64,000 bases of DNA, taken from positions 160,001 through 224,000 of the forward strand of contig CAXNJO010000004.1 in the NCBI GenBank assembly GCA_964202905.1. Reading direction: 5' to 3'. Below the pieces are notes generated by a model. That model saw nothing but the letters and a program-made list of their open reading frames with translations. It made no database searches and was not told where the DNA came from. Below, piece by piece: positions 1 to 64,000 of this stretch. This stretch comes from Polyangiales bacterium. Lineage in GTDB: Bacteria > Myxococcota_A > Polyangia > Polyangiales > JADJQN01. The translations under genes were made by a program, and so were the position numbers. The first letter of the stretch is position 1. The number at the start of each line of letters is the position of its first letter.

Positions 1-852
1 CGTGAGCAGGCGCCCGTGCGCGGCCGGGAGCGACATCGTCGTGAGATCGCCCGCGATGTCCGAGCGGGTTCCCGACGCCGGGGTCCCCGCGTGCTGGCAG
101 CAGAGGTTGAGTCGGCCCTCGACGTCGACGTGGAGCGTGTCGCTGCGGAACGGGTCGCACACGTGGAAGCGCGCCGCCTTTGGAAAGCCCTCGGGCATCG
201 AGACGGGGACGGTGAGGACCGCGCTCAGCCGCTCGATGCGGTCGACGATGGCTGTCCACTCGTGCGCTGGGATGAAGAGCGCCGCGTCGAGCTTCGTGCC
301 CGTCGCCTGCAACCAGGCGAAGGAGACGCGCGCCGCGCCGAGCTGCGCGGCCTGGAACGCGAAGGCCTCGATCTCATGTCGGTTCTTCGCGTGGACGACC
401 ATCTGCAGCACGAACGGGATGCCGAGGCCCTCGCACGCCGCGATGGCCGACATGACCTCGCGAAAGCTGCCGGCGCCGCGGATCTCGTCGTGCACGCCCT
501 CGGTCGCGCCGTCGAGGGAGAAGTCGAGCATCGTCAACGCGGCACGTCGCGCGGGGGCCGCGGCGAGGCCGGCGATCACGAAGGGCATCTGCGAGCCGTT
601 CGTCACCATGTGCCACGACATGCCGTGTGCCGCGATGGCGTCGAGGACATGGAGGAACTGCGGATGGAGGGTGGGCTCGCCGCCCGTCAGTGCGACGTGC
701 TCGACCGCATACACGGTGCGCGCTTCGCCGAGGACGCGCTCGAGCACGGGCAAGGCCAGATCCCGCGGCTGCAGGCCGGGGTCGCGCAGGCAATGTTGGC
801 AGTTGAGATTGCAGCGATCCGTGAGGTGGAATGCGACCTGTCGCGATGTCAT
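1..852 (-). CDS. Radical SAM protein with start of a SPASM/Twitch-like domain (3' end runs off the window)
   Basis: Not in the ORF track because it has no stop in the window. Manual translation from ATG 852: MTSRQVAFHLTDRCNLNCQHCLRD (CxxxCxxC), then LTGGEPTLHP, VTNG, FSLDGATEGVHDEIRG, and later CDPFRSDTLHVDVEGRLNLCC. Confidence 0.9.
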   Translation of the reverse strand, partial: MTSRQVAFHLTDRCNLNCQHCLRDPGLQPRDLALPVLERVLGEARTVYAVEHVALTGGEPTLHPQFLHVLDAIAAHGMSWHMVTNGSQMPFVIAGLAAAPARRAALTMLDFSLDGATEGVHDEIRGAGSFREVMSAIAACEGLGIPFVLQMVVHAKNRHEIEAFAFQAAQLGAARVSFAWLQATGTKLDAALFIPAHEWTAIVDRIERLSAVLTVPVSMPEGFPKAARFHVCDPFRSDTLHVDVEGRLNLCCQHAGTPASGTRSDIAGDLTTMSLPAAHGRLLT

Positions 853-889
853 GGCCGCTTCTCTCGGACTGCTGCGAGCGCCCCGTGGC

Positions 890-1063
890 TCAGCCGCTCG
901 ACGTCAGGCCGGTCGCCGAGACGCCGCCGCCGCTGAAGAGCGTGGCCCGTTGCACGGAGCGCCGACGAAGGACCTTCGGGGCCTCGTAGGGACGGCGCGT
1001 GTCGGACGACGTCGTGGGCACGGGGGTCTCGCTCGGCGGTAGGGTGCGGTCGTTCGTGGTCAT
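890..1063 (-). CDS. Putative RiPP precursor peptide, 57 aa, with lasso-type leader
   Basis: Manual translation: MTTNDRTLPPSETPVPTTSSDTRRPYEAPKVLRRRSVQRATLFSGGGVSATGLTSSG*. GAGGAG lies just upstream. YxxPxV motif and a Thr at the expected -2 position. Sits among RRE, B2 peptidase and rSAM genes. Confidence 0.8.
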   Translation of the reverse strand: MTTNDRTLPPSETPVPTTSSDTRRPYEAPKVLRRRSVQRATLFSGGGVSATGLTSSG

Positions 1064-1141
1064 ACGCTCCTCGGGCCCGGAGTCCGTTGCGCGCGGACGG
1101 CGGCAGATTCAGCGCGCAGTTACCACGATACCGGGCCGGTG

Positions 1142-2116
1142 TCATCCCCACCCCCCGAGGCGGGTGCGGCGCACGAGCTCGCGCAGGGCGTGGACGCGCC
1201 GGCCGCGGGTGGCCACGCCCGCCGCGACGCGCTCGGCGAGGCGCTCGAGGCGCGTGCGGCCGAGCGCGAGCTGCCAAGCCGGTGACCAAGGCGCGTCGGG
1301 GGTGATCGCGTAGCCGAGAGCGGCGAAGCTCGGATCGCCGACGAAGGCGGCCGTGACACGGTGTCGGGCCTCGGCCGAGAGTTCGCGCCGCCACGCGTCG
1401 GCGCGGCTCGCATCGGGCGCGCGTCCAATCGCCGCCGCGCTGTACCAGGCGCCATCGGCGGCGAGGGCGGCGTCGTGCGCGCGGCGCTCGGGCGCGAGCG
1501 CGGCCTCGTCGAAGGGGACTTCGAGAAACGCGCAGACGCCCTCGGCCACGGTGCGCGGGGTGGTCGCGAGCTCTTCGAAGCGGACGAGCAGGGTGCGCCC
1601 GGGATGTGCGCGCCGCGCGGCGACCACGGCGTCGGTGCACTTCTTCACGGTGAAGATCGCTGACGCGAGGTCATGGGTCATCCACGGTGTGGGGCGTTGG
1701 AGGTGGCGCGCGCGGCGGCCGACCTCGAGCAGCGAGTGCACCGTCGCGCGGGGGTCGCGGACGCAGAGGACCATCCGCGCGTCGGGCAGCATGTCGAGGA
1801 GCGCGGGGGCTTCGAGGACATTCCACGGCGTCTTGTCGAGGAGCAGGCGGGCACTGCGCCGCGCGCCGTAGCCGTCGAGCAGGGCGCGGAGGTACTCGCC
1901 GCTCGCGCGGTCGATCGTGGCGCGGTCGAAATACACCGCGTGTCGTCCGGCTTCGACGCGCGCGAGGAGCGCGCCGCGGAGTCGGACCAGATCCGGGACG
2001 ACGTCGAGTTCGGGCCCGCTCGCGACGCCGGGAAGGCCATCGAGCATCGTCTGCAAGAGCGTCGAGCCGGTTCGAGGGGCGCCGGCAATGAAGGCGAAAC
2101 GGAGCGCGTCGCTCAT
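1142..2116 (-). CDS. PAPS-dependent sulfotransferase
   Basis: FIAGAPRTGSTLL (5'-PSB loop), DKTPWN, VRDPRATVHS (3'-PB), VRFEEL. Confidence 0.9.
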   Translation of the reverse strand: MSDALRFAFIAGAPRTGSTLLQTMLDGLPGVASGPELDVVPDLVRLRGALLARVEAGRHAVYFDRATIDRASGEYLRALLDGYGARRSARLLLDKTPWNVLEAPALLDMLPDARMVLCVRDPRATVHSLLEVGRRARHLQRPTPWMTHDLASAIFTVKKCTDAVVAARRAHPGRTLLVRFEELATTPRTVAEGVCAFLEVPFDEAALAPERRAHDAALAADGAWYSAAAIGRAPDASRADAWRRELSAEARHRVTAAFVGDPSFAALGYAITPDAPWSPAWQLALGRTRLERLAERVAAGVATRGRRVHALRELVRRTRLGGWG

Positions 2117-3087
2117 GGGACGCCTCCCGAGGCTGCGTCGATGCGCCGCCAGACGGCATGCGGATCGTCGAAGAAATCAGGGCCGGGGACGAGCGTGACC
2201 GTGGACGCTTGCGCCGCGAGAACGCCCAAGAGCGCGAAATGCGCCTGCCGCCATGGCAACCCCTCGGCAGCGAGCAGCGCGGACGACTCGAGGAGACCCG
2301 AGAACCCTTCGGCCGGCGCGACGCGCTCGACGTGCGTGCGCGGTGCGCGATCTGCGGAGATCAGGAGGATGCGGTCGACGTGCCGCGGCGACGACGGTGC
2401 AGGGGCGCGGCGGGCCTCGAGCCGTGCGGGCGCGATCTCGTCCCAGCCGAGGGCGCTGAGCCCCGGCAGGCGCGGCAGGGCCTCCGCAGACAGATGGAAA
2501 GGGCGCGGGAGCGGGGCGGCGATCGCGTGCCGATCGCCCTCGGAAAGCAGACAGGCGTCGTCGCTGAGCATGCTCAGCCCCGCCTCACCGAGCAGCGCGG
2601 TCGTGGTGCTCTTGCCCGCGCCGCTCGGTCCGACGAGGAGGAGCGTTTGCCCGTCGCGGGTCGCGCAGAGGCCGGCATGTACGTGGAAGCGCGCGTGCCA
2701 ACGGAGCGCGAGCACGAGCGCGATGTTCAGTGTCGTGCGGGCGAAGATGCCCCGCGGATCGAGCGCGGGCTCGGTGAGTGCGGCGTGGATGGCGCGGCCC
2801 CCGGGGTCGACGCGCACGCACGCCGAACCGTCTTCGACATGCAGTGCGCCGTCGTCGTCGGCGTGGACCTGCACGCGCCCGTGGAAGAACGACGCGACGG
2901 CGCTCGGCGCGCGCGGCGGGAGCGCCTCGACGAGCGCGAGGGATACGTGCGCGTGCGCCGGCTTGGCGCCGGGCATCGCGGGGGCAAGCGGGCCGAGGGG
3001 CGCGAACGCGGACTTCGGGATGCGCGCGTCGCGCGTGATGCGGAAGGTGATGTCCCCGAGGCGGAGGATGGGCAGATCGTGGGTCAT
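2113..3087 (-). CDS. HPr-kinase-related P-loop kinase
   Basis: HAG...LLLVGPSGAGKSTT...LSDD. ATGA overlaps with both neighbours; start taken as MTHDLP at 3087. Confidence 0.8.
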   Translation of the reverse strand: MTHDLPILRLGDITFRITRDARIPKSAFAPLGPLAPAMPGAKPAHAHVSLALVEALPPRAPSAVASFFHGRVQVHADDDGALHVEDGSACVRVDPGGRAIHAALTEPALDPRGIFARTTLNIALVLALRWHARFHVHAGLCATRDGQTLLLVGPSGAGKSTTTALLGEAGLSMLSDDACLLSEGDRHAIAAPLPRPFHLSAEALPRLPGLSALGWDEIAPARLEARRAPAPSSPRHVDRILLISADRAPRTHVERVAPAEGFSGLLESSALLAAEGLPWRQAHFALLGVLAAQASTVTLVPGPDFFDDPHAVWRRIDAASGGVP

Positions 3088-4085
3088 CGCCCGAGGAGCC
3101 GTCGGGCGTACGCGCTCGCCAGCGAGGTGGACGACGTGCCGGGCCGCGATGCACGCACGTAGCGCGGGTGGGGAAAGATCAGCCAGGGGAGTTGGGAGCG
3201 CTCGTGTCGGGCGATCTGCAACGCGCGCCGCAGGGAGCGCTCGGCGTGTCGCCACACCGACCCGCGCCGATCATCGGCGAGCGTTCGGGCGAGCGCGTCG
3301 GCGTCGCCGGCGTGCGCGGCCCGGGTGAGCGCCTCGAGGGTCGCGACGCCGCGTGCGGCGTGGGGATCGCGGACGATCGTGCGCCAGGTCGCGGCCGAGA
3401 CGTGCACGCGGACCGCACGCAGATCGAGCGCGTGGCGGAGCACGCCGCGGCGCGTGTCGTGATGGTGTCGTTCGACGTGTCGGCAGAGACCGACGGCGAT
3501 CGCGACGTTCGAGGGGATGCGGACCTCGCCGTGCGGCGTCGTGCACCGCTGCGTCTCGGCGAGCGGGCGTGCGACCACGTGGAGATCGACCGTCGCGCCG
3601 CCGGGCGCTTGCCAGACGCCGCCCGGCCACTCGTGGCCCGAGCGCACGTGCCCATCGTGTCGCAGCGTAGGGAGCAGGCGATGGCCCGTCGCCGCGAGCG
3701 CGCGCGTCGCGGCGGGGGCGTCTTCCCGCGTGACGAGCACGTCGACGTCCGACGCGTAGCGCGCGCCGGGCGCGAGCACGCCTGCGGCGAGGAGCGCGGC
3801 GCCCTTGACGACGACGGCCTGCGGGCACGCCGCGCAGATGGACGCGGCGCTTCGCAGCGAGAGGGCCGCGTGGACCGCGGCGTCTGCGCGTGCGTCGTCG
3901 AGCGCGTCGCGGACGTCGTCGGGGGCCTCGGGGAGAGCGTCAGCCAGGGAGGCGCGCAGCCCCTCGAGCACCGCGACACGTGCGGCCTCGGCGAGCACGG
4001 TCCGCCATCCCGCGTGCGTCGCCGGCGCAACGCCGAGAAGCAGCGCGCGGACCAGCGCGAGGCGCGCCTCCGGCGTCTCAGCCAT
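3084..4085 (-). CDS. Nucleotidyltransferase (NTP_transf_5-like, the type found in lasso and HPr-rel clusters)
   Basis: VVVKGAAL...RYASDVDVLV...VDLH signature. Confidence 0.8.
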   Translation of the reverse strand: MAETPEARLALVRALLLGVAPATHAGWRTVLAEAARVAVLEGLRASLADALPEAPDDVRDALDDARADAAVHAALSLRSAASICAACPQAVVVKGAALLAAGVLAPGARYASDVDVLVTREDAPAATRALAATGHRLLPTLRHDGHVRSGHEWPGGVWQAPGGATVDLHVVARPLAETQRCTTPHGEVRIPSNVAIAVGLCRHVERHHHDTRRGVLRHALDLRAVRVHVSAATWRTIVRDPHAARGVATLEALTRAAHAGDADALARTLADDRRGSVWRHAERSLRRALQIARHERSQLPWLIFPHPRYVRASRPGTSSTSLASAYARRLLGR

Positions 4086-4362
4086 GCGACACGACGACGA
4101 GCGCGTCCGCGATGAGGTCGTCGAGCAGCGCTGCGACGTCTCGCTCGGCGTCGGCTTCGGTGCACGCGAACTGCGCCACGAGCGTTGCCGTGAGCGTCGC
4201 GCGCGGTGCCTTGCCGGCCTGCAACACGCGAAACACGCGCGCTGCCGTCGTGTTCAGCGTGTAATAGAACTTCGTGTCGAGGTGCAGGAGCACCGCGGTG
4301 CCGTCCGGGAGATCCGTGGCGACGACGCGGTCGCTCGCCTGAAATTGAGGTGTGTCGCTCAT
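4078..4362 (-). CDS. PqqD-family RiPP recognition element (RRE, lasso B1-like), 94 aa
   Basis: AVLLHLDTKFYYTLNTTAARVF...AERDVAALLDDL, a typical stand-alone RRE. ATG overlaps the B2 stop (ATGA). Confidence 0.9.
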   Translation of the reverse strand: MSDTPQFQASDRVVATDLPDGTAVLLHLDTKFYYTLNTTAARVFRVLQAGKAPRATLTATLVAQFACTEADAERDVAALLDDLIADALVVVSHG

Positions 4363-4865
4363 GGTGTCGTTGGGCACGGGGGGACGCGGAGCAGGGGAGA
4401 GTACCCGGTTGTCTCGCGGTCGAGGACCGGGGTGCCATCGACCTCGGCCCATGCGTGGCACGGCCCGTCGAGGTCGTTCAGCGGGGCGCCGAGCACGAGC
4501 GCCGCGTCCCAGCCCAGGCGCCGCAAGAGCACGGTGCGGCCGACGGCCCGATCGAGGCAGTTCGGCGTGTGGCGCCCGGCCGTGAGCCCCGCGAGCGCGT
4601 CGGCGAGCCGCACCGCGGTGACCGCCTCCGGCCAGGGCCAGCGTGCGCTGCGCCGCACCCCGCGTGGATCGAGACGGGCGACGAGCGCATCGACGGGCGT
4701 ACGTGCGAGGAGCGGTCGAATCCGCCGCCGCGCGAGGACGTTGCCGACGACGACGCGCACGCCCGCGACGCCGTGCCGCCCCAGCCAGCCGAGGACCTCG
4801 TGGCGCAGCCGCGTCACGGGGAGAGCGTCGAGCCTGGGTGTGCGCGGGTCAAGGATCGACCGCAC
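4359..4865 (-). CDS. Lasso B2-type transglutaminase-like leader peptidase
   Basis: NCLDRAV...LLRRLG...LVLG...HAWAEVDG carries the catalytic Cys and His. GTG start at 4865, with GGAG 7 nt upstream, is inferred. Confidence 0.85.
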   Translation of the reverse strand: MRSILDPRTPRLDALPVTRLRHEVLGWLGRHGVAGVRVVVGNVLARRRIRPLLARTPVDALVARLDPRGVRRSARWPWPEAVTAVRLADALAGLTAGRHTPNCLDRAVGRTVLLRRLGWDAALVLGAPLNDLDGPCHAWAEVDGTPVLDRETTGYSPLLRVPPCPTTP

Positions 4866-5772
4866 GGAGGCACTCCACTGGATGACGTGGCGTGGTCGCG
4901 AGCGTGAGCCAGAGCGCGCCCTCGCCCGTCTGCACGAGGACGTGCGGCCCGCTTTGCGCGAGGACGCAGCCAGGGGCGGGGGCGTCCGCGGGCGCCGTGT
5001 GGTCGACGATGCGGGCCGCGAGCGCGCGTACGCGCCGCCCACGCGCGTCGCGGAAGTGTCCGCCGTTCGCTGCTTGGATCCGCCGGGCGACGTCCTGCGC
5101 CGCCCGGGTCAGATCAGGCTGGAGTTCGGCGCTGCGGGGCCGGGGCTCGAGCGCTCCGGTCGGCTGCGGGCGGGCTCTCTCGGGTGTGTCGCGGATCGCG
5201 GCGAGGATGCCGGGCAGCGCCGCCGCCGCGAGCCCGAGCAAGCGCTGCGTCAGGAGATCGCACGAGTCGCCCGGCAGGATGGGCGTCTCCTCGGCCCAGA
5301 GGATCGGGCCGGCGTCGAGCTCGGGCGTCATGCGATGCACGCTCACGCCCGTGGAGGCGTCGCCCGCGAGCAATGCGCGCTCGACGGGGCGTGGGCCGCG
5401 GTGGGCCGGGAGCAGCGACGGATGCACGTTCCAGCCGCCAAGTGGCAGACGCGACAGCACGGAGTCGGGGATTCTCACGGGGAAACCGGCGCAAATCAGG
5501 AGATCCGCCTGCGCCCGGAGCACCCGAGCCCAGTCCGCCTCGCCGCGGACGCGCACGACGGGCACCCCGATGCTGCGCGCGAGGCGTACGACGGCGGGGC
5601 GGCGTTGCGGGCGCAGCGCGTCGCGGGCGTCGCGCGCGACCTGACGCCATGGGCTCACCCCCGGCAGCACGCACGCGACCAGATCGTGCCCAGCGAGGCG
5701 CACCGCGTGTGCGACGACCACCGCGTGCCCCACGAACACGGCACGCAGGGCTCGGCGGAGGGGTGGGGTCAC
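4849..5772 (-). CDS. Formyltransferase (Fmt-like / sugar N-formyltransferase family)
   Basis: NVHPSLLPAHRGPRP...TGVSVHRM...LDAGPI. GTG start uncertain. Confidence 0.85.
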   Translation of the reverse strand: MTPPLRRALRAVFVGHAVVVAHAVRLAGHDLVACVLPGVSPWRQVARDARDALRPQRRPAVVRLARSIGVPVVRVRGEADWARVLRAQADLLICAGFPVRIPDSVLSRLPLGGWNVHPSLLPAHRGPRPVERALLAGDASTGVSVHRMTPELDAGPILWAEETPILPGDSCDLLTQRLLGLAAAALPGILAAIRDTPERARPQPTGALEPRPRSAELQPDLTRAAQDVARRIQAANGGHFRDARGRRVRALAARIVDHTAPADAPAPGCVLAQSGPHVLVQTGEGALWLTLATTPRHPVECLRAVDP

Positions 5773-5916
5773 CGTCCGCGAGTTTGACCCATCGGGACGT
5801 GGCGGCCATGCGCCTCCGCGCCGGGGCGGCGACGCCGCGATCGGGACGCGCGCGCCAACCGTCGAACGTGCACAGCTCCGTTGTGCCCGCGCCGAGTCCG
5901 GGATTAGAGTCGCGCC

Positions 5917-8088
5917 ATGGGCTTCCGAAGCTTGTTGCAAACGTCTTGCAGGGCGGGGCTCCTCGCGGCCTGCGTTGGGTCAGCAGGTTGCGCCAGCGAG
6001 CTGGTGCCACGCGTCGAGGCGATCTGCGACGGGGCGAGCGACTGCCTCGACGCCGATGTCGAAGCGCTCCTCGATGCGTCGGTCGACGCGGCGATCGGCG
6101 ACGACGCCGGTGCCTCCCCCGATGGCGGGGAACGCGGCGACGCCGGCAACGAGACCGCCGATGCGGCCGTGGTGGACGCGGAGTTGGGCGATGCGGCGCT
6201 CGCCGACGCCTCCGACGCAGCGGCCCCCGACGGAGGTTCTTCGGACGCGGGGCCCCCAGACGCCGGCCCTCCGGCGTGCACCTGGTCCCCGTACGGGGAG
6301 GGCATCACCGGCGGGCAGGTGAACTGGGCCGCGTTCGACCCTGCCGAGCCGGGACGCATCTGGGCGACGACCCCGACACAAGTCCTTCGCACGACAGCGG
6401 GCGCGACGTGGGCCGAGACCGGGCGTCCCGGGAGCTCGGTCACCAGCCTCGCGCTCCCTCGCGATGGGCTCCCCCTGATCGGCGCTTCGTCGGATGGTCT
6501 GCGTCGCTCCGACGATGACGGCGTCACCTGGCGCGCGGGCGCGCTGGGCGGGCTGTCCATCACGAGCGTCGTGCGCAGCCCCGCGGACCCCCGCGTGCTG
6601 TTCGCGACCACCAGCGGAGGCGGCTTCTTCATCTCGTCGGACGGTGGGACGGGCTGGCGCTCAGCCGGCTTCGGGCTCTCGCCGTCTGCGGTGCTGGCCG
6701 TGGCGCCCGACCCCCGGGGCGGGCGCGACGTGGTCGCCGGCGGCCCCTACCTCAACGCGACCGGGGGCTGGTCAGACACGGGCTTCCTCGCGCGCTCGTC
6801 GGACGGCGGTGTCACATACGCTGTCGTCTTCACCGAGACTGGACGCACCCAGGCGCTCGCACGCTGCCCCGGCGATCCGGACGTGCTCGTCTCCGCGCAC
6901 GTCTACGGCATGGCGCGCAGCCGCGACGGCGGTCGCACGTTCACGCGCATCGCGCCGACGGTCTTCGGCAACACGGGAGCTGTCGCGCTTGCGGGCGCTG
7001 CGTGCGAGACCGTCTACGCGACGCGCATCGGACAGGGCGTGATGCGCTCGCGCGATGGCGGGGACACGTGGGAGGGGCCGTTGCGAGAGGGCATGACGCT
7101 CGTCCCGGGTCAGACTCCCCGGGGCCTCAGCGTCGACCCCGCGGATCCGCGGCACGTCGTCGCGTCGTCGAGCGGCGGTCTGTTCGAGACCTTCGACGGC
7201 GGCGATCGTTGGACCCCTGTGCCCGGCATCGGCATCCCGGTGCTCCGTGCGGTGCGCGCGAGCGAAGCGGAGCCCGCGACGCTGTGGCTCGCGACTTGGG
7301 GGCTCGGCGTGTGGATGCGACCGCCGGGCGATGTCTGGCGCTTCGTCTCCGGCGTCCCGCGCGATCTCGTGAACTCCGTGCGCGAGGACGCCGAAGGCCG
7401 CGTCTTTTCCATGGGATATCGGTCGCCCGACCGCGTGGCGTTCACGAACCCCGGGCCGATGGGCAACGTGTTCGACGTCGCCACCGATCCGGGTGCGCCG
7501 GACGTCGTGTGGGCGGTCACGCAGACACTCGGCATCTGGCGCTCCTCGAACGGCGGCGTGACCTTCACGCAGGCGAACGGCGGCCTCGCGCCGTGGGTGA
7601 CGCCCGTGGGCACGTTCGTCGACGCGCGGTCCGTCCTGGTGACCGCGGGCGCCGTGCTCGTCGGCACGCAGGGGCGTGGTGTGGCGAGAAGCACCGACGA
7701 CGGCGCGTCGTTCGCCCTCGACCCGTCCGGGGACGGGCGACGGATCAGCTGCCTCGAGTCGCTCGGCGACGCGGGCGTCGTCGCCTGTGTGAGCGCGGCC
7801 GACCCCGGCTTCCTGCTCTCGCGCGACGCAGGGCTCACGTGGAGCCCATGGAACGATGGGCTCGCGTCGCTCGACGTCGCAGGCATCGTGCGTGACCCCC
7901 GGACGGGGTCGGTCTACGCGACGACCTCGGAAGGCGTCTACGTGCGGGGCGTGGACCGATGGGAGCCCGTCGAGCCGGGCTGTCTCCAGCCCGGTCTTGG
8001 CGCACCGACGGTCCAGCGCGACGGCGACGGACGCTCGTACCTCGTCGTCCCGGCGCCGGAAGCCCTGCTCGTGCGCCGCCCGATCTGA
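5917..8088 (+). CDS. Lipoprotein with BNR/Asp-box beta-propeller repeats
   Basis: Lipobox-like VGSAGC, Asp/Ala/Gly linker, and many SxDGGxTW repeats. Confidence 0.8.
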   Translation: MGFRSLLQTSCRAGLLAACVGSAGCASELVPRVEAICDGASDCLDADVEALLDASVDAAIGDDAGASPDGGERGDAGNETADAAVVDAELGDAALADASDAAAPDGGSSDAGPPDAGPPACTWSPYGEGITGGQVNWAAFDPAEPGRIWATTPTQVLRTTAGATWAETGRPGSSVTSLALPRDGLPLIGASSDGLRRSDDDGVTWRAGALGGLSITSVVRSPADPRVLFATTSGGGFFISSDGGTGWRSAGFGLSPSAVLAVAPDPRGGRDVVAGGPYLNATGGWSDTGFLARSSDGGVTYAVVFTETGRTQALARCPGDPDVLVSAHVYGMARSRDGGRTFTRIAPTVFGNTGAVALAGAACETVYATRIGQGVMRSRDGGDTWEGPLREGMTLVPGQTPRGLSVDPADPRHVVASSSGGLFETFDGGDRWTPVPGIGIPVLRAVRASEAEPATLWLATWGLGVWMRPPGDVWRFVSGVPRDLVNSVREDAEGRVFSMGYRSPDRVAFTNPGPMGNVFDVATDPGAPDVVWAVTQTLGIWRSSNGGVTFTQANGGLAPWVTPVGTFVDARSVLVTAGAVLVGTQGRGVARSTDDGASFALDPSGDGRRISCLESLGDAGVVACVSAADPGFLLSRDAGLTWSPWNDGLASLDVAGIVRDPRTGSVYATTSEGVYVRGVDRWEPVEPGCLQPGLGAPTVQRDGDGRSYLVVPAPEALLVRRPI

Positions 8089-8117
8089 CGTGACAGGGTC
8101 GGCCCTCCGGAGGGCAG

Positions 8118-9086
8118 ATGGCGGACTTCGCACTCGTCGGCGCGGCAGGATTCGTGGCGTCGCGGCACATGCGCGCGATCGCGGAGACGGGTCACCAGCT
8201 CGTGGCCGCGCTCGATCCCAAGGACAGCGTCGGCATCCTCGATTCCTACTTCCCGGATGCCCACTTCTTCGTGGAGTTCGAGCGCTTCGATCGGCACATC
8301 GACAAACTCCGACGCCGTGGGACGCCCGTGTCCTACGTGAGCATTTGCTCACCCAACTACTTGCACGATTCGCACATCCGCTTCGGTCTCCGCAGCGACG
8401 CGCACGTCATCTGCGAGAAGCCGCTCGTCCTCAATCCGTGGAACGTCGACGGCCTCGAGGAGCTCGAGCGCGAGAGCGGGCGCCACGTCTACAACGTGCT
8501 GCAGCTTCGGCTCCATCCGGCCATCCGCGCGCTTCGCGACGCCTACGCCGCGCGCATCGCGGCGGATCCTTCCACGTGCGCCGACATCGAACTGACCTAC
8601 GTCACGAGCCGCGGTCGCTGGTACCATGCGTCCTGGAAGGGCGACGAGGAGAAGTCGGGCGGCATCGCCACCAACATCGGCGTGCATTTCTTCGACATGC
8701 TCCAGTGGATCTTCGGGCCCGTGAAAGAGAGCGCCCTGCACCTCGCGACGGGCGAGACGGCGGCCGGGCATCTCGAACTCGCGCACGCCCGCGTCCGCTG
8801 GCTGCTCAGCATCGACGCCCGTGTCCTGCCTGAGACGGCGCGCGCGGGCGGCAAGCGTACCCACCGTTCGGTCCGCGTCGACGGCGACGAGTTCGAGTTC
8901 AGCGACGGCTTCACCGATCTCCACACGGCGACCTACCGGGACATCCTCGCGGGCGGCGGCTTTCGCGTGGGCGAGGCCCGTCAGGCCATCCAGATGGTCC
9001 ACGACATCCGCCACGCGCGCGTAGATCGCGATCGCGGCGCGCTCCATTCCCTGCTGGCTCACCGCGATGCCATCCGCACCGCGTGA
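8118..9086 (+). CDS. wbpB: Gfo/Idh/MocA oxidoreductase, WbpB-like UDP-GlcNAcA 3-dehydrogenase
   Basis: FALVGAAGFVASRHMRAI, ICSPNYLHDSHIRFGL, ICEKPLVLNPWN, SGGIATNIGVHFFD, EFSDGFTDLH. Confidence 0.85.
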   Translation: MADFALVGAAGFVASRHMRAIAETGHQLVAALDPKDSVGILDSYFPDAHFFVEFERFDRHIDKLRRRGTPVSYVSICSPNYLHDSHIRFGLRSDAHVICEKPLVLNPWNVDGLEELERESGRHVYNVLQLRLHPAIRALRDAYAARIAADPSTCADIELTYVTSRGRWYHASWKGDEEKSGGIATNIGVHFFDMLQWIFGPVKESALHLATGETAAGHLELAHARVRWLLSIDARVLPETARAGGKRTHRSVRVDGDEFEFSDGFTDLHTATYRDILAGGGFRVGEARQAIQMVHDIRHARVDRDRGALHSLLAHRDAIRTA

Positions 9087-9284
9087 ATACGGCGTCGCCG
9101 GGCCCGTCGTGACGCGGGGCACCGAGCCGACCCCGGCGCGAAATCCTGAGACGATCGCCCCCGGATCGTGGCCGCGCACGGCGCATGGCGAGGGCAGGTC
9201 CGGGACGTCGTCCGCCTGCGCTGGCCGGCCGTCTTTCAGACTCGGCGGGCGCTCGCGCGCCATCGTGACGCTCGCCTGGGGCGC

Positions 9285-10787
9285 ATGAAACTGCTCGGTG
9301 CGCTCACCTCGTCGGCCGTCTTCCACGTCGCGAGCATGGTCAACGGGCTCGCGACCGTGCCGCTCTTCTTGAGCGCATTCGGGCGCGAGAACTACGGATT
9401 CTGGGCGGCGCTGCTCGGCACGACTGCCTACCTGTCACTGCTCAACTTCGGCGTGGCGCAGACCGTCTCGAGCGGCGCATCGAGAGCCGCGCGTGACGAC
9501 GCGGCGGCGGTACCGCGTCTGATCGGATTCGGCTTTCGGTTCTACCTTCGGGTAGGCGTCGTCGCGCTGCCGACGGCGATCGTCGTGGGACTCGCGTGCC
9601 CGTGGGCGGCCTGGTTCGGACTCGATGCGAGCCGGGACGTCGAGAGCCGACTGACCGCCGCCGCCGTGTTTGGCAGCTTCATCGTGGAACTCCCCTTCTC
9701 CGTGCTGAGGGCCGCCCTGTACGGTGCGGGAGAGGTCACCCAGGAGCGGTTGCTCGGGGTCGGTGCGATCGTGCTGCGGGTGGCTGCCGCCGCGGTCTTC
9801 GCGGTGACACAACCGGCCCTCTGGCTGGGCGTTCTGGTGTTGTCCGCCATCAACCTCACGAGCGCGGTCGCGGCGTTCGCGCTCCTTCAGCGTCGATTTC
9901 CGGCGCTCTGGTCATCGTTGCGGGCACCTCGGAGCGCCGAGCAGGTCGTCGAGGCAGCCGCGATGCGACCGCAGAGCGTCAACTACTTCGTCCTGCAAAT
10001 CGCCGGGGCCATCGTCTGGTCCACCGATGCGCTCCTCACGGGGTTCATGCTCGGCGCGGGGGCAGCGGCGGAGGTGTCCGCGGCGTGGCGCGTCATCAGC
10101 ATCGTGTTGTCGCTCGGGGGGGTCGTCGTTCCTGCGGTCGCGCCCACGCTCGCGCGCGTGTGGGCGGAGGGCGACACGGCGCGTTCGGTGGCGCTCGCCA
10201 CGGACACCGCGCAGGTCGTGTTCGCGTTGCTCCTCGCCGGGACGCTCGGCGCCGCTGCGGCTGGCGAGGCAATCTTCGCGTTGTGGCTGGGCCCGGACAT
10301 GTTTGCGGGGCGAGGCGCGTGGCTCGCCTACTGCCTCATCGTCGTCGTGCAGGCGATGCTCGTCGTGCCCGAAGCGTTCGTAACGCAGACGGGGCGCCAT
10401 TCCGCCTACGCGCGGGCGACCCTCGTCGAAGCCGCGATCAAGCTGGCCCTCAGCCTCGCGCTGATGCGCGCGTTCGGCCTGATCGGGTTGCCGCTCGGGA
10501 CGCTCATCGGACGTTGCACGACGACGTTCTGGATCGTCTTGCGCTCCTTCGGCGAGGCCACGGGCCAATCGTGGGGACGCTGGCTCGCGCGGGTGATTCG
10601 GCCATCCGTGATTCCGGCCGTGGGGTTCGTGGTCGTCTTCGGCTGCGGACGCTGGGTCATCGGCGAAGGCAGCGCCTCGACGGTGTTCGCGCTGGGGACC
10701 GCGAGCGGAGTGGTCTACGTTGTCCTGTATGCCTTGACGGGACTGCCGGACGCGGTCCGCGCCAGGCTGATGAGGAGCCGAACATGA
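9285..10787 (+). CDS. Wzx-like polysaccharide flippase
   Basis: About 12 hydrophobic segments and FGRENYGFW; polysaccharide-locus context. Start uncertain. Confidence 0.75.
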   Translation: MKLLGALTSSAVFHVASMVNGLATVPLFLSAFGRENYGFWAALLGTTAYLSLLNFGVAQTVSSGASRAARDDAAAVPRLIGFGFRFYLRVGVVALPTAIVVGLACPWAAWFGLDASRDVESRLTAAAVFGSFIVELPFSVLRAALYGAGEVTQERLLGVGAIVLRVAAAAVFAVTQPALWLGVLVLSAINLTSAVAAFALLQRRFPALWSSLRAPRSAEQVVEAAAMRPQSVNYFVLQIAGAIVWSTDALLTGFMLGAGAAAEVSAAWRVISIVLSLGGVVVPAVAPTLARVWAEGDTARSVALATDTAQVVFALLLAGTLGAAAAGEAIFALWLGPDMFAGRGAWLAYCLIVVVQAMLVVPEAFVTQTGRHSAYARATLVEAAIKLALSLALMRAFGLIGLPLGTLIGRCTTTFWIVLRSFGEATGQSWGRWLARVIRPSVIPAVGFVVVFGCGRWVIGEGSASTVFALGTASGVVYVVLYALTGLPDAVRARLMRSRT

Positions 10788-11743
10788 CCTCGATTCCCAT
10801 GCTCGCGCCGCTCGATCCGCGGGTTCCGCGGTGGGACGCCAACGCCCTCGAACCCCGCCGCTGCCCGCTCTGCTCCGGGGCGGGAACACCCCGGTTCCGT
10901 CGCCCCGACGCCCTCGTCGTCCGCTCGTGCGTGTGTGGAACGTGGTTCGTCTCTCCGGCGCCGAGCCCCGCGGCGCTCGACGCGTTCTACCGCACGTACA
11001 CCGCTGTTCACCGCGCCGGCTCGGTGGAGCGCCAGCGCGAGGCCATCCGGGCACACCGTCCTGAGGATTCGCTGCTCCTGACCGAGCTCGGGAGCGTCGG
11101 TCCGCTGGCGGGCAAGCGCGTCCTCGACGTCGGCTGTGGACTCGGCGTGTTCCTTCACCTCCTCGACCGCGTCGGTGCGGAGCCCTACGGCGTCGACCTC
11201 GATCCGGGAAGCGTCGCCTTCGCGACGACGCACCTCGGCCTGTCTCGGGTGCAACTCGGGACGATCGTCGACGTCGGGGCGCGGGCGTTCGACATCCTCA
11301 CGATGCTCGACTTCATCGAACATCCCCTCGACGTCGGGACGACCCTCGAGCGCGCCCACGCGCTGCTCGCGCCGGGCGGGATCCTCGCCCTTTGGACGCC
11401 CAACGCGACGGGATTCGATCGTGATCCCAACCCCGTCGCGCTCCGCATGGACCTCGAACACATGCAGTACTTCTCGTGCGCGAGCATCGCCGAGATCGGA
11501 CGGCGGTTCGACTTCACGACAGTTCACCTCGAGACCCTCGGGAGCGCGGCGCCCGTCGCCGGGCGCTCAGTCGGCCACGCACCACTCGTCCAACGCACGC
11601 TCGAGAGCGCGAAGCGGACCGCCCGCGCCCTGGAGCGACGCGCCGGCCTGGCCGGATTGCGGGGCAGGTGGATGAAGAAGGCGGAGCGCTGGACGGAGCG
11701 GCGTGGCGATTACCACTTGATGGCGCTTCTCCAGAAACGCTGA
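10784..11743 (+). CDS. Class I SAM-dependent methyltransferase with N-terminal Cys motif
   Basis: CPLC...CVC, VLDVGCGLG, FIEH. ATGA overlap and GAGGAG upstream. Confidence 0.85.
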   Translation: MTSIPMLAPLDPRVPRWDANALEPRRCPLCSGAGTPRFRRPDALVVRSCVCGTWFVSPAPSPAALDAFYRTYTAVHRAGSVERQREAIRAHRPEDSLLLTELGSVGPLAGKRVLDVGCGLGVFLHLLDRVGAEPYGVDLDPGSVAFATTHLGLSRVQLGTIVDVGARAFDILTMLDFIEHPLDVGTTLERAHALLAPGGILALWTPNATGFDRDPNPVALRMDLEHMQYFSCASIAEIGRRFDFTTVHLETLGSAAPVAGRSVGHAPLVQRTLESAKRTARALERRAGLAGLRGRWMKKAERWTERRGDYHLMALLQKR

Positions 11744-11854
11744 ACAACGCGCGTCCGCGCGCCCATCGTCCGCCGGGGCGCACTGCACGACGGAAACGAC
11801 GCGGGCGCTGCCGCGCTCCGAGGAGCGAAGCAGCGCCCGACGAACGATCGAGCC

Positions 11855-13889
11855 TCAGTTTCGAACGAAGTAGACGTCGGTGTTCCCGGTGTCGAAGGCA
11901 GTCGTGCCATCGATGCTGAGCACCGAGGAGGTCGTCTCGAAGGTGGTCCACTCGCCATTGCGGCTGATGGAAACGACCGGTGAGAGTGGCGTCACGGACG
12001 TGATGCCCACGGCCGACGCGCCCTCGCCATTGCGCGACATGAGTCGGGTCGTCCCCGTGCAGCGGTCCCGCATGTAGCTGGCCTCGCCGACGGTCGTACC
12101 GTCGAACGCGCCGTTCGACCGGAACACGGTACGACAGCCGTTCGACGACACCCTCGCGACCGTGCTCAGCGAACCCCCCGTCTGCGCGCCCGCGGAGTTC
12201 ACGGAGAGGATCGACATGGTCCCGGGCGTCGACAGGCCACCGACGATGGCGCCCGAGGGAACGAACTGGAACACGTCGGTCGACGCGTTCGTGTCCGCGA
12301 TGCCCTGCGAGCAGGTCGAGTGGAACACGACCGTCGTTCCGTCGCCGGAGATCGACGGGCTGAGAGGCTCCAAGCAATTCGTCGTGATGCGGGTCGTCGT
12401 GCTGGCGGACACCACACGGAGGAACACGTCGCGCGATCCGGGGGGTGTCCCCGCTCGCGAGGTTGACCGTGTTGGAGTCGAACACGACGCGGTTTCCATC
12501 GTCGCTGATGGACGCGCGCAGGGAGACGTTCCGATTGCTGCTCTCGGGGGGAGCCACTCCGGCTCCACCCATCAGCGTGCTGCCCGTCGCGCCGTTCGCC
12601 ACCGAGATGCTCGTGGTGGTCCCGGCAGACCGGTCCTTGCGGTACACCTGCGCGCGGCCGTTGATGCAACCCGCCGTGATGTTCGCCGCGCTCGGTGCGG
12701 TTGTGCTCTGACCGCACAGGCGCGCGCACGTCGAGTCGAAGGCGACGAAGCGGCCGTTCGCGCTGATCGAGGGGCGGAATGCACCGACCCCCTGGAGCGG
12801 GGCCGCGGTCGGCGAAGTGGGCGCGCAGAATGCCGGGATGGTGCCCGAGGTCGTGGTGCTCACGCCGGTCGTCGTCCCCGCCGTGATGTCGCGCGCGAAG
12901 ATGTCGGACGCTGCGTTCGCGTCCGACGGGACCATGTCGGTCGCCGTGGACGCGAAGACCACGATGTTCCCGTCGCTGCTGAGGCAGGGGGTCGTCGCGT
13001 CGCCGGTCGTCGTGATGGCACCGGTGCTGCGGAAGCTGACGAGGACGAGGCCGCCGGTGGTCGTGTCGTACCGGTAGACGTCGCTTCGGCTGTTCGTATC
13101 CGTCGAGACGAGCGGAAGGGAGGTCGAGAACACCGAGAAGCGTCCGTCATCCGTGATGCAGCCAACGCGCGCGTCGCCCGCCTGCTTGCGCCCCTGCTCG
13201 TCGAGCGACGCGATGGACGGCGCGTTCGGGCCGCCCGCCGTCTGGACCGTCGCGAAGACCTTACCCTTGAACGTGAAGCTCGTCGACGTCGGCTGGCGGA
13301 AGCGCCAGCGGCGCTGCGTCACGAAGCGGGTGAAGCCAGCGGCGTTCGGCTCGAGGGTCCCGTACCGCCAGAGGCCGCGCGTCGCGTCGAGCCCGAGCGT
13401 CGTGCTCGTGGCGCCTCCGTAGCCCTCGAACCCTGCGGTGATTTCCGTGATCTGCGAGTAGGCGTTGCTCAGGTGCCGGGTCGCGAAGAAGTGGCGCAGG
13501 TCCACGTCTCCGAAGAAGCAGTTGGGTGCCCCACCGGGGATGGCGCCGCACTCGGCGCTGCCCGCAGCGCGCGTGCCGGAGGCGACGGTGATCAGCTCCG
13601 CGGTGTCCGCGGGGCCGCTGCCGGTCATGCCGTCCTTGACCACCGTCACCTCGGTCAGCGGATCGCGCGCGCCGGCGATCTCACTCGCGCCGCGGAGGGC
13701 GCCGTCGTCCAAGAAGCGCAGCGTCATCGTCCCGGACGCGACGTCCACGGTGCCCTCGAAGTCGAGGACGACCGTGTCCGGGTCCGCCTCGAGGCTCCAC
13801 GTGGACTCCGGTCCCCCTTCGCTCGCGCAACCCGAGGCGGCGCAGGTCAGCGCGGCGACAACAGCGAAAATGGACGATATTCGACGCAT
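11855..13889 (-). CDS. Lipoprotein with TolB/PD40-like beta-propeller repeats; frameshifted near 12445
   Basis: Lipobox AASGC and repeats such as PSISANGRFVAF and DTNSRSDVY. The reading frame switches at a G6 run (12440-12445) and continues SRDVFLRV...TDVYFVRN*. Confidence 0.75.
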
Positions 13890-14064
13890 GATCACGAACC
13901 TCCAGGGCGACGCTCGGCGAGGAGCGCGCGTAAGTTTCAGGAGTATACGGGCCGGTCTCGCGTTCACCAAGGGGGTCGGTTGCAAATTCGCGGCGCACCG
14001 TTCATCGGATGTGTCGTTGCCGCGTCGTGGAGGAGCGCAGCCGGCGTGCTAGCGTCCCGCAGAC

Positions 14065-15207
14065 ATGGTTCCCCCCGCACGGCGCCTCGTCTACCTCGCG
14101 CCGGGGCTCTTCGACTTCGGCGGCATCGCGCGCTACGGCCGCTACCAGCTGCGAGCCCTTCGAAGCGTCGGCGGCGACCGCGTGCGTGCCGCGTCGCTGC
14201 TCGGACCGAGCGCGGACGCCTCGTTCGCGGAAGCCGTCGAGGTCGATTACATCGCCGGAGGGAACGGCCGTCGTCATAAGGCCGCGTTCACGGCGCGCGC
14301 AGCCGCCTGGGCCCGGCCGGGCGCGCTCGTGTGGTGCGGGCACCTGCACTTCGCCCCGCTCGGACTCGGTCTGGCCGCCGCGGTCGGCGGCACGTGCGTC
14401 GTCAACGTGTACGGACTCGAAGTGTGGTCCGCCCGTCGCCGAGCCGCCCTCGCGGCCCTCGGGCATGTCGAGGTCGTGTCCGATTGCCACGCCACGGCCG
14501 ACCACCTCGTCTCGAACGGGATCGTCCGCCCGGACCGCATCCGCGTCATCTGGGACCCGGTTGACGTCCGCTTTTCCCCCGGCTCCGTCGACCCCGCGAT
14601 CGAGGCCCGCTACGGCCTCACCCCGACGTCCTTCCGCGTCATGTTCCTCGGGCGCCTCTCGGCCGGAGCGGCGCACAAGAGCCCGGATGCGTTGATCCGG
14701 GCGTTCGCGGCCGCAAGGCTCCCAGCGGACGCCCAGCTGGTGATCGCCGGGGCAGGGGATCGGCGACCGGCACTCGAGGCGCTCGCGGCGGAGCGGGGAT
14801 GCGCGGGTCGGGTCGTCTTTGCCGGACGCGTCGCGGACGAGGACCTGCCGGGTCTTTACCGATCGGCGTCGTTGTTCGTGCTCGTCAGCCGGAAATACGA
14901 TGGAGGCGGGGAGGGCCTGCCGCTCACCCCGATCGAGGCCGCGGCGTGCGGCGTGCCGATCGTCGTGGGCGACGAGGATGGCTCGCGCGAAGCCGTGCGG
15001 GACGGCGAGACCGGTTTCCTCGTGCGTTCCCGCGAGGACGCCGCGCTCGTGCGGGTGCTGGAAGACGCGGCCGCCGATCCGAACAGACTTCGCGGCCTCG
15101 GGGCCGCCGCTGCGCGCGACGCACACGAGCGTTTCTCCTACGCGCGCTTCGAGCGTCAGCACCGCGCGCTGATCGAGGCGATTGACGCCGGGAATGTCGG
15201 GCGATGA
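14065..15207 (+). CDS. Glycosyltransferase family 4
   Basis: GGIARY, FLGRL, EGLPLTPIEAAACGVP. Confidence 0.9.
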   Translation: MVPPARRLVYLAPGLFDFGGIARYGRYQLRALRSVGGDRVRAASLLGPSADASFAEAVEVDYIAGGNGRRHKAAFTARAAAWARPGALVWCGHLHFAPLGLGLAAAVGGTCVVNVYGLEVWSARRRAALAALGHVEVVSDCHATADHLVSNGIVRPDRIRVIWDPVDVRFSPGSVDPAIEARYGLTPTSFRVMFLGRLSAGAAHKSPDALIRAFAAARLPADAQLVIAGAGDRRPALEALAAERGCAGRVVFAGRVADEDLPGLYRSASLFVLVSRKYDGGGEGLPLTPIEAAACGVPIVVGDEDGSREAVRDGETGFLVRSREDAALVRVLEDAAADPNRLRGLGAAAARDAHERFSYARFERQHRALIEAIDAGNVGR

Positions 15208-16016
15208 CGCGTGGCTTCGTCCTCGCGAAGAGCCGGGCCCGAGGTTGGTTCTCCAACCAGGCCGGCTTCCGGCTGCTCGACGCCCGTCACGACGACGCGT
15301 TCTTGGTCTCGTACCCGCGCTCCGGTAGCACCTGGCTGCGCACGGTGCTGAGCAACCTCCTCGTCCCGTGGGGCCGCGCGAACCCGGACGTCTTCAACGC
15401 GCTCATCCCCGGCGTCACCCTGCGTGGCGCCCTCCGTGCGCGCGCCCTGCAATCCCCGCGCATCATCTCGTCGCATGCGCCCCACCAACCGGGACTTCCG
15501 CGGGCGGTGTACCTGGTCAGAGATGGACGAGATGCGCTGGTCTCCTACCACCTCTACCAGAAGAGCCGCGGCGGTCCGGGTGGGACCGTCCCGTTCGCGA
15601 CGTTCCTCGACGAGCACCTCGAGGGACTGCACGGCCCACCCTGGCATGCGCACGTGGAGAGTTGGCTTCGGGCAGGACGGGCCGAGTTGGGAGACCGTCT
15701 CTGCGTCATCCGCTACGAGGATCTGCTGACCGATCCGCTCCGCGGGATGCGTGGCGTGGTCGAGTTTCTGGGGCTCTCTGCGACGGACGAAGGGCTCGCT
15801 GCGGCGATCGAGGGGGCGTCGCTCGAGACGATGAGGGCCGTGGAGGCGCGGCGGTTGGGCGGGGTCGTCTCCGGCGACAGGTCCTTCTACCGGAGCGGCG
15901 AGGCGTTGCTCGGGGCCGGATGGTTCGACGACGCGATGTACGATCGCTTCGCCGAGGTCGGAGGCGTGGCCCTGAGCCTCTGCGGGTACCCGCTCCGCCC
16001 CGAACATCGACCGTGA
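15204..16016 (+). CDS. Sulfotransferase (Sulfotransfer_1 type)
   Basis: LVSYPRSGSTWLR, YLVRDGRDALVS, IRYEDL, FYRSG. Confidence 0.9.
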   Translation: MTRGFVLAKSRARGWFSNQAGFRLLDARHDDAFLVSYPRSGSTWLRTVLSNLLVPWGRANPDVFNALIPGVTLRGALRARALQSPRIISSHAPHQPGLPRAVYLVRDGRDALVSYHLYQKSRGGPGGTVPFATFLDEHLEGLHGPPWHAHVESWLRAGRAELGDRLCVIRYEDLLTDPLRGMRGVVEFLGLSATDEGLAAAIEGASLETMRAVEARRLGGVVSGDRSFYRSGEALLGAGWFDDAMYDRFAEVGGVALSLCGYPLRPEHRP

Positions 16017-16048
16017 ATGCGCGCGCCACGCGTGGTAACGAATGCGCG

Positions 16049-17167
16049 ATGCCGGTGCCGCTCCGCTACCCCGTGCTCGAGCCCGATCTCGGTCCGCTCG
16101 AGGAACGTTACGTCACCGAGGCGATTCGCTCCGGCTGGGTGTCTTCGATCGGGCCCTTCGTCGAGCGGTTCGAGGCGCAGTTCGCCGAGCGCTGCGGCGT
16201 CGCGCACTGCATCGGCGTCGCCAATGGCACCGTGGCGCTCCATCTGGCGCTCGTCGCGCGCGGGATCGGCCCCGGCGATGAGGTCATCGTCCCCGATCTG
16301 ACTTTCGCCGCCACCGCCGCGGCGGTGGTGCACGCGGGCGCGACGCCGGTGCTCGTCGATGCTGCGCGGGATGAGTGGAACCTCGACGTCGACCTGCTCG
16401 AGCGTGCGCGCAGCCCGCGCACCAAGGCGATCATCCCAGTCCACCTCTATGGATGCCCCGTCGACGTGTTGCGTGTCCGGGAGATCCTCGGGCCGGATGT
16501 CTTCGTGCTGGAGGACGCCGCCGAAGCCCACGGAGCGAGGGTCCGCGGGACGACGGTGGGCGGGATCGGCGACGCGGCGTGCTTCAGCTTTTATGGCAAC
16601 AAGCTTGTCACGATGGGTGAGGGGGGCTGCATCACGACGAACGACACGGCCTTCGCCCAGCGCGCCCGCTTCCTGAAGGACCACGCGATGAGCCCGGTGC
16701 GGCGTTATTTCCACACCGATGCCGGCTTCAACTACCGATTGACCAACCTCCAAGCAGCGCTCGGGTGCGCACAGCTCGAGCGTCTCGAAGAGACCCTCGA
16801 GCGACGCGCCACCTTGCTCGGCTGGTATCGCGAAGAGCTCTCGGACACGTCGATCACGCTGAACCCGTCACCGCCGGATACCGACCCCGTGTGCTGGGTC
16901 GTGGCCGCGCTCTTGCCGCCGGGCACGGACGGCGACGAACGCGACCGGGTCGCCTCGGCGCTGCGCGCGCGCGGGATCGACTCGAGGCCGTTCTTCGTTC
17001 CCATGCATGCGCTGCCGCCGTACGCGGGTTGCCGCCTCGTCACACGGGACTCGGGTATGTCGGTCGCCGAGGAGCTTGGCGGTCGGGGGCTCGGCCTCCC
17101 GACGTCGGCGCGGCTCTCTCGGTCCGACGTCGCCGAGATCTGCGCCGCCCTCCGCGCGGTGGTCTGA
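16049..17167 (+). CDS. DegT/DnrJ PLP sugar aminotransferase, perosamine synthase-like
   Basis: GWVSSIGPFVERFE, NGTVALHLAL, EDAAEAHG, FSFYGNKLVTMGEGG, GFNYRLTNLQAALG. Confidence 0.9.
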   Translation: MPVPLRYPVLEPDLGPLEERYVTEAIRSGWVSSIGPFVERFEAQFAERCGVAHCIGVANGTVALHLALVARGIGPGDEVIVPDLTFAATAAAVVHAGATPVLVDAARDEWNLDVDLLERARSPRTKAIIPVHLYGCPVDVLRVREILGPDVFVLEDAAEAHGARVRGTTVGGIGDAACFSFYGNKLVTMGEGGCITTNDTAFAQRARFLKDHAMSPVRRYFHTDAGFNYRLTNLQAALGCAQLERLEETLERRATLLGWYREELSDTSITLNPSPPDTDPVCWVVAALLPPGTDGDERDRVASALRARGIDSRPFFVPMHALPPYAGCRLVTRDSGMSVAEELGGRGLGLPTSARLSRSDVAEICAALRAVV

Positions 17168-17172
17168 GCACC

Positions 17173-18714
17173 GTGTCCGGCCTCGCGCTGCCGCACGCTC
17201 CCATCCCGCGGCCACCGTCCGGCAACACGCGGACCGCGGACGCCCAGCAGCAGCTTGCCCGGCAACATGCGGTCGCGGGGCGCGTGATCCGCATCGGCGT
17301 CTTCGCGCTCGGGTCGATCGGGTTCCTGCTCATGCACGTGATCTTCGGGCACGAGGACTTCGACCTGCAGGCGCGGATCTGGGCGGCGGTCGCCGGGATC
17401 GTCGCGCTCGGAACCGTCCTGAACGCACGCCGACGCACGCTCCCTTTCGGTGCCTACGCGACCACCCTGCTCTACGTCGCGTTTGGTCTCGGCACGTTCA
17501 ACGACTCCGACTTCCACGGTGCGCTCGGGTCGATTCCGCTTCGACAGGAGAGCTTCACGCTGGCGGCGTTCGCGGCTGCCCTGATGAGCGTCACGGTGCT
17601 CGCAGGCATCCCTCTGGGGCGCCGACTCGGTCGCCGGGTCGCACCGGTGGTCGGCGCGATCTCGCCCGACGCGACCGGTCCCGGCTTCGTCACGGCGGCC
17701 TATCTCACCGCCTCGCTCGTGCTGCTCATCAACGCGACCCTCAGCCTCCGCTCAGGGTTCATCCCCGCGGCGCTCGCATTTCCGGCTCACATCGCGTCAC
17801 GCCCGGCGCTCGCACAAGGGATCTTGCTCGTCGCGGCCCTCCGCTCCGGGGATCCCCGTCCGCGCGCATTCGCGCTGGCCGGAACCGTCATCATCTCGCT
17901 GATTGGAATCTCGACGGGAAGCCTGACGCCGGGCCTCATCCCCTGGATCAGCTTCGCCGTGCTGGCATGGGTCGTGGACGGCAAGCTTCCGTGGCGGGGG
18001 AGCCTCGTGGTGCTTGGACTCTTGCTCGTCCTCAATCCCGCGAAGGCCGCCTTTCGAGAGGTCGTTTGGTTCGGCAGTGGTTCGAGCGACATCGGGCTGC
18101 TGGGCCGCGTGCAGGTCTGGCAGGACGCCGTCGTCCGGACCTGGACGGGCAACAACGTAGAGGCGTCGAAGAACCTCGATGCCACGGCCGATCGCGTCAG
18201 TCTCCTCGCCTATGCCGCGCAGAGCATGGAGTGGGTTCCGACCCCGGTTGCCGAGTCTGGTTTCGAGCGCTGGCTCGCGATCCCGAGCGCCTTCGTTCCG
18301 CGCCTCCTCTGGTCGGACAAGCCAGACCTGACCCTCGAGAACAACGTCGCCTATACCCGCGCGTTCGGTCTGCAGACGACGGAGGGGGCCCGGCAGACCA
18401 CCATCGCGTTTCCCATCATCGCCGATGGTTACTGGGCCGCTCGCTTCCCCGGGGTCGTCCTCGCTGGATTCTTCCTTGGGCTCTTCTACGGGTTCGTCGA
18501 AGGGGCGCTTCGCAGGGAACGATGGGCGACGATGGTCGTCGGCGTGACACTGCTTGCCTCGATCACGCCGACCACTCACCTCGGTTCCAGCCTGACGGGA
18601 TTTCCGCAGGCACTCCTCGGCTCCCTCAGCGTCATGTGGTTTGCGGCGCTCGTGTCGCGATTCCTCGGTGCGCGCGCGCCCGGTACCCGGTCCGGGCGAG
18701 GCGCACAGGCTTGA
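17173..18714 (+). CDS. Polytopic membrane protein, probable Wzy polymerase
   Basis: About 11-12 TM segments, a large loop, and [11 protein letters not shown] (PRxxWxxKP-type motif). Confidence 0.6.
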
Positions 18715-18805
18715 GTCTGGCGATCGGGGAGGCCGTGCGCTGCGATGGGGCACGAACCGACGCGCCAAGAACGGAACACCGCCCGCCATGCTAGAAGGAC
18801 GCCCG

Positions 18806-19825
18806 ATGACCGCGCTCGCCACCTCGCCCAAGAAGGCCCTCATCACCGGGATCACCGGGCAGGACGGGAGCTACCTGACGGAGCTCCTCCTCGAGAAGGG
18901 CTATGAAGTTCACGGGATCGTGCGGCGCTCGTCGAGCTTCAACACCGACCGAATCGAACACCTCTACCGGGATCCGCACGACGCGGGGGCGCGGCTCTTT
19001 CTTCACTACGGCGACCTGAGCGACGCCTCGTCGCTCAACCGCATCATCGAGAAGGTCGCACCCGACGAGGTCTACAACCTCGGTGCGCAAAGCCACGTTC
19101 GGGTGAGCTTCGATGTGCCCGAGTACACGAGCGACGTCACGGGGTTGGGCACCGTGCGCCTCCTCGAGGCGATCCGCGAAGTGGGGATCAAACCGCGTTT
19201 CTATCAGGCCTCGTCGTCGGAACTGTACGGCAAGGTGGTCGAGACTCCGCAGCGCGAGTCGACGCCGTTTCACCCGCGCAGTCCGTACGCGGCCGCCAAA
19301 GCGTACGCGTTCTACATCACGCAGAACTACCGAGAGGCCTATGGCCTCTTCGCGTGCAACGGCATCCTCTTCAACCACGAGAGTCCGCGGCGCGGCGAGA
19401 CCTTCGTGACCCGCAAGATCACGCGCGCGCTCGGTCGTATCAAGTACGGTTTGCAGGAGAAGCTGTATCTCGGGAACCTCGACGCGAAGCGCGACTGGGG
19501 GTTCGCGGGCGACTACGTCGAGGCGATGTGGCGCATGTTGCAGGCGTCGCGTGCCGACGACTACGTCGTCGCGACGAACGAGACGCACTCGGTGCGCGAG
19601 TTCCTCGAGCTCGCCGCGCAGCACCTCGGCGTCGATCTCGACGGGCGCATCGAGGTGGATCCGCGCTATTTCCGGCCTGCCGAGGTCGACTTGCTGCTCG
19701 GCGACGCGAGCAAAGCGCGCACCGAGTTGGGTTGGAGCCCCCGCGTGAGTTTCGAGGAACTCGTGCGGATGATGGCCGACGCCGACGCCGAACTCGCGCG
19801 CCGCGAGCTGCGCGCGCGGGGCTAG
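18806..19825 (+). CDS. gmd: GDP-mannose 4,6-dehydratase
   Basis: [46 protein letters not shown]. Confidence 0.97.
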
Positions 19826-19832
19826 CGCGCAC

Positions 19833-22281
19833 GTGGGTGAGGGCGGCCGCCGCGCGACGCGCCTCGACCGGATCGCCCTCGGCGCTCTCGGGCTGGTCGT
19901 GGTGGGCGCGCCGCTGCCCCTCGGCGCGACGCCCGGCTGGGCGGTCGTCGGGGTCACGGTGCTCGCGGGGGTTGCACTGCTCGCCTCGGCCGCAGTCGCG
20001 CGGACGCGCGCCACCGGAGTCGCGGTTCCCGCGACGATGCTGCTCGCTTGCGGCCTGGCGGTGTGGACGGGCCTTCAGGCGCTGCCGCTTCCTTGCGCCG
20101 TCGCGGCGTGGGTGCACCCGGCGGCCGCCGAGGCCGCGACGTCGGCTGCGTCGCTGACGGGGGCTGCCCCTTGGTGCGCGGCGAGTCTCGACCCGGGCGC
20201 GACACGCGAGCGATTTCTCGTGGCATGGGGGCTCGCGAGCGTCTTCGGGAGCGCCCTTCTGCTCGCTTCGACGGTGGGAAGACGGCCAGTCGTGATGCTG
20301 GTCGGCATCAGCGCCGTGCTCGGGGCGGTCGTCGGAGGCGTGCACTGGATCGCCGGAGCGACCGAGTTGTTCGGGGTGTTGTCGCCGGTATCCGCTGTGC
20401 CGCGTCTCGTCGGCCCGTTCGTCAACCCGAATGTCGCCGGGGGCATGCACGCCCTCGGCGCTCTCGTGTGCATGACCCTCGCCGCCGACGCCGATGCGAG
20501 AAGCGAGACGTTGGCGTGGGGCACGCTCGCATTTCTTTGCGCTGCGATGTGCATCGCGACCCTGTCGCGCGGGGCTGTCGCAGCGCTCGTGGCCGGAATG
20601 GTCCTCATGGCCCTCGCGCTCGGCCGTCGGAGACGGGGGCGGCACGCTAGCCTTCCGCGGCTGGGGTCGCGTGGACTTCTCGTGATGCCCGCCGTGGTCG
20701 CTGCGTGGATCGTCGCCACCGACGCGAGCCGGGGTGTGTTGGGCGATGAGTTGGGCAGCAGCGACCTGAGCAAACTCGGTTTGATTGGCCGTGCCGCGCA
20801 GTTCGCGCTCAGCGCTCCTTGGACGGGCGTCGGCCGAGGCGCGTTCGGGGTCGCGTTCGCGCGCGAGGTCGGGACGCTGCAGCGCTTCGAGCATGCGGAG
20901 AGTTTCCCCGTCGAGTGGGTGGTCGACTGGGGAATTCCGGTCGCGGTGCTGGCCCTCGTCGTGATCGGGCGCGACGTGCTCGACGCTCTCCGCCGCAGCA
21001 AGAAGACCGTGACGCGCGGCGCGATCGTCGCGCTCTTCGCGTACGGCTGTCACAACCTCGTCGACCTCGGAACGGAGATCTACGGCAGCGTCGCTCGTCG
21101 CGGCGGCGCTCGCCGGCGCGGGCTTCGCGCGTCACGCGGACTCGGCGGCGACTCCGCGCGTCTGGACCGCACGCCGCATCACGATCGCCAGCAGCGCTGT
21201 CGGCCTGGTCACGATCCTCGTCGCGCTCGCTTCGGGCATGCCCGTCGTGACGAGCCAGACGGCGGTGGCGCGCGCGCAGCTCGAGCGGAGCCTCCGGGAG
21301 CGCGATCATGCATCGTTTCAAAACACGCTGCGTGAGGCGCTCCGAGCGCACCCGAGTGAGCCGGCGCTCGCCTTGCTGGCTGCCGCGGAGTCCGTCCAAC
21401 GCGACGCCCCCGACGCCGTGCGCTGGATCACCCGCGCGATGCAGTTGGCACCGCGTTGGCCTGCGCCGCACGAGCTGGCGGCCCGTTGGCTTTTCGCCCA
21501 CGGTCGCCACGATCAGGCGGTGCTGGAACTCCGCGAGATCGCGCGGCTCGACGAGGGCTCGGCCGTGACGGTGCTGTGCCGTCTCCCGGTCGCGCAGCGA
21601 CGTGCGGACACGATCCTCTTCGTCGCGCGGGCGTCGCGGCGCGGGCTCGCGATGGCCGAGCGCGTCGCGGGCTGCCTCGACGCTCGGGGCAACGAACTGT
21701 CCCGCCTCGACGAATCGCTCCTCGGCGTGCGTCCACGCCTGCGCGGTCCACAGTTTCGTGACGCCCGCCGGGCCATCGAGCGCGGGGGCGAGGCGAACGG
21801 AGTCGCGCGCGCGCGCGCCCTCGTGGCCGCGCTGCCGGACGACCCCGACGCGGAGGTCCTCCTCGCGGAGGCCCTGGTGAGGGCGCGGAAGGGCGCGGAC
21901 GCCCTCGCCGTGCTGCAACGCGCGGAGCAGCGGGGCAGTCTCCCGCGGGCCGCGCTGCCCTGGAAGGCGCGCGCGCTCGCGATGGAAGGCGACTTCGACG
22001 CGATGCGCCTCGTGTTCGAGGAGATGCGCGGATTGTCCGGCGGCGAGGGGCGCCTCATCGCGGAGGTCGACCTGCAGCTCGGCACGCTCGAAGAGTCCGC
22101 GCGTCACCATGGGCAAGCGCTCCGCGCCTACGAGCAGGCCTCGCGCATCGCGCCGAACGCAGCGGCGCTGCGCGGCATCATCCGGTGCGCCGAGCGATTG
22201 GCGTTGCCGGACCGCGTCCGGTCAGCCCGTCAGGAACTGTGCGAACTCGTCGCCGACGAGCCCGGCTGCCCGGCGCGCTGA
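19833..22281 (+). CDS. O-antigen ligase / oligosaccharyltransferase-family membrane protein with C-terminal TPRs; frameshifted near 21090
   Basis: GPFVNPN, TLSRGA, PWTGVGRGAF, HAE, HNLVD. After EIYGS the hydrophobic frame continues as LVAAALAGAGF... into the TPR ORF 21238-22281. Confidence 0.75.
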
Positions 22282-22388
22282 ATGTCGGCTGTCCGGGCCG
22301 CAACCGACCCCCAATCCACCGTGATCGTGCGGCCAGGAGGGGCCCCGCGAGGCTTGACGATGGGCACTTCGGCCGATAAGGAGCGGGC

Positions 22389-24659
22389 GTGGCGGAGCAA
22401 CCAGAGGGGCTAGCAGAGCCGGTCGCCGAGGCTCGCCGCGCGCGGAGCGGAGGCGCCGAGTCCTTCGACCCTCGGGTGCAACTCCGCATCATCTACGCGT
22501 ACAAGTGGCTCGTGTTGGCGGCCCTCGTGCTCGTGGGCGGTGGCGTCGCGCTCTGGACGCTGCGCCAACCTCGCATTTACGAGGCCACCTGCACGATTGA
22601 GTACGATCCCAACCCGCCCAGACCGCTTGGCCAGCAGGTCGAGGACGTCGCCCAGCCCATGGGCAACTTCTGGCAGACCCGCGAGTTCTTCGAGACGCAA
22701 AACCGAATCATCGCGAGTCGCGCCGTCGCCGAGCGCGTCGTCCGCCGCCTCGGCCTCCACCACGACGCGGCGTTCGCGGGCGTGCCCCCCGAGCAGCGAG
22801 CCGGTTGGCGCGGCGTCGACATCACGACGGCGTCGGAGATGTTGCGGCGCCGCGTGCAGGTCGAGCAGGTCCGCGACACGCGCCTCGTTCACGTCCGCGT
22901 GCAGGACGCCGAGCCCGCCAAGGCGCAGCTGCTGGCCAACGCCGTGGCCGACGCGTACGTCGACAAGACGATGGAGGACCGCATGGGCTCCACGTCGCGC
23001 GCGCTCGAGTGGCTCGGTCAACAGGTGGACACGCTGCGCGGCCGTCTCGACGCGTCGGAGACCTCGCTCCACGAGTTCAAGCGTGAACACGGCGTCCTCT
23101 CGGTGTCCGTCGAGGACCGCCAGAGCCTCGTCGCGAGCGAGATCCAGAAGCTCAGCGAGGCGCTCACCGAGAGCAGCATCCGCCGCATCGCGCTGCAATC
23201 GCGCGTCGCCGAGCTGCGCAGCGCGGCCCAGCGCGATCCGCTCGAATGGAGCCCCGTGGAGTCGCTGCCCACGGTGCAGACCTTGCGCGAGAGCCTGCGC
23301 GCGAAGATGGTCGAGCGCGACGCGGCAGCGCAGCGCTACGGCGACGCCCACCCGAAGATGCAGGCCCTCGACTCCGAAATCCGCGCCCTGCGCGTCGATC
23401 TGACGGAGGAGGTCGGTGCGGCGGTCGCGGGCGCGGAGAGCGAGCTGGGGCAGGTCCGGCGAACCGAGACGGGCATCCGCGCGGCGCTCGCCGACGCGAA
23501 CGAACGTGGCTTGGAGCTGAATCTCTGGGAGATCGAGTACGGTCGCCTGAACCGAGAGCGTGAGAGCGGCTCGAAGGTCTACGACCTCGTCCTCAAGCGA
23601 ACCGCGGAGACGGACCTCACGCGCATGCTGCGCGTGACGCACGTCCGGATCGTGGACCGCGCGCTCGTCCCGACGACCTCGGTGAGCCCGAAGGTCCGCT
23701 TCAACATCTCGCTCGGGCTCTTCGGCGGCCTCTTGCTCGGCGTCGTACTCGCGCTCGGCATCGAGCGGATGGACCGCCGCATCCGCAGCGTGGAGGACAT
23801 CGAGCAGCTCGACGTCGCCGTGCTCGGCCTCGTACCGCGGATGGAGGACGACCCGTCCCCGCGCACGCGCCGCAGGGCGCGTGGCGGGAACAAAATCGTG
23901 GGTTCGCGCGACCTCCTCGCACACGAGCAACCGATGTCGACGGTCGCCGAAAGCCTCCGTTCCGTCCGCACGAACCTGGCATTCATGGGTATGCGCGGTG
24001 GATTGCGCTCGTTCGCGGTGACGAGCGCCGCGCCGCGCGAAGGCAAATCCACGGTCGTCACGAACCTCGCGACGAGCATCGCGCAGAGCGGCAAGAGGGT
24101 GTTGCTCATCGACACCGACCTGCGGCGCCCTCGCTTGCACCGCACGTTCTCGGTCGCGCCTGGCGTCGGGATCACCAGCGTGCTGATCGGGGACGCGCAG
24201 TTCGACGAGGCGGTGAAGTCGACGCCCGTGGCCGGGCTCGACCTGATGCCCTGTGGGCCGATCCCGCCGAACCCCTCGGAGCTGCTTCACACCGCGCAGT
24301 TCCGGCAACTCCTCGCGACCGCGCTCTCGAAATACGACCACGTCATCTTCGACAGCCCGCCCCTCGGCGCCGTCACCGACGCCGCGATCATCGCCCCTCA
24401 ACTCGATGGCGTCATCCTCATCGTGAAGGCGCAGTCGACGACGCGGGAGTCCGTGCGTGGCGCGCTCCGCCAGCTTCGCGACGTCAACGCCAACATCCTC
24501 GGCGCAGTCCTCAACGACGTCGACCTGAACTCCGGCCGCTACGGGGAGTCCTACTACTACTACCGCTCCGGCTATTACACGGCCGACTCGCCCAACGACG
24601 CCAAGCGCGGCGGGGGCGGCGACGCCAGCCCGCCGAAACTCCGCGAGAGCCCCGAATGA
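22389..24659 (+). CDS. wzc: Polysaccharide co-polymerase / BY-kinase
   Basis: Two TM segments flanking a coiled coil, TSAAPREGKS, IDTDLRRP, FDSPP, and a C-terminal Tyr cluster YGESYYYYRSGYY. Confidence 0.92.
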   Translation: MAEQPEGLAEPVAEARRARSGGAESFDPRVQLRIIYAYKWLVLAALVLVGGGVALWTLRQPRIYEATCTIEYDPNPPRPLGQQVEDVAQPMGNFWQTREFFETQNRIIASRAVAERVVRRLGLHHDAAFAGVPPEQRAGWRGVDITTASEMLRRRVQVEQVRDTRLVHVRVQDAEPAKAQLLANAVADAYVDKTMEDRMGSTSRALEWLGQQVDTLRGRLDASETSLHEFKREHGVLSVSVEDRQSLVASEIQKLSEALTESSIRRIALQSRVAELRSAAQRDPLEWSPVESLPTVQTLRESLRAKMVERDAAAQRYGDAHPKMQALDSEIRALRVDLTEEVGAAVAGAESELGQVRRTETGIRAALADANERGLELNLWEIEYGRLNRERESGSKVYDLVLKRTAETDLTRMLRVTHVRIVDRALVPTTSVSPKVRFNISLGLFGGLLLGVVLALGIERMDRRIRSVEDIEQLDVAVLGLVPRMEDDPSPRTRRRARGGNKIVGSRDLLAHEQPMSTVAESLRSVRTNLAFMGMRGGLRSFAVTSAAPREGKSTVVTNLATSIAQSGKRVLLIDTDLRRPRLHRTFSVAPGVGITSVLIGDAQFDEAVKSTPVAGLDLMPCGPIPPNPSELLHTAQFRQLLATALSKYDHVIFDSPPLGAVTDAAIIAPQLDGVILIVKAQSTTRESVRGALRQLRDVNANILGAVLNDVDLNSGRYGESYYYYRSGYYTADSPNDAKRGGGGDASPPKLRESPE

Positions 24660-26416
24660 CCGCACCCAACTACATCCTTGGCATCAACGCGTTTCACGCC
24701 GACGCGGCCGCCGTGCTGCTGCGCGACGGCGAGGTGGTCTGCGCCATCGCCGAAGAGCGCATCAACCGCGTCAAGCATTTCGCAGGTTTCCCGGCGCTCG
24801 CGATCCGGCGCTGCCTCGAGGTCGCGGGCATCGACGTCACCCGCGTCGACCACGTCGCCGTGGGCCGCGACGGCAGCGCGAACCTCATGCAGAAGCTCGC
24901 GTTCGCTGCACGAAACCTCCCGAACATCGGGCAGCTCGCGAAGCAGCGTCTCGAGAACCGGGCCAAGGTCCGCGATACGCTGGCGCTGCTGGCGGACGCG
25001 TGTGGGGTCGAGCGGGGCGCGGTGCGCGCGACGTTCCACGGGGTCGAACACCACCTCTGCCACGCTGCGAGCGCGTTCTTCGCGTCGGATTTCGACGAGT
25101 CGGCCATCCTCTCGATCGACGGATTCGGCGACTTCGCTTCCACGATGGTCGCGCACGGTCGGCACGACACGATCGAGGTGCTCGATCGCGTGTATTTCCC
25201 GCACTCGCTCGGCATCCTCTACACGGCCGTCTGCCAGTACATCGGTTACGGCGGCTACGGCGACGAGGGCAAGGTCATGGGACTCGCGCCCTACGGCGAG
25301 CCGCGATTCATGGACGTGATGCGTGACCTCGCGCGCGAGCGCGAGCGCGGGAAGTTCGAGCTCGGACTCGACTACTTCGTGCATCACACGGAGGGCGTCG
25401 ACTACAGCTTCGACGACCAGGGAAACCCGACCGTCGCGCCCCTCTTCTCGAAGGCGCTGGTCGAGCGCCTCGGCCCCGCGCGCAAGAAGGGTGAGCCGCT
25501 CGAGCAGCGGCACATGGACCTCGCGCGCTCGCTGCAAGGGCGCCTCGAAGAGCTGTATTTCCACGTGTTGCGGGATCTCCACCACCGCGTCGGCTGCGAC
25601 GCCGTGTCCATCGCGGGCGGCGTGGGACTGAACTCGGTGGCGAACGGGAAACTCTTCGCGAACACGCCGTTCCGGCGGCTCGCGACGCATCCGGCCTCGA
25701 CCGACGACGGCACGGCGTACGGTGCCGCGTTGTACGTGCACACGGTCACGCTCGGGTGCGGCCGCCCGGAGCCTCTGCGCACGGCCTACCTCGGAGACGC
25801 GTATTCCGACGACGAGATCCGTGTGGCGCTCGCGCAAGCCGGGATCGACGACGCGCGGCACGTGTCCGATGACGAGTTGTACGCGCTGACGGCGAAGCGC
25901 ATCGCGGCCGGCCAGGTGGTCGGCTGGTTTCAAGGGCGAATGGAATGGGGGCCCCGCGCGCTCGGGGCGCGCTCCATCCTCGCGCACCCCGGCCACCCGG
26001 ACATGAAGGACATCCTCAACTCGCGCATCAAGCACCGCGAGTGGTTCCGGCCGTTCGCGCCCTCGATCCTCGAGGAGCGTACGGGCGACTACTTCACGGA
26101 GACCTGGCCGTCACCGCACATGATGCAGGTCTACGACACGCGCCCCGAGGGCAGGGCGCACCTCGTCGCGGTCGATCACGTCGATCACACGGGGCGCCTG
26201 CAGACGGTGAGCGAGCGCGAAGCGCCCCGGTATTACCGCCTGATTCAGGCGTTCGAGCGCGAGACGGGGATTCCCGTCGTGCTGAACACCTCGTTCAACG
26301 AGAACGAGCCCATCGTGCATACCCCGGCGGAGGCGATCGACTGCTACGCGCGGACGCGGATGGACGTGTTGGTCATCGGCAACTGGGTCGCCGAGAAGGT
26401 TCCGCCCTCGCCGTGA
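24656..26416 (+). CDS. NodU/CmcH-family carbamoyltransferase
   Basis: AEERINRVKH, EHHLCHAASAF, GRMEWGPRALGARS, LNTSFN. Confidence 0.93.
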   Translation: MTAPNYILGINAFHADAAAVLLRDGEVVCAIAEERINRVKHFAGFPALAIRRCLEVAGIDVTRVDHVAVGRDGSANLMQKLAFAARNLPNIGQLAKQRLENRAKVRDTLALLADACGVERGAVRATFHGVEHHLCHAASAFFASDFDESAILSIDGFGDFASTMVAHGRHDTIEVLDRVYFPHSLGILYTAVCQYIGYGGYGDEGKVMGLAPYGEPRFMDVMRDLARERERGKFELGLDYFVHHTEGVDYSFDDQGNPTVAPLFSKALVERLGPARKKGEPLEQRHMDLARSLQGRLEELYFHVLRDLHHRVGCDAVSIAGGVGLNSVANGKLFANTPFRRLATHPASTDDGTAYGAALYVHTVTLGCGRPEPLRTAYLGDAYSDDEIRVALAQAGIDDARHVSDDELYALTAKRIAAGQVVGWFQGRMEWGPRALGARSILAHPGHPDMKDILNSRIKHREWFRPFAPSILEERTGDYFTETWPSPHMMQVYDTRPEGRAHLVAVDHVDHTGRLQTVSEREAPRYYRLIQAFERETGIPVVLNTSFNENEPIVHTPAEAIDCYARTRMDVLVIGNWVAEKVPPSP

Positions 26417-26802
26417 TGGCGGCCGGCGACACGCGCGAGGCCGACCCGACGCCGCGGTCGGTCGCGGCCGATTTCGCGCGCGCGCACGCCGCCCTCGAGG
26501 CCGAGATCGCACGCGCGGAACCGCACGATCCGCTCGTCTTCTATCGCTTGCGCGACGTCGCACTCGCCGCGCGCGCCTTCGCGGAGCTGCTCTTCGAGGG
26601 GGCCGGTGTACGGATCGCGCCGCACGGCGAACTGGCCACCGCGCTCGCGGCGCTCGCGCCGCTCGCCAACAGCCACGTGCTGGCGTTCCTGCACGCGCCG
26701 CCCACGCGCGTCGTGGAGCAGGGGCGGGCCGCCGCAGCGCTGGTGTCGTCCCTCCTCGATGCCATCGTGGGGGATGGTTTCGTCGCGCGGGGCGCGCCAT
26801 GA
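26416..26802 (+). CDS. Hypothetical protein, 128 aa
   Basis: Translationally coupled on both sides (TGATG and ATGA); no recognised motif. Confidence 0.55.
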   Translation: MAAGDTREADPTPRSVAADFARAHAALEAEIARAEPHDPLVFYRLRDVALAARAFAELLFEGAGVRIAPHGELATALAALAPLANSHVLAFLHAPPTRVVEQGRAAAALVSSLLDAIVGDGFVARGAP

Positions 26803-28028
26803 AGATCGCGCTCCTGCACCAACACTATTGGCCGGAGGTCGCGGCCACCGCGCAGCTGCTCGCAGATTTGTGTGAGGATCTCGCCAGCGCGGGTCACGAG
26901 GTGGCCGTCTATTGCGGTCAACCCTCCTACCGCGAGGTGACGCGCCGCTCGCTTCCGGCGCACGAGCGCCATGCGGGCGTCGACATACACCGGGTGTGGT
27001 CGTATCGCCCTGAGCAGCGGACGATCCCGGGCCGCATGGCTCAATACGCGTCGTATTTCGCGGCGTCGCTCGGTGCCATCGCGGCGCGACGCGAGCGCCC
27101 GGACATCGTATTCGTCATGTCCACGCCACCACTCCTGCTCGGGGTGAGCGGCGTGGCGCTGCGGACGCTGCGCGGCATTCCGTTCGTCTACTCAGTGCAG
27201 GACCTCTACCCGGACGTCGCCGTCGATCTCGGCGTGCTACCGCGCGGCCCGCTCGCGTCGTCGATCGATCGCGTCGCCACGTCGCTCTACCGCTCGGCCG
27301 CGCGGCTCGTCGCGGTGTCGGAGTCGATGGCCGTTCGCCTCGTGCGCAAGGGCGTGCCGCCGGACCGGATCGACGTCATCCACAACTGGGCCGACACCGA
27401 CGCGGTGGTGCCGCTGCCGCGCGACAACGACTTCGCGCGGGCGCACGACCTCGCGGCGCAATTCGTCGTGCAATACGCGGGGAACGTCGGGCGCAGCCAG
27501 GGGCTCGAGCACCTGCCCGCGGCGGCCGCAGCCCTGCGCGACCTGCCGATCACGTTCGCGATCGTGGGTGATGGGGACGCGCGCCCCGCCCTCGAACGCG
27601 AGGTCGCGCGCATGCATCTGACGAACGTGCGGTTCCTTCCACCCCAGCCCCGCGCGTCGCTCGCGGGGATGCTCGCGTCGAGCGACCTCGGGTTCGTGCC
27701 GATGCGTCGTGGCATCGGGGGAGACCTCATGCCGAGCAAGCTCTATGGGATCATGGCCGCCGCGCGGCCGGTTCTCGCGGCCGTGGAGGACGACACGGAG
27801 GTCGCGACGGTGGTGCGTCACAACGCGTGCGGCATCGTGGTGCCCGCCGAGGACCCGCGCGCGCTGGCGGACGCGATTCGCGCGGCCTGGGTCGATCGCG
27901 GCGCGCTCCCCGAGGCTGGGGCCCGGGGCCGCAGCGCGTGCATCCGGCTCTTCAGTCGCGGCGCCGCGACGCGCCGCTATGCCGAAGTGCTCGAGCGCGC
28001 GGTCGTGACGCGGCCGGGGGCACATTGA
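26799..28028 (+). CDS. Glycosyltransferase family 4 (WbuB/WcaI-like)
   Basis: QHYWPE, VQDLYPD, YAGNVGRSQGL, MPSKLYGIMAA. Confidence 0.9.
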   Translation: MKIALLHQHYWPEVAATAQLLADLCEDLASAGHEVAVYCGQPSYREVTRRSLPAHERHAGVDIHRVWSYRPEQRTIPGRMAQYASYFAASLGAIAARRERPDIVFVMSTPPLLLGVSGVALRTLRGIPFVYSVQDLYPDVAVDLGVLPRGPLASSIDRVATSLYRSAARLVAVSESMAVRLVRKGVPPDRIDVIHNWADTDAVVPLPRDNDFARAHDLAAQFVVQYAGNVGRSQGLEHLPAAAAALRDLPITFAIVGDGDARPALEREVARMHLTNVRFLPPQPRASLAGMLASSDLGFVPMRRGIGGDLMPSKLYGIMAAARPVLAAVEDDTEVATVVRHNACGIVVPAEDPRALADAIRAAWVDRGALPEAGARGRSACIRLFSRGAATRRYAEVLERAVVTRPGAH

Positions 28029-29557
28029 AGTCCGCGCTCGCCGCGTTCCTGATCGCGTCCGCCGCCGCTGCGGCGCTCACGCCGATCGTGCGTTTGTTCG
28101 CGTCGCATCTCGGGGTCGTCGATCAGCCGGGAGGGCGTCGTGTGCACACGCGCGTGATCCCGCGGCTCGGCGGAGTCGCCGTGGTCATCGCCTTCTTCTC
28201 TTCGCTTCTGGTGTTGTTCGCGCTCGAGACGTCGCTGGCCCAGTCGTTCTTCCGCGACCCGCAGCGCGTCGTTGGGCTCACGGCCGGCGGACTCCTCGTC
28301 TCGGGCCTCGGGATGATCGACGACGTCGTGGGCGTCCGGGCCTGGAAGAAGCTCGGCGTGCAGAGCGTCGCGGCCCTGATCGCGTGGGCGGCGGGCTTCC
28401 GCATGGAGGCGATCGGGCTGCCGCTGCTCGGCAACGTGGAGCTCGGGTGGCTCGGCGCGCCGTTCACGATGCTGTGGATCGTCGGGGTCATCAACGCGCT
28501 CAACCTCATCGACGGGCTCGATGGGCTCGCGGCGGGCATCGCGTTCTTCGCGTGCGTGACGAACTTCGTCGTCGGTGCGATCAACGGGTTACCGCTCGTG
28601 ATGCTCCTCTCGGCCGCCCTCGGCGGGGCGGTCCTCGGCTTCCTCCTCTACAACTTCAATCCCGCGACGATCTTCATGGGCGACTCGGGGAGCATGTTCC
28701 TCGGGTTCACGCTCGCGACGACGTCGATGATGGGCTCGTCGATCCAGGGATCGACGACCGTGGCCATCCTCGTCCCGGTGCTCTCGCTCGGCGTGCCCGT
28801 GGTGGACACGCTCTTCGCGATGGTTCGTCGGTTCCTCGAACGCCGCCCGATCTTCTCACCCGATCGCGGGCACATCCACCATCGTCTCCTCGATCTCGGG
28901 ATCACCCATCGGCGCGCGGTGCTCATCCTCTACGGGATGTCGGTGGTCCTCACTGGGGGGGCGATCACCGTGGCGCTCGGGCGCAACTGGGAGGTCGGCG
29001 CTGCGCTGCTCCTCGTGAGCATCGCGATGGTCGGCCTCGTGCGTTTCGTCGGCTACTTCGAATACGTGCAGATCCGGCGACGTCAGCGTGAGCGCATCAG
29101 CTCCGCCGACGTCGTGAAGCTCCGCGACGGCGTACCGGCCGTGATCACGCGGCTGCAGGGCACCGCCGACGTCGAGTCGGTGATGCGTGAGCTCGGCACG
29201 TTCGCGGTCTCGACGGCGATGCACTCGGCCGTGCTCACGGCGCCGGCGGGCGCGCGGGTGGCTCCGGTGTCCTTCATCCCCGTGCAACCCGGTGAGGAGG
29301 GCACGGCGCCCTTGGTGGGGCACGTGCGGGCGAGTTTCCCCCTGCGCTCGCTCGGGGCAGGGGTCGTGCTCAAGTTCGCGTGGCGGTCTGAGGACGCGGA
29401 GGTCTCGCCGCAAGCCGACATCCTGCTCCAACTCGTCGCGGACACCGCGGAGAAGCGCCTCGCGGAGCTGACGTCGAGCGACCGCCACAGCGGTTCGCCC
29501 ATCGCCGATCTCAACGATCACCGGGACAAGGTCCGCCGCCGCCACGAAGCGGGCTGA
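28025..29557 (+). CDS. wecA: WecA/MraY-family undecaprenyl-phosphate HexNAc-1-phosphate transferase with C-terminal extension
   Basis: PRLGGVA, GMIDD, NALNLIDGLDGLA, FMGDSGS, DRGHIHHRL. Confidence 0.85.
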   Translation: MKSALAAFLIASAAAAALTPIVRLFASHLGVVDQPGGRRVHTRVIPRLGGVAVVIAFFSSLLVLFALETSLAQSFFRDPQRVVGLTAGGLLVSGLGMIDDVVGVRAWKKLGVQSVAALIAWAAGFRMEAIGLPLLGNVELGWLGAPFTMLWIVGVINALNLIDGLDGLAAGIAFFACVTNFVVGAINGLPLVMLLSAALGGAVLGFLLYNFNPATIFMGDSGSMFLGFTLATTSMMGSSIQGSTTVAILVPVLSLGVPVVDTLFAMVRRFLERRPIFSPDRGHIHHRLLDLGITHRRAVLILYGMSVVLTGGAITVALGRNWEVGAALLLVSIAMVGLVRFVGYFEYVQIRRRQRERISSADVVKLRDGVPAVITRLQGTADVESVMRELGTFAVSTAMHSAVLTAPAGARVAPVSFIPVQPGEEGTAPLVGHVRASFPLRSLGAGVVLKFAWRSEDAEVSPQADILLQLVADTAEKRLAELTSSDRHSGSPIADLNDHRDKVRRRHEAG

Positions 29558-29600
29558 TGCGGCGTGCGGGGGGCCGTCGGGCGCGCGGCAGCTCGCGCGC

Positions 29601-30884
29601 TCAGAGCACCCAGTAGGTCCGCAAGGCGGGCACATCGCCCGCGTCGAAGAACGACTTCACGTCGCCGACCACACCGCCGGGTTTCACGACCCGGGCCAGC
29701 GGCTCACCCGCCAGCGCGCGGTACTCGCGGTGGGCGACGGCGAGGACGAGACCGTCGAGGTCGACGAAGCGCTCCATCCCCACGAGTTCGAGTCCGTACT
29801 CGTGCATCGCCTCGGCCGCGTCCGCGCGCGGGTCGTGGACGAGCGGCTCGACGCCGAAACTGCGCAGCTCCGCGACGATGTCGGGCACGCGGCTGCTGCG
29901 CAGATCGGGCACGTTCTCCTTGAAGGTGAGGCCGAGAATGCCGACCTTCGCGCCCTTCACGACGGCGCCCGCGGCGATCATCTCGCGCACCATCCGGCGC
30001 GCGACGTAGGCGCCCATGCCGTCGTTCACGCGGCGACCGGCGAGGATGATGGCCGGGTGGTAGCCGAGGTTCTCGGCCTTCGAGGTGAGGTAGTAGGGGT
30101 CTACGCCGATGCAGTGGCCGCCGACGAGTCCGGGCGAGAAGCGCAGGAAGTTCCACTTGGTGCCCGCGGCGTCGAGGACGTCGCGCGTGCGAATCCCCAT
30201 GCGATCGAAGATCATCGCGAGCTCGTTCATCAGCGCGATGTTCAGGTCGCGCTGCGTGTTCTCGATGACCTTCGCGGCCTCCGCGACCTTGATGCTCGGG
30301 GCTCGGTGCACGCCGGGCTTGACGATGCTCTCGTAGACGCGCGCGACGCGCTCGAGGGTCTCGTCGTCCTCGCCGGCGACGATCTTCACCGTCGTCTCGA
30401 GGGTGTGCTCGCGGTCCCCGGGGTTGATGCGCTCGGGCGAATAGCCGAGGCGGAACTGCGCGCGGGAGAGCCCTGAGGCTTTCTCGAGGAGCGGCGCACA
30501 GACGTCCTCCGTCACCCCCGGGTACACCGTCGACTCGTAGACCACGACCGCGCCGGGCTGCAGCAGCTTCGCCACGGTCTCCGTGCCGCGCAGGATCGGG
30601 CCGAGATCGGGCTGCCGGTTGGCGTCGATCGGCGTCGGGACGGTCACGATGAAGAACGTCCCGGGCCCCACCTCCGCGAGGTCCGACGTGAGCCGCAACG
30701 GCGTGGTGCGCAACTCCGCGGGATCCGTCTCGTTCGTCCGGTCGAGCCCCTCGCGCAGCTCCTCGACGCGGCGCGCAGAGATGTCGAAACCGACGACGTG
30801 CGCATGGTGGCGGGCGAGCGCCACGGCGAGCGGGAGGCCCACATACCCGAGGCCGATGACGACGATCTTCTCTTCCTGGTTCAT
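29601..30884 (-). CDS. UDP-HexNAc 6-dehydrogenase (WbpO/TviB-like)
   Basis: [47 protein letters not shown]. Confidence 0.92.
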
Positions 30885-31846
30885 GTCGGGGACCTGTCGC
30901 TGCCCGCGTCGCGGACGTTCGCTGTGTGGGCTGCGAAGTAGGCGAGGGTGCGCGCGAGGCCCTCGCGGAGGGGGACGCGCGGGGCGAAGCCGAGCCCCTC
31001 GCGGGCGCGTGCGATGTCGGGACGGCGCTGCCGCGGATCGTCCTGCGGCAGGGGTTTATGCACGACGTCGACCGGGCGCCCGAGCACCTCGCCGATCAGC
31101 GTGGCGAGCTCGAGCATCGTGAACTCGACCGGATTGCCAAGGTTCACGGGGCCGATCTCGGTGGGGTTCTCCATGAGCCGTACGAAGCCTTCGACGAGGT
31201 CGTCGACGAAGCAGAAGCTCCGCGTTTGCTTGCCATCTCCGTAGAGGGTGAGCGGTTCACCGCGCAGCGCCTGGACGATGAAGTTCGAGACGACGCGGCC
31301 GTCGCCCTCCTGCATGCGGGGGCCGTAGGTGTTGAAGATGCGCGCGACGCGGACCTCGACCCGATGCTGGCGATGGAAATCGAAACACAGGGTCTCGGCG
31401 GCACGCTTGCCCTCGTCGTAGCAGGCACGCGGACCGATCGGGTTCACGTGCCCCCAGTAGGACTCGGGTTGCGGATGCACGTCGGGGTCGCCGTAGACCT
31501 CGCTCGTGGACGCTTGGAAGAAGCGGGCACCGACCTCCTGCGCGAGGCGCAGTCCGTGCAGCGTGCCGAGCACGCTGGTGAGCATCGTGTGGACGGGGTC
31601 GCGCTGGTAGTGGACCGGGCTCGCAGGGCAGGCGAGGTTGTAGATCCGGTCGACGAGGTAGTGGTACGGCTGCGTGACGTCGTGGTGGACGAGCCGGAAG
31701 CGCGGGTGCGCCTCGAGGTGCGCGACGTTCTCGCGGGCGCCGGTGTAGAGGTTGTCGAGGGCGACCACCTCGTGCCCGTCCGCGAGCAGCCTGTCGCAGA
31801 GGTGCGACCCGACGAAGCCGGCCCCACCGGTGACGAGCGCGCGCAT
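30881..31846 (-). CDS. uxs: UDP-glucuronate decarboxylase (UDP-xylose synthase)
   Basis: [50 protein letters not shown]. Confidence 0.9.
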
Positions 31847-33153
31847 CACGACCCCCTGACGCCGATCCCGTCGTACGTGAAGCCCAGCGCGCGGAGCCCG
31901 TAGCCGGACCAGATGTTGCGACCGTCGATGAGGAGGGGACGACGCAGCGCTGCCTTGAGCTGAGCGAAATCGGGGTTTTGGTACTGGCGCCACTCGGTGA
32001 CGAGCACGAGCGCATCGGCCCCTTGGGCAGCGGCGTAGTGGTCGTCCGCGAGCTCGATGCGGTCACCGTACCGCTCGCGCGCCGGGCCCGCGGCCTCCGG
32101 ATCGTGCGCGGAGACGGTCGCGCCCGCCTCGAGGAGGGCGTCGATCAGCGCGAGGCTCGGCGACTCGCGGATGTCGTCCGTGCGCGGCTTGAACGCGATG
32201 CCCCACACGGCGACGCGCTGGCCGCGGAGGTCGCCGAGATGCGCCCGCAGTTTCTGGAAGAGCACGGTCTTCTGCCGCCGGTTCACCTTGTCGGTGACGT
32301 CGGCGAGTTCGAGCTCCACGCCATGCTCGCGCGCCGTGTGCACCAGCGCAGTCACGTCCTTCGGGAAGCAGGAGCCCCCGTAGCCGGGGCCGCTGTAGAG
32401 GAACTTGCCGCCGATCCGCGCGTCGCTGCCGACGCCGATGCGCACGCTGTGCACGTCCGCGCCGACCTTGTCGCAGAGACCCGCGATCTCGTTCATGAAC
32501 GAGATGCGCATCGCGAGCATCGTGTTCGCGACGTACTTCGTGAGTTCGGCGCTCGTGGGGTCCATCCACACGAGGCGATCGCGGTCGAGGCAGAGCGGAT
32601 GGTAGAGGCGCGCCATGATGTCGCGCGCGAAGGTGTCGTCGGCGTCGACGCCGACCACGATGCGGTCCGGCCGGAGGAAGTCGTTGACCGCGTCGCCCTC
32701 CTTGAGGAACTCGGGGTTGGAGACGACGTGCACCTTGTGCCGCGCCCCGGCGACGATCGCCTTGAGCCGGGCGTTGGTGCCGACGGGGACGGTGCTCTTC
32801 GCGACGAGGACGACCTCGCGCTCCGCGCGCTCCGCGACGAGCCGCGCGACGGCCTCGACCGCGCTGAGGTCGGCGCCGCCATCCGGGCGCGGCGGGGTGC
32901 CCACGCCGATGAAGATGACGTGCGCGGAGGCGATCGCGGCGCCGACGTCCGAGGAGAACGTGAGCCGCTTTCCCTTCACGTTCCGCGCGACGAGGTCCTC
33001 GAGACCGGGCTCGAAGATCGGGATCTCCCCGGCCCGGAGCCGCTCGATCTTGTTCGCGTCGATGTCGGCGCAGACGACCTCGTTGCCCGTCTCGGCGAAG
33101 CCCGGACCCGATACGAGCCCGACGTAGCCAGACCCCACCATGCAGATGCGCAT
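31846..33153 (-). CDS. ugd: UDP-glucose 6-dehydrogenase
   Basis: [36 protein letters not shown]. Confidence 0.95.
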
Positions 33154-33315
33154 CGACGTTCCCTCGTTGCTCGACGCCCGCGACCCGGCGCGCGGCCGGA
33201 GGCGTAGCGATGTTTGACGCTCGCGGCAACGGATGCGCGCCACCCGCCGACCCACGTCGCGCATCCCGCCTCGGACGCGTCGACCCCCGCGTCGGCGCCT
33301 GCGGCGCCGCTCAGT

Positions 33316-34095
33316 TCAGCCCGCGCCCACCCATTTGCACATGACGACGGTGACGTTGTCAGGTCCGCCGTTCGCGTTCGCGCGCTCGATGAGCCGGCTG
33401 CATGCGGCCCGGAGCTCAGGGGTCGTGCGGAGGACTTCGGCGATCTCCTCGTCGGAGACCGGACCGCTCAGCCCATCTGAACAAAGCATGTAGATGTCGC
33501 CGGGCCTCGGCGGGTCGACGATGGTGTCGACCTTCACCGAGTCCTTCATCCCGAGGGCCCGAACGATCACGTTCTTGTGCGGGAAGTTGGCGATCTCCTC
33601 TTCGGAGAGGCGCTTCATCTTGATGTAGTCGTTGAGCAGCGAGTGATCCTCGGTCAGCTGCTCGAGCTTGCCGTCACGCCAGCGGTACACGCGGCTGTCG
33701 CCGACGTGGCCGACGAGCACGCCGTCGTCGACGACGAGCATCGCCACGAGCGTGGTGCCCATCCCGCGCTGCTTGGCGTCGCGCTGGGCGCTCTCGAAGA
33801 TGCGCAGGTTCGCGAGTTTGACGCCCGTGATCAGGCGGTTTTCCTCGTAGCCTCGCGCTTTGTCCATCTTGTAGGGCCAGGTGCCCTCCGGATCGGCGCT
33901 CGTCGCTCGGAAGAAGTCGCGCAGGGTGTCGATCGCCATCTGGCTCGCCACCTCGCCGGACGCATGTCCGCCCATCCCGTCGGCCACGACGTACAGCTTC
34001 TCATCCTCGAGGACGGCGAAGTTGTCCTCGTTGTGGTTACGCTTCATGCCGACGTTGGTTTCGCCGGCTGCGAGGACACGCGCGTTCGAGCTCAC
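33316..34095 (-). CDS. PP2C-type Ser/Thr phosphatase (Stp1 family)
   Basis: RNHNED, VADGMGGH, HVGDSR, CSDGL, GGPDNVT. Confidence 0.95.
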   Translation of the reverse strand: MSSNARVLAAGETNVGMKRNHNEDNFAVLEDEKLYVVADGMGGHASGEVASQMAIDTLRDFFRATSADPEGTWPYKMDKARGYEENRLITGVKLANLRIFESAQRDAKQRGMGTTLVAMLVVDDGVLVGHVGDSRVYRWRDGKLEQLTEDHSLLNDYIKMKRLSEEEIANFPHKNVIVRALGMKDSVKVDTIVDPPRPGDIYMLCSDGLSGPVSDEEIAEVLRTTPELRAACSRLIERANANGGPDNVTVVMCKWVGAG

Positions 34096-34153
34096 GGCCG
34101 AAAAACCTCCAGAATCACGGGGCCCTCAAGCTACCCCGGCGCACGGGCGTTCG

Positions 34154-35149
34154 TCAAACGCCGCGAGCGGGGACGTCGATCACGCGCACGCGGGGACCGA
34201 CGCGCAGGCGCAGCGGGCCGTTCACCTCGATGAGGTCGCCGTCCACCATCGCGCGGACGGCCGCGCCGGGCTGCGTCGGCCTGATCGTCGCGTCCCGCAC
34301 GAGCGCGTCGGCCGCAAGACCTGCGGGCAACGGTCGCCCTCGGTGGATCCGGGGAAGCATCCGGAGCGCCTGCGTCGCGCTCGCCCCGAGCGCGAGCAGG
34401 TGAAAGGCGTCGGCGCGCTCGAACGCTCGGCAAAAAGGGCGAAAACCGAGTCCCACCTGATCGACGGTGCCGGCCGCGACGGTGAGGTAGGGGCCGCTCC
34501 CCCAGGGCGTACCGTCCACGTCGAGCTCGAGCGACTCCCGCGCGACGAGGCGCGCGGCGAGCGGGCCGCGCACGACGATCGACCCCGCGATGCGCGCGAG
34601 CGTTCGGGCAGCGGTCCCCGGTGAGGGGTCGGGGCCGGCGGCGTAGTACTCGTCGAGGAAGCTGCGAAACACGCCCGTCCCGAACAGGAAGCCGAGGCGG
34701 CCGGCGACGTCGATCGTGGCGCGCTCGTGGAACGAGAGCGCCTCACCGTCGCGGGCAGCACGGACGAGGCGGCGGAGCAGCACGTCCGGGGCGAGACGCG
34801 GCACGCCGAGCGCATCGGCCACGGTGTTCATGGTCCCGGCGCGCAAGAGCGCGAGCGCCGGAAGCGCCTGCTCGCCGTAGGCCCGCGCGAAGCCGGTGAG
34901 CGTCACGGTGTTGCTCCCGTCGCCGCCCGCCACGGCCAGCACCGCGATGCGGGCTTCGCGGAATTCGAGGGCGATATCGTTGAGTTCCGCGAGGTCGCGG
35001 GCCTCGCGCACGAGCGCGTGCGTGCCCGCGGCCGCCCGCAGGCGCGCGAGGACCTGCGGATCGCGCCGCAGCGAGCGGGCCCGGGGGTTCACGACGACGC
35101 CGAGGGTCGGGCGCGTGGGGTCGAGCGTGATCGACGCGGCGTCGGGCAT
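34154..35149 (-). CDS. Diacylglycerol/lipid kinase family protein
   Basis: VVNPRA, AGGDGS, LRAGTMN, MVDGD. Confidence 0.85.
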   Translation of the reverse strand: MPDAASITLDPTRPTLGVVVNPRARSLRRDPQVLARLRAAAGTHALVREARDLAELNDIALEFREARIAVLAVAGGDGSNTVTLTGFARAYGEQALPALALLRAGTMNTVADALGVPRLAPDVLLRRLVRAARDGEALSFHERATIDVAGRLGFLFGTGVFRSFLDEYYAAGPDPSPGTAARTLARIAGSIVVRGPLAARLVARESLELDVDGTPWGSGPYLTVAAGTVDQVGLGFRPFCRAFERADAFHLLALGASATQALRMLPRIHRGRPLPAGLAADALVRDATIRPTQPGAAVRAMVDGDLIEVNGPLRLRVGPRVRVIDVPARGV

Positions 35150-35222
35150 CGGCAGGCGGCGGACCCTATCACCGGCGCGCCGAAGTGTTGACCCTCCCCG
35201 CAGGGACGCGTAGCCATGCTCC

Positions 35223-36200
35223 ATGCGCGCGATGCTGTTCGCGGCGGGGCTGGGGACCCGACTGCGCCCGCTCACCGACGAGCGACCGAAGCCGACGGTA
35301 CCCGTCGCCAACCGGCCGCTCGCCGCGCTCGCGCTCGCGCACCTCGCGCACGCCGGCGTGCGGCGCGTCGTCGTCAACACCCACCACCTCGGTGCGGAAC
35401 TTCCCGGCCTGCTCGCGCCGCACACGCCGCCGGGGCTCGACGTCCGATACGTCCACGAGGCACGCCTGCTCGGGACGGGCGGCGGACTGCGGCACGCGGC
35501 ACGGGCGCTCCTCGTGGGCGCCGACGACGACGAACTCGTCGTGGTGATGAACGGGGACGTCGTGTTCGCGCCCGATCTGGCGCGCGCCATCGCGCACCAC
35601 CGCGCGATCGACGCGATCGCGACGATGATCGTGCGCGCGACGCCGGGCAGCGACGGACATGGCGCCGTCGAGATCGACGTGCGCAGCGGACGCGTCGGGC
35701 GTCTCCACCAGCGACCGGTGGCGGCGCCGCCCGGCCTCGTGCCGGTGACCTTCACCGGGGTGCACGTGTTGTCGCGGCGGGCGTTCGCGGATCTGCCGGA
35801 AGAGGGCTGCATCGCGCGCGCCGCGTACCGCCGCTGGATCGACACGGGCGAGCGCGTGGGCGCGGTGCTCGACGAGTCCCCGTGGCGTGATCTCGGCACG
35901 CTGCGGGAGTACCTGGACGGCAATCTCGACCTCGCGTCGGGCGCCCTGCGCTCCCCCTATGTGGGGGTGGGGGCGGCGGGCTCCCTCATCGCCGCGGGGG
36001 TGCGCATCCACGCGAGCGCGTCCCTCCAGCGCTGCGTCGTCGGCGCGGGGGCCGTCGTCGGACCAGGCGTCCGGCTCGAGGGCGTGGTCGTCTGGGACGG
36101 AGCCTGCGTGATGCGCGACGCGCGGGACGCCGTCGTCACGCCGCGCGGCGTCGTGGACCTCGCGGACGCCGGGCTTGCGGCGGCGGCCTCGAGCGGCTAG
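35223..36200 (+). CDS. NDP-sugar pyrophosphorylase (mannose-1-P guanylyltransferase / MurU-like)
   Basis: AAGLGTRLRPLT...PKP, LLGTGGG, NGD, WRDLGT, and a C-terminal hexapeptide-like region. Confidence 0.88.
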   Translation: MRAMLFAAGLGTRLRPLTDERPKPTVPVANRPLAALALAHLAHAGVRRVVVNTHHLGAELPGLLAPHTPPGLDVRYVHEARLLGTGGGLRHAARALLVGADDDELVVVMNGDVVFAPDLARAIAHHRAIDAIATMIVRATPGSDGHGAVEIDVRSGRVGRLHQRPVAAPPGLVPVTFTGVHVLSRRAFADLPEEGCIARAAYRRWIDTGERVGAVLDESPWRDLGTLREYLDGNLDLASGALRSPYVGVGAAGSLIAAGVRIHASASLQRCVVGAGAVVGPGVRLEGVVVWDGACVMRDARDAVVTPRGVVDLADAGLAAAASSG

Positions 36201-36209
36201 CGAACCGGG

Positions 36210-36926
36210 ATGTCCGACGACACGGAGGCGCTGCGGCGCGCGCTGGTCGCCTACGCCGAGTGGGAGACCTTGATCGGTGGAGATGGCTGGCCCGCCGTCG
36301 ACCCGGCGTCGCGCACGCTCCGCTCGGCGGCACGGCTCGGGGCACCGGACGCCGAAGTGCCCGCGGACCGGCGCAAGACGCTCCTCGCGCTCGCGGAACA
36401 AGCGGCCTCCTGCACACGTTGCGCGCTTCACGCGGGCCGCGGATCGAGCGTGTTCGCGCGCGGCGACGAGGGCGCACGGGTCGTGTTCGTCGGGCCCGCG
36501 CCCGGCCGCGCCGAGGAGGCGAGCGGCGCGCCGATCGCCGGCGAAGCCGGCGCGCTGCTCGATCGGATGATCACGGCGATGGGCCTCACGCCCGAGTCCG
36601 TGTACATCTGCAGCGTCGTGAAGTGCGCGCTGCCCGATCCGCATGCGCTCGTCGCGGAGGCCCGCGAGGCGTGCGCTCCGTTTCTCGCGGCGCAGCTCGA
36701 GGCCGTCGGACCCGAGGTGATCGTGGCCCTCGGCGAGGACGCGGCCCAAGCGCTCGGGGACGCGAGCGCCGGACCGGGCGCGTGGCGCGGTGCGTGGACG
36801 GAATGGCGCGGGATCCCCGTCATGGCGACGCACGCGCCAAGCGAGGTCATCGAGACGCCCGCGTTGCGGCGCCCTGTCTGGGACGACCTGCAGGCGGTCA
36901 TGGCGCACCTCGGCCTGCGTCGGTAG
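36210..36926 (+). CDS. Family-4 uracil-DNA glycosylase-like protein with degenerate active site
   Basis: CTRCALH, VVKC and EAC Fe-S ligands, IVALG. Motif A reads GPAPG and motif B reads THAPS. Confidence 0.75.
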   Translation: MSDDTEALRRALVAYAEWETLIGGDGWPAVDPASRTLRSAARLGAPDAEVPADRRKTLLALAEQAASCTRCALHAGRGSSVFARGDEGARVVFVGPAPGRAEEASGAPIAGEAGALLDRMITAMGLTPESVYICSVVKCALPDPHALVAEAREACAPFLAAQLEAVGPEVIVALGEDAAQALGDASAGPGAWRGAWTEWRGIPVMATHAPSEVIETPALRRPVWDDLQAVMAHLGLRR

Positions 36927-36959
36927 CCAAATCGCGGACGCGGACGCACAGTCCCCGCG

Positions 36960-38534
36960 ATGCCGCGCGCGACCGACGACGACGACCTGCTGCCCGGACT
37001 TCCGCCTCCCGATGGCGACGACGAAGAGAGCGCACCCCTCGCCGGTCTCGACGAGCCGGACGAGCCGGACGGCGACGAATCCGTGGGCCTCGACACGACG
37101 GTCGGCGTCGACGCGGACGACGACGGACTCGACGTGGATCCCGACGAGTCTGCGACCTGGACGGCGGACGGTGACGACACGCCGGAACTCGACGATGGCG
37201 GTGAGGACTTCGGCGAGGAGGAGAGCGGCTGGACGGACGACGCGGGCACGGCCGTCGACGACGACGACGCGCTCTCCGGGGACGACGAGCCCGAGTTGGC
37301 CCCCTTGTCGGCAGACCGCGGCGAGGAGGGCGTGGATGAGCCGCCCGCCCGCAACGCGGACGACGACGACGACGCGGGCGACGACCTGCCGCCGAACGAT
37401 CGGCGCGACGCGGCCGAGGACGACGCCGACGATCTCGACCTCGCCGAGGAGGGGGAAGCCGGGCTCGACGAAGGCGTCGCGCCCGAGCACGGCGACCCGC
37501 TCCCGTCGCCGGGCTTCGACCCCGAGTCGGGGGACGTGCGCGTCACCCTCCATCACCTCGGTCCCGCGGATGACGCGCTGACGTGCGTCGTCGTGCGCGG
37601 CGAAGAGGTGCTGGCGGGGGGAACCGCGGGTTTGTATCACGCACGACTCGGCACCTCGCTGGCGTTGCGAATCGTCGATCCGGACGGAGAAGGGGTGACC
37701 TCACTCGCTCTCGAACAGGACGGTGCGGGGCGTATCGCAGTCGGTACACGGCTCGCGGGGGTGCGGATCTCGCGAGATGGCGGAATCACTTTTGAGCCCG
37801 CCAACGGTTGGCAGCGGCGATCGGGGGATGTCGAGGTCGCGCTTTACGTGGCCGGCGAAGCGCACCCCGACGGCACCCGCCTCTGGGCGCGGACGCGCTC
37901 GGGGGCGCTCTATCGGAGCGAGGCTTTCGGGGACGACTGGGTGGGGCCGCTCCTGCTCGGCGGGGCCCGCGGTATCGCTGTCGATACAGGCGGGGGAGGG
38001 GTGCTCGCGCTCACCACGGCCCGCGGTACAGCGCAGCTCGCGCGCTCCACGGATGGCGGCGCGCGCTGGATCATGCGTGATGCGCCCCCGGATCCGGCAG
38101 GCGCCGGTGGCGTCGGGGAGACGCCTTCACTGGCCGTGCTCGGGACGGCGATCACCCTCGCGTACCCCGGGGACCCTGAGGGGCCGCGCCTCTCGATGGA
38201 CGGCGGCGTGACCTGGTCGAGCCTGCCCGAGCTCCGCGGCGCAGGCCCGCTCGCGCTCGCGCAGGAGGACGGCGAGGTCGTTCTCTACGCGGGCGTGTTC
38301 TTCGCGGGCGCCGATCGCGGCGTCGTCGTGCGGCGCGGCGCCGATGGACGCACGACGTTGCTGCTCGAGGTCGCCGCCGAGCGTCGGGCGCGCGTGATCG
38401 AGGCGCTCGGCGATCCGGAGGGCGACAACCGCGTGCTCGCGCTCGACGTGCGCGTGGATGCGTCGGTGACGCGGGTGTTCGCGGCAACGGGCGCGGGTTT
38501 GTTTCGGCTGACGCGCGTCCGGCCGGGACGCTGA
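36960..38534 (+). CDS. Protein with about 190-aa Asp/Glu-rich N-terminus and BNR-repeat propeller
   Basis: Extremely acidic N-terminus; SRDGGITF, STDGGARW, SMDGGVTW; no signal peptide. Confidence 0.7.
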   Translation: MPRATDDDDLLPGLPPPDGDDEESAPLAGLDEPDEPDGDESVGLDTTVGVDADDDGLDVDPDESATWTADGDDTPELDDGGEDFGEEESGWTDDAGTAVDDDDALSGDDEPELAPLSADRGEEGVDEPPARNADDDDDAGDDLPPNDRRDAAEDDADDLDLAEEGEAGLDEGVAPEHGDPLPSPGFDPESGDVRVTLHHLGPADDALTCVVVRGEEVLAGGTAGLYHARLGTSLALRIVDPDGEGVTSLALEQDGAGRIAVGTRLAGVRISRDGGITFEPANGWQRRSGDVEVALYVAGEAHPDGTRLWARTRSGALYRSEAFGDDWVGPLLLGGARGIAVDTGGGGVLALTTARGTAQLARSTDGGARWIMRDAPPDPAGAGGVGETPSLAVLGTAITLAYPGDPEGPRLSMDGGVTWSSLPELRGAGPLALAQEDGEVVLYAGVFFAGADRGVVVRRGADGRTTLLLEVAAERRARVIEALGDPEGDNRVLALDVRVDASVTRVFAATGAGLFRLTRVRPGR

Positions 38535-38547
38535 GGCGCGCGGCACG

Positions 38548-40323
38548 ATGGGGGCACCCGCGAACGAGTGGCTCGACGCGCTCCGCGCAGGCACGGGGGC
38601 GGGCGACGTGCCGCTGCTCCGCCGCGGCCTCGGGCTGGCGGAGGATGCCGGAGACCTCGAGCTCGCCCGCGCGCTCGTCGCGGCCGCGTCGAATGCGGCG
38701 CTCGCGGGGATCGCCTCCGACGGACCGGCGACCGGCAACGTGGCGACGCGCGCGGAGGTCGTGTCGCCGCTCGCGGACGCGTCCTTCCTCGGTCGCCTCG
38801 GGGCGCTCGCGGGCGACCACGAGCGGCACACCGGCGTGCAGGCGATCGCAGACGTCCGCACCTTGGTCGCGGTGATGCACGCGGGCTCACTGCGCGTGCG
38901 CCGCGCGGCCGTGCGACGCCTCGTGCAGCTCGTCGGCGACCACGCGAAAGAGCGGCACGCGGACGAGCGCCGCTTCGTCATCGAGGCGCTCGGGGCGAGT
39001 CGCGACGTCGAGATCGTCTACGAGGTCTCCGAGGCGCTCGCGGCGCTTCCCGGTGCGGCCGGGCGAGCGGAGCGCGCGGCGCGCGAGGCGTTCGGCGCCG
39101 CGGTGGCGTCAGCGGAGCGCATCACGGCGCGTTTCTGGGAAGGCGAGACGCCGGACGACGCGTTCGGGGACCTCACGGGCGACGAGCGTGCGCTGCTCCT
39201 GATGCGCGTGCGCGACCTGCCCGATCCGCTCGTGGACCACTTGTGCGCCGTGATCGAAGGGGCCGACGGGGTCACGTCGATCGAGGCGCGCCGCGCCCTC
39301 GTCGCGGCCCTGCGGCACGCGGGCGATCCGCGCCTCGTTCCATCCCTCGGCGCCGCGCTGGCCGGCACGGACGCGTCGCTCGCGGTCGAGGCGGCGCGCG
39401 CGCTCCGACGCATCGACGACGCACGCGGCCTGCCGCTGCTGCGCATGGCCTTCGAGCGCAGCGTGGCGGAGACGTCGCGCGTCGTGCTCGCGGGCGCCCT
39501 CGGAGAGCACGGAGAGGCGCTCGGCGCGCCCTGGGTGCGCGGCCTCGTCGCCGTCCCGGACGAAGCGAGCCTGCCGGGCGTGCTCGAAGCCCTCGAGACG
39601 CTGGGGCGCCCGGAGGACGTCGAGCGCGTGGTCGTCTGGCTCGGGCACGCCGACGCACGCCTCGTCGCCTCCGCCGTGCGCACCCTCGGCTGTATCGGCG
39701 ACGCGCGCGCGCTCTTGGCGCTCGAGTCGCTCCGCACGCAGCCCGCGCACCTCGCGCTGCGCGCCGAGGTCGATACCGCCCTCGCGGCCGTGCGCGCGCG
39801 AATGGAGCTTCGCGGCGAAGAGGCGCCCCGCGCGGAGGTCTCGCGCGATGCGGCGGAGGCCGCCGCCGCGGCGGCGCGCTCGGCAGCGTCGAGCGACCCA
39901 GCCGTGGTGCGGATGCGGGCCGGCTGGGATGTGTTCGTCGGACACCTTCTCCTCGCGGCGCGGGCGACCGTGCGTGCCGTCGCGCGCTTCGAGGGGGCGG
40001 CCGCACGTCGACCGGGGTGGGCGGTGCCGCTGCTCGCGATCGGCACGACCTACGCAGGCTGCGGGGAGATCGCGCAGGCGATCGCCGCATTCCGCAGGGC
40101 GATCGCCGCCGATAGGGCCGCGATCGAGCGGCGCCCGCTCGCGGTCCGATCGCTCGCGCGCTGCTTCCTGGCACGCGCGGACGAGCTCGAGCGCGATGGC
40201 CGCACCGACATCGCCCGCGGTCTGCTCGCCGAACTCGGCGCCCTCGATCTGCGGCTCGCGGAGTCTTCCATGCGCTTCGAGGTGGGGCGTCGGCACGAGG
40301 CCCTCCGCAGGGAGGCGCCGTGA
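38548..40323 (+). CDS. HEAT-repeat / TPR protein
   Basis: AARALRRIDD, AVRTLGCIGDARAL, and TPR-like AQAIAAFRRAI. Confidence 0.7.
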   Translation: MGAPANEWLDALRAGTGAGDVPLLRRGLGLAEDAGDLELARALVAAASNAALAGIASDGPATGNVATRAEVVSPLADASFLGRLGALAGDHERHTGVQAIADVRTLVAVMHAGSLRVRRAAVRRLVQLVGDHAKERHADERRFVIEALGASRDVEIVYEVSEALAALPGAAGRAERAAREAFGAAVASAERITARFWEGETPDDAFGDLTGDERALLLMRVRDLPDPLVDHLCAVIEGADGVTSIEARRALVAALRHAGDPRLVPSLGAALAGTDASLAVEAARALRRIDDARGLPLLRMAFERSVAETSRVVLAGALGEHGEALGAPWVRGLVAVPDEASLPGVLEALETLGRPEDVERVVVWLGHADARLVASAVRTLGCIGDARALLALESLRTQPAHLALRAEVDTALAAVRARMELRGEEAPRAEVSRDAAEAAAAAARSAASSDPAVVRMRAGWDVFVGHLLLAARATVRAVARFEGAAARRPGWAVPLLAIGTTYAGCGEIAQAIAAFRRAIAADRAAIERRPLAVRSLARCFLARADELERDGRTDIARGLLAELGALDLRLAESSMRFEVGRRHEALRREAP

Positions 40324-41645
40324 GCGCGGACGCGGGACGACCCGCGGTTCGTCGCGTGCTCGTCGAGGCAGGCGAGGGCGTCCGACGCGCGACGCTCGAT
40401 GTCGTCACCGGCGCCGATGACGCTGCGCTCGTCTCGGTCGCCGCTGGCGGCGCGCGCGTCCGCGTCGTGTGCAGCTGCGGGGGCGCGCCGACGTGCGCGC
40501 ACGCGCGCTTCGCGCTCGACTGGCTCGATGCGGACGCCGCGCGCGGACCGTTGGATGCCGCGAACCGGCCTCCCGTCGCGGGCACGGGGGCCGTCGAGAC
40601 GGGGGGCATCCGCGGCCCGGAGACGCAGCGACCTCCCGGGAAGGAGACGCTGCGCCCCCCCGCGGGGCATGCGCGCGCCACCGGTCTCGCCACCGCCCTC
40701 GACGATCTGGTGACCACCGTCGTGCGCGCAGGCGTCGATGCGGCCGCAGGGACGCCTAGCCTCGACGAGGCGATCCGGCGCGTCGTCGCTGCAGCCCCGG
40801 CACCTCTGCCGGCGTCCGTCGGTCGCGTGACGGGGCGGCTCGTCGAGGCCCTCGTGGCCCGTGACGCGGGGTGCGTCGCACGACTTTGTCACGGCCTCGC
40901 AGGCTTCGCCGACGCGCTCCGACGGGGCGACGCTGCGGCCGCCTACGCGTGGCTCGGTGCAGCGGGTGCGGCGGCCCTCGATCCGGCGCTGCGGAGTGCG
41001 CCGGACGCCGAGCCCCACGTTCCGGGAAGCGCGCGCCTCGTCGACGTGCGCCTCGTCGAGGTTGCGCGAGAGTGGGTCTCGACGCTCGACCGTGCGGGCC
41101 TCGAGCGGCGCTACCTCGCGGCACCTTCCACGGGGATGGTGTACCGCGAGGAGCGCGTGCGCGGACAGGCGGCGCCGTCTCTGGGGCCGTGTCCCCGTGT
41201 CCTCGACGTCGCGCTCGCCGAGGTCGAACCAGGGCCGGCACCGCAGCGCGTGCACCTCCTCCAGTACGAGGTCGCGCTGACGGGAGCCCCGGAGACCTTC
41301 ACCCATGTCGTGGAAGAGGGGCTCCGCGGGTTCGCCGGCCTCCGTTCGGCGTTCCGCGCGGCGGTCGCGGCGTCCCCCGCGCTCGCGGAGCCCTTCGTCG
41401 GCGTCCAACCGCGCACCGTCGAGCGCGCCGACGGGCGCGTGTTCCTCGTCGATGGCGACGGCGTGCGGCTCCCGCTCGCCGCCGAGCCTCCTGCGGCTGC
41501 CGATGCGCTGCTTGCCCTCGACGCGGGAGCGCCGCCACGACTCGTCTACGGCCGCCTTCTCACGGAGCGGGGCAGCCTCGCGCTCGCGCCGCTCAGCGCC
41601 ATCGTCGGGCCGCGCGAGCACATGCGGCTGCGCCGGCTCGCGTAG
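40320..41645 (+). CDS. Hypothetical protein with SWIM-like zinc finger
   Basis: CSCGGAPTCAH (CxC...CxH); GTGA overlap with the upstream gene. Confidence 0.6.
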   Translation: MSADAGRPAVRRVLVEAGEGVRRATLDVVTGADDAALVSVAAGGARVRVVCSCGGAPTCAHARFALDWLDADAARGPLDAANRPPVAGTGAVETGGIRGPETQRPPGKETLRPPAGHARATGLATALDDLVTTVVRAGVDAAAGTPSLDEAIRRVVAAAPAPLPASVGRVTGRLVEALVARDAGCVARLCHGLAGFADALRRGDAAAAYAWLGAAGAAALDPALRSAPDAEPHVPGSARLVDVRLVEVAREWVSTLDRAGLERRYLAAPSTGMVYREERVRGQAAPSLGPCPRVLDVALAEVEPGPAPQRVHLLQYEVALTGAPETFTHVVEEGLRGFAGLRSAFRAAVAASPALAEPFVGVQPRTVERADGRVFLVDGDGVRLPLAAEPPAAADALLALDAGAPPRLVYGRLLTERGSLALAPLSAIVGPREHMRLRRLA

Positions 41646-41655
41646 CGCGCGCTTC

Positions 41656-41684
41656 TTGACCCCCGCGGGCCGGTTGGCCACTCT
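41656..41684 (+). promoter_or_regulatory. Putative sigma70 promoter, possibly leaderless
   Basis: TTGACC-17 nt-CACTCT, ending 6 nt before ATG 41691. Confidence 0.4.
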
Positions 41685-41690
41685 GCGCGA

Positions 41691-42098
41691 ATGTCCGATC
41701 GGAAGGTACGCATTCTCGTCGCGAAGCCGGGCCTCGACGGCCACGACCGAGGGGCCAAGGTCGTCGCGCGTGCGCTCCGCGACGCGGGCTTCGAGGTCAT
41801 CTACACGGGCTTGCACCAGACCCCGGAGATGATCGCCGCCGCCGCCGTCCAGGAGGACGTCGACGCGGTCGGCCTGTCGATCATGTCGGGCGCGCACAAC
41901 ACGCTTTTCCCGGCGGTCGTCGATGCGCTCCGCGCGCGCGGGGCCAACGACGTCGTCGTCTTCGGCGGCGGGATCATCCCGGACGAGGACTTCCCCCGCC
42001 TCGAGCAGGCCGGTGTCACCGGGATCTTCACGCCCGGTACGCCGCTCGCGGACATCGTGCGCTGGGTCGGTGAGCGCGTGCCGACGCGGGCGATCTGA
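41691..42098 (+). CDS. Cobalamin-binding subunit of methylmalonyl-CoA mutase family
   Basis: [28 protein letters not shown]. Confidence 0.95.
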
Positions 42099-42218
42099 CC
42101 CCCGGGCCCCGGCGCCTCGCGCGACCTGAGACGCGCGGACGCAGGTCGGTCGCGTGAGCGAGCACCGCGGCGCCGCGAACCGCTTGACGGACGGCCGCGC
42201 GGCTGAGAAACCCCGCGG

Positions 42219-43361
42219 ATGCACTTCGAGCTATCCGAGACGCACCGCAGCATCCGCGACACCGCCCGAGATTTCGCCACCCGGGAGGTCGCCCCCCACG
42301 CCGCGCGCTGGGACAAGGAAGAGCGCTTCCCCGCGGAGATCATGCCCGCCCTCGGCGCGCTCGGCTTCCTCGGCATCCGCATCCCGGAGGACTACGGCGG
42401 CTCCGGGCTCGACACGCTGGCCTACGCCATCATCGTCGAGGAGATCGCGCGCGCAGACGGCTCGCTGGCGCTGACGGTCGCGTCCCACAACGGGCTCGGC
42501 TCGTCGCATCTCTTCACGTTTGGCTCCGAAACCCTGAAGCGGAAGTACGTGCCGCGCCTCGCATCGGGAGAGATCCTCGGCGCCTGGGCCCTCACCGAGC
42601 CCGGCTCGGGGTCCGATGCGGCCGCGCTCGCGACGCGCGCGGTGCGCAGCGGCGACGGCTGGATCATCAACGGCACCAAGATGTTCATCACGCAGGGCTC
42701 GGTCGGCGGCCTGTGCGTGGTGCTCGCGGCGACGTCCCCGGAGAAGAAGCAGCGGGGCATCACCGCCTTCGCCGTCGAGATGGGCACGCCCGGCTTCCGC
42801 GCCTCGAAACACCTCGAAAAGATGGGCATGCGCTCGTCCGACACGGTCGAACTCTCGCTCGAGGACGTGTACGTCCCCGACACGATGCGCATCGGCGAGG
42901 TCGACGGCGGCTTCATCGACACCCTCCAGATCCTCGACCGGGGACGCGTGTCGATCGCGGCGCTCGCGCTCGGACTCGGGGAAGGCGCGCTCGCCGCGGC
43001 CCTGAAGTACGCCAAGGACCGCACCGCGTTCGGCCAACCGATCGCGAACTTTCAGGCGATCCAGTGGATGATCGCGGACGCGCGCACGGAGCTCGACGCG
43101 GCGCGCCTGCTCACGTACCGCGCGGCGGTGCTCGCGGACGGCGGCCAGCGCTACTCCACCGAGGCGTCGATGGCGAAGCTCTACGCGAGCGAGGCCGCGT
43201 CCCGCGCCTGCAACAGCGCCCTGCAGATCCACGGCGGCTACGGGTACACGCGCGAGTTCCCCGTCGAGCGCCACCTGCGCGACGCCAAGCTCTGCGAGAT
43301 CGGCGAGGGCACCAGCGAGGTGCAGCGGATGATCATCGCGCGCAACGTCCTCGGCGCCTAG
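42219..43361 (+). CDS. Acyl-CoA dehydrogenase
   Basis: [37 protein letters not shown]. Confidence 0.95.
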
Positions 43362-43406
43362 CGCCGGCTGCGGCCAACGCCTCGCGCGGCGACGCGGACG
43401 CCTCCC

Positions 43407-44054
43407 CTAGGGTCTCCCGCGGCCTCGGCGGCGCGGGCGCCCGCTTGGCCCGTTGCCGCGCACCAACACCTCGACGCGCACGTCCACCACACCGCGCGCG
43501 AGGGCGCCGAGTCGCGTCGCCGCGGCGCGCGACAGATCGACGATGCGCGCCGCATCGCCGAAGGGCCCGCGGTCGTTCACGCGCACCACCACGCTCCGCG
43601 CGTCGTCCCCCGGGCGCACGACCCGCAGCACCGTGCCGAAGGGGAGGGTGCGGTGCGCGCAGGTGTAGGCCTGCGGATCGTAGGGTTCGCCCGTGGCCGT
43701 CGGGCGCCCCGCGAGGCCGTCGTGGTAGTAGCTCGCGCGCCCTGTGAGGACCTCGAGCACGGGCGTGCCACGGTGCGCGGCGTCGAGCGGGTTGTCGCGC
43801 AACCCCGCCACGCTCGTGCCCGCGACGGGGAGCGTCCCTGCGCGGACGAGGGCGGCGTCCGCGGCGGAGAGCGCCGGAGGCGGTGGCTCCGGGGCCTCCT
43901 CGAGGCGGTCCGGCGGCGCCGTCCCGGCACGCACGAGCATGCGCGCGCGCTCGTCGGCGGATCCCCCCCCGCGCACCCCGGTCCCCGCGCACCCCGCGAG
44001 CGCCGCGGCACGACGAGGAGGAGCAACCGCGCAGCACGCAAACTCACTGGCCAT
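43407..44054 (-). CDS. rlpA: RlpA-family lytic transglycosylase (DPBB domain)
   Basis: GRASYY...TATGE...AHRTLPFGT...VRVNDRGPF...IVDLS. Confidence 0.85.
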   Translation of the reverse strand: MASEFACCAVAPPRRAAALAGCAGTGVRGGGSADERARMLVRAGTAPPDRLEEAPEPPPPALSAADAALVRAGTLPVAGTSVAGLRDNPLDAAHRGTPVLEVLTGRASYYHDGLAGRPTATGEPYDPQAYTCAHRTLPFGTVLRVVRPGDDARSVVVRVNDRGPFGDAARIVDLSRAAATRLGALARGVVDVRVEVLVRGNGPSGRPRRRGRGRP

Positions 44055-45645
44055 GCCCGGGCGCGATCAACATGCGCCGGTACGTCGGGTAGTGGAACTG
44101 GTCGCTGTGCTCGTGGTTGTGGCACTGCACGCAGACCGTCTCGGGGACGTCGACGCGCGCGACCGGCACGCCCCCGTCCGCCGCGTGCGCGCTGCCGGGC
44201 CCGTGACACGTCTCGCAGCCGACGTCGACGAGTCCCTCGTGGTGCGTCACGGTCGACCCGCCGGGCTGGTTGTAGCCGGTGACGTGGCAACCGACGCAGC
44301 TCAGGTTGTACTCCTTGTGCAGGCCCGTGAGCGTCGCGTAGGCGCGCCCGTGCGGGGTCGTTCGCCACCACGTGTACTCCGCGGCGTGGCAACTTCGGCA
44401 CGTCTCGGCGCCCACGTAGTGCGGCTGTCCCGGTGCGGGGGGGCGCGGCAGCAGGCCGGCGAACGCGACCTTGTTGTGCGTGTTCACGCGCTCGTCGTAG
44501 CGGTCGACGAGGCGCGCGATCTGCGGCTCGCCGCGCACTTCGGGCCCCAGCTCGACGAAGCGCGCGGCGAAGGCGTTTCCGGTCGTCGTCGGCCGCGTCC
44601 GGAGCGACTCCCGCTCGCGCTCCATCGTGTCGAGGCGCGCGCGCTGCGCGTCGAGATCCGCTTGCGGGTGGCCGCTGCGCGCCCACTCCGTCAGGCGCGC
44701 CCGCAGCGCGGCGATCGACTCCGCGAGACGCGCACGCTCGCGCGTCCGTGTCCACGCGCCGATGTCCGAATAAGGCCCTGCGCCGCGACGGAACACGTCG
44801 ACCACGAGGAGCCCGTGCCCCTGGCGCGCGGCGTTCAGCGTGATGGTGTCTCCGGCGCGGGACGGGACCACTGGCTCGCCCTCCGCGAGCCCGCCCTCGA
44901 CGAGGAAGTCGAGGCCCGGCGTCCCCGTCGCGACGGTGCGCGCGCTCCGCCGCGAGGCGCGCGCGAGCCCGATCACCACGTCGGCCCCCGCGGCCCGCAG
45001 CCGCGCAGCCTCGGTCTGCGCGGCCGCCCGCAAATCCCCGTTCGCCGCGATCCCTTCGGGAATGGCGCCGTTCGGCGCCTCGGGCTCGCTCACCCCGAAC
45101 ACACCGACCTTGAGCGGGCCGAGCGCAAGGAGCACCGGCTCCGCGTGCAGCGGCGCCCCGTCGAACTGAAGATTTGCGGCGAGGAGCGGGAAGCGCGCAG
45201 CCCCCGCGAGGCGACGGAGCGTCGGGACGCCCTGCCGGGCATCGAGCGGCCCCGCGGTGGCGGCGGCGAGGCCGAGGCGCGAGAGGACTTCGACGAGGGT
45301 CTCTGCCTTCCAGCCTTCCTGTGCGCTCGCGTCCGCGCCGCGCACGCTGTGCTCGAGGCCGTCGAACAGGAGATCGCCCGCGTGGACGAAGAGCGTGGGC
45401 GTCCCATCCGCGCGCGCCTCCGCGAGCGCGGTGGCCAGCTTGTCGATCCCGCCGAGCGGGCGCCGCTGGCAGCCACACGGCTCGAGATAGCCCTCGAGAT
45501 CGGTCGCAACCACGAGGCGGAAGGTCGGCCGCGGAAGCCCCTGATCCGTGGGTTCAGGCGGTTCGCCGCCTCCCGTGGAGCCCGACCCGCCGCTGCACGC
45601 GACGAGACAAGCGAGCACGAGCGCGAAGGTGCGCATGCGGAACAT
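44044..45645 (-). CDS. Lipoprotein: UshA/5'-nucleotidase-like N-domain fused to a tetraheme cytochrome c
   Basis: Lipobox LVAC; TDLEGYLEPCGC...GG, HAGDL; four heme motifs CRSCH, CVGCH, CETCH, CVQCH. Confidence 0.85.
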   Translation of the reverse strand: MFRMRTFALVLACLVACSGGSGSTGGGEPPEPTDQGLPRPTFRLVVATDLEGYLEPCGCQRRPLGGIDKLATALAEARADGTPTLFVHAGDLLFDGLEHSVRGADASAQEGWKAETLVEVLSRLGLAAATAGPLDARQGVPTLRRLAGAARFPLLAANLQFDGAPLHAEPVLLALGPLKVGVFGVSEPEAPNGAIPEGIAANGDLRAAAQTEAARLRAAGADVVIGLARASRRSARTVATGTPGLDFLVEGGLAEGEPVVPSRAGDTITLNAARQGHGLLVVDVFRRGAGPYSDIGAWTRTRERARLAESIAALRARLTEWARSGHPQADLDAQRARLDTMERERESLRTRPTTTGNAFAARFVELGPEVRGEPQIARLVDRYDERVNTHNKVAFAGLLPRPPAPGQPHYVGAETCRSCHAAEYTWWRTTPHGRAYATLTGLHKEYNLSCVGCHVTGYNQPGGSTVTHHEGLVDVGCETCHGPGSAHAADGGVPVARVDVPETVCVQCHNHEHSDQFHYPTYRRMLIAPGHGQ

Positions 45646-45714
45646 CGACGCTGTTGTAGCATCGCGCGCGGCGCGCCCACTCCGTCCCCGACGCCCCCGC
45701 ATCCGCCCTCGCGC

Positions 45715-45743
45715 TTGACGAGCCCGCCCGGCGCGGATACCTT
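45715..45743 (+). promoter_or_regulatory. Putative sigma70 promoter of the rpsP operon
   Basis: TTGACG-17 nt-TACCTT. Confidence 0.55.
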
Positions 45744-45836
45744 CCGCCACCCTCCGCACGGGCACCGTCCGCGCGGGCTCCGATTGGCAGTCGCGGTGTC
45801 GCCTCCCGGCACCGCCCGCAGACAGAGGCACTCTCG

Positions 45837-46094
45837 ATGGTCAAGGTCCGCCTGGCGCGCTTCGGTGCGAAGAAGCACCCCTACTACCACATCGTCGTCA
45901 CCGACTCGGACAACCGCCGGGACGGCCGTTTCCTCGAGGAAATCGGCAAGTACGACCCCTCGAAGCCGCCGACGGCCGCCACCCTCGACGAGACGCGCCT
46001 CGCGTACTGGGTCGGCAAGGGCGCCCAGGTGTCCGTCACCGTGTCGCGCGTCGTCCGCCTGAAGAAGGCCGCGACCGCCGCGGCCGCGGGCTGA
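45837..46094 (+). CDS. rpsP: 30S ribosomal protein S16
   Basis: MVKVRLARFGAKKHPYYHIVVTDS...RDGRFLEEIGKYDP. Confidence 0.98.
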   Translation: MVKVRLARFGAKKHPYYHIVVTDSDNRRDGRFLEEIGKYDPSKPPTAATLDETRLAYWVGKGAQVSVTVSRVVRLKKAATAAAAG

Positions 46095-46105
46095 GGCTCT
46101 CCGCG

Positions 46106-46345
46106 ATGGAGCAGATGAAAGACCTCGTCTCGTATCTGGCGCGCTCCCTCGTGGACGAGCCGGAGGCGGTCGAGGTCGTCGCCATCGAGGGCGACCACTC
46201 CATCGTCATCGAGCTCACGGTCGCGCCGGACGATCTAGGCAAGGTCATCGGCAAGGAGGGCCGCACCGCGCGCGCCATCCGCACCTTGCTCGCCGCGACC
46301 TCCGCCAAGCAGCGCAAGCGCGCCGTCCTCGACATCCTCGAGTAG
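46106..46345 (+). CDS. khpA: KH-domain RNA-binding protein
   Basis: DLGKVIGKEGRTARAIRTLL; position between rpsP and rimM. Confidence 0.92.
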   Translation: MEQMKDLVSYLARSLVDEPEAVEVVAIEGDHSIVIELTVAPDDLGKVIGKEGRTARAIRTLLAATSAKQRKRAVLDILE

Positions 46346-46375
46346 ACGGCGCCCGCGCCCGCAGGCCCGGCATTC

Positions 46376-47017
46376 ATGGACAAGAATCCCCCGTCGAAGG
46401 CGGAGGTCCCGCCCGCGTCCGAGGCGCTGGTCACGGTGGGCGTCATCGCGCGCGCGCACGGCCTACGCGGCGAGGTGCGCTGTCACCCGTTGAACCCCGG
46501 GTCCACGCTGCTCGCGGCGCAGCGTTCGCTCGTGTTGCGTGCCGCCGGCGGCGGCCCCGTGCGCACCCTGCGGGTGATTCGCTCCCGGCCTGAGCGGGGT
46601 GCGGTGCTGGCGCTCCTCGAGGGCATCGACACCCGGGAGGCCGCCGAGGCGCTCCGCGGCCTCGAGGTCTGCGTGCCACGCAGCGCCTTCCCCGAGCCCC
46701 GCGCCGACGAGTGGTACGTCGTCGACCTCATCGGACTCGCTGCGCGCACGCCCGAGGGCACGCCGCTCGGCGACGTCGTCGATGTCGTGCAGTACCCGAC
46801 GATCGACTGCCTCCGCGTCCGCAGCGCCGACGGAATACGCGAAGTCCCGATGATCGAGCCGTATTTCCTCGCGGCAGACGTCGCCGGCGGGCACGTCACG
46901 CTCGGGACGCTCGAGGAGCTCGAGGTCGAGGCGCCGCGCGCGCCCCGCGCGAAATCTTCTGGAGCCAGCAAACCCGCCGCGCGGCCTGCGGTGGACGACG
47001 ACGGCCCGCGGGAGTAG
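46376..47017 (+). CDS. rimM: Ribosome maturation factor RimM
   Basis: VGVIARAHGLRGEV, EWYVVDLIGL; synteny. Confidence 0.95.
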   Translation: MDKNPPSKAEVPPASEALVTVGVIARAHGLRGEVRCHPLNPGSTLLAAQRSLVLRAAGGGPVRTLRVIRSRPERGAVLALLEGIDTREAAEALRGLEVCVPRSAFPEPRADEWYVVDLIGLAARTPEGTPLGDVVDVVQYPTIDCLRVRSADGIREVPMIEPYFLAADVAGGHVTLGTLEELEVEAPRAPRAKSSGASKPAARPAVDDDGPRE

Positions 47018-47021
47018 CAGC

Positions 47022-47834
47022 GTGCGCTTCGACGTCGTCACGCTGTTCCCCGAGCTTTTCGGGCCCTTCCTCGAGCTTGCACTGGTCGGCAAGGCCGCAC
47101 GGGCCGGGACGATCCGCGTGCGCTTCCAGTCGCCGCGCGACTTCGGCGTCGACAAGCACGGCAGCACCGACGACACCCCGTACGGAGGCGGGCACGGGAT
47201 GGTCATGCGCCCGGGGCCGATCGTCGACGCCCTCGAGACGCTCGACGCGTCACGCGCTCCCGACGAAGCGCGTGCGCATCGCGTGCTCTTGAGCCCTCAG
47301 GGGGCGCCGTTCACGCAGGCGACCGCCCGCCGGTTCGCCCGGCTCTGCTCCGGCGATGACGGCGGCGCAGGCGTGGGGAAGGGCGCGCTCGCCCTCGTGT
47401 GTGGCCGCTACGAGGGCTTCGACGAGCGCGTCCGCGCCTTCGTCGATGAGGAGATCTCCGTGGGAGACTTCGTGATGACCGGCGGCGAGGTCGCCGCGAT
47501 GTGCGTCATCGAGGCGACGGCGCGCCTCGTCCCCGGGGTCCTCGGGAACCTCGCGTCGACGGACGACGAGTCGCACGCCGACGGGTTGCTCGAGTACCCG
47601 CAGTACACGCGGCCGCCCGAGTTCCGTGGGATGCCCGTGCCGGCCATCCTGCTCTCCGGCGACCACGCCAAGATCGCCCGCTGGCGCCGCGACGAGTCGC
47701 TGCGGCGCACGCACACGCGTCGTCCCGACCTGTGGCGCGCGGCCGCTGCGACGGAGGACGAGCGCGCGCGGATCGAGGGACGCGAGCCCCCGCCGCCCCC
47801 ACCTGGCCGACGTCGCGCGCGGAGGTCCCCGTGA
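47022..47834 (+). CDS. trmD: tRNA (guanine37-N1)-methyltransferase
   Basis: DDTPYGGGHGMVM, CGRYEGFDER, SVGDFVMTGGE, LEYPQYTRP. Confidence 0.98.
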   Translation: MRFDVVTLFPELFGPFLELALVGKAARAGTIRVRFQSPRDFGVDKHGSTDDTPYGGGHGMVMRPGPIVDALETLDASRAPDEARAHRVLLSPQGAPFTQATARRFARLCSGDDGGAGVGKGALALVCGRYEGFDERVRAFVDEEISVGDFVMTGGEVAAMCVIEATARLVPGVLGNLASTDDESHADGLLEYPQYTRPPEFRGMPVPAILLSGDHAKIARWRRDESLRRTHTRRPDLWRAAAATEDERARIEGREPPPPPPGRRRARRSP

Positions 47835-48397
47835 GCGCCCCGGCCGTCTACAGCGCGCTCGTTCACTTCCCGGTTCGCGATCGCGCCGGGGACGCGGTCG
47901 CGAGCGCCGTGACCAACATCGACGTCCACGATCTCGCCCGCTCGGCGCGGACGTACGGGCTCCGCGGCTTCTACGTCGTCACGCCGATCACCGCACAACG
48001 GGCGATCGTCGCGCGCATCCTCGAACATTGGGAGAGCCCGGGCGGCGTCCGTCGCATGCCGGAGCGCGGGCAGGCGCTCTCCATCTGCGAATCCGCCGCC
48101 TCGGTCGACGAGGTCCTCGCGCGGATCGCCGAGCGCGAGGGCGCGCCTCCGCGCATCGTCACCACGAGCGCCCGGCGGGACGAGGGCAGGCCCGTGCACT
48201 CCTACGAGGAAGAGCGTGCTGCGATGTCGGCGGCGGGGCGCCCGACCCTCATCCTCTTCGGGACCGGGCACGGGCTTCACCCGGCGCTCGTCGCGCGTTC
48301 GGAGGCCCTCCTCGCGCCGATCCGCCCGGGCTCCTACAACCACCTGAGCGTGCGGGCCGCCGCCGCGATCACGCTCGACCGTCTGTTCGGCGACTAG
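47831..48397 (+). CDS. TrmD-associated SPOUT-type RNA methyltransferase
   Basis: ALVHFPV, AVTNIDVHDLARSARTYG, LFGTGHGL, YNHLSVRAAAAITLDRL. Confidence 0.85.
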   Translation: MSAPAVYSALVHFPVRDRAGDAVASAVTNIDVHDLARSARTYGLRGFYVVTPITAQRAIVARILEHWESPGGVRRMPERGQALSICESAASVDEVLARIAEREGAPPRIVTTSARRDEGRPVHSYEEERAAMSAAGRPTLILFGTGHGLHPALVARSEALLAPIRPGSYNHLSVRAAAAITLDRLFGD

Positions 48398-48409
48398 GCG
48401 GGTCGTCGG

Positions 48410-48874
48410 CTAGACGGCCGCCCCCGCGATCGCCGACAAGGCCTTCTGCACGTCGGCGACGTGCCGACCGATCAACAGCTCGTGGTGAAACACGCCGCGA
48501 ACGAGGCCGTCCGGCGCGATGACGTAGGTGACGCGCCGCACGCCGAGGCCGAACGCCCGCGTCGCCTGGAAACGTTTCGCCAGCGCGCCAGCCGGATCCG
48601 CGATGAGCGTGAAGGGCAGGCCGTGCTTGTCCGCGAAGCGCTTGTGCGAGGCCTCGTCGTCGACGCTGACACCCACGATCGTCGCGCCCCGCGCGTCGAG
48701 GTCCGCGAAGGCGTCGCGGAAGTTGCACGCCTCGATCGTGCAACCGGGCGTGAAGTCGCGCGGGTAGAAGTAGAGGACCACGGGGCCCCTCGCCAGGAGC
48801 GCATGGGAGTCGACCTCTCGCCCGTCCTGGTCACGACCGCTGAATTCGGGGGCTTTCTCGCCGACCTGGAGCAT
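48410..48874 (-). CDS. bcp: Peroxiredoxin, BCP/PrxQ family
   Basis: [22 protein letters not shown]. Confidence 0.92.
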
Positions 48875-49055
48875 GGGACGGAGTTGGGTCCGGCCACGAC
48901 GCTGCGCAAGGCGTGCCCCGGCAAGCCCCGCGCGGGGCATCCGCGAGCGCGCAATCGAAGCCCGCGCGTTGACGCCTCGGGAGGTGCGTGATAATTCTCC
49001 GCCCCTTCCCGCGAGAGGCTGTCAGTCCCTCTCCCGCTTCCGGAGTGAGAACGTC

Positions 49056-49439
49056 ATGGGTAGCAGCGTCCCCCAGATCGAAGCCATCGAGCGTGCGCAG
49101 TTCCGCCAGCTCCCCGAGTTCCGCGTCGGTGACACCATCAAGGTGCACTACCGCATCCGCGAGGGAGAGAAGGAGCGCATCCAGATCTTCCAGGGGCTGG
49201 TGATCCGCAAGTCGCGCGGCGGCGTCGGCACCACCTTCTGCGTCCGCAAGGTGAGCTACAGCGTCGGGGTCGAGCGCGTCTTCCCGCTCCACTCGCCCCG
49301 CATCGAGACGATCGAGGTCACCAGCCGCGGCCGCGTCCGTCGCTCGCGCCTCTACTATCTTCGCGACCTCGAGGGCAAGAAGGCCCGCCTCAAGGAGCGC
49401 GCCGCCCCGACGGCACAGGCTGTCGCCGCCGCGACCTGA
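49056..49439 (+). CDS. rplS: 50S ribosomal protein L19
   Basis: [12 protein letters not shown]...[10 protein letters not shown]...[11 protein letters not shown]...RRSRLYYLR. Confidence 0.98.
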
Positions 49440-49463
49440 GCGACAGGTCGGCCCGATGGAATG

Positions 49464-49500
49464 CGAGGCGGGTCCCCCCGGGGGCTCGCCTCGTTTCGTT
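49464..49500 (+). terminator. Rho-independent terminator after rplS
   Basis: CGAGGCGGGTCCC-CCCG-GGGGCTCGCCTCG stem-loop followed by TTTCGTT. Confidence 0.65.
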
Positions 49501-49647
49501 GGTATGCCGCCAAGTCGCGGCGAAGGAGCGCCACAGCGTCTGCCCGCTGCGGCGCGAAACCCGGCGAGAACGACACCCACGAGCGACGCTCTCCGGCCGC
49601 CGTGCAGCGCTGACGCCGCACCGCACATCCGGCTGGCGCGCCGCGTC

Positions 49648-50451
49648 CTAGCCGAGCACGCGCAGCAATTCGTTGAGCGAGCCGGTGCGGTAGCCCGCGA
49701 GGTCGAGCGTGACGAACGTGTACCCGACGCGCTTCCCGACCGCGACGATGGCGTCGCGCTGCATGAAGGCGCTCTCGAGCTCGGCACGCGAGACCTCGAT
49801 GCGCGCCAGCTCGCCGTGGTGCCGGACGCGCACCTGACGCAGACCGAGATCTTTGAGAGCGTCCTCGAGCGCGCCGATCTGTGCGAGACGTTCGCGCGTG
49901 ACGGGCGTGCCGTAGGGGATGCGCGAGCTCAGGCATGCCGAGGCCGGCTTGTCCCAGACGTCCATGCCGAGCGAGCGCGCGAGCTCGCGCACCTCGGCCT
50001 TGCTCAACCCCGCCTCGACGAGCGGGCTGCGCACCCCGGCCTCACGCGCCGCCTCGAGACCGGGGCGGTAGTCACCGAGGTCGTCCGTGTTCGTGCCGTT
50101 GACGACCACCGCGAGGCCGAGCGTCTCGCGCTGGCGGGCCGTCGTCCGGTAGAGCTCGGACTTGCAGAAAAAGCAGCGATTCTGAGGGTTTGCCGCGTAG
50201 TTTGGGTCGCTCAGCTCGTCGGTGGCGACGACGACGTGCCGCGCGCCGAGCGCCTGCGCGATCCGCTCGGCGTCGAGGCGTTCGCGTTCGGGCAGCGAGG
50301 GGCTCACGGCGGTGAGGCCGACGGCCCGCTCGCCGAGCACGTCCGTCGCCACCTTCAGCACGAAGGCGCTGTCGAGACCGCCGCTGTACGCGACGAGGAC
50401 CGAGCCCATCTCGGAGACGATCTGTCGGAGTTGCGCGAGCTTGTCGGACAT
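49648..50451 (-). CDS. larE: LarE-family ATP-dependent sulfur transferase
   Basis: VAYSGGLDS PP-loop, RCFFCK, DYRPG, KPASACLSSRIPYG, VRVRHHG. Confidence 0.92.
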   Translation of the reverse strand: MSDKLAQLRQIVSEMGSVLVAYSGGLDSAFVLKVATDVLGERAVGLTAVSPSLPERERLDAERIAQALGARHVVVATDELSDPNYAANPQNRCFFCKSELYRTTARQRETLGLAVVVNGTNTDDLGDYRPGLEAAREAGVRSPLVEAGLSKAEVRELARSLGMDVWDKPASACLSSRIPYGTPVTRERLAQIGALEDALKDLGLRQVRVRHHGELARIEVSRAELESAFMQRDAIVAVGKRVGYTFVTLDLAGYRTGSLNELLRVLG

Positions 50452-50517
50452 GGGCCGCGCTTCTAGCGCCCGGCCTCCGGCGCGACAAGCCAGCCTGCTC
50501 GGACTGCGCGCACGCGT

Positions 50518-50859
50518 TCAGAGCGAGGGGATGAACGGTGCCTTGCCGGTCGAGGGGGTCTCGTAGGTCTTCTCGCTGCCATCTCGCAGGCGGATCTTCC
50601 AGAGCGTCTTGTGCTTCATCGCGCGGCCCTTGAGTTTCACGCCGCGCACCACGACGCTCGCCGGGAGCTGCATGTGAATGGCCTGCGTGGGGCAGACCTT
50701 GACGCACGCCGCGCAGTCCCAGCACTCGCGGTTGTCGCGGATCGCGGCCTTGCCGTTGGCCTTCAGGATCATGAGATCGCCGGGGCAATCGCGGACGCAC
50801 ATGGGCTCTTCCGCCGTCCCGCAGCCGTTGCACGCGCGCTCGTCGACGAAGATTCCCAT
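50518..50859 (-). CDS. aprB: Adenylylsulfate reductase beta-like 2x[4Fe-4S] ferredoxin
   Basis: CNGC...CVRDCPGDL and CWDCAACVKVCP; W-x-I...G-x-x-K tail; coupled to aprA. Confidence 0.8.
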   Translation of the reverse strand: MGIFVDERACNGCGTAEEPMCVRDCPGDLMILKANGKAAIRDNRECWDCAACVKVCPTQAIHMQLPASVVVRGVKLKGRAMKHKTLWKIRLRDGSEKTYETPSTGKAPFIPSL

Positions 50860-52616
50860 CAGCCTTCTCCTCGCTGCACCACGCCCACGCCATCCGTCAG
50901 CGAGGGCAGCACGACCGCGAGCGGCGTCCGCACGACGGGGCGCTCGAGGACCTCGATGCGGCCATCGCGGGCACGCCGCGTGTTCACGAAGACCGTCCAG
51001 CGCGCGTCGTCGCGCTCCGGGTAGTCGAGGCGCTCCTGGTAGCAGTGCCAGCGCGTCTCGCGGCGGTGGAGCATGTGTTCGACGAGCACGCGCGCGACGG
51101 TCACGCGCTCAATCACCTCGTGACAGAGCATGAGCGCGTGCGGCTCGTCGGCGCGGAGGGCGGAGACCTCCTGTTCGAGCCGCTCGAGGTGCAGGCGCGC
51201 GATCTTCAGCTCGCCCTCGCTCGTGCCGTAGCCGACCCCGATGCCGCCGGCGTACTCGTCCATGATCTTCTGGAGGCGCTCTTCGAGGTCGGTGCACGAG
51301 AGGCCCTCGCTGTCCTCGAGGGGCGCGAAGACGCGGTCGCGCTCGGCGAGCACATCTTCTTCGTCGAGCTCGGGCGCCGCCGTCTGCGAACGCGCGTGCG
51401 CGATCATGTCGCGCACCGCGAGCACGGCCTCGGCCCACGCGCCGGAGGCATACTTCTTCGGCACGCCGCCCGCGACGTCGCCCGCGGCCCAGAGACCTTC
51501 GAGCGTGGTGCGGCGGCGCTCGTCGACCCAGTAGCCGCTGAGCCCGTGGCCGCCGACGACGAGCGGCTCGCCGCCCGTGATCTCGACGGGCGCCATCTCG
51601 CCACCGTGCTTCGCGTAGTAGGCCTCGTCGCTCATGATCATCGCGGCGGGCGGGGCCATCGAGAGATAGCTGCGGATGGTGCCCTCGAGCCGACGCGGGT
51701 TGACGCCGCCGAGGTCGAGATAGCAGGGCCCGCGGCCCGCGCGGCGCTCGAGCAGCGTCGCGTAGAGGCGGTCCTGCGTCGTCATGCGCTTTCCGCCGAG
51801 GTGCGCGTAGTACTTCTCGAGGTACTTCTCGCCGCGCGCGTTGATCTGATCGGCCTCGAGCCACTGCGCGATCTCGCCCGTCGGCGCGATGGCGTCCTTG
51901 ATGCGCAGCGGGATGAAGCGGTACTCGAACGACGTGAGCTCCGCGCCCGCGCGGAAGCCCATCGCGAGCCCGGCGCCCGTGTTGTAGGGCGAATACCACA
52001 TGCGGTGCGCGGCCATGCCCGGGTTGGAGGGGCGGTAGAGGCCGGCGGCGCCGCCCGTGCAGACGAGCACGGCCTTCGCCGCGACCGCCACGAAGCGACC
52101 GGTGCGCACGTGGAAGGCGTAGGCGCCGACGACGCGCCCGCGCCGCGTCGCGAGGCCCGTCACGTTCATGCGATTCAACACGCGCACGCCCGAGGCCTCG
52201 ACGCGCTTCGCGAGGATCGGCTTGATGCGCTCGCCGAAGATCTTCACCGACGCGCGCCCGCGCTTCACGGCGCGGCCGTGCTCGTCGCGCGCGATGGGCA
52301 GGCCCCACGCCTCGACGCGGTGCGACTGCTCGTTGAGCTCACGCGCCATCGAGAGCACGAGATCGTCGCGCACGACGCCGAAGGTGTCGCGCTGCACGTA
52401 GCGCAGGAACGACTCGGGCGTCTCGCCCTCGGTGAGATAGGCGTTGAGCGCGCTGATGCCCGCGGCGAGGCAGCCCGAGCGCTGGATGTGCGCTTTCTCG
52501 AGCAGCACGACGTCGAGGCCCGGGTCGCGCTCCTTCGCCTCGACGGCCGCGACGCAGCCGGCCGCGCCACCGCCGATCACGAGCAGATCGCACTGGAGGG
52601 ACTCGATGTCGATCAC
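50859..52616 (-). CDS. aprA: Adenylylsulfate reductase alpha subunit (FAD)
   Basis: IGGGAAG, EKAHIQRSGCLAAGISALNAY, VRDDL, WYSPYNTGAG, RIKDAIAPTG, RRETRW...DYPERDD. Confidence 0.85.
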   Translation of the reverse strand: MIDIESLQCDLLVIGGGAAGCVAAVEAKERDPGLDVVLLEKAHIQRSGCLAAGISALNAYLTEGETPESFLRYVQRDTFGVVRDDLVLSMARELNEQSHRVEAWGLPIARDEHGRAVKRGRASVKIFGERIKPILAKRVEASGVRVLNRMNVTGLATRRGRVVGAYAFHVRTGRFVAVAAKAVLVCTGGAAGLYRPSNPGMAAHRMWYSPYNTGAGLAMGFRAGAELTSFEYRFIPLRIKDAIAPTGEIAQWLEADQINARGEKYLEKYYAHLGGKRMTTQDRLYATLLERRAGRGPCYLDLGGVNPRRLEGTIRSYLSMAPPAAMIMSDEAYYAKHGGEMAPVEITGGEPLVVGGHGLSGYWVDERRRTTLEGLWAAGDVAGGVPKKYASGAWAEAVLAVRDMIAHARSQTAAPELDEEDVLAERDRVFAPLEDSEGLSCTDLEERLQKIMDEYAGGIGVGYGTSEGELKIARLHLERLEQEVSALRADEPHALMLCHEVIERVTVARVLVEHMLHRRETRWHCYQERLDYPERDDARWTVFVNTRRARDGRIEVLERPVVRTPLAVVLPSLTDGVGVVQRGEG

Positions 52617-52629
52617 GCGTGCTCCTCGT

Positions 52630-53139
52630 TCACTCGACGCGCAGCGCGCCCTCGCGGAAGTCGTTCGTGCCCGGCACGTGCACCCAGAGCTTGCGGTCGA
52701 CGGCGCGCCCCTCGATGACGCTCACGACGAGGAACGCGCACGGCCACATCAGGGTGCCGTCGCTCGCGAAGGTGGCCGCGTCCTCCTTCGAGAAATAGGC
52801 GCCCGCGTCGCAGTGCGAGTGATAGATGACCTTGATCGGGCGGCCGCTCGCCTCGCCCGCCTCGAAGGCGCGCGCAGCCCGCAACTCGTTGATCTTGAAG
52901 TACATCCGGCTCGTCCGCGGGAAGCGTTCCGGGTCGAGCGCGTGGTAGCGGTCGGCCTCGTTGCGCTCGCGCACGCCCGCGTCGAGGCGCCCGGGATCGC
53001 CCGCAGGCCCGGAGAGGAAACCGCACGCCTCGCTCGGGTACTCGGCGACGGCGTGGGCCTCGACGTCCGCGAGGACCGTGGCGTCGATGGCGAGGTCACC
53101 GCGGATCCAGGCGCGCTCGCCCGTCTGCTCACCACTCAT
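52630..53139 (-). CDS. JAB/MPN+ metallopeptidase (Mec+-like carrier-cysteine peptidase)
   Basis: YPSEACG...IYHSHCDAGAYFSKED (E...HSH...S..D). Confidence 0.9.
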   Translation of the reverse strand: MSGEQTGERAWIRGDLAIDATVLADVEAHAVAEYPSEACGFLSGPAGDPGRLDAGVRERNEADRYHALDPERFPRTSRMYFKINELRAARAFEAGEASGRPIKVIYHSHCDAGAYFSKEDAATFASDGTLMWPCAFLVVSVIEGRAVDRKLWVHVPGTNDFREGALRVE

Positions 53140-54073
53140 GGTGTTTCTCCCAGCGCCGCGGCGCGAAGTAGCGGTCCCCGCGATCGCACGCGATCGCCAC
53201 GATGCAGCCCGTCTCGCCGCGCGCCGCGAGGCGCCTCGCGAGCACGAGCGCGCCGTACGCATTCGCGCCCGTCGAGTGGCCGACGTGCAGGCCCTCATCG
53301 GCCGCGATGCGCTCGGCCATGTCCCAGCCGTCCTCGGTGCCGACGCGCAGGATCTCGTCGGGCACGCTCGCGTCGTAGATCGCCGGCACGATCGACGAGG
53401 CCATGTGCTTGAGCCCCTCGAGTCCGTGGAGCGCCTCCGCGGGCTCGACGGCCACGCACATGATCGGACGCGTGTGCTCCTTCAGGCGGCGCGTCGTGCC
53501 CATGATCGTGCCCGTCGTGCCGATCCCCGCGACGAAGTGCGTGACCTCGTCGCCGACCTGCTCGAGGATCTCGCGGCCCGTGCCGAGGTAGTGCGCGAGC
53601 GGGTTCGACGGGTTGGAGTACTGGTCGGGGTAGAAGTACTTGTCCGGGTCGCGCGCGACGATCTCGCGGCAGTGGCGGATGGCGCCGTCCGAGCCCTCCA
53701 TCGGGTCGGAGAAGATGAGCTCCGTGCCGTAGGCGCGCGTGATGTTCTTCCGCGCCTGGGAGACGTTCGCGGGCATCACGAGCGCGATGCGGTAACCGAG
53801 GGCCGCGCCGAAGAGCGAGTACGCGACGCCGGTGTTGCCGCTCGTCGAGTCGATGAGGGTGCGGTCCCGCGTGAGGCGCCCCTCGGCGATGGCATCCTGC
53901 ATCATGCGCAGCGCAGGGCGGTCCTTCACGGAGCCGCCCGGGTTCATGTACTCGAGCTTCAGGTAGAGCTTCACGCCGGGCGCCTCGCGCCCCACGTGGC
54001 GCAGCCGCACGAGGGGCGTGTTGCCCACGGCCTCCACGACGGAGTCCAGCCGGCGATCGAAGCGCTGGGTCAC
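53129..54073 (-). CDS. cysM: Cysteine synthase B-like, probably sulfur-carrier dependent
   Basis: KLEYMNPGGSVKDRPA, TSGNTG, GLEGLKHM; flanked by carrier and JAB genes. Confidence 0.8.
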   Translation of the reverse strand: MTQRFDRRLDSVVEAVGNTPLVRLRHVGREAPGVKLYLKLEYMNPGGSVKDRPALRMMQDAIAEGRLTRDRTLIDSTSGNTGVAYSLFGAALGYRIALVMPANVSQARKNITRAYGTELIFSDPMEGSDGAIRHCREIVARDPDKYFYPDQYSNPSNPLAHYLGTGREILEQVGDEVTHFVAGIGTTGTIMGTTRRLKEHTRPIMCVAVEPAEALHGLEGLKHMASSIVPAIYDASVPDEILRVGTEDGWDMAERIAADEGLHVGHSTGANAYGALVLARRLAARGETGCIVAIACDRGDRYFAPRRWEKHHEW

Positions 54074-54083
54074 GGCCGCGGCC

Positions 54084-54413
54084 TCACCCTTCCTCGACGT
54101 CGAGGCGCAGCCCCGCCGGCCAGCGGCCCAGGCTGCCGACGCCGCTCAGCGCCTTGATCGTCTCGACCGCCGCGAACGCGCCGAGGAGCGCCGCGGCGGC
54201 CTCGCGCAGCCGCGGGTCCGCGACGAGGTCCGCCGGTGTCGCGCCCGGTTCGGAGATCGCTGGCCCCGCTGCATCGAAGGTGGTCCCGGCCCGCGCGAGG
54301 TAGCTGCGCGCGGTCTCGTCGGACGGCGCGCATGGCCGCGCGTCGCAGAGAGCGCGCTGCGCGGACTCGCCGAGCACCTGCACCTGCCGGACGAAGCGCC
54401 GCGGATCGCCCAC
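54084..54413 (-). CDS. Short ThiF/MoeB-like protein lacking the ATP-binding loop, 109 aa
   Basis: RRFVRQVQVLGESAQRAL, SYLARAG and LGAFAAVETIKALSG resemble the N-terminal, middle and C-terminal helices of MoeB. Confidence 0.6.
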   Translation of the reverse strand: MGDPRRFVRQVQVLGESAQRALCDARPCAPSDETARSYLARAGTTFDAAGPAISEPGATPADLVADPRLREAAAALLGAFAAVETIKALSGVGSLGRWPAGLRLDVEEG

Positions 54414-54414
54414 G

Positions 54415-54688
54415 TCAGCCCCCGGCGATCGCGGGGACGATGGAGAGCGACTCGCTATCCTTGAGGATGGTGTCGAGGTTGTCGAGGAAGCGGATGTCCT
54501 CGTCGTTCGCATAGAGGTTGACGAAGCGGCGCACGCCTTTTTCGTCGCAGAGGCGGTCCTTGAGGCCCGGGTGCGCGGCGCTCGAGCGCGTCGATGATCG
54601 CGCGCACGGTGCCGGCGGCGACCTCGACCTCGTCCTTACCCTGCGTGAGCGTGCGGAGCGGCGTGGGGATGCGAACGATCACGGACAT
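54415..54688 (-). CDS. MoaD/ThiS/CysO ubiquitin-like sulfur carrier; one extra base near 54580
   Basis: [15 protein letters not shown]...IIDALE, then after the shift HPGLKDRL...[15 protein letters not shown]...IVPAIAGG*. The span is 274 nt (3n+1). Confidence 0.85.
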
Positions 54689-54737
54689 CGGGTTTCTCCT
54701 GGGAATGCGGGGTCGAAAGGGGGGAGGCTGCGCGGGT

Positions 54738-55496
54738 TCAGGCGCAGTCGGGCACGCGGTAGTCGTCAAGCGAGAGCGCAGGGACGCGGCCCGCGCAGAG
54801 GGGGCAATCGGCGCGGCGGCGCAGGCGGGTCCGACGCACCGCGCCGCGCAGGCCGTCATAGCGCCAGAGCACGCCCGCGGCGTGTGTGTCGCCAGCCGCG
54901 AGGCGGAGGGCGAGGACGGCCTCGAGCGCGCCGAGCACGCCGACGACCGGGCCGATGACGCCGGCCTCCGCGCACGTCTCGGGGGGCGCGGCCTGGCCTC
55001 CCTGCGCGGCGAGGCGGGCAGGGAGGTCCTCGAAGACGCAGCGGAGACACGCGCTCACGCCGGGCACGCTGGCGAGCGCCCAGCCCGCCCAGCGCACGCA
55101 CCCCGCCTGCACGGCAGCGACGCGCGCGCGGGCGCAGGCGTCGGCGACGAGGAACTTCGTCGCGAAGTTGTCCGCGCCCTCGACGACGAGATCGACATCG
55201 GCGAGCAGCGCGAGCGCACGATCGGGCGTGAAGCGCGCCTCGACGCCCTGCACCGCGACGCCCGAGGCCGCCGCCTCCGCGAGGGCGCGCAGCCGCGCCA
55301 CGGCCCGCGCGACCTTCGGCGCGCCGACGTCGGCTTCGTCGAACAGCGTTTGCCGGTGGAGGTTCGAGCGCTCGACGACGTCGTCGTCAACGACCGTCAG
55401 CGCCGCGATGCCCGGCGCGCACGCGAGCAGGTGAAGCGCGGGTGCGCCGAGGCCCCCCGCGCCGACCACCAGCACGCGCGCGCCGCGGGCGCTCAC
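54738..55496 (-). CDS. ThiF/MoeB E1-like adenylyltransferase, catalytic but N-terminally short
   Basis: VLVVGAGGLG, DDDVVERSNLHRQ, GADNFATKF, CLRC, TCAEAGVIGP, CPLC. GTG start overlaps the cysK stop. Confidence 0.9.
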   Translation of the reverse strand: MSARGARVLVVGAGGLGAPALHLLACAPGIAALTVVDDDVVERSNLHRQTLFDEADVGAPKVARAVARLRALAEAAASGVAVQGVEARFTPDRALALLADVDLVVEGADNFATKFLVADACARARVAAVQAGCVRWAGWALASVPGVSACLRCVFEDLPARLAAQGGQAAPPETCAEAGVIGPVVGVLGALEAVLALRLAAGDTHAAGVLWRYDGLRGAVRRTRLRRRADCPLCAGRVPALSLDDYRVPDCA

Positions 55497-56434
55497 GCCG
55501 GGGGGCTCCGGAAGTAGGTGTCGAGGCTGAAGTAGCGCTCCCCCGTGTCGCAGAGCACGCAGACGACGTTCTTGCCGGGGCCGAGCTCCCGCGCGAGCGC
55601 CAGGGCGACGACGACGTTCGCGCCCGCGCTGATGCCGACGAGCAACCCTTCCTCGCGGGCGAGACGCTCCTTCATCGCGTAGGCCTCGCGATCGCCGACC
55701 GTGCGGATCTCGTCGACGACGCCCCGATCGAAGTTGTCGGGTACGAAGCCGGCGCCGATGCCCTGGATTTTCGTGGGCCCGGGCTCGCCGCCGCTCAGCA
55801 CGGGGCTCTGCGCGGGCTCGACGGCGACGATGCGCGTGCCGGGGCGCTCGGCCCGCAGCACGCGCCCGACGCCGCTGATGGTGCCGCCCGTTCCGACGGC
55901 CGCGACGAAGGCGTCGAGGGAGTCGTCGGCGAAGCGCTCGAGCAGCTCGCGCGCCGTCGTCTCGGCGTGGCGCGCCGGGTTCGCGGGGTTCGAGAACTGC
56001 ATCGGCATGAACGCGCCCCGCTGCGCGACGAGCTCTTCGGCCGCCTCGATCGCGCCCTCCATCACGCGCTCGGCCGGCGTGAGGATGATCTCGGCGCCGT
56101 ACGCCTCGAGCAGCGCGCGCCGCTCGAGCGACATGCTCTCCGGCATCGCGAGCGCGAGTTTGTAACCCTTGACCGCGCAGGCGAGGGCGAGTCCGATGCC
56201 GGTGTTGCCGCTCGTCGGCTCGACGACCAGTTGCCCGGGTCGGAGCGTCCCCGCGCGCTCGGCGGCCTCGATCATCGCGAGCCCGACGCGGTCCTTGACG
56301 GAGCCGCCCGGGTTGAACTGCTCGGCCTTGCCCCACACCGTCGCGCAGCCTTCTTCGACGACGCGACGCAGCCGGATCACGGGCGTGGCACCCACGAGAT
56401 CCAGCACGCTCTCGACGACTTGTGCGCTCCCCAT
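55493..56434 (-). CDS. cysK: Cysteine synthase A
   Basis: NPGGSVKDRVG, EPTSGNTGIGLA, GTGGT, KIQGIGAGFVP, DTGERYFS. Confidence 0.95.
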   Translation of the reverse strand: MGSAQVVESVLDLVGATPVIRLRRVVEEGCATVWGKAEQFNPGGSVKDRVGLAMIEAAERAGTLRPGQLVVEPTSGNTGIGLALACAVKGYKLALAMPESMSLERRALLEAYGAEIILTPAERVMEGAIEAAEELVAQRGAFMPMQFSNPANPARHAETTARELLERFADDSLDAFVAAVGTGGTISGVGRVLRAERPGTRIVAVEPAQSPVLSGGEPGPTKIQGIGAGFVPDNFDRGVVDEIRTVGDREAYAMKERLAREEGLLVGISAGANVVVALALARELGPGKNVVCVLCDTGERYFSLDTYFRSPPA

Positions 56435-56449
56435 GCGGCCTCCGCAGCG

Positions 56450-56911
56450 TCAGATGACGTACACGTATTGGCCCGCGCCCCGCCGCCGCAGGCCGAGCGC
56501 CTCGCCGCGCTCGACGAGCTGGGCGAACGTGACCGCGTCGAGCGCCGCGTCGATGCGCTCGCCGACCTCGCGGAACGCCTGCTCGGTCACGCCGAGGCTC
56601 GTCGGATCGACGGCGTCGCCGATCTCTCCGGACTCCGGGGAGGCGAGGTCGATGGGCCCCTCGAGCGCACGGACGACATCACCGAGCGTGAGCGCCTCCG
56701 GCTCGCGCGCGAGCTGGTAGCCCCCGCGGGGACCGCGCTTCGAGGTCACGATCCCCGCACGCTTGAGGTCTTGGAAGATCTGCTCGAGGAAGCGGGCCGG
56801 GATGTCCTGGCGCTCGGCGATGTCCTTGATCTGCGTGGCCTTTCCGTCGTTGTGGAAGGCGACGTCGAACACCGCGCGGACCCCGTATCGACCCTTGCTC
56901 GAGAGCTTCAC
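56450..56911 (-). CDS. Rrf2-family regulator, CymR-like (no Cys residues)
   Basis: LSSKGRYG, FLEQIF, SKRGPRGGYQLA, LEGPI; C-terminus QYVYVI. Confidence 0.9.
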   Translation of the reverse strand: MKLSSKGRYGVRAVFDVAFHNDGKATQIKDIAERQDIPARFLEQIFQDLKRAGIVTSKRGPRGGYQLAREPEALTLGDVVRALEGPIDLASPESGEIGDAVDPTSLGVTEQAFREVGERIDAALDAVTFAQLVERGEALGLRRRGAGQYVYVI

Positions 56912-56957
56912 GCCACCCCATCGCGCTGCGATGTGCAGCGCGGTGAAGAATGTGCAC

Positions 56958-56982
56958 TTACCCTATCGGGTTTGTCAACAAC
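56958..56982 (-). promoter_or_regulatory. Putative Rrf2 operator overlapping a TTGACA -35 element
   Basis: TTACCCTATCGGGTTTGTCAACAAC resembles IscR type-1 boxes; TTGACA on the minus strand at 56978-56973. Confidence 0.5.
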
Positions 56983-57007
56983 GAACTCGATGACCCGCGT
57001 GCGGGTG

Positions 57008-57679
57008 TCAGAGCCCGATCGAGCCCTCGATCATCACCGTCCCGAAGAGCCCCTGCTGCGTGATCGTGGTGTCGTCGCGCGGCCCCGTTTCGCGGCCGTC
57101 GTTCGACGCGGAGGTGAAGGCCCAGCCCCACTCGGTGCCGATGGCGAGCCCTTCCACGATCTGGCCACGGATGCCGACGGCGAGGTTCACGCCGAACGCG
57201 CTCGTTTCGTCGGTCTCCACGATGGTCGTCATCGCACGGCGGCGAATTTCGACGGTCGCCGCGCTGATCGGCGCAAAGCTGAACCAGCCGCCCGCGTAGA
57301 GCGACGCGGGGCCGGCCCGGAGCACGTCGAAGAAGACCATCGGCGAGAGCGTGAAGTAGCTCTGCGACACGGAGTCGAAGTCGTCGCAGGTGTCTTCGCA
57401 GGTGGTCACGTCCACGCTCCCGAAGCCGAGACCGAGGCCGACGAAGAGCCTCCCGTCGAGGAGGCGCACGCCCGGCGTGGCGTACGGCGTGATGCTGCGC
57501 AGCTGGCCCAGGACGTCCGTCGGCACCGTATACGCCATGGCGTCGAGGCGGCCCTGGAGGGCCAGCTGGACCCCGCTCCGGCGCGGAGCCGGCGGCGCAG
57601 CGGCGTCCTGGGCAGAGACCGTCGCCGAAAAGAGTAGGGCCGTGAGCAGCGTGGCCGCGAGCGTGGACAGGAGACGCAT
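57008..57679 (-). CDS. Exported protein, probable small outer-membrane beta-barrel
   Basis: Signal peptide ending VSA-Q, alternating amphipathic strands, GGAGG RBS. Confidence 0.6.
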   Translation of the reverse strand: MRLLSTLAATLLTALLFSATVSAQDAAAPPAPRRSGVQLALQGRLDAMAYTVPTDVLGQLRSITPYATPGVRLLDGRLFVGLGLGFGSVDVTTCEDTCDDFDSVSQSYFTLSPMVFFDVLRAGPASLYAGGWFSFAPISAATVEIRRRAMTTIVETDETSAFGVNLAVGIRGQIVEGLAIGTEWGWAFTSASNDGRETGPRDDTTITQQGLFGTVMIEGSIGL

Positions 57680-57771
57680 GATCGGATCCTCCAAGCTGCG
57701 CACCATAACAGCAGATGCTTTCCACGCGAGCGGGAGCGGAGTAGGGTCCGGCCGCGGAAGGGAGCGCCGGG

Positions 57772-59577
57772 ATGCGCGTGTGCGAGTCGTGTCGGTCGCG
57801 CTTCAAGGACGGCGCGACGGTGTGCCCGCTCGACGGCGGGCGCCTGCTCGAGCTCCCCGATCCGCTGATCGGGCGGACGATCTCCGGGCGCTACACCGTG
57901 CTCGAGAAGCTCGGCGCAGGCGGTATGGGCACCGTCTACCGCGGGCGGCACGACGTCTTCGAGCGCGACCTCGCGCTGAAGTTCCTCGCGCCCGAGCTCG
58001 CGCACGACGCGGTCAGCCGCGCGCGCTTCCTGCGGGAGGCGCGCGCCGCCAACCGCATCCAGCACGAGCACATCATCGAGGTCACGGACTTCGGCGAGAC
58101 CGACGACGGCCTCGTCTACCTCGTGATGGAGTACCTCGACGGATGCCCGCTCTCGCGCGCCATCGCCGAGGGGCCCATGCCGGTCTCGCGCGTCCTGCCG
58201 ATCACGATCCAGCTCGCCTCGGCGATCGCGCGCGCGCACGAGTTCGACGTCATCCACCGCGACATCAAGCCGGACAACGTCTACCTCGTCGATCGGGACA
58301 ACGACCCCGACTTCGTGAAGGTCCTCGATTTCGGCATCGCCCACATGAAGGGCGATCTCCGGCTCACGGCGACGGGCACGGTGTTCGGAACGCCCGAGTA
58401 CATCGCGCCGGAGCAGGCGCGCGGCGCGCCGCTGACGCACGCCGTCGACCTCTACGCCGTCGGCTGCGTCTTCTTCGAGATGGTGACCGGGCGGCTGCCG
58501 TTCCGCGGGAGCACGCCCGAACTGATCGTCAAACACATCCGCGAGGCCCCGCCCCGCCCCTCCTCGCTCGTCGCGGAACTCCCGCCCCTCGTCGATGAGA
58601 TCGCGCTGCGTCTCCTCGCGAAGGACCCCGCCGCGCGCCACCGCGACGGCTACCACCTCCTCGACGATCTACGGCGCCTGCAGCGCGCCTTGGCGCCGGC
58701 ATCGAGCCGTGTGCCCGCCACGCCTCCGCGCCGTGCCTACGCGGGGATCATGCCCGCGGTGTCCATCGATGCGGCGTCGATGCGGCCCGCTGCGGCACAG
58801 CTGCCCACGACGCGCGCGCACCTGACGCTCGACGCGGCGCACTGGTGGTCCGAGCGCGCGACGTTGCTGCGCACGCTGGTCCAGCAGGCGCACCCGCGCG
58901 GCGACATGCCCGAGTGGCTCGGTCGTGCCGTCGCGGAGGTCGAGGCGGACGCGGCGACGCTCGCGCATCACCGAAGGAACCTCGCTCACCTCGCGCAGCG
59001 GAGCGCGGAGACGGAGCAGCGAGCCCGCGAGACGCGGCTGCGCATCGGGCGTGCGCTCGACGAACTCGTGAGCGACGAATCGCGCGCCGCCCGCGCGCTC
59101 CGGGAGTTCGAGAGCCGCGCAGAGGGCACACACAGCCGGCTGTCGGACGTCGAGCGTCCACTCGCGGAATCCTGGGAGTCCCTGCGCCGCGCGCAGGCGG
59201 GCAACGCCGCGATCTCGGTCGAGCTCGCGAATGCCCTCCGCGAGACGGGCGCGCTCGCGTCAGCGTGGCTCGAACTCGCCCGCGCCGATCACGCGGTCGC
59301 CCGTGAGCTCGCCGAGCGGCGCCGAGAGCGCGAAGACCTCGGGTTCCAGGTCGCGCAACTCAAGGGCCGCCTCGGCGCGATCCAGGCGGAGGCCGAGCAC
59401 GAGCTCGGGACGTTGCGCGCCGAGAGCGCACGCCTCGACTCGGCGTCCACGGCGTTGGGCGATGCGCTCGCCCGCCAAGCGACGCCCATCGTCCAGCACC
59501 TCGTCCAGTGGCCCGCGCTGCGCGCGGCGCTCTCGTTCGGCGGCACGCAGCCTGGCAGGACCGCCGCCGCGCGTTGA
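57772..59577 (+). CDS. Hanks-type Ser/Thr kinase with N-terminal Zn-ribbon-like motif and C-terminal coiled coil
   Basis: LGAGGMGTVY, ALK, HRDIKPDN, DFG, GTPEYIAPE; no TM segment. Confidence 0.95.
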   Translation: MRVCESCRSRFKDGATVCPLDGGRLLELPDPLIGRTISGRYTVLEKLGAGGMGTVYRGRHDVFERDLALKFLAPELAHDAVSRARFLREARAANRIQHEHIIEVTDFGETDDGLVYLVMEYLDGCPLSRAIAEGPMPVSRVLPITIQLASAIARAHEFDVIHRDIKPDNVYLVDRDNDPDFVKVLDFGIAHMKGDLRLTATGTVFGTPEYIAPEQARGAPLTHAVDLYAVGCVFFEMVTGRLPFRGSTPELIVKHIREAPPRPSSLVAELPPLVDEIALRLLAKDPAARHRDGYHLLDDLRRLQRALAPASSRVPATPPRRAYAGIMPAVSIDAASMRPAAAQLPTTRAHLTLDAAHWWSERATLLRTLVQQAHPRGDMPEWLGRAVAEVEADAATLAHHRRNLAHLAQRSAETEQRARETRLRIGRALDELVSDESRAARALREFESRAEGTHSRLSDVERPLAESWESLRRAQAGNAAISVELANALRETGALASAWLELARADHAVARELAERRREREDLGFQVAQLKGRLGAIQAEAEHELGTLRAESARLDSASTALGDALARQATPIVQHLVQWPALRAALSFGGTQPGRTAAAR

Positions 59578-59614
59578 TCGCGCGCGACGACTCTGGTAAC
59601 TCGTGCTGGTCCCG

Positions 59615-60166
59615 ATGTACGCACCCTACCGGCTGCGCCCACTGGTGCTGGCTGCCTCGCTGGTCGGCGCTCTCGCGGCCTGCGAGGCAGCGCCCGCGCG
59701 GGGGCGCTCGGCCATGCGTGAGGCGCCGCGCGCGGCGGAGCTCCGTTCGACCGTCGTGCAGGAGGCGCTGCGCACCGCGGGGCAGGTGTTGCGGACGCGC
59801 GGTTTCGCGCCGGTCGGAGACGAGCAGCGCGGCTTCGTCGTGACGCGTGGCGCGCTCGTGCAGGCGCAGCCGATGCGGAGCGGCAGCTGCTACGTCGCGA
59901 TCGGGGCGGGGTCGGCCGCGCTGACGTCGATCGACCTGACGTTGCACGACAGCGACGGAGCGCCCGTCGCCGAGGCCGCGCGACCGAGCGGCGCACGCCC
60001 GGCGCTGCGCTTCTGCCCTCCGCAGTCAGGCACGTTCTACCTCGCGGCCCGGGCGGTCAACGGGAGCGGGATCGTCGCGCTCCGCTCCTTCGAGGGGCCC
60101 GGCGGGCTCGAGGTGCGGGTCGACGACGTGTTCGGCGCGCCCGCGCAGGTCGGCGACGCGCAGTGA
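59615..60166 (+). CDS. Lipoprotein with one PPC-like two-Cys domain
   Basis: Lipobox LAAC; CYVAIG...IDLTLHDSDG...LRFCP...G.FYL. Confidence 0.7.
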   Translation: MYAPYRLRPLVLAASLVGALAACEAAPARGRSAMREAPRAAELRSTVVQEALRTAGQVLRTRGFAPVGDEQRGFVVTRGALVQAQPMRSGSCYVAIGAGSAALTSIDLTLHDSDGAPVAEAARPSGARPALRFCPPQSGTFYLAARAVNGSGIVALRSFEGPGGLEVRVDDVFGAPAQVGDAQ

Positions 60167-61890
60167 GCGTGACCCGCTCCGCGCGCGGCGTGTGGCAAAG
60201 CGCACCGCTCGCGGGGCTAGCCGTCGCGACCCTCCTCGGCTGCGGGCCCGAAGCGCCGACCGACCGGACGCCCGCGCCGCGCTCGTCGCTGCCCGCCGCG
60301 CCGGGGCCGATCGACGCGCTTACCCGACGTTTCTCGCGCCTGCGGCAGCGCCTCGCCGAGCGCGGGGAGGCACCTGCGTCCGGGCCTGCGCGCTGGTTCG
60401 TGCTCGAGGGCGAGGGGATCGAGGCGCCGCTGGACCTGCCGACGGATCGTTGCAGCACCCTCGTCGCGCTCGGGGGGGGCGGCCTGCGCGACCTGCGGCT
60501 CGCGCTCTACGACGGCGAGGGGCGCGAGATCGCCGTCGATGCGATCCCGGGGGAGGGCGCGCTCGTGCACGTGTGCCCGAGCAGCGACGCCGCGGCCCCG
60601 GCGTCGGACCACGCGCCGTATCACCTCGTCGCGACGAGTGAATCCGGTGCAGGTGCGCTCCTCGTCGCCGGATTCACGATCGACGCCGGGACGAGGCCGC
60701 GTTTCGACGGCGTCTTCGACGGACTCCTCGCGCCGCGGGTAGAGCGGGTCGTCGTCGAGGCGCGGCTGGCGCGCGCGCGGGAGCCGCTCGTCGCGCGGGG
60801 GCTCGTGCCGGAGTCGGCGCCCACGCTGGGGACGCTCGTCGAGGGCGGCACGCTCCGTCGCACCGAGGAGCTCTCGCCGGACCATTGCTACACGGTGGTC
60901 GCAGCCGCGACGGACGACCTCGTCGATGCCGACCTCTTCGTGTACGACCCGCAAGGTGCTGAGATCGCGCGCGAAATCGGCCGCGACGCGGCGCCCGCGC
61001 TCCAATTCTGCCCGCTCGAAGCGGGGCTCCACACGATCGAGGCCCGCGCCTTCGCCGGCTCGGGCGGGGTCGGACTCGAGCTGCTCCGAGGCCCGGCGCA
61101 GGTCGCCGCCTCCACCCCGGTGACCGACGCGTCGGACGAGCCCCCGGATGCCCGCAGCGCAGGGCTCGAGGACGCGGACATCGCCCCGGCGGCGGCGCTC
61201 GAACCCGTGCTCGCCTCGCTCACCGCGCGCGGCTACGGGCGGGCGACCCGCGTCGAAGGAGACGGCGCGATCGCCCCCGGCGACGAACGCACGCATGCCC
61301 TCGTCGCGCCCGCCGGCTGCGTCGTCGTGCTCGGCGCAGGCTCCGGGCGCGGTGCCGACCTCGACCTCACGCTCACCGATGCGCGGGGCGCGCCGCTGGC
61401 GCGCGACACCAGCGTCCAGACGGTCGCGCGGGCCGCGTTTTGTCAGCCAGGAGCGGGAACGGTCCACGCTACGGTGAAGGCCTACGGCCGGGCGGGGCAG
61501 TACGCGCTCGCGATGGTGTCCGCGCCGCGCGGCATCGGGACGCCCCAGGCCCTCCGTCTCGATGAGGCCCGCGCCTCGTTCGTCGGCCGCGGCTACCGCA
61601 GCGCGTCGACCAGCGCGATCACGCTGGCGCAGGGAGACCGACGCGCACTGCCGTTCAGCGTCCGCGGCGGGACGTGCGCGGCGCTCGCCGTCGCCGGCGA
61701 GCCCGGCCTCACCGACATCGACCTCTTCCTCCGTGACGCCGACGGGCGCCTGCTCGTCCGCGACTCGGGTCCGGCGCCGTTCGCGAGCGTGTCCCGATGC
61801 GCCGCCGGCGACGAGACGCTGCACGTCGAGGTCGTCGCGTACCGCGGCAGCGGGAGCGTCGCCGTCGAACGCCTCGAGGCAGAGCCATGA
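60163..61890 (+). CDS. Lipoprotein with four PPC-like two-Cys domains
   Basis: Lipobox LLGC; four C...DxDL...DxxG...C repeats. Confidence 0.75.
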   Translation: MSVTRSARGVWQSAPLAGLAVATLLGCGPEAPTDRTPAPRSSLPAAPGPIDALTRRFSRLRQRLAERGEAPASGPARWFVLEGEGIEAPLDLPTDRCSTLVALGGGGLRDLRLALYDGEGREIAVDAIPGEGALVHVCPSSDAAAPASDHAPYHLVATSESGAGALLVAGFTIDAGTRPRFDGVFDGLLAPRVERVVVEARLARAREPLVARGLVPESAPTLGTLVEGGTLRRTEELSPDHCYTVVAAATDDLVDADLFVYDPQGAEIAREIGRDAAPALQFCPLEAGLHTIEARAFAGSGGVGLELLRGPAQVAASTPVTDASDEPPDARSAGLEDADIAPAAALEPVLASLTARGYGRATRVEGDGAIAPGDERTHALVAPAGCVVVLGAGSGRGADLDLTLTDARGAPLARDTSVQTVARAAFCQPGAGTVHATVKAYGRAGQYALAMVSAPRGIGTPQALRLDEARASFVGRGYRSASTSAITLAQGDRRALPFSVRGGTCAALAVAGEPGLTDIDLFLRDADGRLLVRDSGPAPFASVSRCAAGDETLHVEVVAYRGSGSVAVERLEAEP

Positions 61891-63158
61891 GCCCGCAGGC
61901 GCGTCGACTCGCCGCGCTCGCCCTCTCGCTGATCGCGGGCGGCATCGCGTCGCGCGGCCGCGCCGACACCCTGACCACCGCGACCGACCCGCTCGGCGCC
62001 TGCATCGACGGCGCGCTCGCCGGCCTCGTCGCGCGCCCCGTCGCGGGCGTGTTCCTCGACGCGCCGGCGTCGAGGTCGCTCCCGATTCATCTCGAAGCAA
62101 CCGGATGTATTGGGTTTCTCGGCATCGGCCCCGAGCGCGTCCGGGGACTCGATCTCGGTCTGTACACCCCGTCGGGAACCCTGCTGGTGGCCGACGCGCC
62201 GCGCGACGGTCATCCCTACCTGCGCTTCTGCGGGGCAGCGGGGGTCGACCTGATCCTCGTCGTGCACGTCCGGACGGGGCGGGGCGAGGTCCGCGTGATG
62301 CGCATCGAGGACGCCCCTCCGGCGTTGGTCGATCTCGAGACGCGCCTCGATGCCTGCGCGATGCCGATCAGCGGCCTCCCGAGCACGCCCCCCGAACTCA
62401 GCCCCCCGCTTCCGGAGCGGCCGCTGACCGAGCAGCTCGGCGAAGCCGGCGCGCCCGACCGCGCCCTCGGCCGCGAGCCACTCGGCCCGCCCCTCACCGC
62501 GACGCTCGCAGAACATGCGTCCGTGCGACGGCCGCTCGAGCTCGGCGCCGCGGGTTGCTATGTCGTCGTCGGCCTCGGTGAAGGCGCGATCCATGCGCTC
62601 GGGCTCGGCCTCGACGACCCGGCGGGTCGAGGTGTCGCGGCGACGCTGGTGCGCGAACGCGCGGCGCGCCTCGAATTCTGCGTGCCCGCGCCGGGCCGGT
62701 GCGCGCTCCGGGTCCACGCAACGTCGGGACACGGCGAAGTCGGCGCGCAGCTCTTTCGCGTCCGGGAGCCTGAGGTGGAGCGCCCCGCGGGGCTCGAAGG
62801 CGGGGCCCGCGTGCGGTACGCGGAGGTCGCCGCGGTCTTGGCCAGGCGGGATCTGCCGGCCCGCCCGCTCGGCTGGGTGCAACTCGAGCCGGGCGAGGAG
62901 TTGCGGGTCCCCGTGCGCGTCGGGGGCGGCGCGTGTGTCGGCATCGCGGTGGTGCTGGCGGACTCGCCATCGACCGGCGGCGTCGAACTCGCGGTCGAGG
63001 GCGCGGACCAGCGCGTGCTCGCGTTCGGCACCGGGCAGGCGCCGGCGGGGTTCCTCTACGTCTGCGCCGAGCGGGACGAGCGCCTCCGCGTCCTCGCGCG
63101 GGCGTCCGGGACGGGGACGACGCGGGCCCTGCTCGTCGTGGGGGGGGGGGCGCCGTGA
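61887..63158 (+). CDS. Secreted protein with three PPC-like two-Cys domains
   Basis: Signal peptide MSPQARRLAALALSLIAGG; ATGA coupling; same repeat. Confidence 0.7.
   Translation: MSPQARRLAALALSLIAGGIASRGRADTLTTATDPLGACIDGALAGLVARPVAGVFLDAPASRSLPIHLEATGCIGFLGIGPERVRGLDLGLYTPSGTLLVADAPRDGHPYLRFCGAAGVDLILVVHVRTGRGEVRVMRIEDAPPALVDLETRLDACAMPISGLPSTPPELSPPLPERPLTEQLGEAGAPDRALGREPLGPPLTATLAEHASVRRPLELGAAGCYVVVGLGEGAIHALGLGLDDPAGRGVAATLVRERAARLEFCVPAPGRCALRVHATSGHGEVGAQLFRVREPEVERPAGLEGGARVRYAEVAAVLARRDLPARPLGWVQLEPGEELRVPVRVGGGACVGIAVVLADSPSTGGVELAVEGADQRVLAFGTGQAPAGFLYVCAERDERLRVLARASGTGTTRALLVVGGGAP
63140..63150 (+). repeat. G11 homopolymer
   Basis: Eleven consecutive G, ending 5 nt before the stop codon of 61887-63158. 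Confidence 0.9.
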
Positions 63159-64000
63159 GGCCGCATGCGGCGACGCTCGCGTTACTTCTCGCCGCGTGCG
63201 GTGCCCCCGCCCGCGCGCCGGTCGTCGCGCCCGCGGTGCAAAGCCCCCCCGCCCGCGTGCCGGACACGCTCGACGCGCGCAGCGAGGCGCTCGTGCAACG
63301 GCTCCGGGAAGCGGGCGGCTCGGGTCCGGTCGACAGGGCGCGTGGCTTTCTCGCTGAGCGCGAGCGCGCCACGCACGACGTGACGGTGCCCGCGGGTCAG
63401 TGCGCCACACTCACCGTGCTCGCCTCGCCGGGGCTGCGCGACATCGACGCCGCGCTCTTCACGCGCGAGGGCGACCCACTCGCCACGGACACCGCGCAGG
63501 ACCCGCACCCGACCGTGCAGGTCTGCGCCGCGCGCGCCGCGCCGCGCCGCGCCGCGCTCGTCCTGGTGGCGTACGCCGGCGCGGGCGCCTACACGCTCTC
63601 GAGTTTCACGAGTCCCCGCGCGGCGCTCCCCGCCCTCGCGCTCGCGGTCGGCGGCACCCCCGGCCGCGCGCCCGACCCGGACGACACGCACGGGGGCGAT
63701 GCGCGGCTGCGCGAGCTCACGTCCGGCGCGTTGCGTCGTGGCTTCGCGCCGCGCGGCCCAGTCCGCGACGTCTCCCTCGTCGCCGGGCAGCGCGTGTGGC
63801 TGCCAGTCCCGCTGGAGGCGGGCGCATGTGTTCTCGTGGCCGCCCTCTCCGGGGACGCGTCGTTCGACGTCGATGCCGCGCTCCTCGACGCAGACGGTGC
63901 GGAGCTCGCGCGCGACGTCGGCACCGGGCGGGACGCGCGTCTTCAGCTTTGCGCGGCGCAGACCGCCGACCTGACGCTGGTGCTCACCGCGGCGCATGGC
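63155..64000 (+). CDS. Lipoprotein with at least two PPC-like domains (runs off the window)
   Basis: Not in the ORF track. GTG start: MRPHAATLALLLAACGAP...QCATLTVLASPGLRDIDAALFTREG...VQVCA. Confidence 0.75.
   Translation, partial: MRPHAATLALLLAACGAPARAPVVAPAVQSPPARVPDTLDARSEALVQRLREAGGSGPVDRARGFLAERERATHDVTVPAGQCATLTVLASPGLRDIDAALFTREGDPLATDTAQDPHPTVQVCAARAAPRRAALVLVAYAGAGAYTLSSFTSPRAALPALALAVGGTPGRAPDPDDTHGGDARLRELTSGALRRGFAPRGPVRDVSLVAGQRVWLPVPLEAGACVLVAALSGDASFDVDAALLDADGAELARDVGTGRDARLQLCAAQTADLTLVLTAAHG

Follow-up and report, generated by a model that had tools for sequence, protein, structure and literature searches.

Organization of the operon

The window analyzed here is the whole 64,000-nucleotide stretch of a Polyangiales contig, at the left edge of which eight minus-strand genes form one intact, translationally coupled operon for a small ribosomal peptide. 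Its features, with the likely starts, are as follows.

4849..5772, minus strand: formyltransferase (fmt), Fmt/ArnA-like with N- and C-terminal domains; GTG start at 5772, frame open to 5940
4359..4865, minus strand: B2 leader peptidase, a lasso-type, transglutaminase-like Cys protease; GTG start at 4865
4078..4362, minus strand: discrete RRE (RiPP recognition element) of the PqqD family, lasso B1-like; ATG start at 4362
3084..4085, minus strand: nucleotidyltransferase PF14907 (NTP_transf_5); ATG start at 4085
2113..3087, minus strand: HPr-kinase-like P-loop kinase; ATG start at 3087
1142..2116, minus strand: sulfotransferase (Sulfotransfer_3; TPST-like); ATG start at 2116
890..1063 (stop codon included), minus strand: precursor gene, 57 aa; ATG start at 1063 with a GAGGAG Shine-Dalgarno upstream
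938..1063, minus strand: predicted leader, residues 1-42; RRE-binding motif YEAP at 977-988, Thr41 at -2
893..937, minus strand: predicted core FSGGGVSATGLTSSG, 15 aa; candidate phosphorylation site Ser44 at 932-934
1..852, minus strand: radical SAM (rSAM) enzyme, codons 1-284 of 356; ATG start at 852

The initial annotation had described eight co-oriented genes, six of them overlapping, and all eight were indeed found on the minus strand where it had placed them. With the likely starts, six genes are linked by overlaps at five junctions (17, 4, 8, 4 and 4 nt). The ATGA type accounts for three of these, including that of the RRE start with the B2 stop. The operon also runs beyond the left edge, as had been expected: the rSAM gene extends a further 216 nt past it (to G000:C4:159785), and genes for one methyltransferase and two glycosyltransferases, GT4 and GT2, come next. 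An exopolysaccharide locus, holding a second sulfotransferase, surrounds the operon, and a DegT aminotransferase is encoded nearby. No ABC exporter was found in the window's cluster, unlike in relatives.

Assignment of the encoded enzymes

Pfam searches agreed with the gene identities and order proposed initially, matching Formyl_trans_N (5.3e-27) and Formyl_trans_C (7.2e-05) in the 4849..5940 frame, Transglut_core3 (4.2e-11), PqqD (1.1e-11), NTP_transf_5 (2.2e-13), Sulfotransfer_3 (8.5e-29) and Radical_SAM (8.5e-21), with P-loop matches only for the kinase-like gene. Two further models named by the initial annotation, SPASM and Asn_synthase, had no match at the operon. The catalytic residues are kept, including the B2 Cys/His pair, the rSAM cysteines and, as seen in the translations, the kinase P-loop and the PAPS and formyl-transfer motifs.

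The nearest solved sequences of the RRE were the lasso B1 proteins TbiB1 (5v1u, 4.8e-07) and TfuB1 (6jx3), and the trimmed B2 protein barely attained the cut-off of the NCBIfam model lasso_biosyn_B2 (NF033537; 33.6 vs 33 bits). Cys103 and His137 of B2 are invariant in 14 homologues, and an acidic residue is nearly so. These similarities, together with a leader of the pattern Y..P.[VL] and Thr at -2, support a lasso-type origin of the leader machinery. The kinase assignment is weak, drawing on a Walker A motif (GPSGAGKST) and an HprK_rel_A match of 7.7e-10 and 38 bits, below the cut-off of 200. A PDB search returned no HPr-kinase match; the kinase homologues in related loci, to which the window kinase was linked by tblastn, match Pfam Hpr_kinase_C.

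The rSAM enzyme carries CxxxCxxC at residues 14-21 and five further invariant cysteines (C232, C251, C252, C310 and C313), with no SPASM match in Pfam. Its nearest solved sequences were PqqE (6c8v, 3.8e-16) and SkfB, and it scored 57.7 bits with the curated PqqE model, whose cut-off is 381. The predicted structure matched the folds of BlsE, PqqE, SuiB, CteB and SkfB, with DesII also ranking high, and the best match was BlsE (7vob, TM 0.63). BlsE is a sugar-nucleoside enzyme; PqqE, SuiB, CteB and SkfB are peptide maturases. Because the best fold match is BlsE, a peptide substrate for the rSAM enzyme is here only proposed. The solved sequences nearest to the sulfotransferase were protein-tyrosine sulfotransferases (8w5z, 1.6e-16), and fmt was closest to Met-tRNA formyltransferase (1fmt, 3.6e-22), with ArnA second.

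The precursor peptide

The 57-aa precursor ORF is, on comparative evidence, a real gene, as a homologous ORF bearing the motif lies directly upstream of the rSAM gene in 25/28 related loci and as residues 22-57 differ from those of the closest relative, L087, by 19 synonymous codons and one non-synonymous codon. Over residues 1-21 the corresponding differences were 2 and 13. In related genomes the precursor is conserved alongside the enzymes, and the order of precursor and rSAM gene noted initially holds in Myxococcota, where the precursor is the immediate upstream neighbour. In an alignment of 22 precursors, Y26 and P29 were invariant and T41 and L42 at least 90% conserved; the non-myxobacterial precursors share F-17, P-14, L-12, G-8 and T-2. 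Cleavage after Thr41-Leu42 is predicted from the lasso B2 rule.

The translated core FSGGGVSATGLTSSG ends in Gly and contains no Asp or Glu, in line with the initial description. The predicted cores of these rSAM/B2 loci have 13-18 aa and vary widely (FFGxF-type, Met/Gly-rich, Gly/Ser/Thr-rich). The Ser/Thr column at the candidate phosphorylation site was conserved in approximately 20 of the 22 precursors, and the residue is Thr rather than Ser in many family members.

Recurrence of the gene set

A neighbourhood survey of rSAM loci was carried out with local HMMs built from members of the same loci that were later counted. Where at least 4 kb was available on both sides, the close rSAM subfamily was accompanied by HPrK, PqqD and B2 in 12/13 loci each and by NTase in 9/13, and the distant subfamily by HPrK in 21/25, PqqD in 24/25, B2 in 15/25 and NTase in 19/25; over rSAM loci of any length, the counts were 60, 58, 44 and 38 of 76, respectively. 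The record labels named Myxococcota, Acidobacteriota, Nitrospira, anammox Planctomycetota, Desulfosarcina, Gemmatimonadota and Competibacteraceae as the sources. By these homology searches, precursor, rSAM, RRE, B2, kinase and nucleotidyltransferase are a set recurring in Myxococcota and several other phyla, and the kinase and the nucleotidyltransferase, whose PF14907 family is also found in the cassette of the related loci, are part of its conserved core. The gene set is widespread, and its product has so far gone undescribed.

Proposed pathway and alternative explanations

The operon probably makes a linear, non-lasso RiPP, with steps assigned by homology and a toolkit derived from that of phosphorylated lasso peptides and of the Bacillota LPP (linear polyphosphorylated peptides, LppA/K/B/S/D/N; Popov et al., Nat Commun 2026, PMC13381572). 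With reasonable confidence, we take it for a pathway to a linear phospho(glyco)peptide resembling LPP, with cleavage by B2 and a step by the rSAM enzyme; the sites of phosphorylation and cleavage and the reaction of the rSAM enzyme are inferred. The discrete PqqD-type RRE would bind the leader at Y26-x-x-P29-x-V31-L32 and present the precursor to the other enzymes. The HPr-kinase-like enzyme would then phosphorylate a core hydroxyl, most likely that of Ser44, whose position corresponds to that of the polyphosphorylated Ser3 in LPP, and the PF14907 nucleotidyltransferase would attach a sugar or nucleotide-derived group to the phosphate, as in pseudomycoidin. The PqqE-like rSAM enzyme lacks a fused RRE and would therefore depend on the discrete one; it may carry out a radical modification of the RRE-bound peptide or of the group attached to it. 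Finally, B2 would cut after Thr41-Leu42 and free the 15-residue core. In this lineage the translationally coupled fmt, TPST-like sulfotransferase, methyltransferase and two glycosyltransferases would decorate a peptide-linked glycan or serve the exopolysaccharide pathway.

An ordinary lasso cluster, with its cyclase encoded on unassembled DNA or at another place in the genome, possibly along with a second canonical precursor, would also account for the B2, the B1-like RRE, the YxxP leader, Thr at -2, the kinase, the nucleotidyltransferase and the sulfotransferase, all described from paeninodin-type clusters (PMC8498205, PMC4289311), and since the genome is 94.5% complete, an unassembled cyclase is conceivable. 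This explanation is largely refuted and very improbable. The initial annotation had seen no cyclase and had allowed that one, or more precursors, might lie past the left edge; the sequence there was retrieved, and Pfam detected no Asn_synthase in the window part or within the 15 kb adjoining it on the left, nor did a canonical Asp/Glu-containing precursor occur left of position 1. The one Asn-synthase homologue of the genome, on contig C11, scored like an ordinary AsnB, passing the AsnB model (367.8 vs 267.1 bits) and failing the lasso-cyclase model (207 vs 525). Asn_synthase was likewise absent from the 138, 120 and 58 neighbour proteins of 12, 11 and 4 annotated related loci (0/27). The genome holds a single B2, a single RRE and a single precursor, the core lacks Asp and Glu, and only one of the 22 aligned precursors (L016) has Asp or Glu anywhere in core positions 7-9. 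The proposal that lasso leader recognition and removal were reused for a different peptide class is therefore supported.

Two further explanations concern what the remaining enzymes act on. The six core genes might be the whole peptide pathway, with the other transferases being exopolysaccharide genes that share the transcript, in which case the peptide would not be "heavily decorated" as initially proposed; we hold this for a real but lesser possibility. Indeed, tblastn at 1e-5 found no window-type fmt, sulfotransferase, methyltransferase, GT4 or GT2 beside the rSAM gene in 79 genome loci, and at 1e-4 only L087 and L088 among 21 metagenome loci carried any of them. In L087, fmt has the same position (56% identity) and the sulfotransferase, found beyond this genome only there, is 72% identical; the synteny reaches well past the operon, taking in a BNR protein and a GFO oxidoreductase at one end and an epimerase, Wza, a porin and DegT at the opposite end, so that this agreement reflects common descent and is not independent. 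The DegT aminotransferase near the window operon and the rank of ArnA among the nearest solved sequences of fmt fit formamido-sugar synthesis, and the second sulfotransferase in the polysaccharide locus also favours this explanation. On the other hand, the fmt-B2 and kinase-sulfotransferase stop/start overlaps are kept in L087 at 53-72% protein identity, the nearest solved relatives of the sulfotransferase (TPST) act on peptides, and in the lineage that bears the sulfotransferase the cores are unusually Ser/Thr-rich, without the Met of other cores. The sulfo-, formyl-, methyl- and glycosyltransferases may act either on the peptide or on the exopolysaccharide made around it; recurrence in L087 only, and the position of the operon inside an exopolysaccharide locus, suggest that the sulfo- and formyltransferase may serve sugars. 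The proposed heavy decoration is thus supported in part, the kinase and nucleotidyltransferase being the members of the conserved core. It is also conceivable, though unlikely, that the rSAM enzyme leaves peptide backbone and side chains alone and instead remodels a sugar or nucleotide, placed on phospho-serine by the kinase/nucleotidyltransferase pair, through decarboxylation, dehydration or epimerisation (cf. BlsE and DesII acting on sugars), the peptide being mainly a carrier or primer for a glycan whose synthesis would involve the neighbouring exopolysaccharide genes. The structural ranking of BlsE and DesII points this way, as do the co-occurrence of rSAM, kinase and PF14907 across phyla despite greatly differing cores, a GT4 gene after the rSAM gene, directly or past the methyltransferase, in the window and L087, and Wzz/Wzy/DegT-type genes around the window locus and 5/12 myxobacterial loci. 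Capsule loci likewise house the LPP and paeninodin clusters, and LppN seemed to depend on a partner or substrate from outside (PMC13381572). However, the peptide maturases match the rSAM fold almost equally well, the precursor adjoins the rSAM gene in Myxococcota, L014 has precursor and rSAM without kinase or nucleotidyltransferase, and most non-myxobacterial loci showed no polysaccharide context.

Comparison with known systems

The combination of rSAM, PqqD-family and HPr-kinase-like proteins is shared with SynChlorMet (ScmC/D/E/F), the HPr-rel-A system and GeoRSP, known from NCBIfam models only, from which the window operon was set apart by scores far under the cut-offs (ScmF 81 vs 400, ScmC 18.5 vs 125, HprK_rel_A 38 vs 200, GeoRSP rSAM 52 vs 400). 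PqqE/PqqD and other RRE-dependent SPASM/twitch maturases (SkfB, SuiB, CteB) likewise combine an rSAM without fused RRE with a separate PqqD-family protein and a small precursor. Unlike PqqE, the window enzyme falls far below the curated cut-off, has no SPASM Pfam match and has only five auxiliary cysteines. Both known cross-links are impossible here, since the Glu/Tyr of PqqA are missing from the cores, as is, in this subfamily, the Cys found in sactipeptides.

Paeninodin and pseudomycoidin share split B1 (RRE) and B2 proteins, an HPr-kinase homologue, a nucleotidyltransferase and a YxxP leader with penultimate Thr (PMC8498205), and the kinase and nucleotidyltransferase of pseudomycoidin yield phosphoglycosylation (PMC8498205). 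HPr kinase and sometimes sulfotransferase occur in phosphorylated lasso clusters (PMC4289311), and the window operon has both genes. Those systems have an Asn-synthetase-like cyclase, an Asp/Glu ring acceptor and a kinase acting on the C-terminal Ser (PMC8498205), whereas the window operon has no cyclase, no acidic core residue, a C-terminal Gly and a radical SAM enzyme.

LPP is the closest described system; according to PMC13381572 it likewise has no macrolactam cyclase, lies in capsule/exopolysaccharide loci and is patchily distributed. The window motif YEAPKVLRRRSVQRATLFS agrees with the LPP consensus YxxPxVLxHQxIxFETxxS at Y1, P4, V6, L7, T16 and S19, and Ser44 lies as far from the Tyr as does the phosphorylated Ser3 in LPP (PMC13381572). 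The LPP kinase polyphosphorylates the consensus Ser, and an S3T change abolished phosphorylation (PMC13381572), which, given the Thr of many family members, counts against the proposed reading. LPP differs in its signal-peptidase-like protease in place of B2, its MsbA-like exporter, absent from the window's operon, and its cores of 35-200 aa with variable C-termini (PMC13381572). The precursor's most conserved partner here, the rSAM, is absent in LPP as presented in PMC13381572, where the word "radical" occurs 0 times. The initial annotation had noted that related PqqD/HPr-kinase/rSAM cassettes exist as family models, with no characterised product known to it. LPP, published in 2026 as a linear counterpart of phosphorylated lasso peptides that lacks the cyclase, now gives the idea of reuse a precedent, and the rSAM/B2 form does not appear in PMC13381572. 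LPP is reported there as restricted to Bacillota, whereas the rSAM/B2 family occurs in Myxococcota and other Gram-negative phyla.

Organization of the operon

The operon at 1..5772 was confirmed as the initial annotation had described it, with every real gene on the minus strand of a region with a G+C content of approximately 73%. From right to left, it comprised the following genes.

4849-5772 (-), formyltransferase (Formyl_trans_N 5.3e-27, Formyl_trans_C 7.2e-05)
4359-4865 (-), B2-type transglutaminase-like peptidase (Transglut_core3)
4078-4362 (-), PqqD-family RiPP recognition element, RRE (PqqD)
3084-4085 (-), PF14907 nucleotidyltransferase (NTP_transf_5)
2113-3087 (-), P-loop protein related to HPr-kinase-like kinases (HprK_rel_A, 38 bits, not reaching the cut-off of 200)
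1142-2116 (-), sulfotransferase (Sulfotransfer_3 8.5e-29)
890-1063 (-), precursor, a 57-codon ORF with a GAGGAG ribosome-binding site
1-852 (-), radical SAM (rSAM) gene, continuing beyond the window edge

When the most plausible starts were taken, the first six genes were joined by five overlaps (17, 4, 8, 4 and 4 nt), including three of the ATGA type, in agreement with the six overlapping genes counted earlier. The assignment of the HPr-kinase-like protein was based on its P-loop, the sub-threshold HprK_rel_A match and the Hpr_kinase_C matches of its homologues, and its search against PDB sequences returned P-loop/ABC matches only. The rSAM gene has 356 codons and ends 216 nt outside the left edge. 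It was followed on the same strand by genes for a class-I methyltransferase, a GT4 glycosyltransferase and a GT2 glycosyltransferase, so that the operon indeed continued past the edge as supposed. The cyclase or additional precursors considered possible there were not found in the 15 kb to the left.

A scan of 1-6200 detected neither a sigma-70-like promoter nor an intrinsic terminator (0 and 0 sites), such a scan being weak at 73% GC, and the predicted RNA folds of the two intergenic spacers were not more stable than shuffled sequences (z +1.05 and +0.83). The 660-aa ORF at 3805-5787 (+) was rejected as a gene, being the antisense shadow of four operon genes with Pfam support. Shadow ORFs of this kind are typical of high-G+C DNA.

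Conservation of the precursor peptide

Homologues of the rSAM formed more than 120 clusters at 52% identity or higher, belonging to Polyangium, Minicystis or Byssovorax where named, and 79 genome and 80 metagenome loci were fetched for comparison. A small ORF bearing the leader motif was located directly upstream of the rSAM gene in 25 of the 28 loci examined and was not found at the remaining three (L090, L097 and L099); another related locus, L007, likewise had a motif-bearing small ORF. The precursor was thus conserved together with the enzymes in related genomes, as the initial annotation required. The alignment of 22 precursors showed that Tyr26 and Pro29 were invariant, that Thr41 and Leu42 were at least 90% conserved, and that the column of Ser44, the candidate phosphorylation site, held Ser or Thr in about 20 of the 22.

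The comparison with the closest relative, locus L087 (rSAM 81% identical), identified 19 synonymous and one non-synonymous codon differences in residues 22-57, as against two synonymous and 13 non-synonymous differences in residues 1-21. Selection therefore acted on the recognition motif and the core, and not on the N-terminus. These alignments show that the precursor ORF is a genuine gene and is conserved. The cassette genes including the precursor were each present as a single copy in the genome, which contained one Transglut_core3 gene.

The predicted core, FSGGGVSATGLTSSG, had no Asp or Glu, in accordance with the earlier observation that it lacked acidic residues. Asp/Glu at core positions 7-9 was absent in 21 of the 22 precursors, the exception being that of locus L016. 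In four non-myxobacterial loci (L026, L029, L036 and L039), the precursor was located upstream of the kinase gene and carried two tandem copies of the recognition motif (F-x-EPKL-x-F-IEPKLT type), followed by a core rich in Phe, FFGxF-x-P.

Lasso-type leader machinery and the absence of a cyclase

The nearest solved sequences to the RRE were the lasso B1 proteins TbiB1 (4.8e-07) and TfuB1. The trimmed B2 protein lay just at the NCBIfam lasso B2 cut-off (NF033537; 33.6 vs 33 bits), and its catalytic Cys and His were invariant among 14 homologues; the B2 profile gave nothing significant against PDB sequences. These results support the view that lasso leader handling has been reused for a different peptide class. 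The YxxP motif and a penultimate Thr are features of lasso leaders, as described in PMC12710340 and PMC10368454. A predicted complex between the RRE and the precursor scored 0.44 vs 0.35 for the control, which speaks neither for nor against binding.

The leader ends of the non-myxobacterial precursors, of the type F-I-E-P-K-L-T-K-H-G-D-A-T-x-I-T-G, placed F at -17, P at -14, L at -12, G at -8 and T at -2, a spacing which we take to be the canonical lasso leader motif. As read from their cores (GFFGSFAPYE, GFFGTFTPNNLS and similar), a 7-9-membered lasso ring would likewise be impossible in these peptides.

No Asn-synthetase-like cyclase (PF00733) was detected by Pfam in the window part of the operon or in the 15 kb leftward, so that the cyclase not visible in the initial annotation was also missing beyond the edge. 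The whole-genome search (genome 94.5% complete) found one Asn_synthase, on another contig, C11. This protein was rejected as a lasso cyclase, because it passed the curated AsnB model (367.8 vs 267.1 bits) and failed the lasso-cyclase model (207 vs 525). Nor did Pfam give an Asn_synthase match among the neighbouring proteins of 27 related loci, of which 12 were myxobacterial (138 proteins), 11 belonged to other phyla (120 proteins) and four were metagenomic (58 proteins).

The radical SAM enzyme

The CxxxCxxC motif of the rSAM spans residues 14-21, and five other cysteines (C232, C251, C252, C310 and C313) were also invariant. The enzyme had neither a fused RRE nor a Pfam SPASM match. Its nearest solved sequences were PqqE (3.8e-16) and SkfB. 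The AlphaFold model (pLDDT 84.8) matched BlsE, PqqE, SuiB, CteB, SkfB, viperins, DesII and anSME about equally, so that relatives acting on peptides and those acting on sugars could not be told apart by fold. The cysteines, the nearest sequences and the fold matches make the class of the enzyme clear.

Since Cys, Trp, Tyr, Lys, Asp and Glu were all missing from the cores of the window's lineage, the known thioether, Lys-Trp, Glu-Tyr and similar links are ruled out in this subfamily. Possible reactions are an epimerisation, a cross-link through an ether or C-C bond in which the conserved [FLV]-[ST]-x-[MG]-G segment takes part, and a modification of a sugar attached through phosphate.

Distribution of the cassette

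The recurring set of genes, identified by tblastn and Pfam analysis of the neighbours, consisted of the precursor, rSAM, PqqD, Transglut_core3, the HPr-kinase-like protein and NTP_transf_5. The counts below were obtained with local HMMs built from members of the same loci that were counted.

Cassette genes detected around rSAM homologues (HPrK, HPr-kinase-like protein; NTase, PF14907 nucleotidyltransferase)
Close rSAM subfamily, at least 4 kb on both sides (n = 13): HPrK 12, PqqD 12, B2 12, NTase 9
Distant rSAM subfamily, at least 4 kb on both sides (n = 25): HPrK 21, PqqD 24, B2 15, NTase 19
All loci, any length (n = 76): HPrK 60, PqqD 58, B2 44, NTase 38

According to the record titles, the loci derived from Myxococcota, Acidobacteriota, Nitrospira, anammox Planctomycetota, Desulfosarcina, Gemmatimonadota and Competibacteraceae. 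The rSAM family was rare and patchy in the window's own phylum, being present in 12 of 401 genomes at E <= 1e-60 including the genome under study. Among 41 genomes (40 relatives and the genome itself), a search at 1e-20 gave three matches, namely the genome itself, relative G027 (full-length, 49% identity) and relative G026 (partial). Locus L014 kept the precursor and rSAM alone (9796-11020); the 10 kb to each side contained neither an RRE or B2 gene nor one for a kinase or nucleotidyltransferase. Many of the myxobacterial loci also encoded an ABC protein (ABC_tran, approximately 530-810 aa as called), the relatives with one nearby being L008, L010, L011, L012, L013, L016, L057, L093 and L102.

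Several variants were seen among the relatives. Some had a second PqqD-family gene, as in L016 (13207-13488 and 14379-14660), and L099 encoded a 413-aa protein with a C-terminal PqqD domain (7743-8984) adjoining a 2OG-Fe(II) oxygenase and a GlcNAc-type glycosyltransferase. In L008 (7186-9612), L010 (5461-7266) and L093 (7890-9671), the PF14907 domain belonged to a far larger protein (593-808 aa as called) that otherwise had no Pfam match.

The surrounding exopolysaccharide locus and accessory transferases

An exopolysaccharide locus extended to the right of the operon, from approximately 5.9 to 33.3 kb of the window, and encoded GT4s, a second sulfotransferase, a GDP-mannose dehydratase, Wzy_C, a Wzz/GNVR tyrosine-kinase-type protein, a carbamoyltransferase, a WecA-like priming transferase and UDP-glucose dehydrogenases. 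To the left, farther than the GT2 gene, were convergent polysaccharide genes for an epimerase, a Wza-type exporter, a porin and a DegT aminotransferase. The second sulfotransferase gene (15204-16016 (+), Sulfotransfer_1 1.4e-28) was located directly after a GT4 gene inside the locus, and the polysaccharide itself is therefore probably sulfated. Divergent from the operon, 5917-8088 (+) encoded a 723-aa BNR/sortilin-repeat protein; the operon of L087 was flanked by the same protein and then by a GFO/IDH/MocA oxidoreductase. Three long ORFs of 539, 823 and 649 aa with coding-like GC3, at 9168-10787 (+), 11514-13985 (-) and 16765-18714 (+) in the middle of the polysaccharide locus, had no Pfam match at 1e-5.

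Only L087 had counterparts of the formyltransferase and sulfotransferase of the operon (56% and 72% identity, respectively), with gene order and stop/start coupling retained. Its synteny extended well past the operon, which makes L087 an orthologous locus rather than an independent case. L087 had neither the methyltransferase nor the GT2, and the methyltransferase was present in another related locus, L088. The nearest solved relatives of the sulfotransferase were protein-tyrosine sulfotransferases, and the window core had no Tyr. Those of the formyltransferase were Met-tRNA formyltransferase and ArnA; an ArnA-like formyltransferase together with the nearby DegT aminotransferase would fit the formation of a formamido sugar. 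These accessory transferases may act on the peptide, on a glycan that it carries, or on the exopolysaccharide.

Interpretation of the pathway

We consider it likely that the operon encodes a cyclase-less, lasso-derived pathway for a linear phospho(glyco)peptide, similar to that of the linear polyphosphorylated peptides (LPP) of Bacillota, with cleavage by B2, predicted to follow Leu42, and an rSAM step, fused into an exopolysaccharide operon. If this holds, the combination of RRE and B2 with a PqqE-like rSAM and a kinase/nucleotidyltransferase pair would represent a separate RiPP family. The family is widespread: about seven phyla, by record titles, are represented among at least 76 related loci. 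A literature search that covered few subscription journals found no described product for it, which agrees with the earlier statement that no characterised product was known. The same pathway would extend linear phosphopeptides beyond Bacillota and would add a radical reaction on cores without Cys, many of which also have no aromatic residue.

A more far-reaching proposal, which we regard as improbable, is that the peptide is not a free natural product but a handle, made by the ribosome, that carries a glycan. The kinase and the PF14907 enzyme would build a phosphodiester-linked sugar on Ser44, the rSAM would remodel this sugar as BlsE does with a nucleoside sugar, and the coupled GT4/GT2, methyl-, sulfo- and formyltransferases would extend and decorate it. 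The phosphoglycopeptide released by B2 would then prime, cap or regulate the surrounding exopolysaccharide. If true, the glycan-handle proposal would account for cyclase-less lasso-derived cassettes in the capsule/EPS loci of both Bacillota and Myxococcota.

The repeated location of the cassette in exopolysaccharide loci would, if the main interpretation holds, make the question raised for LPP and paeninodin, of a role in capsule or biofilm formation, directly testable. Homologous loci were present, by record titles, in Polyangium jinanense SDU13 and Polyangium aurulentum, which are named, sequenced strains where genetics would be feasible if they can be grown.

Comparison with known systems

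The same literature search, with its coverage of few subscription journals, gave lasso and LPP papers only for this cassette architecture, and the RRE-Finder paper contained no mention of kinase, nucleotidyltransferase, transglutaminase, PF14907 or PF13471. The window proteins were all under the curated cut-offs of the SynChlorMet, HPr-rel-A, GeoRSP and PQQ families (ScmF 81.4 vs 400, ScmE 67.2 vs 400, ScmC 18.5 vs 125, HprK_rel_A 38 vs 200, GeoRSP_rSAM 52.4 vs 400 and PqqE 57.7 vs 381). The system shares with lasso clusters the B2 Transglut_core3 peptidase with its catalytic Cys/His, the B1/PqqD-type RRE and the YxxP leader with a penultimate Thr, for which binding to the RRE is predicted, but differs in having no PF00733 cyclase and no Asp/Glu ring acceptor at core positions 7-9. 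In the lasso peptide pseudomycoidin, a kinase and a nucleotidyltransferase together lead to phosphoglycosylation (PMC8498205).

In PMC13381572, LPP clusters are described from Bacillota as lacking a cyclase and lying within capsular polysaccharide loci, with a leader consensus YxxPxVLxHQxIxFETxxS, cleavage after Thr and polyphosphorylation of Ser at core position 3. Deletion of the LPP NTP transferase is described there as causing no change in the heterologous host. The corresponding segment of the window, YEAPKVLRRRSVQRATLFS, agreed with this consensus at Y1, P4, V6, L7, T16 and S19, had Val for Ile at position 12, and did not match H9, Q10, F14 and E15. The discrete RRE, the HprK-like kinase, the NTP transferase and the absence of a cyclase are common to both systems. 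The peptidase of LPP is a SpI, whereas that of the window operon is B2, and neither the operon with its continuation to the left nor the 28 kb that follow gave a signal-peptidase Pfam match corresponding to the SpI-like (SipW-type) enzyme. No ABC_tran match corresponding to the MsbA-like export pump of the LPP core was found in the operon or its flanks. The window cassette contains a radical SAM enzyme, whereas the word "radical" does not occur in the LPP paper, and the family also differs in its short cores and Gram-negative hosts. With SpI replaced by B2, an rSAM present, short cores and Gram-negative hosts, the system of the window, as far as its genes tell, is one that works like LPP yet is not a member of that family.

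Follow-up and report, generated by a model that had tools for sequence, protein, structure and literature searches.

A conserved small open reading frame of Polyangiales and allied Myxococcota as a likely RiPP precursor with a lasso-type leader, encoded beside a PqqE-like radical-SAM gene

The window analysed here, a stretch of 64,000 nucleotides from a Polyangiales bacterium, opens inside an operon whose genes, as far as they are relevant here, are listed in Table 1. The gap between the sulfotransferase gene and the start of the radical-SAM gene at 852 is occupied by an open reading frame of 57 codons, which a preliminary description of this DNA had picked out together with the GAGGAG motif upstream of it, and which is indeed present. 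ATGA start-stop overlaps connect the B2, PqqD, NTP_transf_5, kinase and sulfotransferase genes. Translation of the small frame bears out both the residue numbering of that description (Y26, P29 and T41) and the composition it gave for the 15 residues that follow T41-L42, which begin with Phe and include four Ser, two Thr and five Gly, with no Cys, Asp or Glu. Since the DNA is 72% GC and yields 88 ORFs of at least 40 amino acids in the first 12 kb of the window, the length of such a frame is uninformative by itself. An RNA element in the 311-nt region was rejected, as folding there is no better than that of shuffled sequences (z = +1.68), and a search of the same region for promoter-like and terminator-like sites found none.

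Table 1. Features of the operon and of the small open reading frame, in window coordinates
Feature	Position	Strand	Remarks
PqqE-like radical-SAM maturase (putative)	1..852	minus	356 aa; 3' end outside the window (L003:14782-15852); PF04055 75 bits
Precursor gene (predicted)	890..1063	minus	57 aa + stop, ATG start; MTTNDRTLPPSETPVPTTSSDTRRPYEAPKVLRRRSVQRATLFSGGGVSATGLTSSG
Predicted core, residues 43-57	893-937	minus	15-mer FSGGGVSATGLTSSG; stop codon 890-892
T41-L42/F43-S44, predicted B2 cut and predicted phospho-acceptor Ser44	932..943	minus	from family statistics and Tyr spacing
Predicted leader, residues 1-42	938-1063	minus	part of the 57-aa precursor ORF
YEAPKV motif (Y26-V31), predicted RRE-binding element	971..988	minus	Y and P invariant, 133/133
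GAGGAG, Shine-Dalgarno-like motif	1067..1072	minus	3 nt 5' of the precursor ATG
Sulfotransferase	1142..2116	minus	PF13469 101.8 bits; ATG overlaps the kinase stop
HPrK-like peptide kinase (putative)	2113..3087	minus	324 aa from ATG 3087; TIGR04352 E 9.8e-10
NTP_transf_5 nucleotidyltransferase-like gene	3084..4085	minus	PF14907 50.8 bits
Discrete PqqD-type RRE (lasso B1-like)	4078..4362	minus	94 aa from ATG 4362; PF05402 45.4 bits
B2-type transglutaminase-fold cysteine protease	4359..4865	minus	start GTG 4865 or 4817; PF13471 43.2 bits
Fmt-like formyltransferase, first gene of the operon	4849..5772	minus	start uncertain, GTG 5772 or 5739; PF00551 95.2 bits, PF02911

Comparison with its homologues indicates that the 57-codon frame is a real, conserved gene under coding constraint. 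A search with the radical-SAM enzyme matched 155 stretches, 134 of which encode relatives; the best 80 of these 134 were retained and 21 loci (L017-L037) were examined. Of the 21, 19 contain a homologous small ORF, whose end lies immediately upstream of the radical-SAM gene in 16. Differences between homologues in the conserved block number 1463, 1102 and 1856 at the three codon positions, the third being the most variable, and a Shine-Dalgarno-like motif (GGAG, GAGG or AGGA) lies 3-12 nt 5' of the start in 16 of 20 homologues. The GC3 of the precursor ORF (0.90) is similar to that of the flanking genes. A family profile built from 20 small ORFs matches 250 database proteins at E <= 1e-3 (best E 1.5e-21); among the 120 matches listed, all are 'hypothetical' or unnamed and none has a Pfam family. 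In the alignment of 20 sequences (A1), M1, Y26, P29 and R35 are invariant and the first 20 residues are unconserved. Across 133 distinct family sequences, YxxP is found in 133, Thr at position -2 from the predicted cut in 130, Leu at -1 in 132, Ser or Thr at +2 in 132, Gly at +5 in 123 and a C-terminal Gly in 120. The single peptide found one true match in the genomes of 40 relatives (G027, E 3.6e-4), nothing below E 0.04 in a same-genus genome (80% complete) and two same-family genomes, and no relative in a metagenome scan; with a four-sequence alignment, the metagenome scan gave seven loci. In 60 distant radical-SAM loci (L037-L096), tblastn, at low sensitivity, detected PqqD, B2 and the precursor in none and HPrK in four (L037, L065, L071 and L096).

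The conserved part of the peptide resembles the leader of a lasso peptide. Relative to the predicted cut, Tyr stands at -17, Pro at -14, Val at -12 and Thr at -2, so that Y26, P29, V31 and T41 take the places of the YxxPxL (-17 to -12) and the Thr (-2) of the BsfA leader (PMC10368454). YxxP is the recognition sequence both of lasso peptides (PMC12710340) and of LPP, the linear, phosphorylated and cyclase-free relatives of lasso peptides (PMC13381572, Popov et al., Nat Commun 2026). The reading of YEAPKV as a lasso-type RRE motif, put forward in the preliminary description, agrees with this canonical spacing and with the presence of Tyr and Pro in every family sequence. The best reading of the ORF is that of a precursor peptide with a predicted cut after T41-L42, as had also been suggested, because an RRE of the B1 type and a protease of the B2 type are conserved together with it; the frequencies of Thr(-2) and Leu(-1) point to the same site, from which the 15-mer would be released. 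LPP leaders are cut directly after Thr (PMC13381572), and it is therefore possible that the cut may fall after T41 instead of L42. A model of the complex between PqqD and the precursor, another of the checks proposed earlier, was run on our own alignments. With an ipSAE of 0.40 (best control 0.00) it passes the mark, which in calibration 116 of the 157 complexes of solved structure reached, as did 2 of the 215 mismatched pairs; at values <=0.60, the mark was reached by only 18 of these 157 complexes and by both of the passing mismatches. The pLDDT of the partner is 54-56, and at least 90% of the contacts are common to the runs. Since lasso RRE-leader complexes have already been solved, the pass may reflect likeness to them. 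The model lends weak support to binding of the precursor by PqqD and supplied no contacts.

The conserved partners of the precursor are a lasso-type B1 RRE, a B2 protease, a PqqE-like radical-SAM enzyme, an HPrK-like kinase and, often, an NTP_transf_5 protein. By tblastn over 18 related loci of at least 8 kb, the PqqD-type RRE is found in all 18, the kinase in 17, B2 in 14 and NTP_transf_5 in at least nine, the four loci without B2 reflecting either low tblastn sensitivity or true absence. Compared with solved structures, the RRE profile is closest to TbiB1 (5v1u, E 1.6e-13), followed by TfuB1 (3.6e-9), with PqqD at just 1.9e-3; against NF033530 (lasso PqqD) the protein scores 49.5 bits, under the curated cut-off of 70. 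The score of B2 against PF13471 is above the cut-off of 26, and all 9 sequences aligned share its Cys103 and His137-Ala-Trp. A tblastn search with the ABC exporter of L032 found none in the window and the preceding 15 kb; ABC exporters are present in eight related loci.

In the kinase, H137, G153-x2-G-x-G-K159-S160 and D176-D177 form the pattern H...GxxGxGKS...x15...DD, which matches the BsfK motif, H...GxxGxGKS...DD (PMC10368454), and of which all 15 sequences keep H, G153, K and DD. Against HprK-related kinase A (TIGR04352) the protein scores only 38 bits (cut-off 200), and a search of solved structures gave only P-loop matches to ABC ATPases. The LPP consensus, YxxPxVLxHQxIxFETxxS, ends on a Ser (Ser3) that is polyphosphorylated (PMC13381572). 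Our precursor agrees with it in YxxPxVL, Thr16 and Ser19 but not in HQxIxFE, where it has RRRSVQRA; its Thr at Tyr+15 and Ser at Tyr+18 reproduce the spacing of the LPP motif. Because this spacing is identical and the catalytic motif is of the BsfK type, the conserved Ser or Thr at core position 2, here Ser44, is likely the site of the kinase. The preliminary description had offered the Ser/Thr residues collectively as candidates for phosphorylation or nucleotidylation; both are plausible, as is glycosyl transfer to these residues, and the genes for the kinase and for NTP_transf_5 are found repeatedly in the family. The description had overlooked position 2 as the kinase site. LppK rejected Thr in place of Ser (PMC13381572) and BsfK phosphorylated its Thr variant (PMC10368454). 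Thr occupies core +2 in 95 of 133 family members, which, on the precedent of LppK, counts against phosphorylation at this position.

The likeness to LPP goes beyond the motif. LPP clusters, too, encode an HprK-like kinase and an uncharacterised NTP transferase beside a discrete RRE of the lasso type, lack a macrolactam cyclase, share the YxxPxV leader with its Tyr+15 Thr and with Tyr+18 Ser as the phosphosite, and are set within polysaccharide loci (PMC13381572). In other respects the two differ. LPP lack the radical-SAM enzyme of the present family, and the word 'radical' is absent from PMC13381572. LPP precursors have 35-200 aa and variable C-termini, whereas this family has a conserved core of 13-18 residues; the HQxIxFE of the LPP leader corresponds to KKRSVxRA; and LPP are described as restricted to Bacillota, whereas this family belongs to Myxococcota (PMC13381572). 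The LPP leader peptidase is SpI-like (archaeal-type signal peptidase I; PMC13381572), a role that B2 would fill here, and no SpI-like peptidase is encoded in our operon, every gene of which Pfam assigns to other families. The MsbA-like exporter of LPP (PMC13381572) likewise has no ABC counterpart in the window and the 15 kb before it.

Among solved structures, PqqE (6c8v, E 3.7e-15) is the best relative of the radical-SAM enzyme, whose CX3CX2C motif and five C-terminal Cys (C232, C251, C252, C310 and C313) are invariant in 19 of 19 sequences. The SPASM motif has seven Cys. The five found here are fewer, and the Pfam SPASM model gave no match in the enzyme. Scores of 84.6 bits against the curated MftC equivalog (cut-off 265) and of 58.3 against that of PqqE (cut-off 381) suggest that the enzyme is related to both but is a member of neither. 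As in the PQQ and mycofactocin systems (PqqA/D/E and MftA/B/C), a radical-SAM enzyme, here with a putative auxiliary Fe-S domain, is paired with a discrete peptide chaperone of the PqqD family; unlike in those systems, the precursor has neither a Glu/Tyr pair nor a C-terminal Val-Tyr, lasso B1 is a closer match to the RRE than PqqD is, and a kinase and B2 are also present. The SynChlorMet cassette (NCBIfam ScmC, ScmE and ScmF), for which we found no paper under that name, also combines an HprK-like protein with radical-SAM/SPASM enzymes. Matches to it are weak (ScmC 18.5, ScmF 82.3 and ScmE 68.3 bits, with cut-offs of 125 and 400), and it differs from this locus, which has only one radical-SAM gene and in addition B2 and a lasso-type leader. 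Phe1, earlier named as a candidate for a radical-SAM cross-link, fits the family poorly, as Phe stands at +1 in only 95 of 133 members and is replaced in the others by Leu, Val, Ile, Gln or Ala.

Downstream, the operon continues with genes for methyl- and glycosyltransferases that belong to a polysaccharide locus, and the surrounding genes include Poly_export, an epimerase, GT2, GT4, DegT and a second sulfotransferase. Related loci contain Wzy_C (L026, L032, L033 and L035) or Wzz/GNVR (L024). This position inside a polysaccharide gene cluster had gone unnoticed in the preliminary description. Since the operon runs into the genes of such a locus, some of its enzymes may act on sugars and not on the peptide. 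The sulfotransferase is absent from all 21 genome loci and was found only in the closest relative, L116, at 72% identity; its best named match is NoeE, a carbohydrate sulfotransferase (36.8 bits). The formyltransferase occurs in two of the 21 genome loci and in L116, lying upstream of B2 in L032, L033 and L116, and its substrate could just as well be an amino sugar from the polysaccharide locus. The sulfation and N-formylation of the core that had been suggested before have thus lost ground, and they are at most features of a subfamily.

With these sugar genes in mind, one may suppose that the product is only an LPP-like linear phospho(glyco)peptide on which the kinase, the nucleotidyltransferase and B1/B2 act, and that the polysaccharide pathway is what the radical-SAM enzyme serves, together with the methyl- and glycosyltransferases encoded downstream. 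The embedding of the locus among polysaccharide genes, shared with the LPP and paeninodin clusters in capsule loci (PMC13381572), would fit this, as would the presence of a sugar-modifying radical-SAM enzyme, cytosylglucuronate decarboxylase, among the PDB matches (E 1e-7). However, the radical-SAM gene is the tightest neighbour of the precursor, directly downstream in 16 of 19 loci, and Polyangium loci keep this adjacency without obvious sugar genes nearby. The best relatives of the enzyme modify peptides (PqqE, SkfB and MftC, and the ScmE/F and AlbA models), and it has no RRE of its own, yet PqqD is always present; we therefore regard this explanation as improbable. Somewhat more doubtful still is an unprocessed small protein that, for instance, regulates polysaccharide synthesis or is a structural partner in it, and whose neighbouring enzymes act on other substrates. 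The recurrence of Wzy_C and Wzz/GNVR near related loci would agree with such a protein, and cleavage and modification of the precursor are deduced from sequence comparison, but what is conserved is a leader of the lasso/LPP type that has a Thr-x cut site and leads into a short tail of low complexity, while the N-terminal 20 residues are not, and an RRE and a leader peptidase are conserved along with it.

The predicted lasso-style handling of the leader occurs here without a lasso, since both a cyclase and an acidic ring acceptor are lacking. No lasso cyclase (Asn_synthase homologue) is found among the operon genes, and none of 71 ORFs of at least 440 aa in 18 related loci matches Asn_synthase. 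Not one of 133 family cores has Asp or Glu at positions 7-9, only four have either residue at any position, and none has Cys. The window peptide matches no curated lasso precursor model or Pfam family, and the lasso precursor models gave a single match among 20 family members (NF033521, E 0.07). This non-lasso nature of the system had not been recognised in the preliminary description. Phosphorylated lasso peptides (Bsf, PMC10368454; paeninodin and pseudomycoidin, PMC9266682) resemble the family in the YxxPxL that spans -17 to -12 of the precursor, in their split B1/B2, in a nucleotidyltransferase and in an HPrK-like kinase whose motif is H/GxxGxGKS/DD, and in Bsf of Bradymonas sediminis B1 aids both the kinase and the peptidase, the kinase target being Ser3, near the cut (PMC10368454). 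They differ in their lasso cyclase and in the Gly1 and Asp8 of their cores, both of which the present family lacks; it has a radical-SAM enzyme in their place. A true lasso peptide that depends on a cyclase gene in another part of the genome is very improbable and close to refuted: leader motif, B1 and B2 are lasso-like, and the source genome has one PF00733 match, but this gene is a 640-aa frame on a different contig (C11), the related loci have no cyclase and the cores no acidic acceptor. (In five other genomes 16 Asn_synthase matches are listed, on contigs unmapped to clusters, and these have no bearing on adjacency.) A chance ORF, of a size common in GC-rich DNA, is refuted by the conservation of the family, its coding signature and its synteny, and has a negligible probability.

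We consider it likely, from the sequence comparisons above, that this ORF codes for a precursor belonging to an uncharacterised RiPP family of Polyangiaceae, Sandaracinaceae and allied Myxococcota, whose cultivable carriers include Polyangium fumosum DSM 14668 (L020) and Minicystis rosea (P0057). The product is probably the 15-mer left once the leader is cleaved off, bearing phosphate, further decorations and a modification introduced by the radical-SAM enzyme. According to this proposal, the discrete PqqD-type RRE would bind the leader through Y26-x-x-P29-x-V31, as the identity of this motif with those of lasso peptides and LPP suggests, and would hand the peptide to the HPrK-like kinase for phosphorylation of Ser44. 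By analogy with PsmN of pseudomycoidin, NTP_transf_5 may then extend the phosphate, a step to which the glycosyltransferases, methyltransferase and sulfotransferase of the operon may also contribute in this subfamily. The PqqE-like enzyme would modify the Gly/Ser/Thr(/Met)-rich core using the same PqqD, on which it would depend because it has no RRE of its own; one may guess at one or more cross-links (-2 Da each) or at epimerisations in the repeated h-(S/T)-x-x-G pentads. In turn, the B2 cysteine protease would cut after T41-L42 and release the 15-mer.

A bolder version of the proposal, which is tentative and rather unlikely, is a new RiPP class that joins B1/B2 handling, a PqqE-like radical-SAM enzyme and an LPP-type kinase and nucleotidyltransferase. 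Its product would be a 15-mer, cross-linked by the radical-SAM enzyme, in which the phosphate on Ser/Thr 2 anchors a glycan, a small phosphoglycopeptide produced within the exopolysaccharide locus and linked to it in function. If this were true, the glycan would be built on the phosphate anchor by the co-operonic glycosyl-, methyl-, sulfo- and formyltransferases, and the phosphoglycopeptide may, for instance, prime or cap the polysaccharide or be a signal for it.

In the searchable literature, judged largely from titles and the openings of abstracts, we found no description of lasso leader-handling combined with a radical-SAM enzyme and a kinase, no paper on HprK and a radical-SAM enzyme in one RiPP system, and none on a lasso-type RiPP with a radical-SAM enzyme in Polyangium; the supplement of PMC13381572 may list related clusters. 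In the RRE-Finder study, about 300 lasso-model RREs found together with radical-SAM enzymes were treated as false positives (PMC7470986). The present family suggests that lasso-type B1/B2 processing is used outside lasso peptides, alongside a radical-SAM enzyme. With at least 250 clusters at 90% identity, it is a sizeable precursor family whose leader is sharply conserved and whose core is tiny and rich in Gly, Thr and Met, and radical-SAM chemistry on such a Cys-free, aromatic-poor core could be new. It extends the 2026 finding of LPP from Bacillota to Myxococcota, with another peptidase and an extra enzyme, and therefore one RRE may serve a kinase, a radical-SAM enzyme and a protease. Like the LPP and paeninodin clusters, the family recurs beside polysaccharide loci.

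The 57-aa ORF at 890-1063, which the preliminary description had proposed as an unannotated precursor, is present in the window, and the residue counts and numbering given for it were all right. It lies 78 nt downstream of the stop of the sulfotransferase gene and 37 nt upstream of the radical-SAM (rSAM) gene, with a GAGGAG 3 nt ahead of its ATG. The GC of the window is 72%, and the GC3 of the ORF is 0.90. Since 88 ORFs of at least 40 aa overlap the first 12 kb of the window, size is uninformative here and conservation is the needed test.

As bait we used the full 356-aa rSAM protein, obtained by adding the 15 kb of contig that precede the window (L003), against a set with a single genome for each species; of 155 matching stretches, 134 encode relatives, and the best 80 of the 134 were kept. 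Among the 21 related genome loci (L017-L037), the rSAM relatives are 47-60% identical to that of the window in L017-L036, which come from Polyangium, Byssovorax, Sandaracinaceae, Anaeromyxobacter and other Myxococcota, and 34% identical in L037. By motif scan, 19 of the 21 carry a homologous small ORF; those without are L036, a 2.9-kb fragment beginning within the rSAM gene, and the distant L037. In 16 loci the rSAM gene follows closely after the end of the small ORF; the ORF lies ∼1.2 kb upstream in L034, and ∼2.2 kb away on the opposite strand in L027 and L028. In an alignment of 20 homologues, M1, Y26, P29 and R35 never vary, and S36 and L42 hardly do. Differences at codon positions 1/2/3 of the 21-codon conserved block number 1463/1102/1856, with 911 synonymous codon differences, and GGAG, GAGG or AGGA stands 3-12 nt before the chosen ATG in 16 of the 20. 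This coding signature supports translation of the small ORF, which, judged by sequence comparison, is a real, conserved gene.

Of 5.8 billion proteins, 250 matched a profile built from this alignment at E ≤ 1e-3 (best E 1.5e-21); the 120 matches listed of these 250 are all 'hypothetical protein' or unnamed, and lack a Pfam domain. Of 401 Myxococcota genomes, the source genome included, 18 hold a match at E ≤ 1e-3; in 10 it is at ∼1e-9 or better (4.2e-9 down to 3.8e-18), and a search with the single peptide gave no convincing match in a same-genus genome (80% complete) or in two same-family genomes. The precursor models of Pfam and NCBIfam recognise no member; one of the 20 homologues matches NF033521 at E 0.07. 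The family is thus sizeable but patchy.

Merging identical sequences among the 120 listed proteins and the 20 from loci left 133 distinct members.

Leader and core features of the precursor family (133 distinct sequences; core positions count from the predicted cut)
Feature	Members
YxxP	133
Residue at Tyr+5	Leu 90, Cys 23, Ile 12, Val 8
KKRS following the YxxP motif	121
Thr at -2	130 (Val in the other 3)
Leu at -1	132
Core position 1	Phe 95, Leu 27, Val 6, Ile 3, Gln 1, Ala 1
Ser/Thr at core position 2	132
Gly at core position 5	123
C-terminal Gly	120
Cys in core	0
Asp or Glu anywhere in core	4 (at positions 7-9, 0)

This motif conservation, together with the partner genes, supports the proposed reading of precursor, leader and cut site. 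Cores are 13-18 residues long in 130 members (15 in 88) and consist of 21% Gly, 19% Thr, 17% Met, 9% Ala and 9% Ser. In the 88 15-mers, Gly occupies position 5 in 85, position 10 in 69 and position 15 in 84, and Ser/Thr position 2 in all 88 and position 12 in 82, which gives the core a pattern of three h-(S/T)-x-x-G pentads. The window peptide falls in a Met-free 'FSGGG' subfamily with the database relatives P0105, P0115 and P0117 and the metagenome loci L116-L122. Atypical cores occur behind the same leader in some metagenome relatives: FSGCAPDACPGPPLVGP, with two Cys and one Asp, and FSGQGPPSIGLTGHDDPR, with an acidic tail.

Genes were called from Pfam and NCBIfam scans with inspection of start codons. 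A single minus-strand operon runs from the formyltransferase through the precursor and rSAM genes into the SAM methyltransferase, GT4 and GT2 genes, and ATGA overlaps between successive genes from B2 to the sulfotransferase indicate translational coupling.

Features of the operon, its surroundings and related loci
Feature	Position	Strand	Basis or remark
Fmt-like formyltransferase	∼5772-4849	minus	PF00551, PF02911
B2-type transglutaminase-fold protease	4865-4359	minus	PF13471, 43.2 bits
PqqD-type RRE	4362-4078	minus	PF05402; NF033530 at 49.5 bits, under cut-off 70
NTP_transf_5	4085-3084	minus	PF14907
HPrK-like kinase	3087-2113	minus	TIGR04352, E 9.8e-10
Sulfotransferase	2116-1142	minus	PF13469
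GAGGAG	1067-1072		
Precursor	1063-890	minus	this analysis; ATG start, 57 codons, product MTTNDRTLPPSETPVPTTSSDTRRPYEAPKVLRRRSVQRATLFSGGGVSATGLTSSG
Predicted core	893-937	minus	pentads FSGGG, VSATG, LTSSG
rSAM enzyme	852 onward	minus	PF04055
SAM methyltransferase, GT4, GT2	in L003	minus	Pfam/NCBIfam scans
BNR/sortilin-type beta-propeller	5917-8088	plus	723 aa
823-aa ORF	11514-13985	minus	signal-peptide-like N-terminus; no Pfam match at E ≤ 1e-5
Polysaccharide locus holding the operon	8118-17167 and L003:6894-14772		
Atypical-core relatives	L121:89-226, L119:7972-8109		metagenome
Wzy_C genes flanking cassette	L026:13826-16438, L032:2-1702, L033:1-2193, L035:3-1571		
VanW/PG_binding_4 protein	L020:12292-13851		same place in L018, L021, L022, L023

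Polysaccharide genes lie on both sides of the operon: Poly_export/SLBB, an epimerase, DegT (twice), a GFO oxidoreductase, GT1, a second sulfotransferase and a second methyltransferase, as well as GT2, GT4 and a 539-aa membrane protein with no Pfam match. The beta-propeller gene is divergent from the operon and holds the same position in L116 (65% identity).

In tblastn searches of the 18 related loci of at least 8 kb, all 18 have PqqD, 17 have the kinase and 14 have B2; NTP_transf_5 was found in at least nine, a lower bound because the Pfam scan took in long ORFs only. For the sulfotransferase, methyltransferase, GT4 and GT2, tblastn gave no counterpart across the 21 genome loci, and the formyltransferase recurs in two (L032, L033). 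The metagenome locus L116, with a precursor 75% and an rSAM protein 81% identical to those of the window, repeats the window's order: beta-propeller, formyltransferase-B2-PqqD-NTase-kinase-sulfotransferase-precursor-rSAM-GT4. These tailoring genes therefore characterise the window's close subfamily and not the family, and the sulfation and N-formylation proposed earlier stay at that level or are unsupported.

ABC exporters adjoin the cassette in eight loci, PD40 beta-propeller proteins in five (L028, L030, L031, L032, L035) and Wzy_C O-antigen-ligase-like proteins in four. The Wzy_C domain also marks O-oligosaccharyltransferases that glycosylate Ser/Thr, and these genes are a possible route to a glycosylated peptide. 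The VanW/PG_binding_4 gene and a MiaB-like rSAM gene (UPF0004-Radical_SAM-TRAM), both a few kb downstream of the Polyangium cassettes, are probably unrelated synteny. Distant rSAM relatives (26-48% identity) adjoin an HPrK-like gene in L037, L071 and the Herpetosiphonaceae loci L065 and L096; the rSAM-kinase pairing therefore extends past Myxococcota.

The invariant Cys (TCLYR) and His-Ala-Trp (GHAWVE) of B2 are found in 9/9 aligned sequences. In 15 kinase sequences H137, G153-x2-G156-x-G158-K159-S160 and D176-D177 are invariant or nearly so, the same motif as H148-G163-G166-G168-K169-S170-D186-D187 of BsfK, the kinase of the phosphorylated lasso system of Bradymonas sediminis, with an equal Ser-to-Asp distance of 16 (PMC10368454). 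Solved structures matched by the RRE profile include the lasso B1 proteins TbiB1 (E 1.6e-13) and TfuB1 (E 3.6e-9) and two 2026 entries named PqqD-family chaperones; PqqD of PQQ is matched only at E 1.9e-3. A modelled RRE-precursor complex, built on alignments made in this analysis, reached an ipSAE of 0.40 against 0.00 for the best control (partner pLDDT 54-56, at least 90% of contacts agreeing between runs). In the calibration set, 116 of the 157 solved complexes and 2 of the 215 mismatched pairs attained the mark; at 0.60 or under, only 18 of the 157 did, along with both mismatches. The model hints that the RRE may bind the precursor; since lasso RRE-leader complexes are already solved, its pass may reflect likeness.

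The rSAM protein opens directly with CX3CX2C (C14, C18, C21), and thus lacks an N-terminal RRE; five C-terminal Cys are invariant. Among solved structures it is nearest to PqqE (E 3.7e-15), then SkfB, and its NCBIfam matches are all far under their cut-offs. As the core has no Cys, the rSAM reaction does not form a sactionine-type link. Phe1, proposed earlier as the cross-link site, is Phe in 95 of the 133 members, across which it is too variable to be an obligatory rSAM partner; that proposal, too, is subfamily-level or unsupported. The genetic architecture and its conservation are observed; the order of the proposed pathway steps and all of the chemistry are inferred. Our guess is that the repeated pentads undergo a repeated local rSAM reaction, either cross-link or epimerisation.

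Lasso RREs are known to recognise YxxP, and PqqD and a sactipeptide RRE have a broader W/Y/LxxP/L/I motif in common (PMC12710340). A lasso peptide is all but ruled out by the lack of a cyclase in the operon or the 18 related loci and by cores without an acidic acceptor at positions 7-9: the Pfam/NCBIfam scans detected no Asn_synthase homologue among the operon genes, PF00733 matched 0/71 ORFs of at least 440 aa in the 18 loci, and the one Asn_synthase gene of the genome is on another contig (C11). The 16 Asn_synthase matches listed in five other carrier genomes have unmapped positions relative to the clusters and are silent on adjacency.

In the Bradymonas system, the precursor BsfA carries YxxPxL at -17 to -12, BsfK phosphorylates its Ser3, B1 speeds phosphorylation and cleavage alike, and phosphorylated lasso peptides can have Ile or Val at -2 (PMC10368454). 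The linear polyphosphorylated peptides (LPP) of Popov et al. 2026 have a leader YxxPxVLxHQxIxFETxxS cut after Thr and up to four phosphates on Ser3; unphosphorylated precursor is poorly cut, and LPP clusters, like those of paeninodin, are reported in polysaccharide or capsule loci (PMC13381572). With Tyr taken as residue 1, LPP have Thr at 16 and Ser at 19, the same as in the window peptide (Y26, T41, S44), and the two most conserved post-motif positions of the precursor family coincide with these places. This spacing is the main reason for naming Ser44 as the predicted kinase site. In pseudomycoidin, the NTP_transf_5 homologue PsmN attaches hexoses to phosphoserine (PMC9266682).

LPP use a different peptidase, whereas the window family carries B2. 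The LPP paper makes no mention of radical SAM (PMC13381572), and both LPP and phosphorylated lasso peptides lack the conserved rSAM of this family. RRE-Finder had placed ∼300 lasso-model RREs beside rSAM enzymes, treated there as false positives (PMC7470986). Judged from titles and abstract openings, literature searches turned up no description of this cassette. On its gene content and motifs, the cassette is a new variant among RiPPs, nearest to LPP and phosphorylated lasso peptides.
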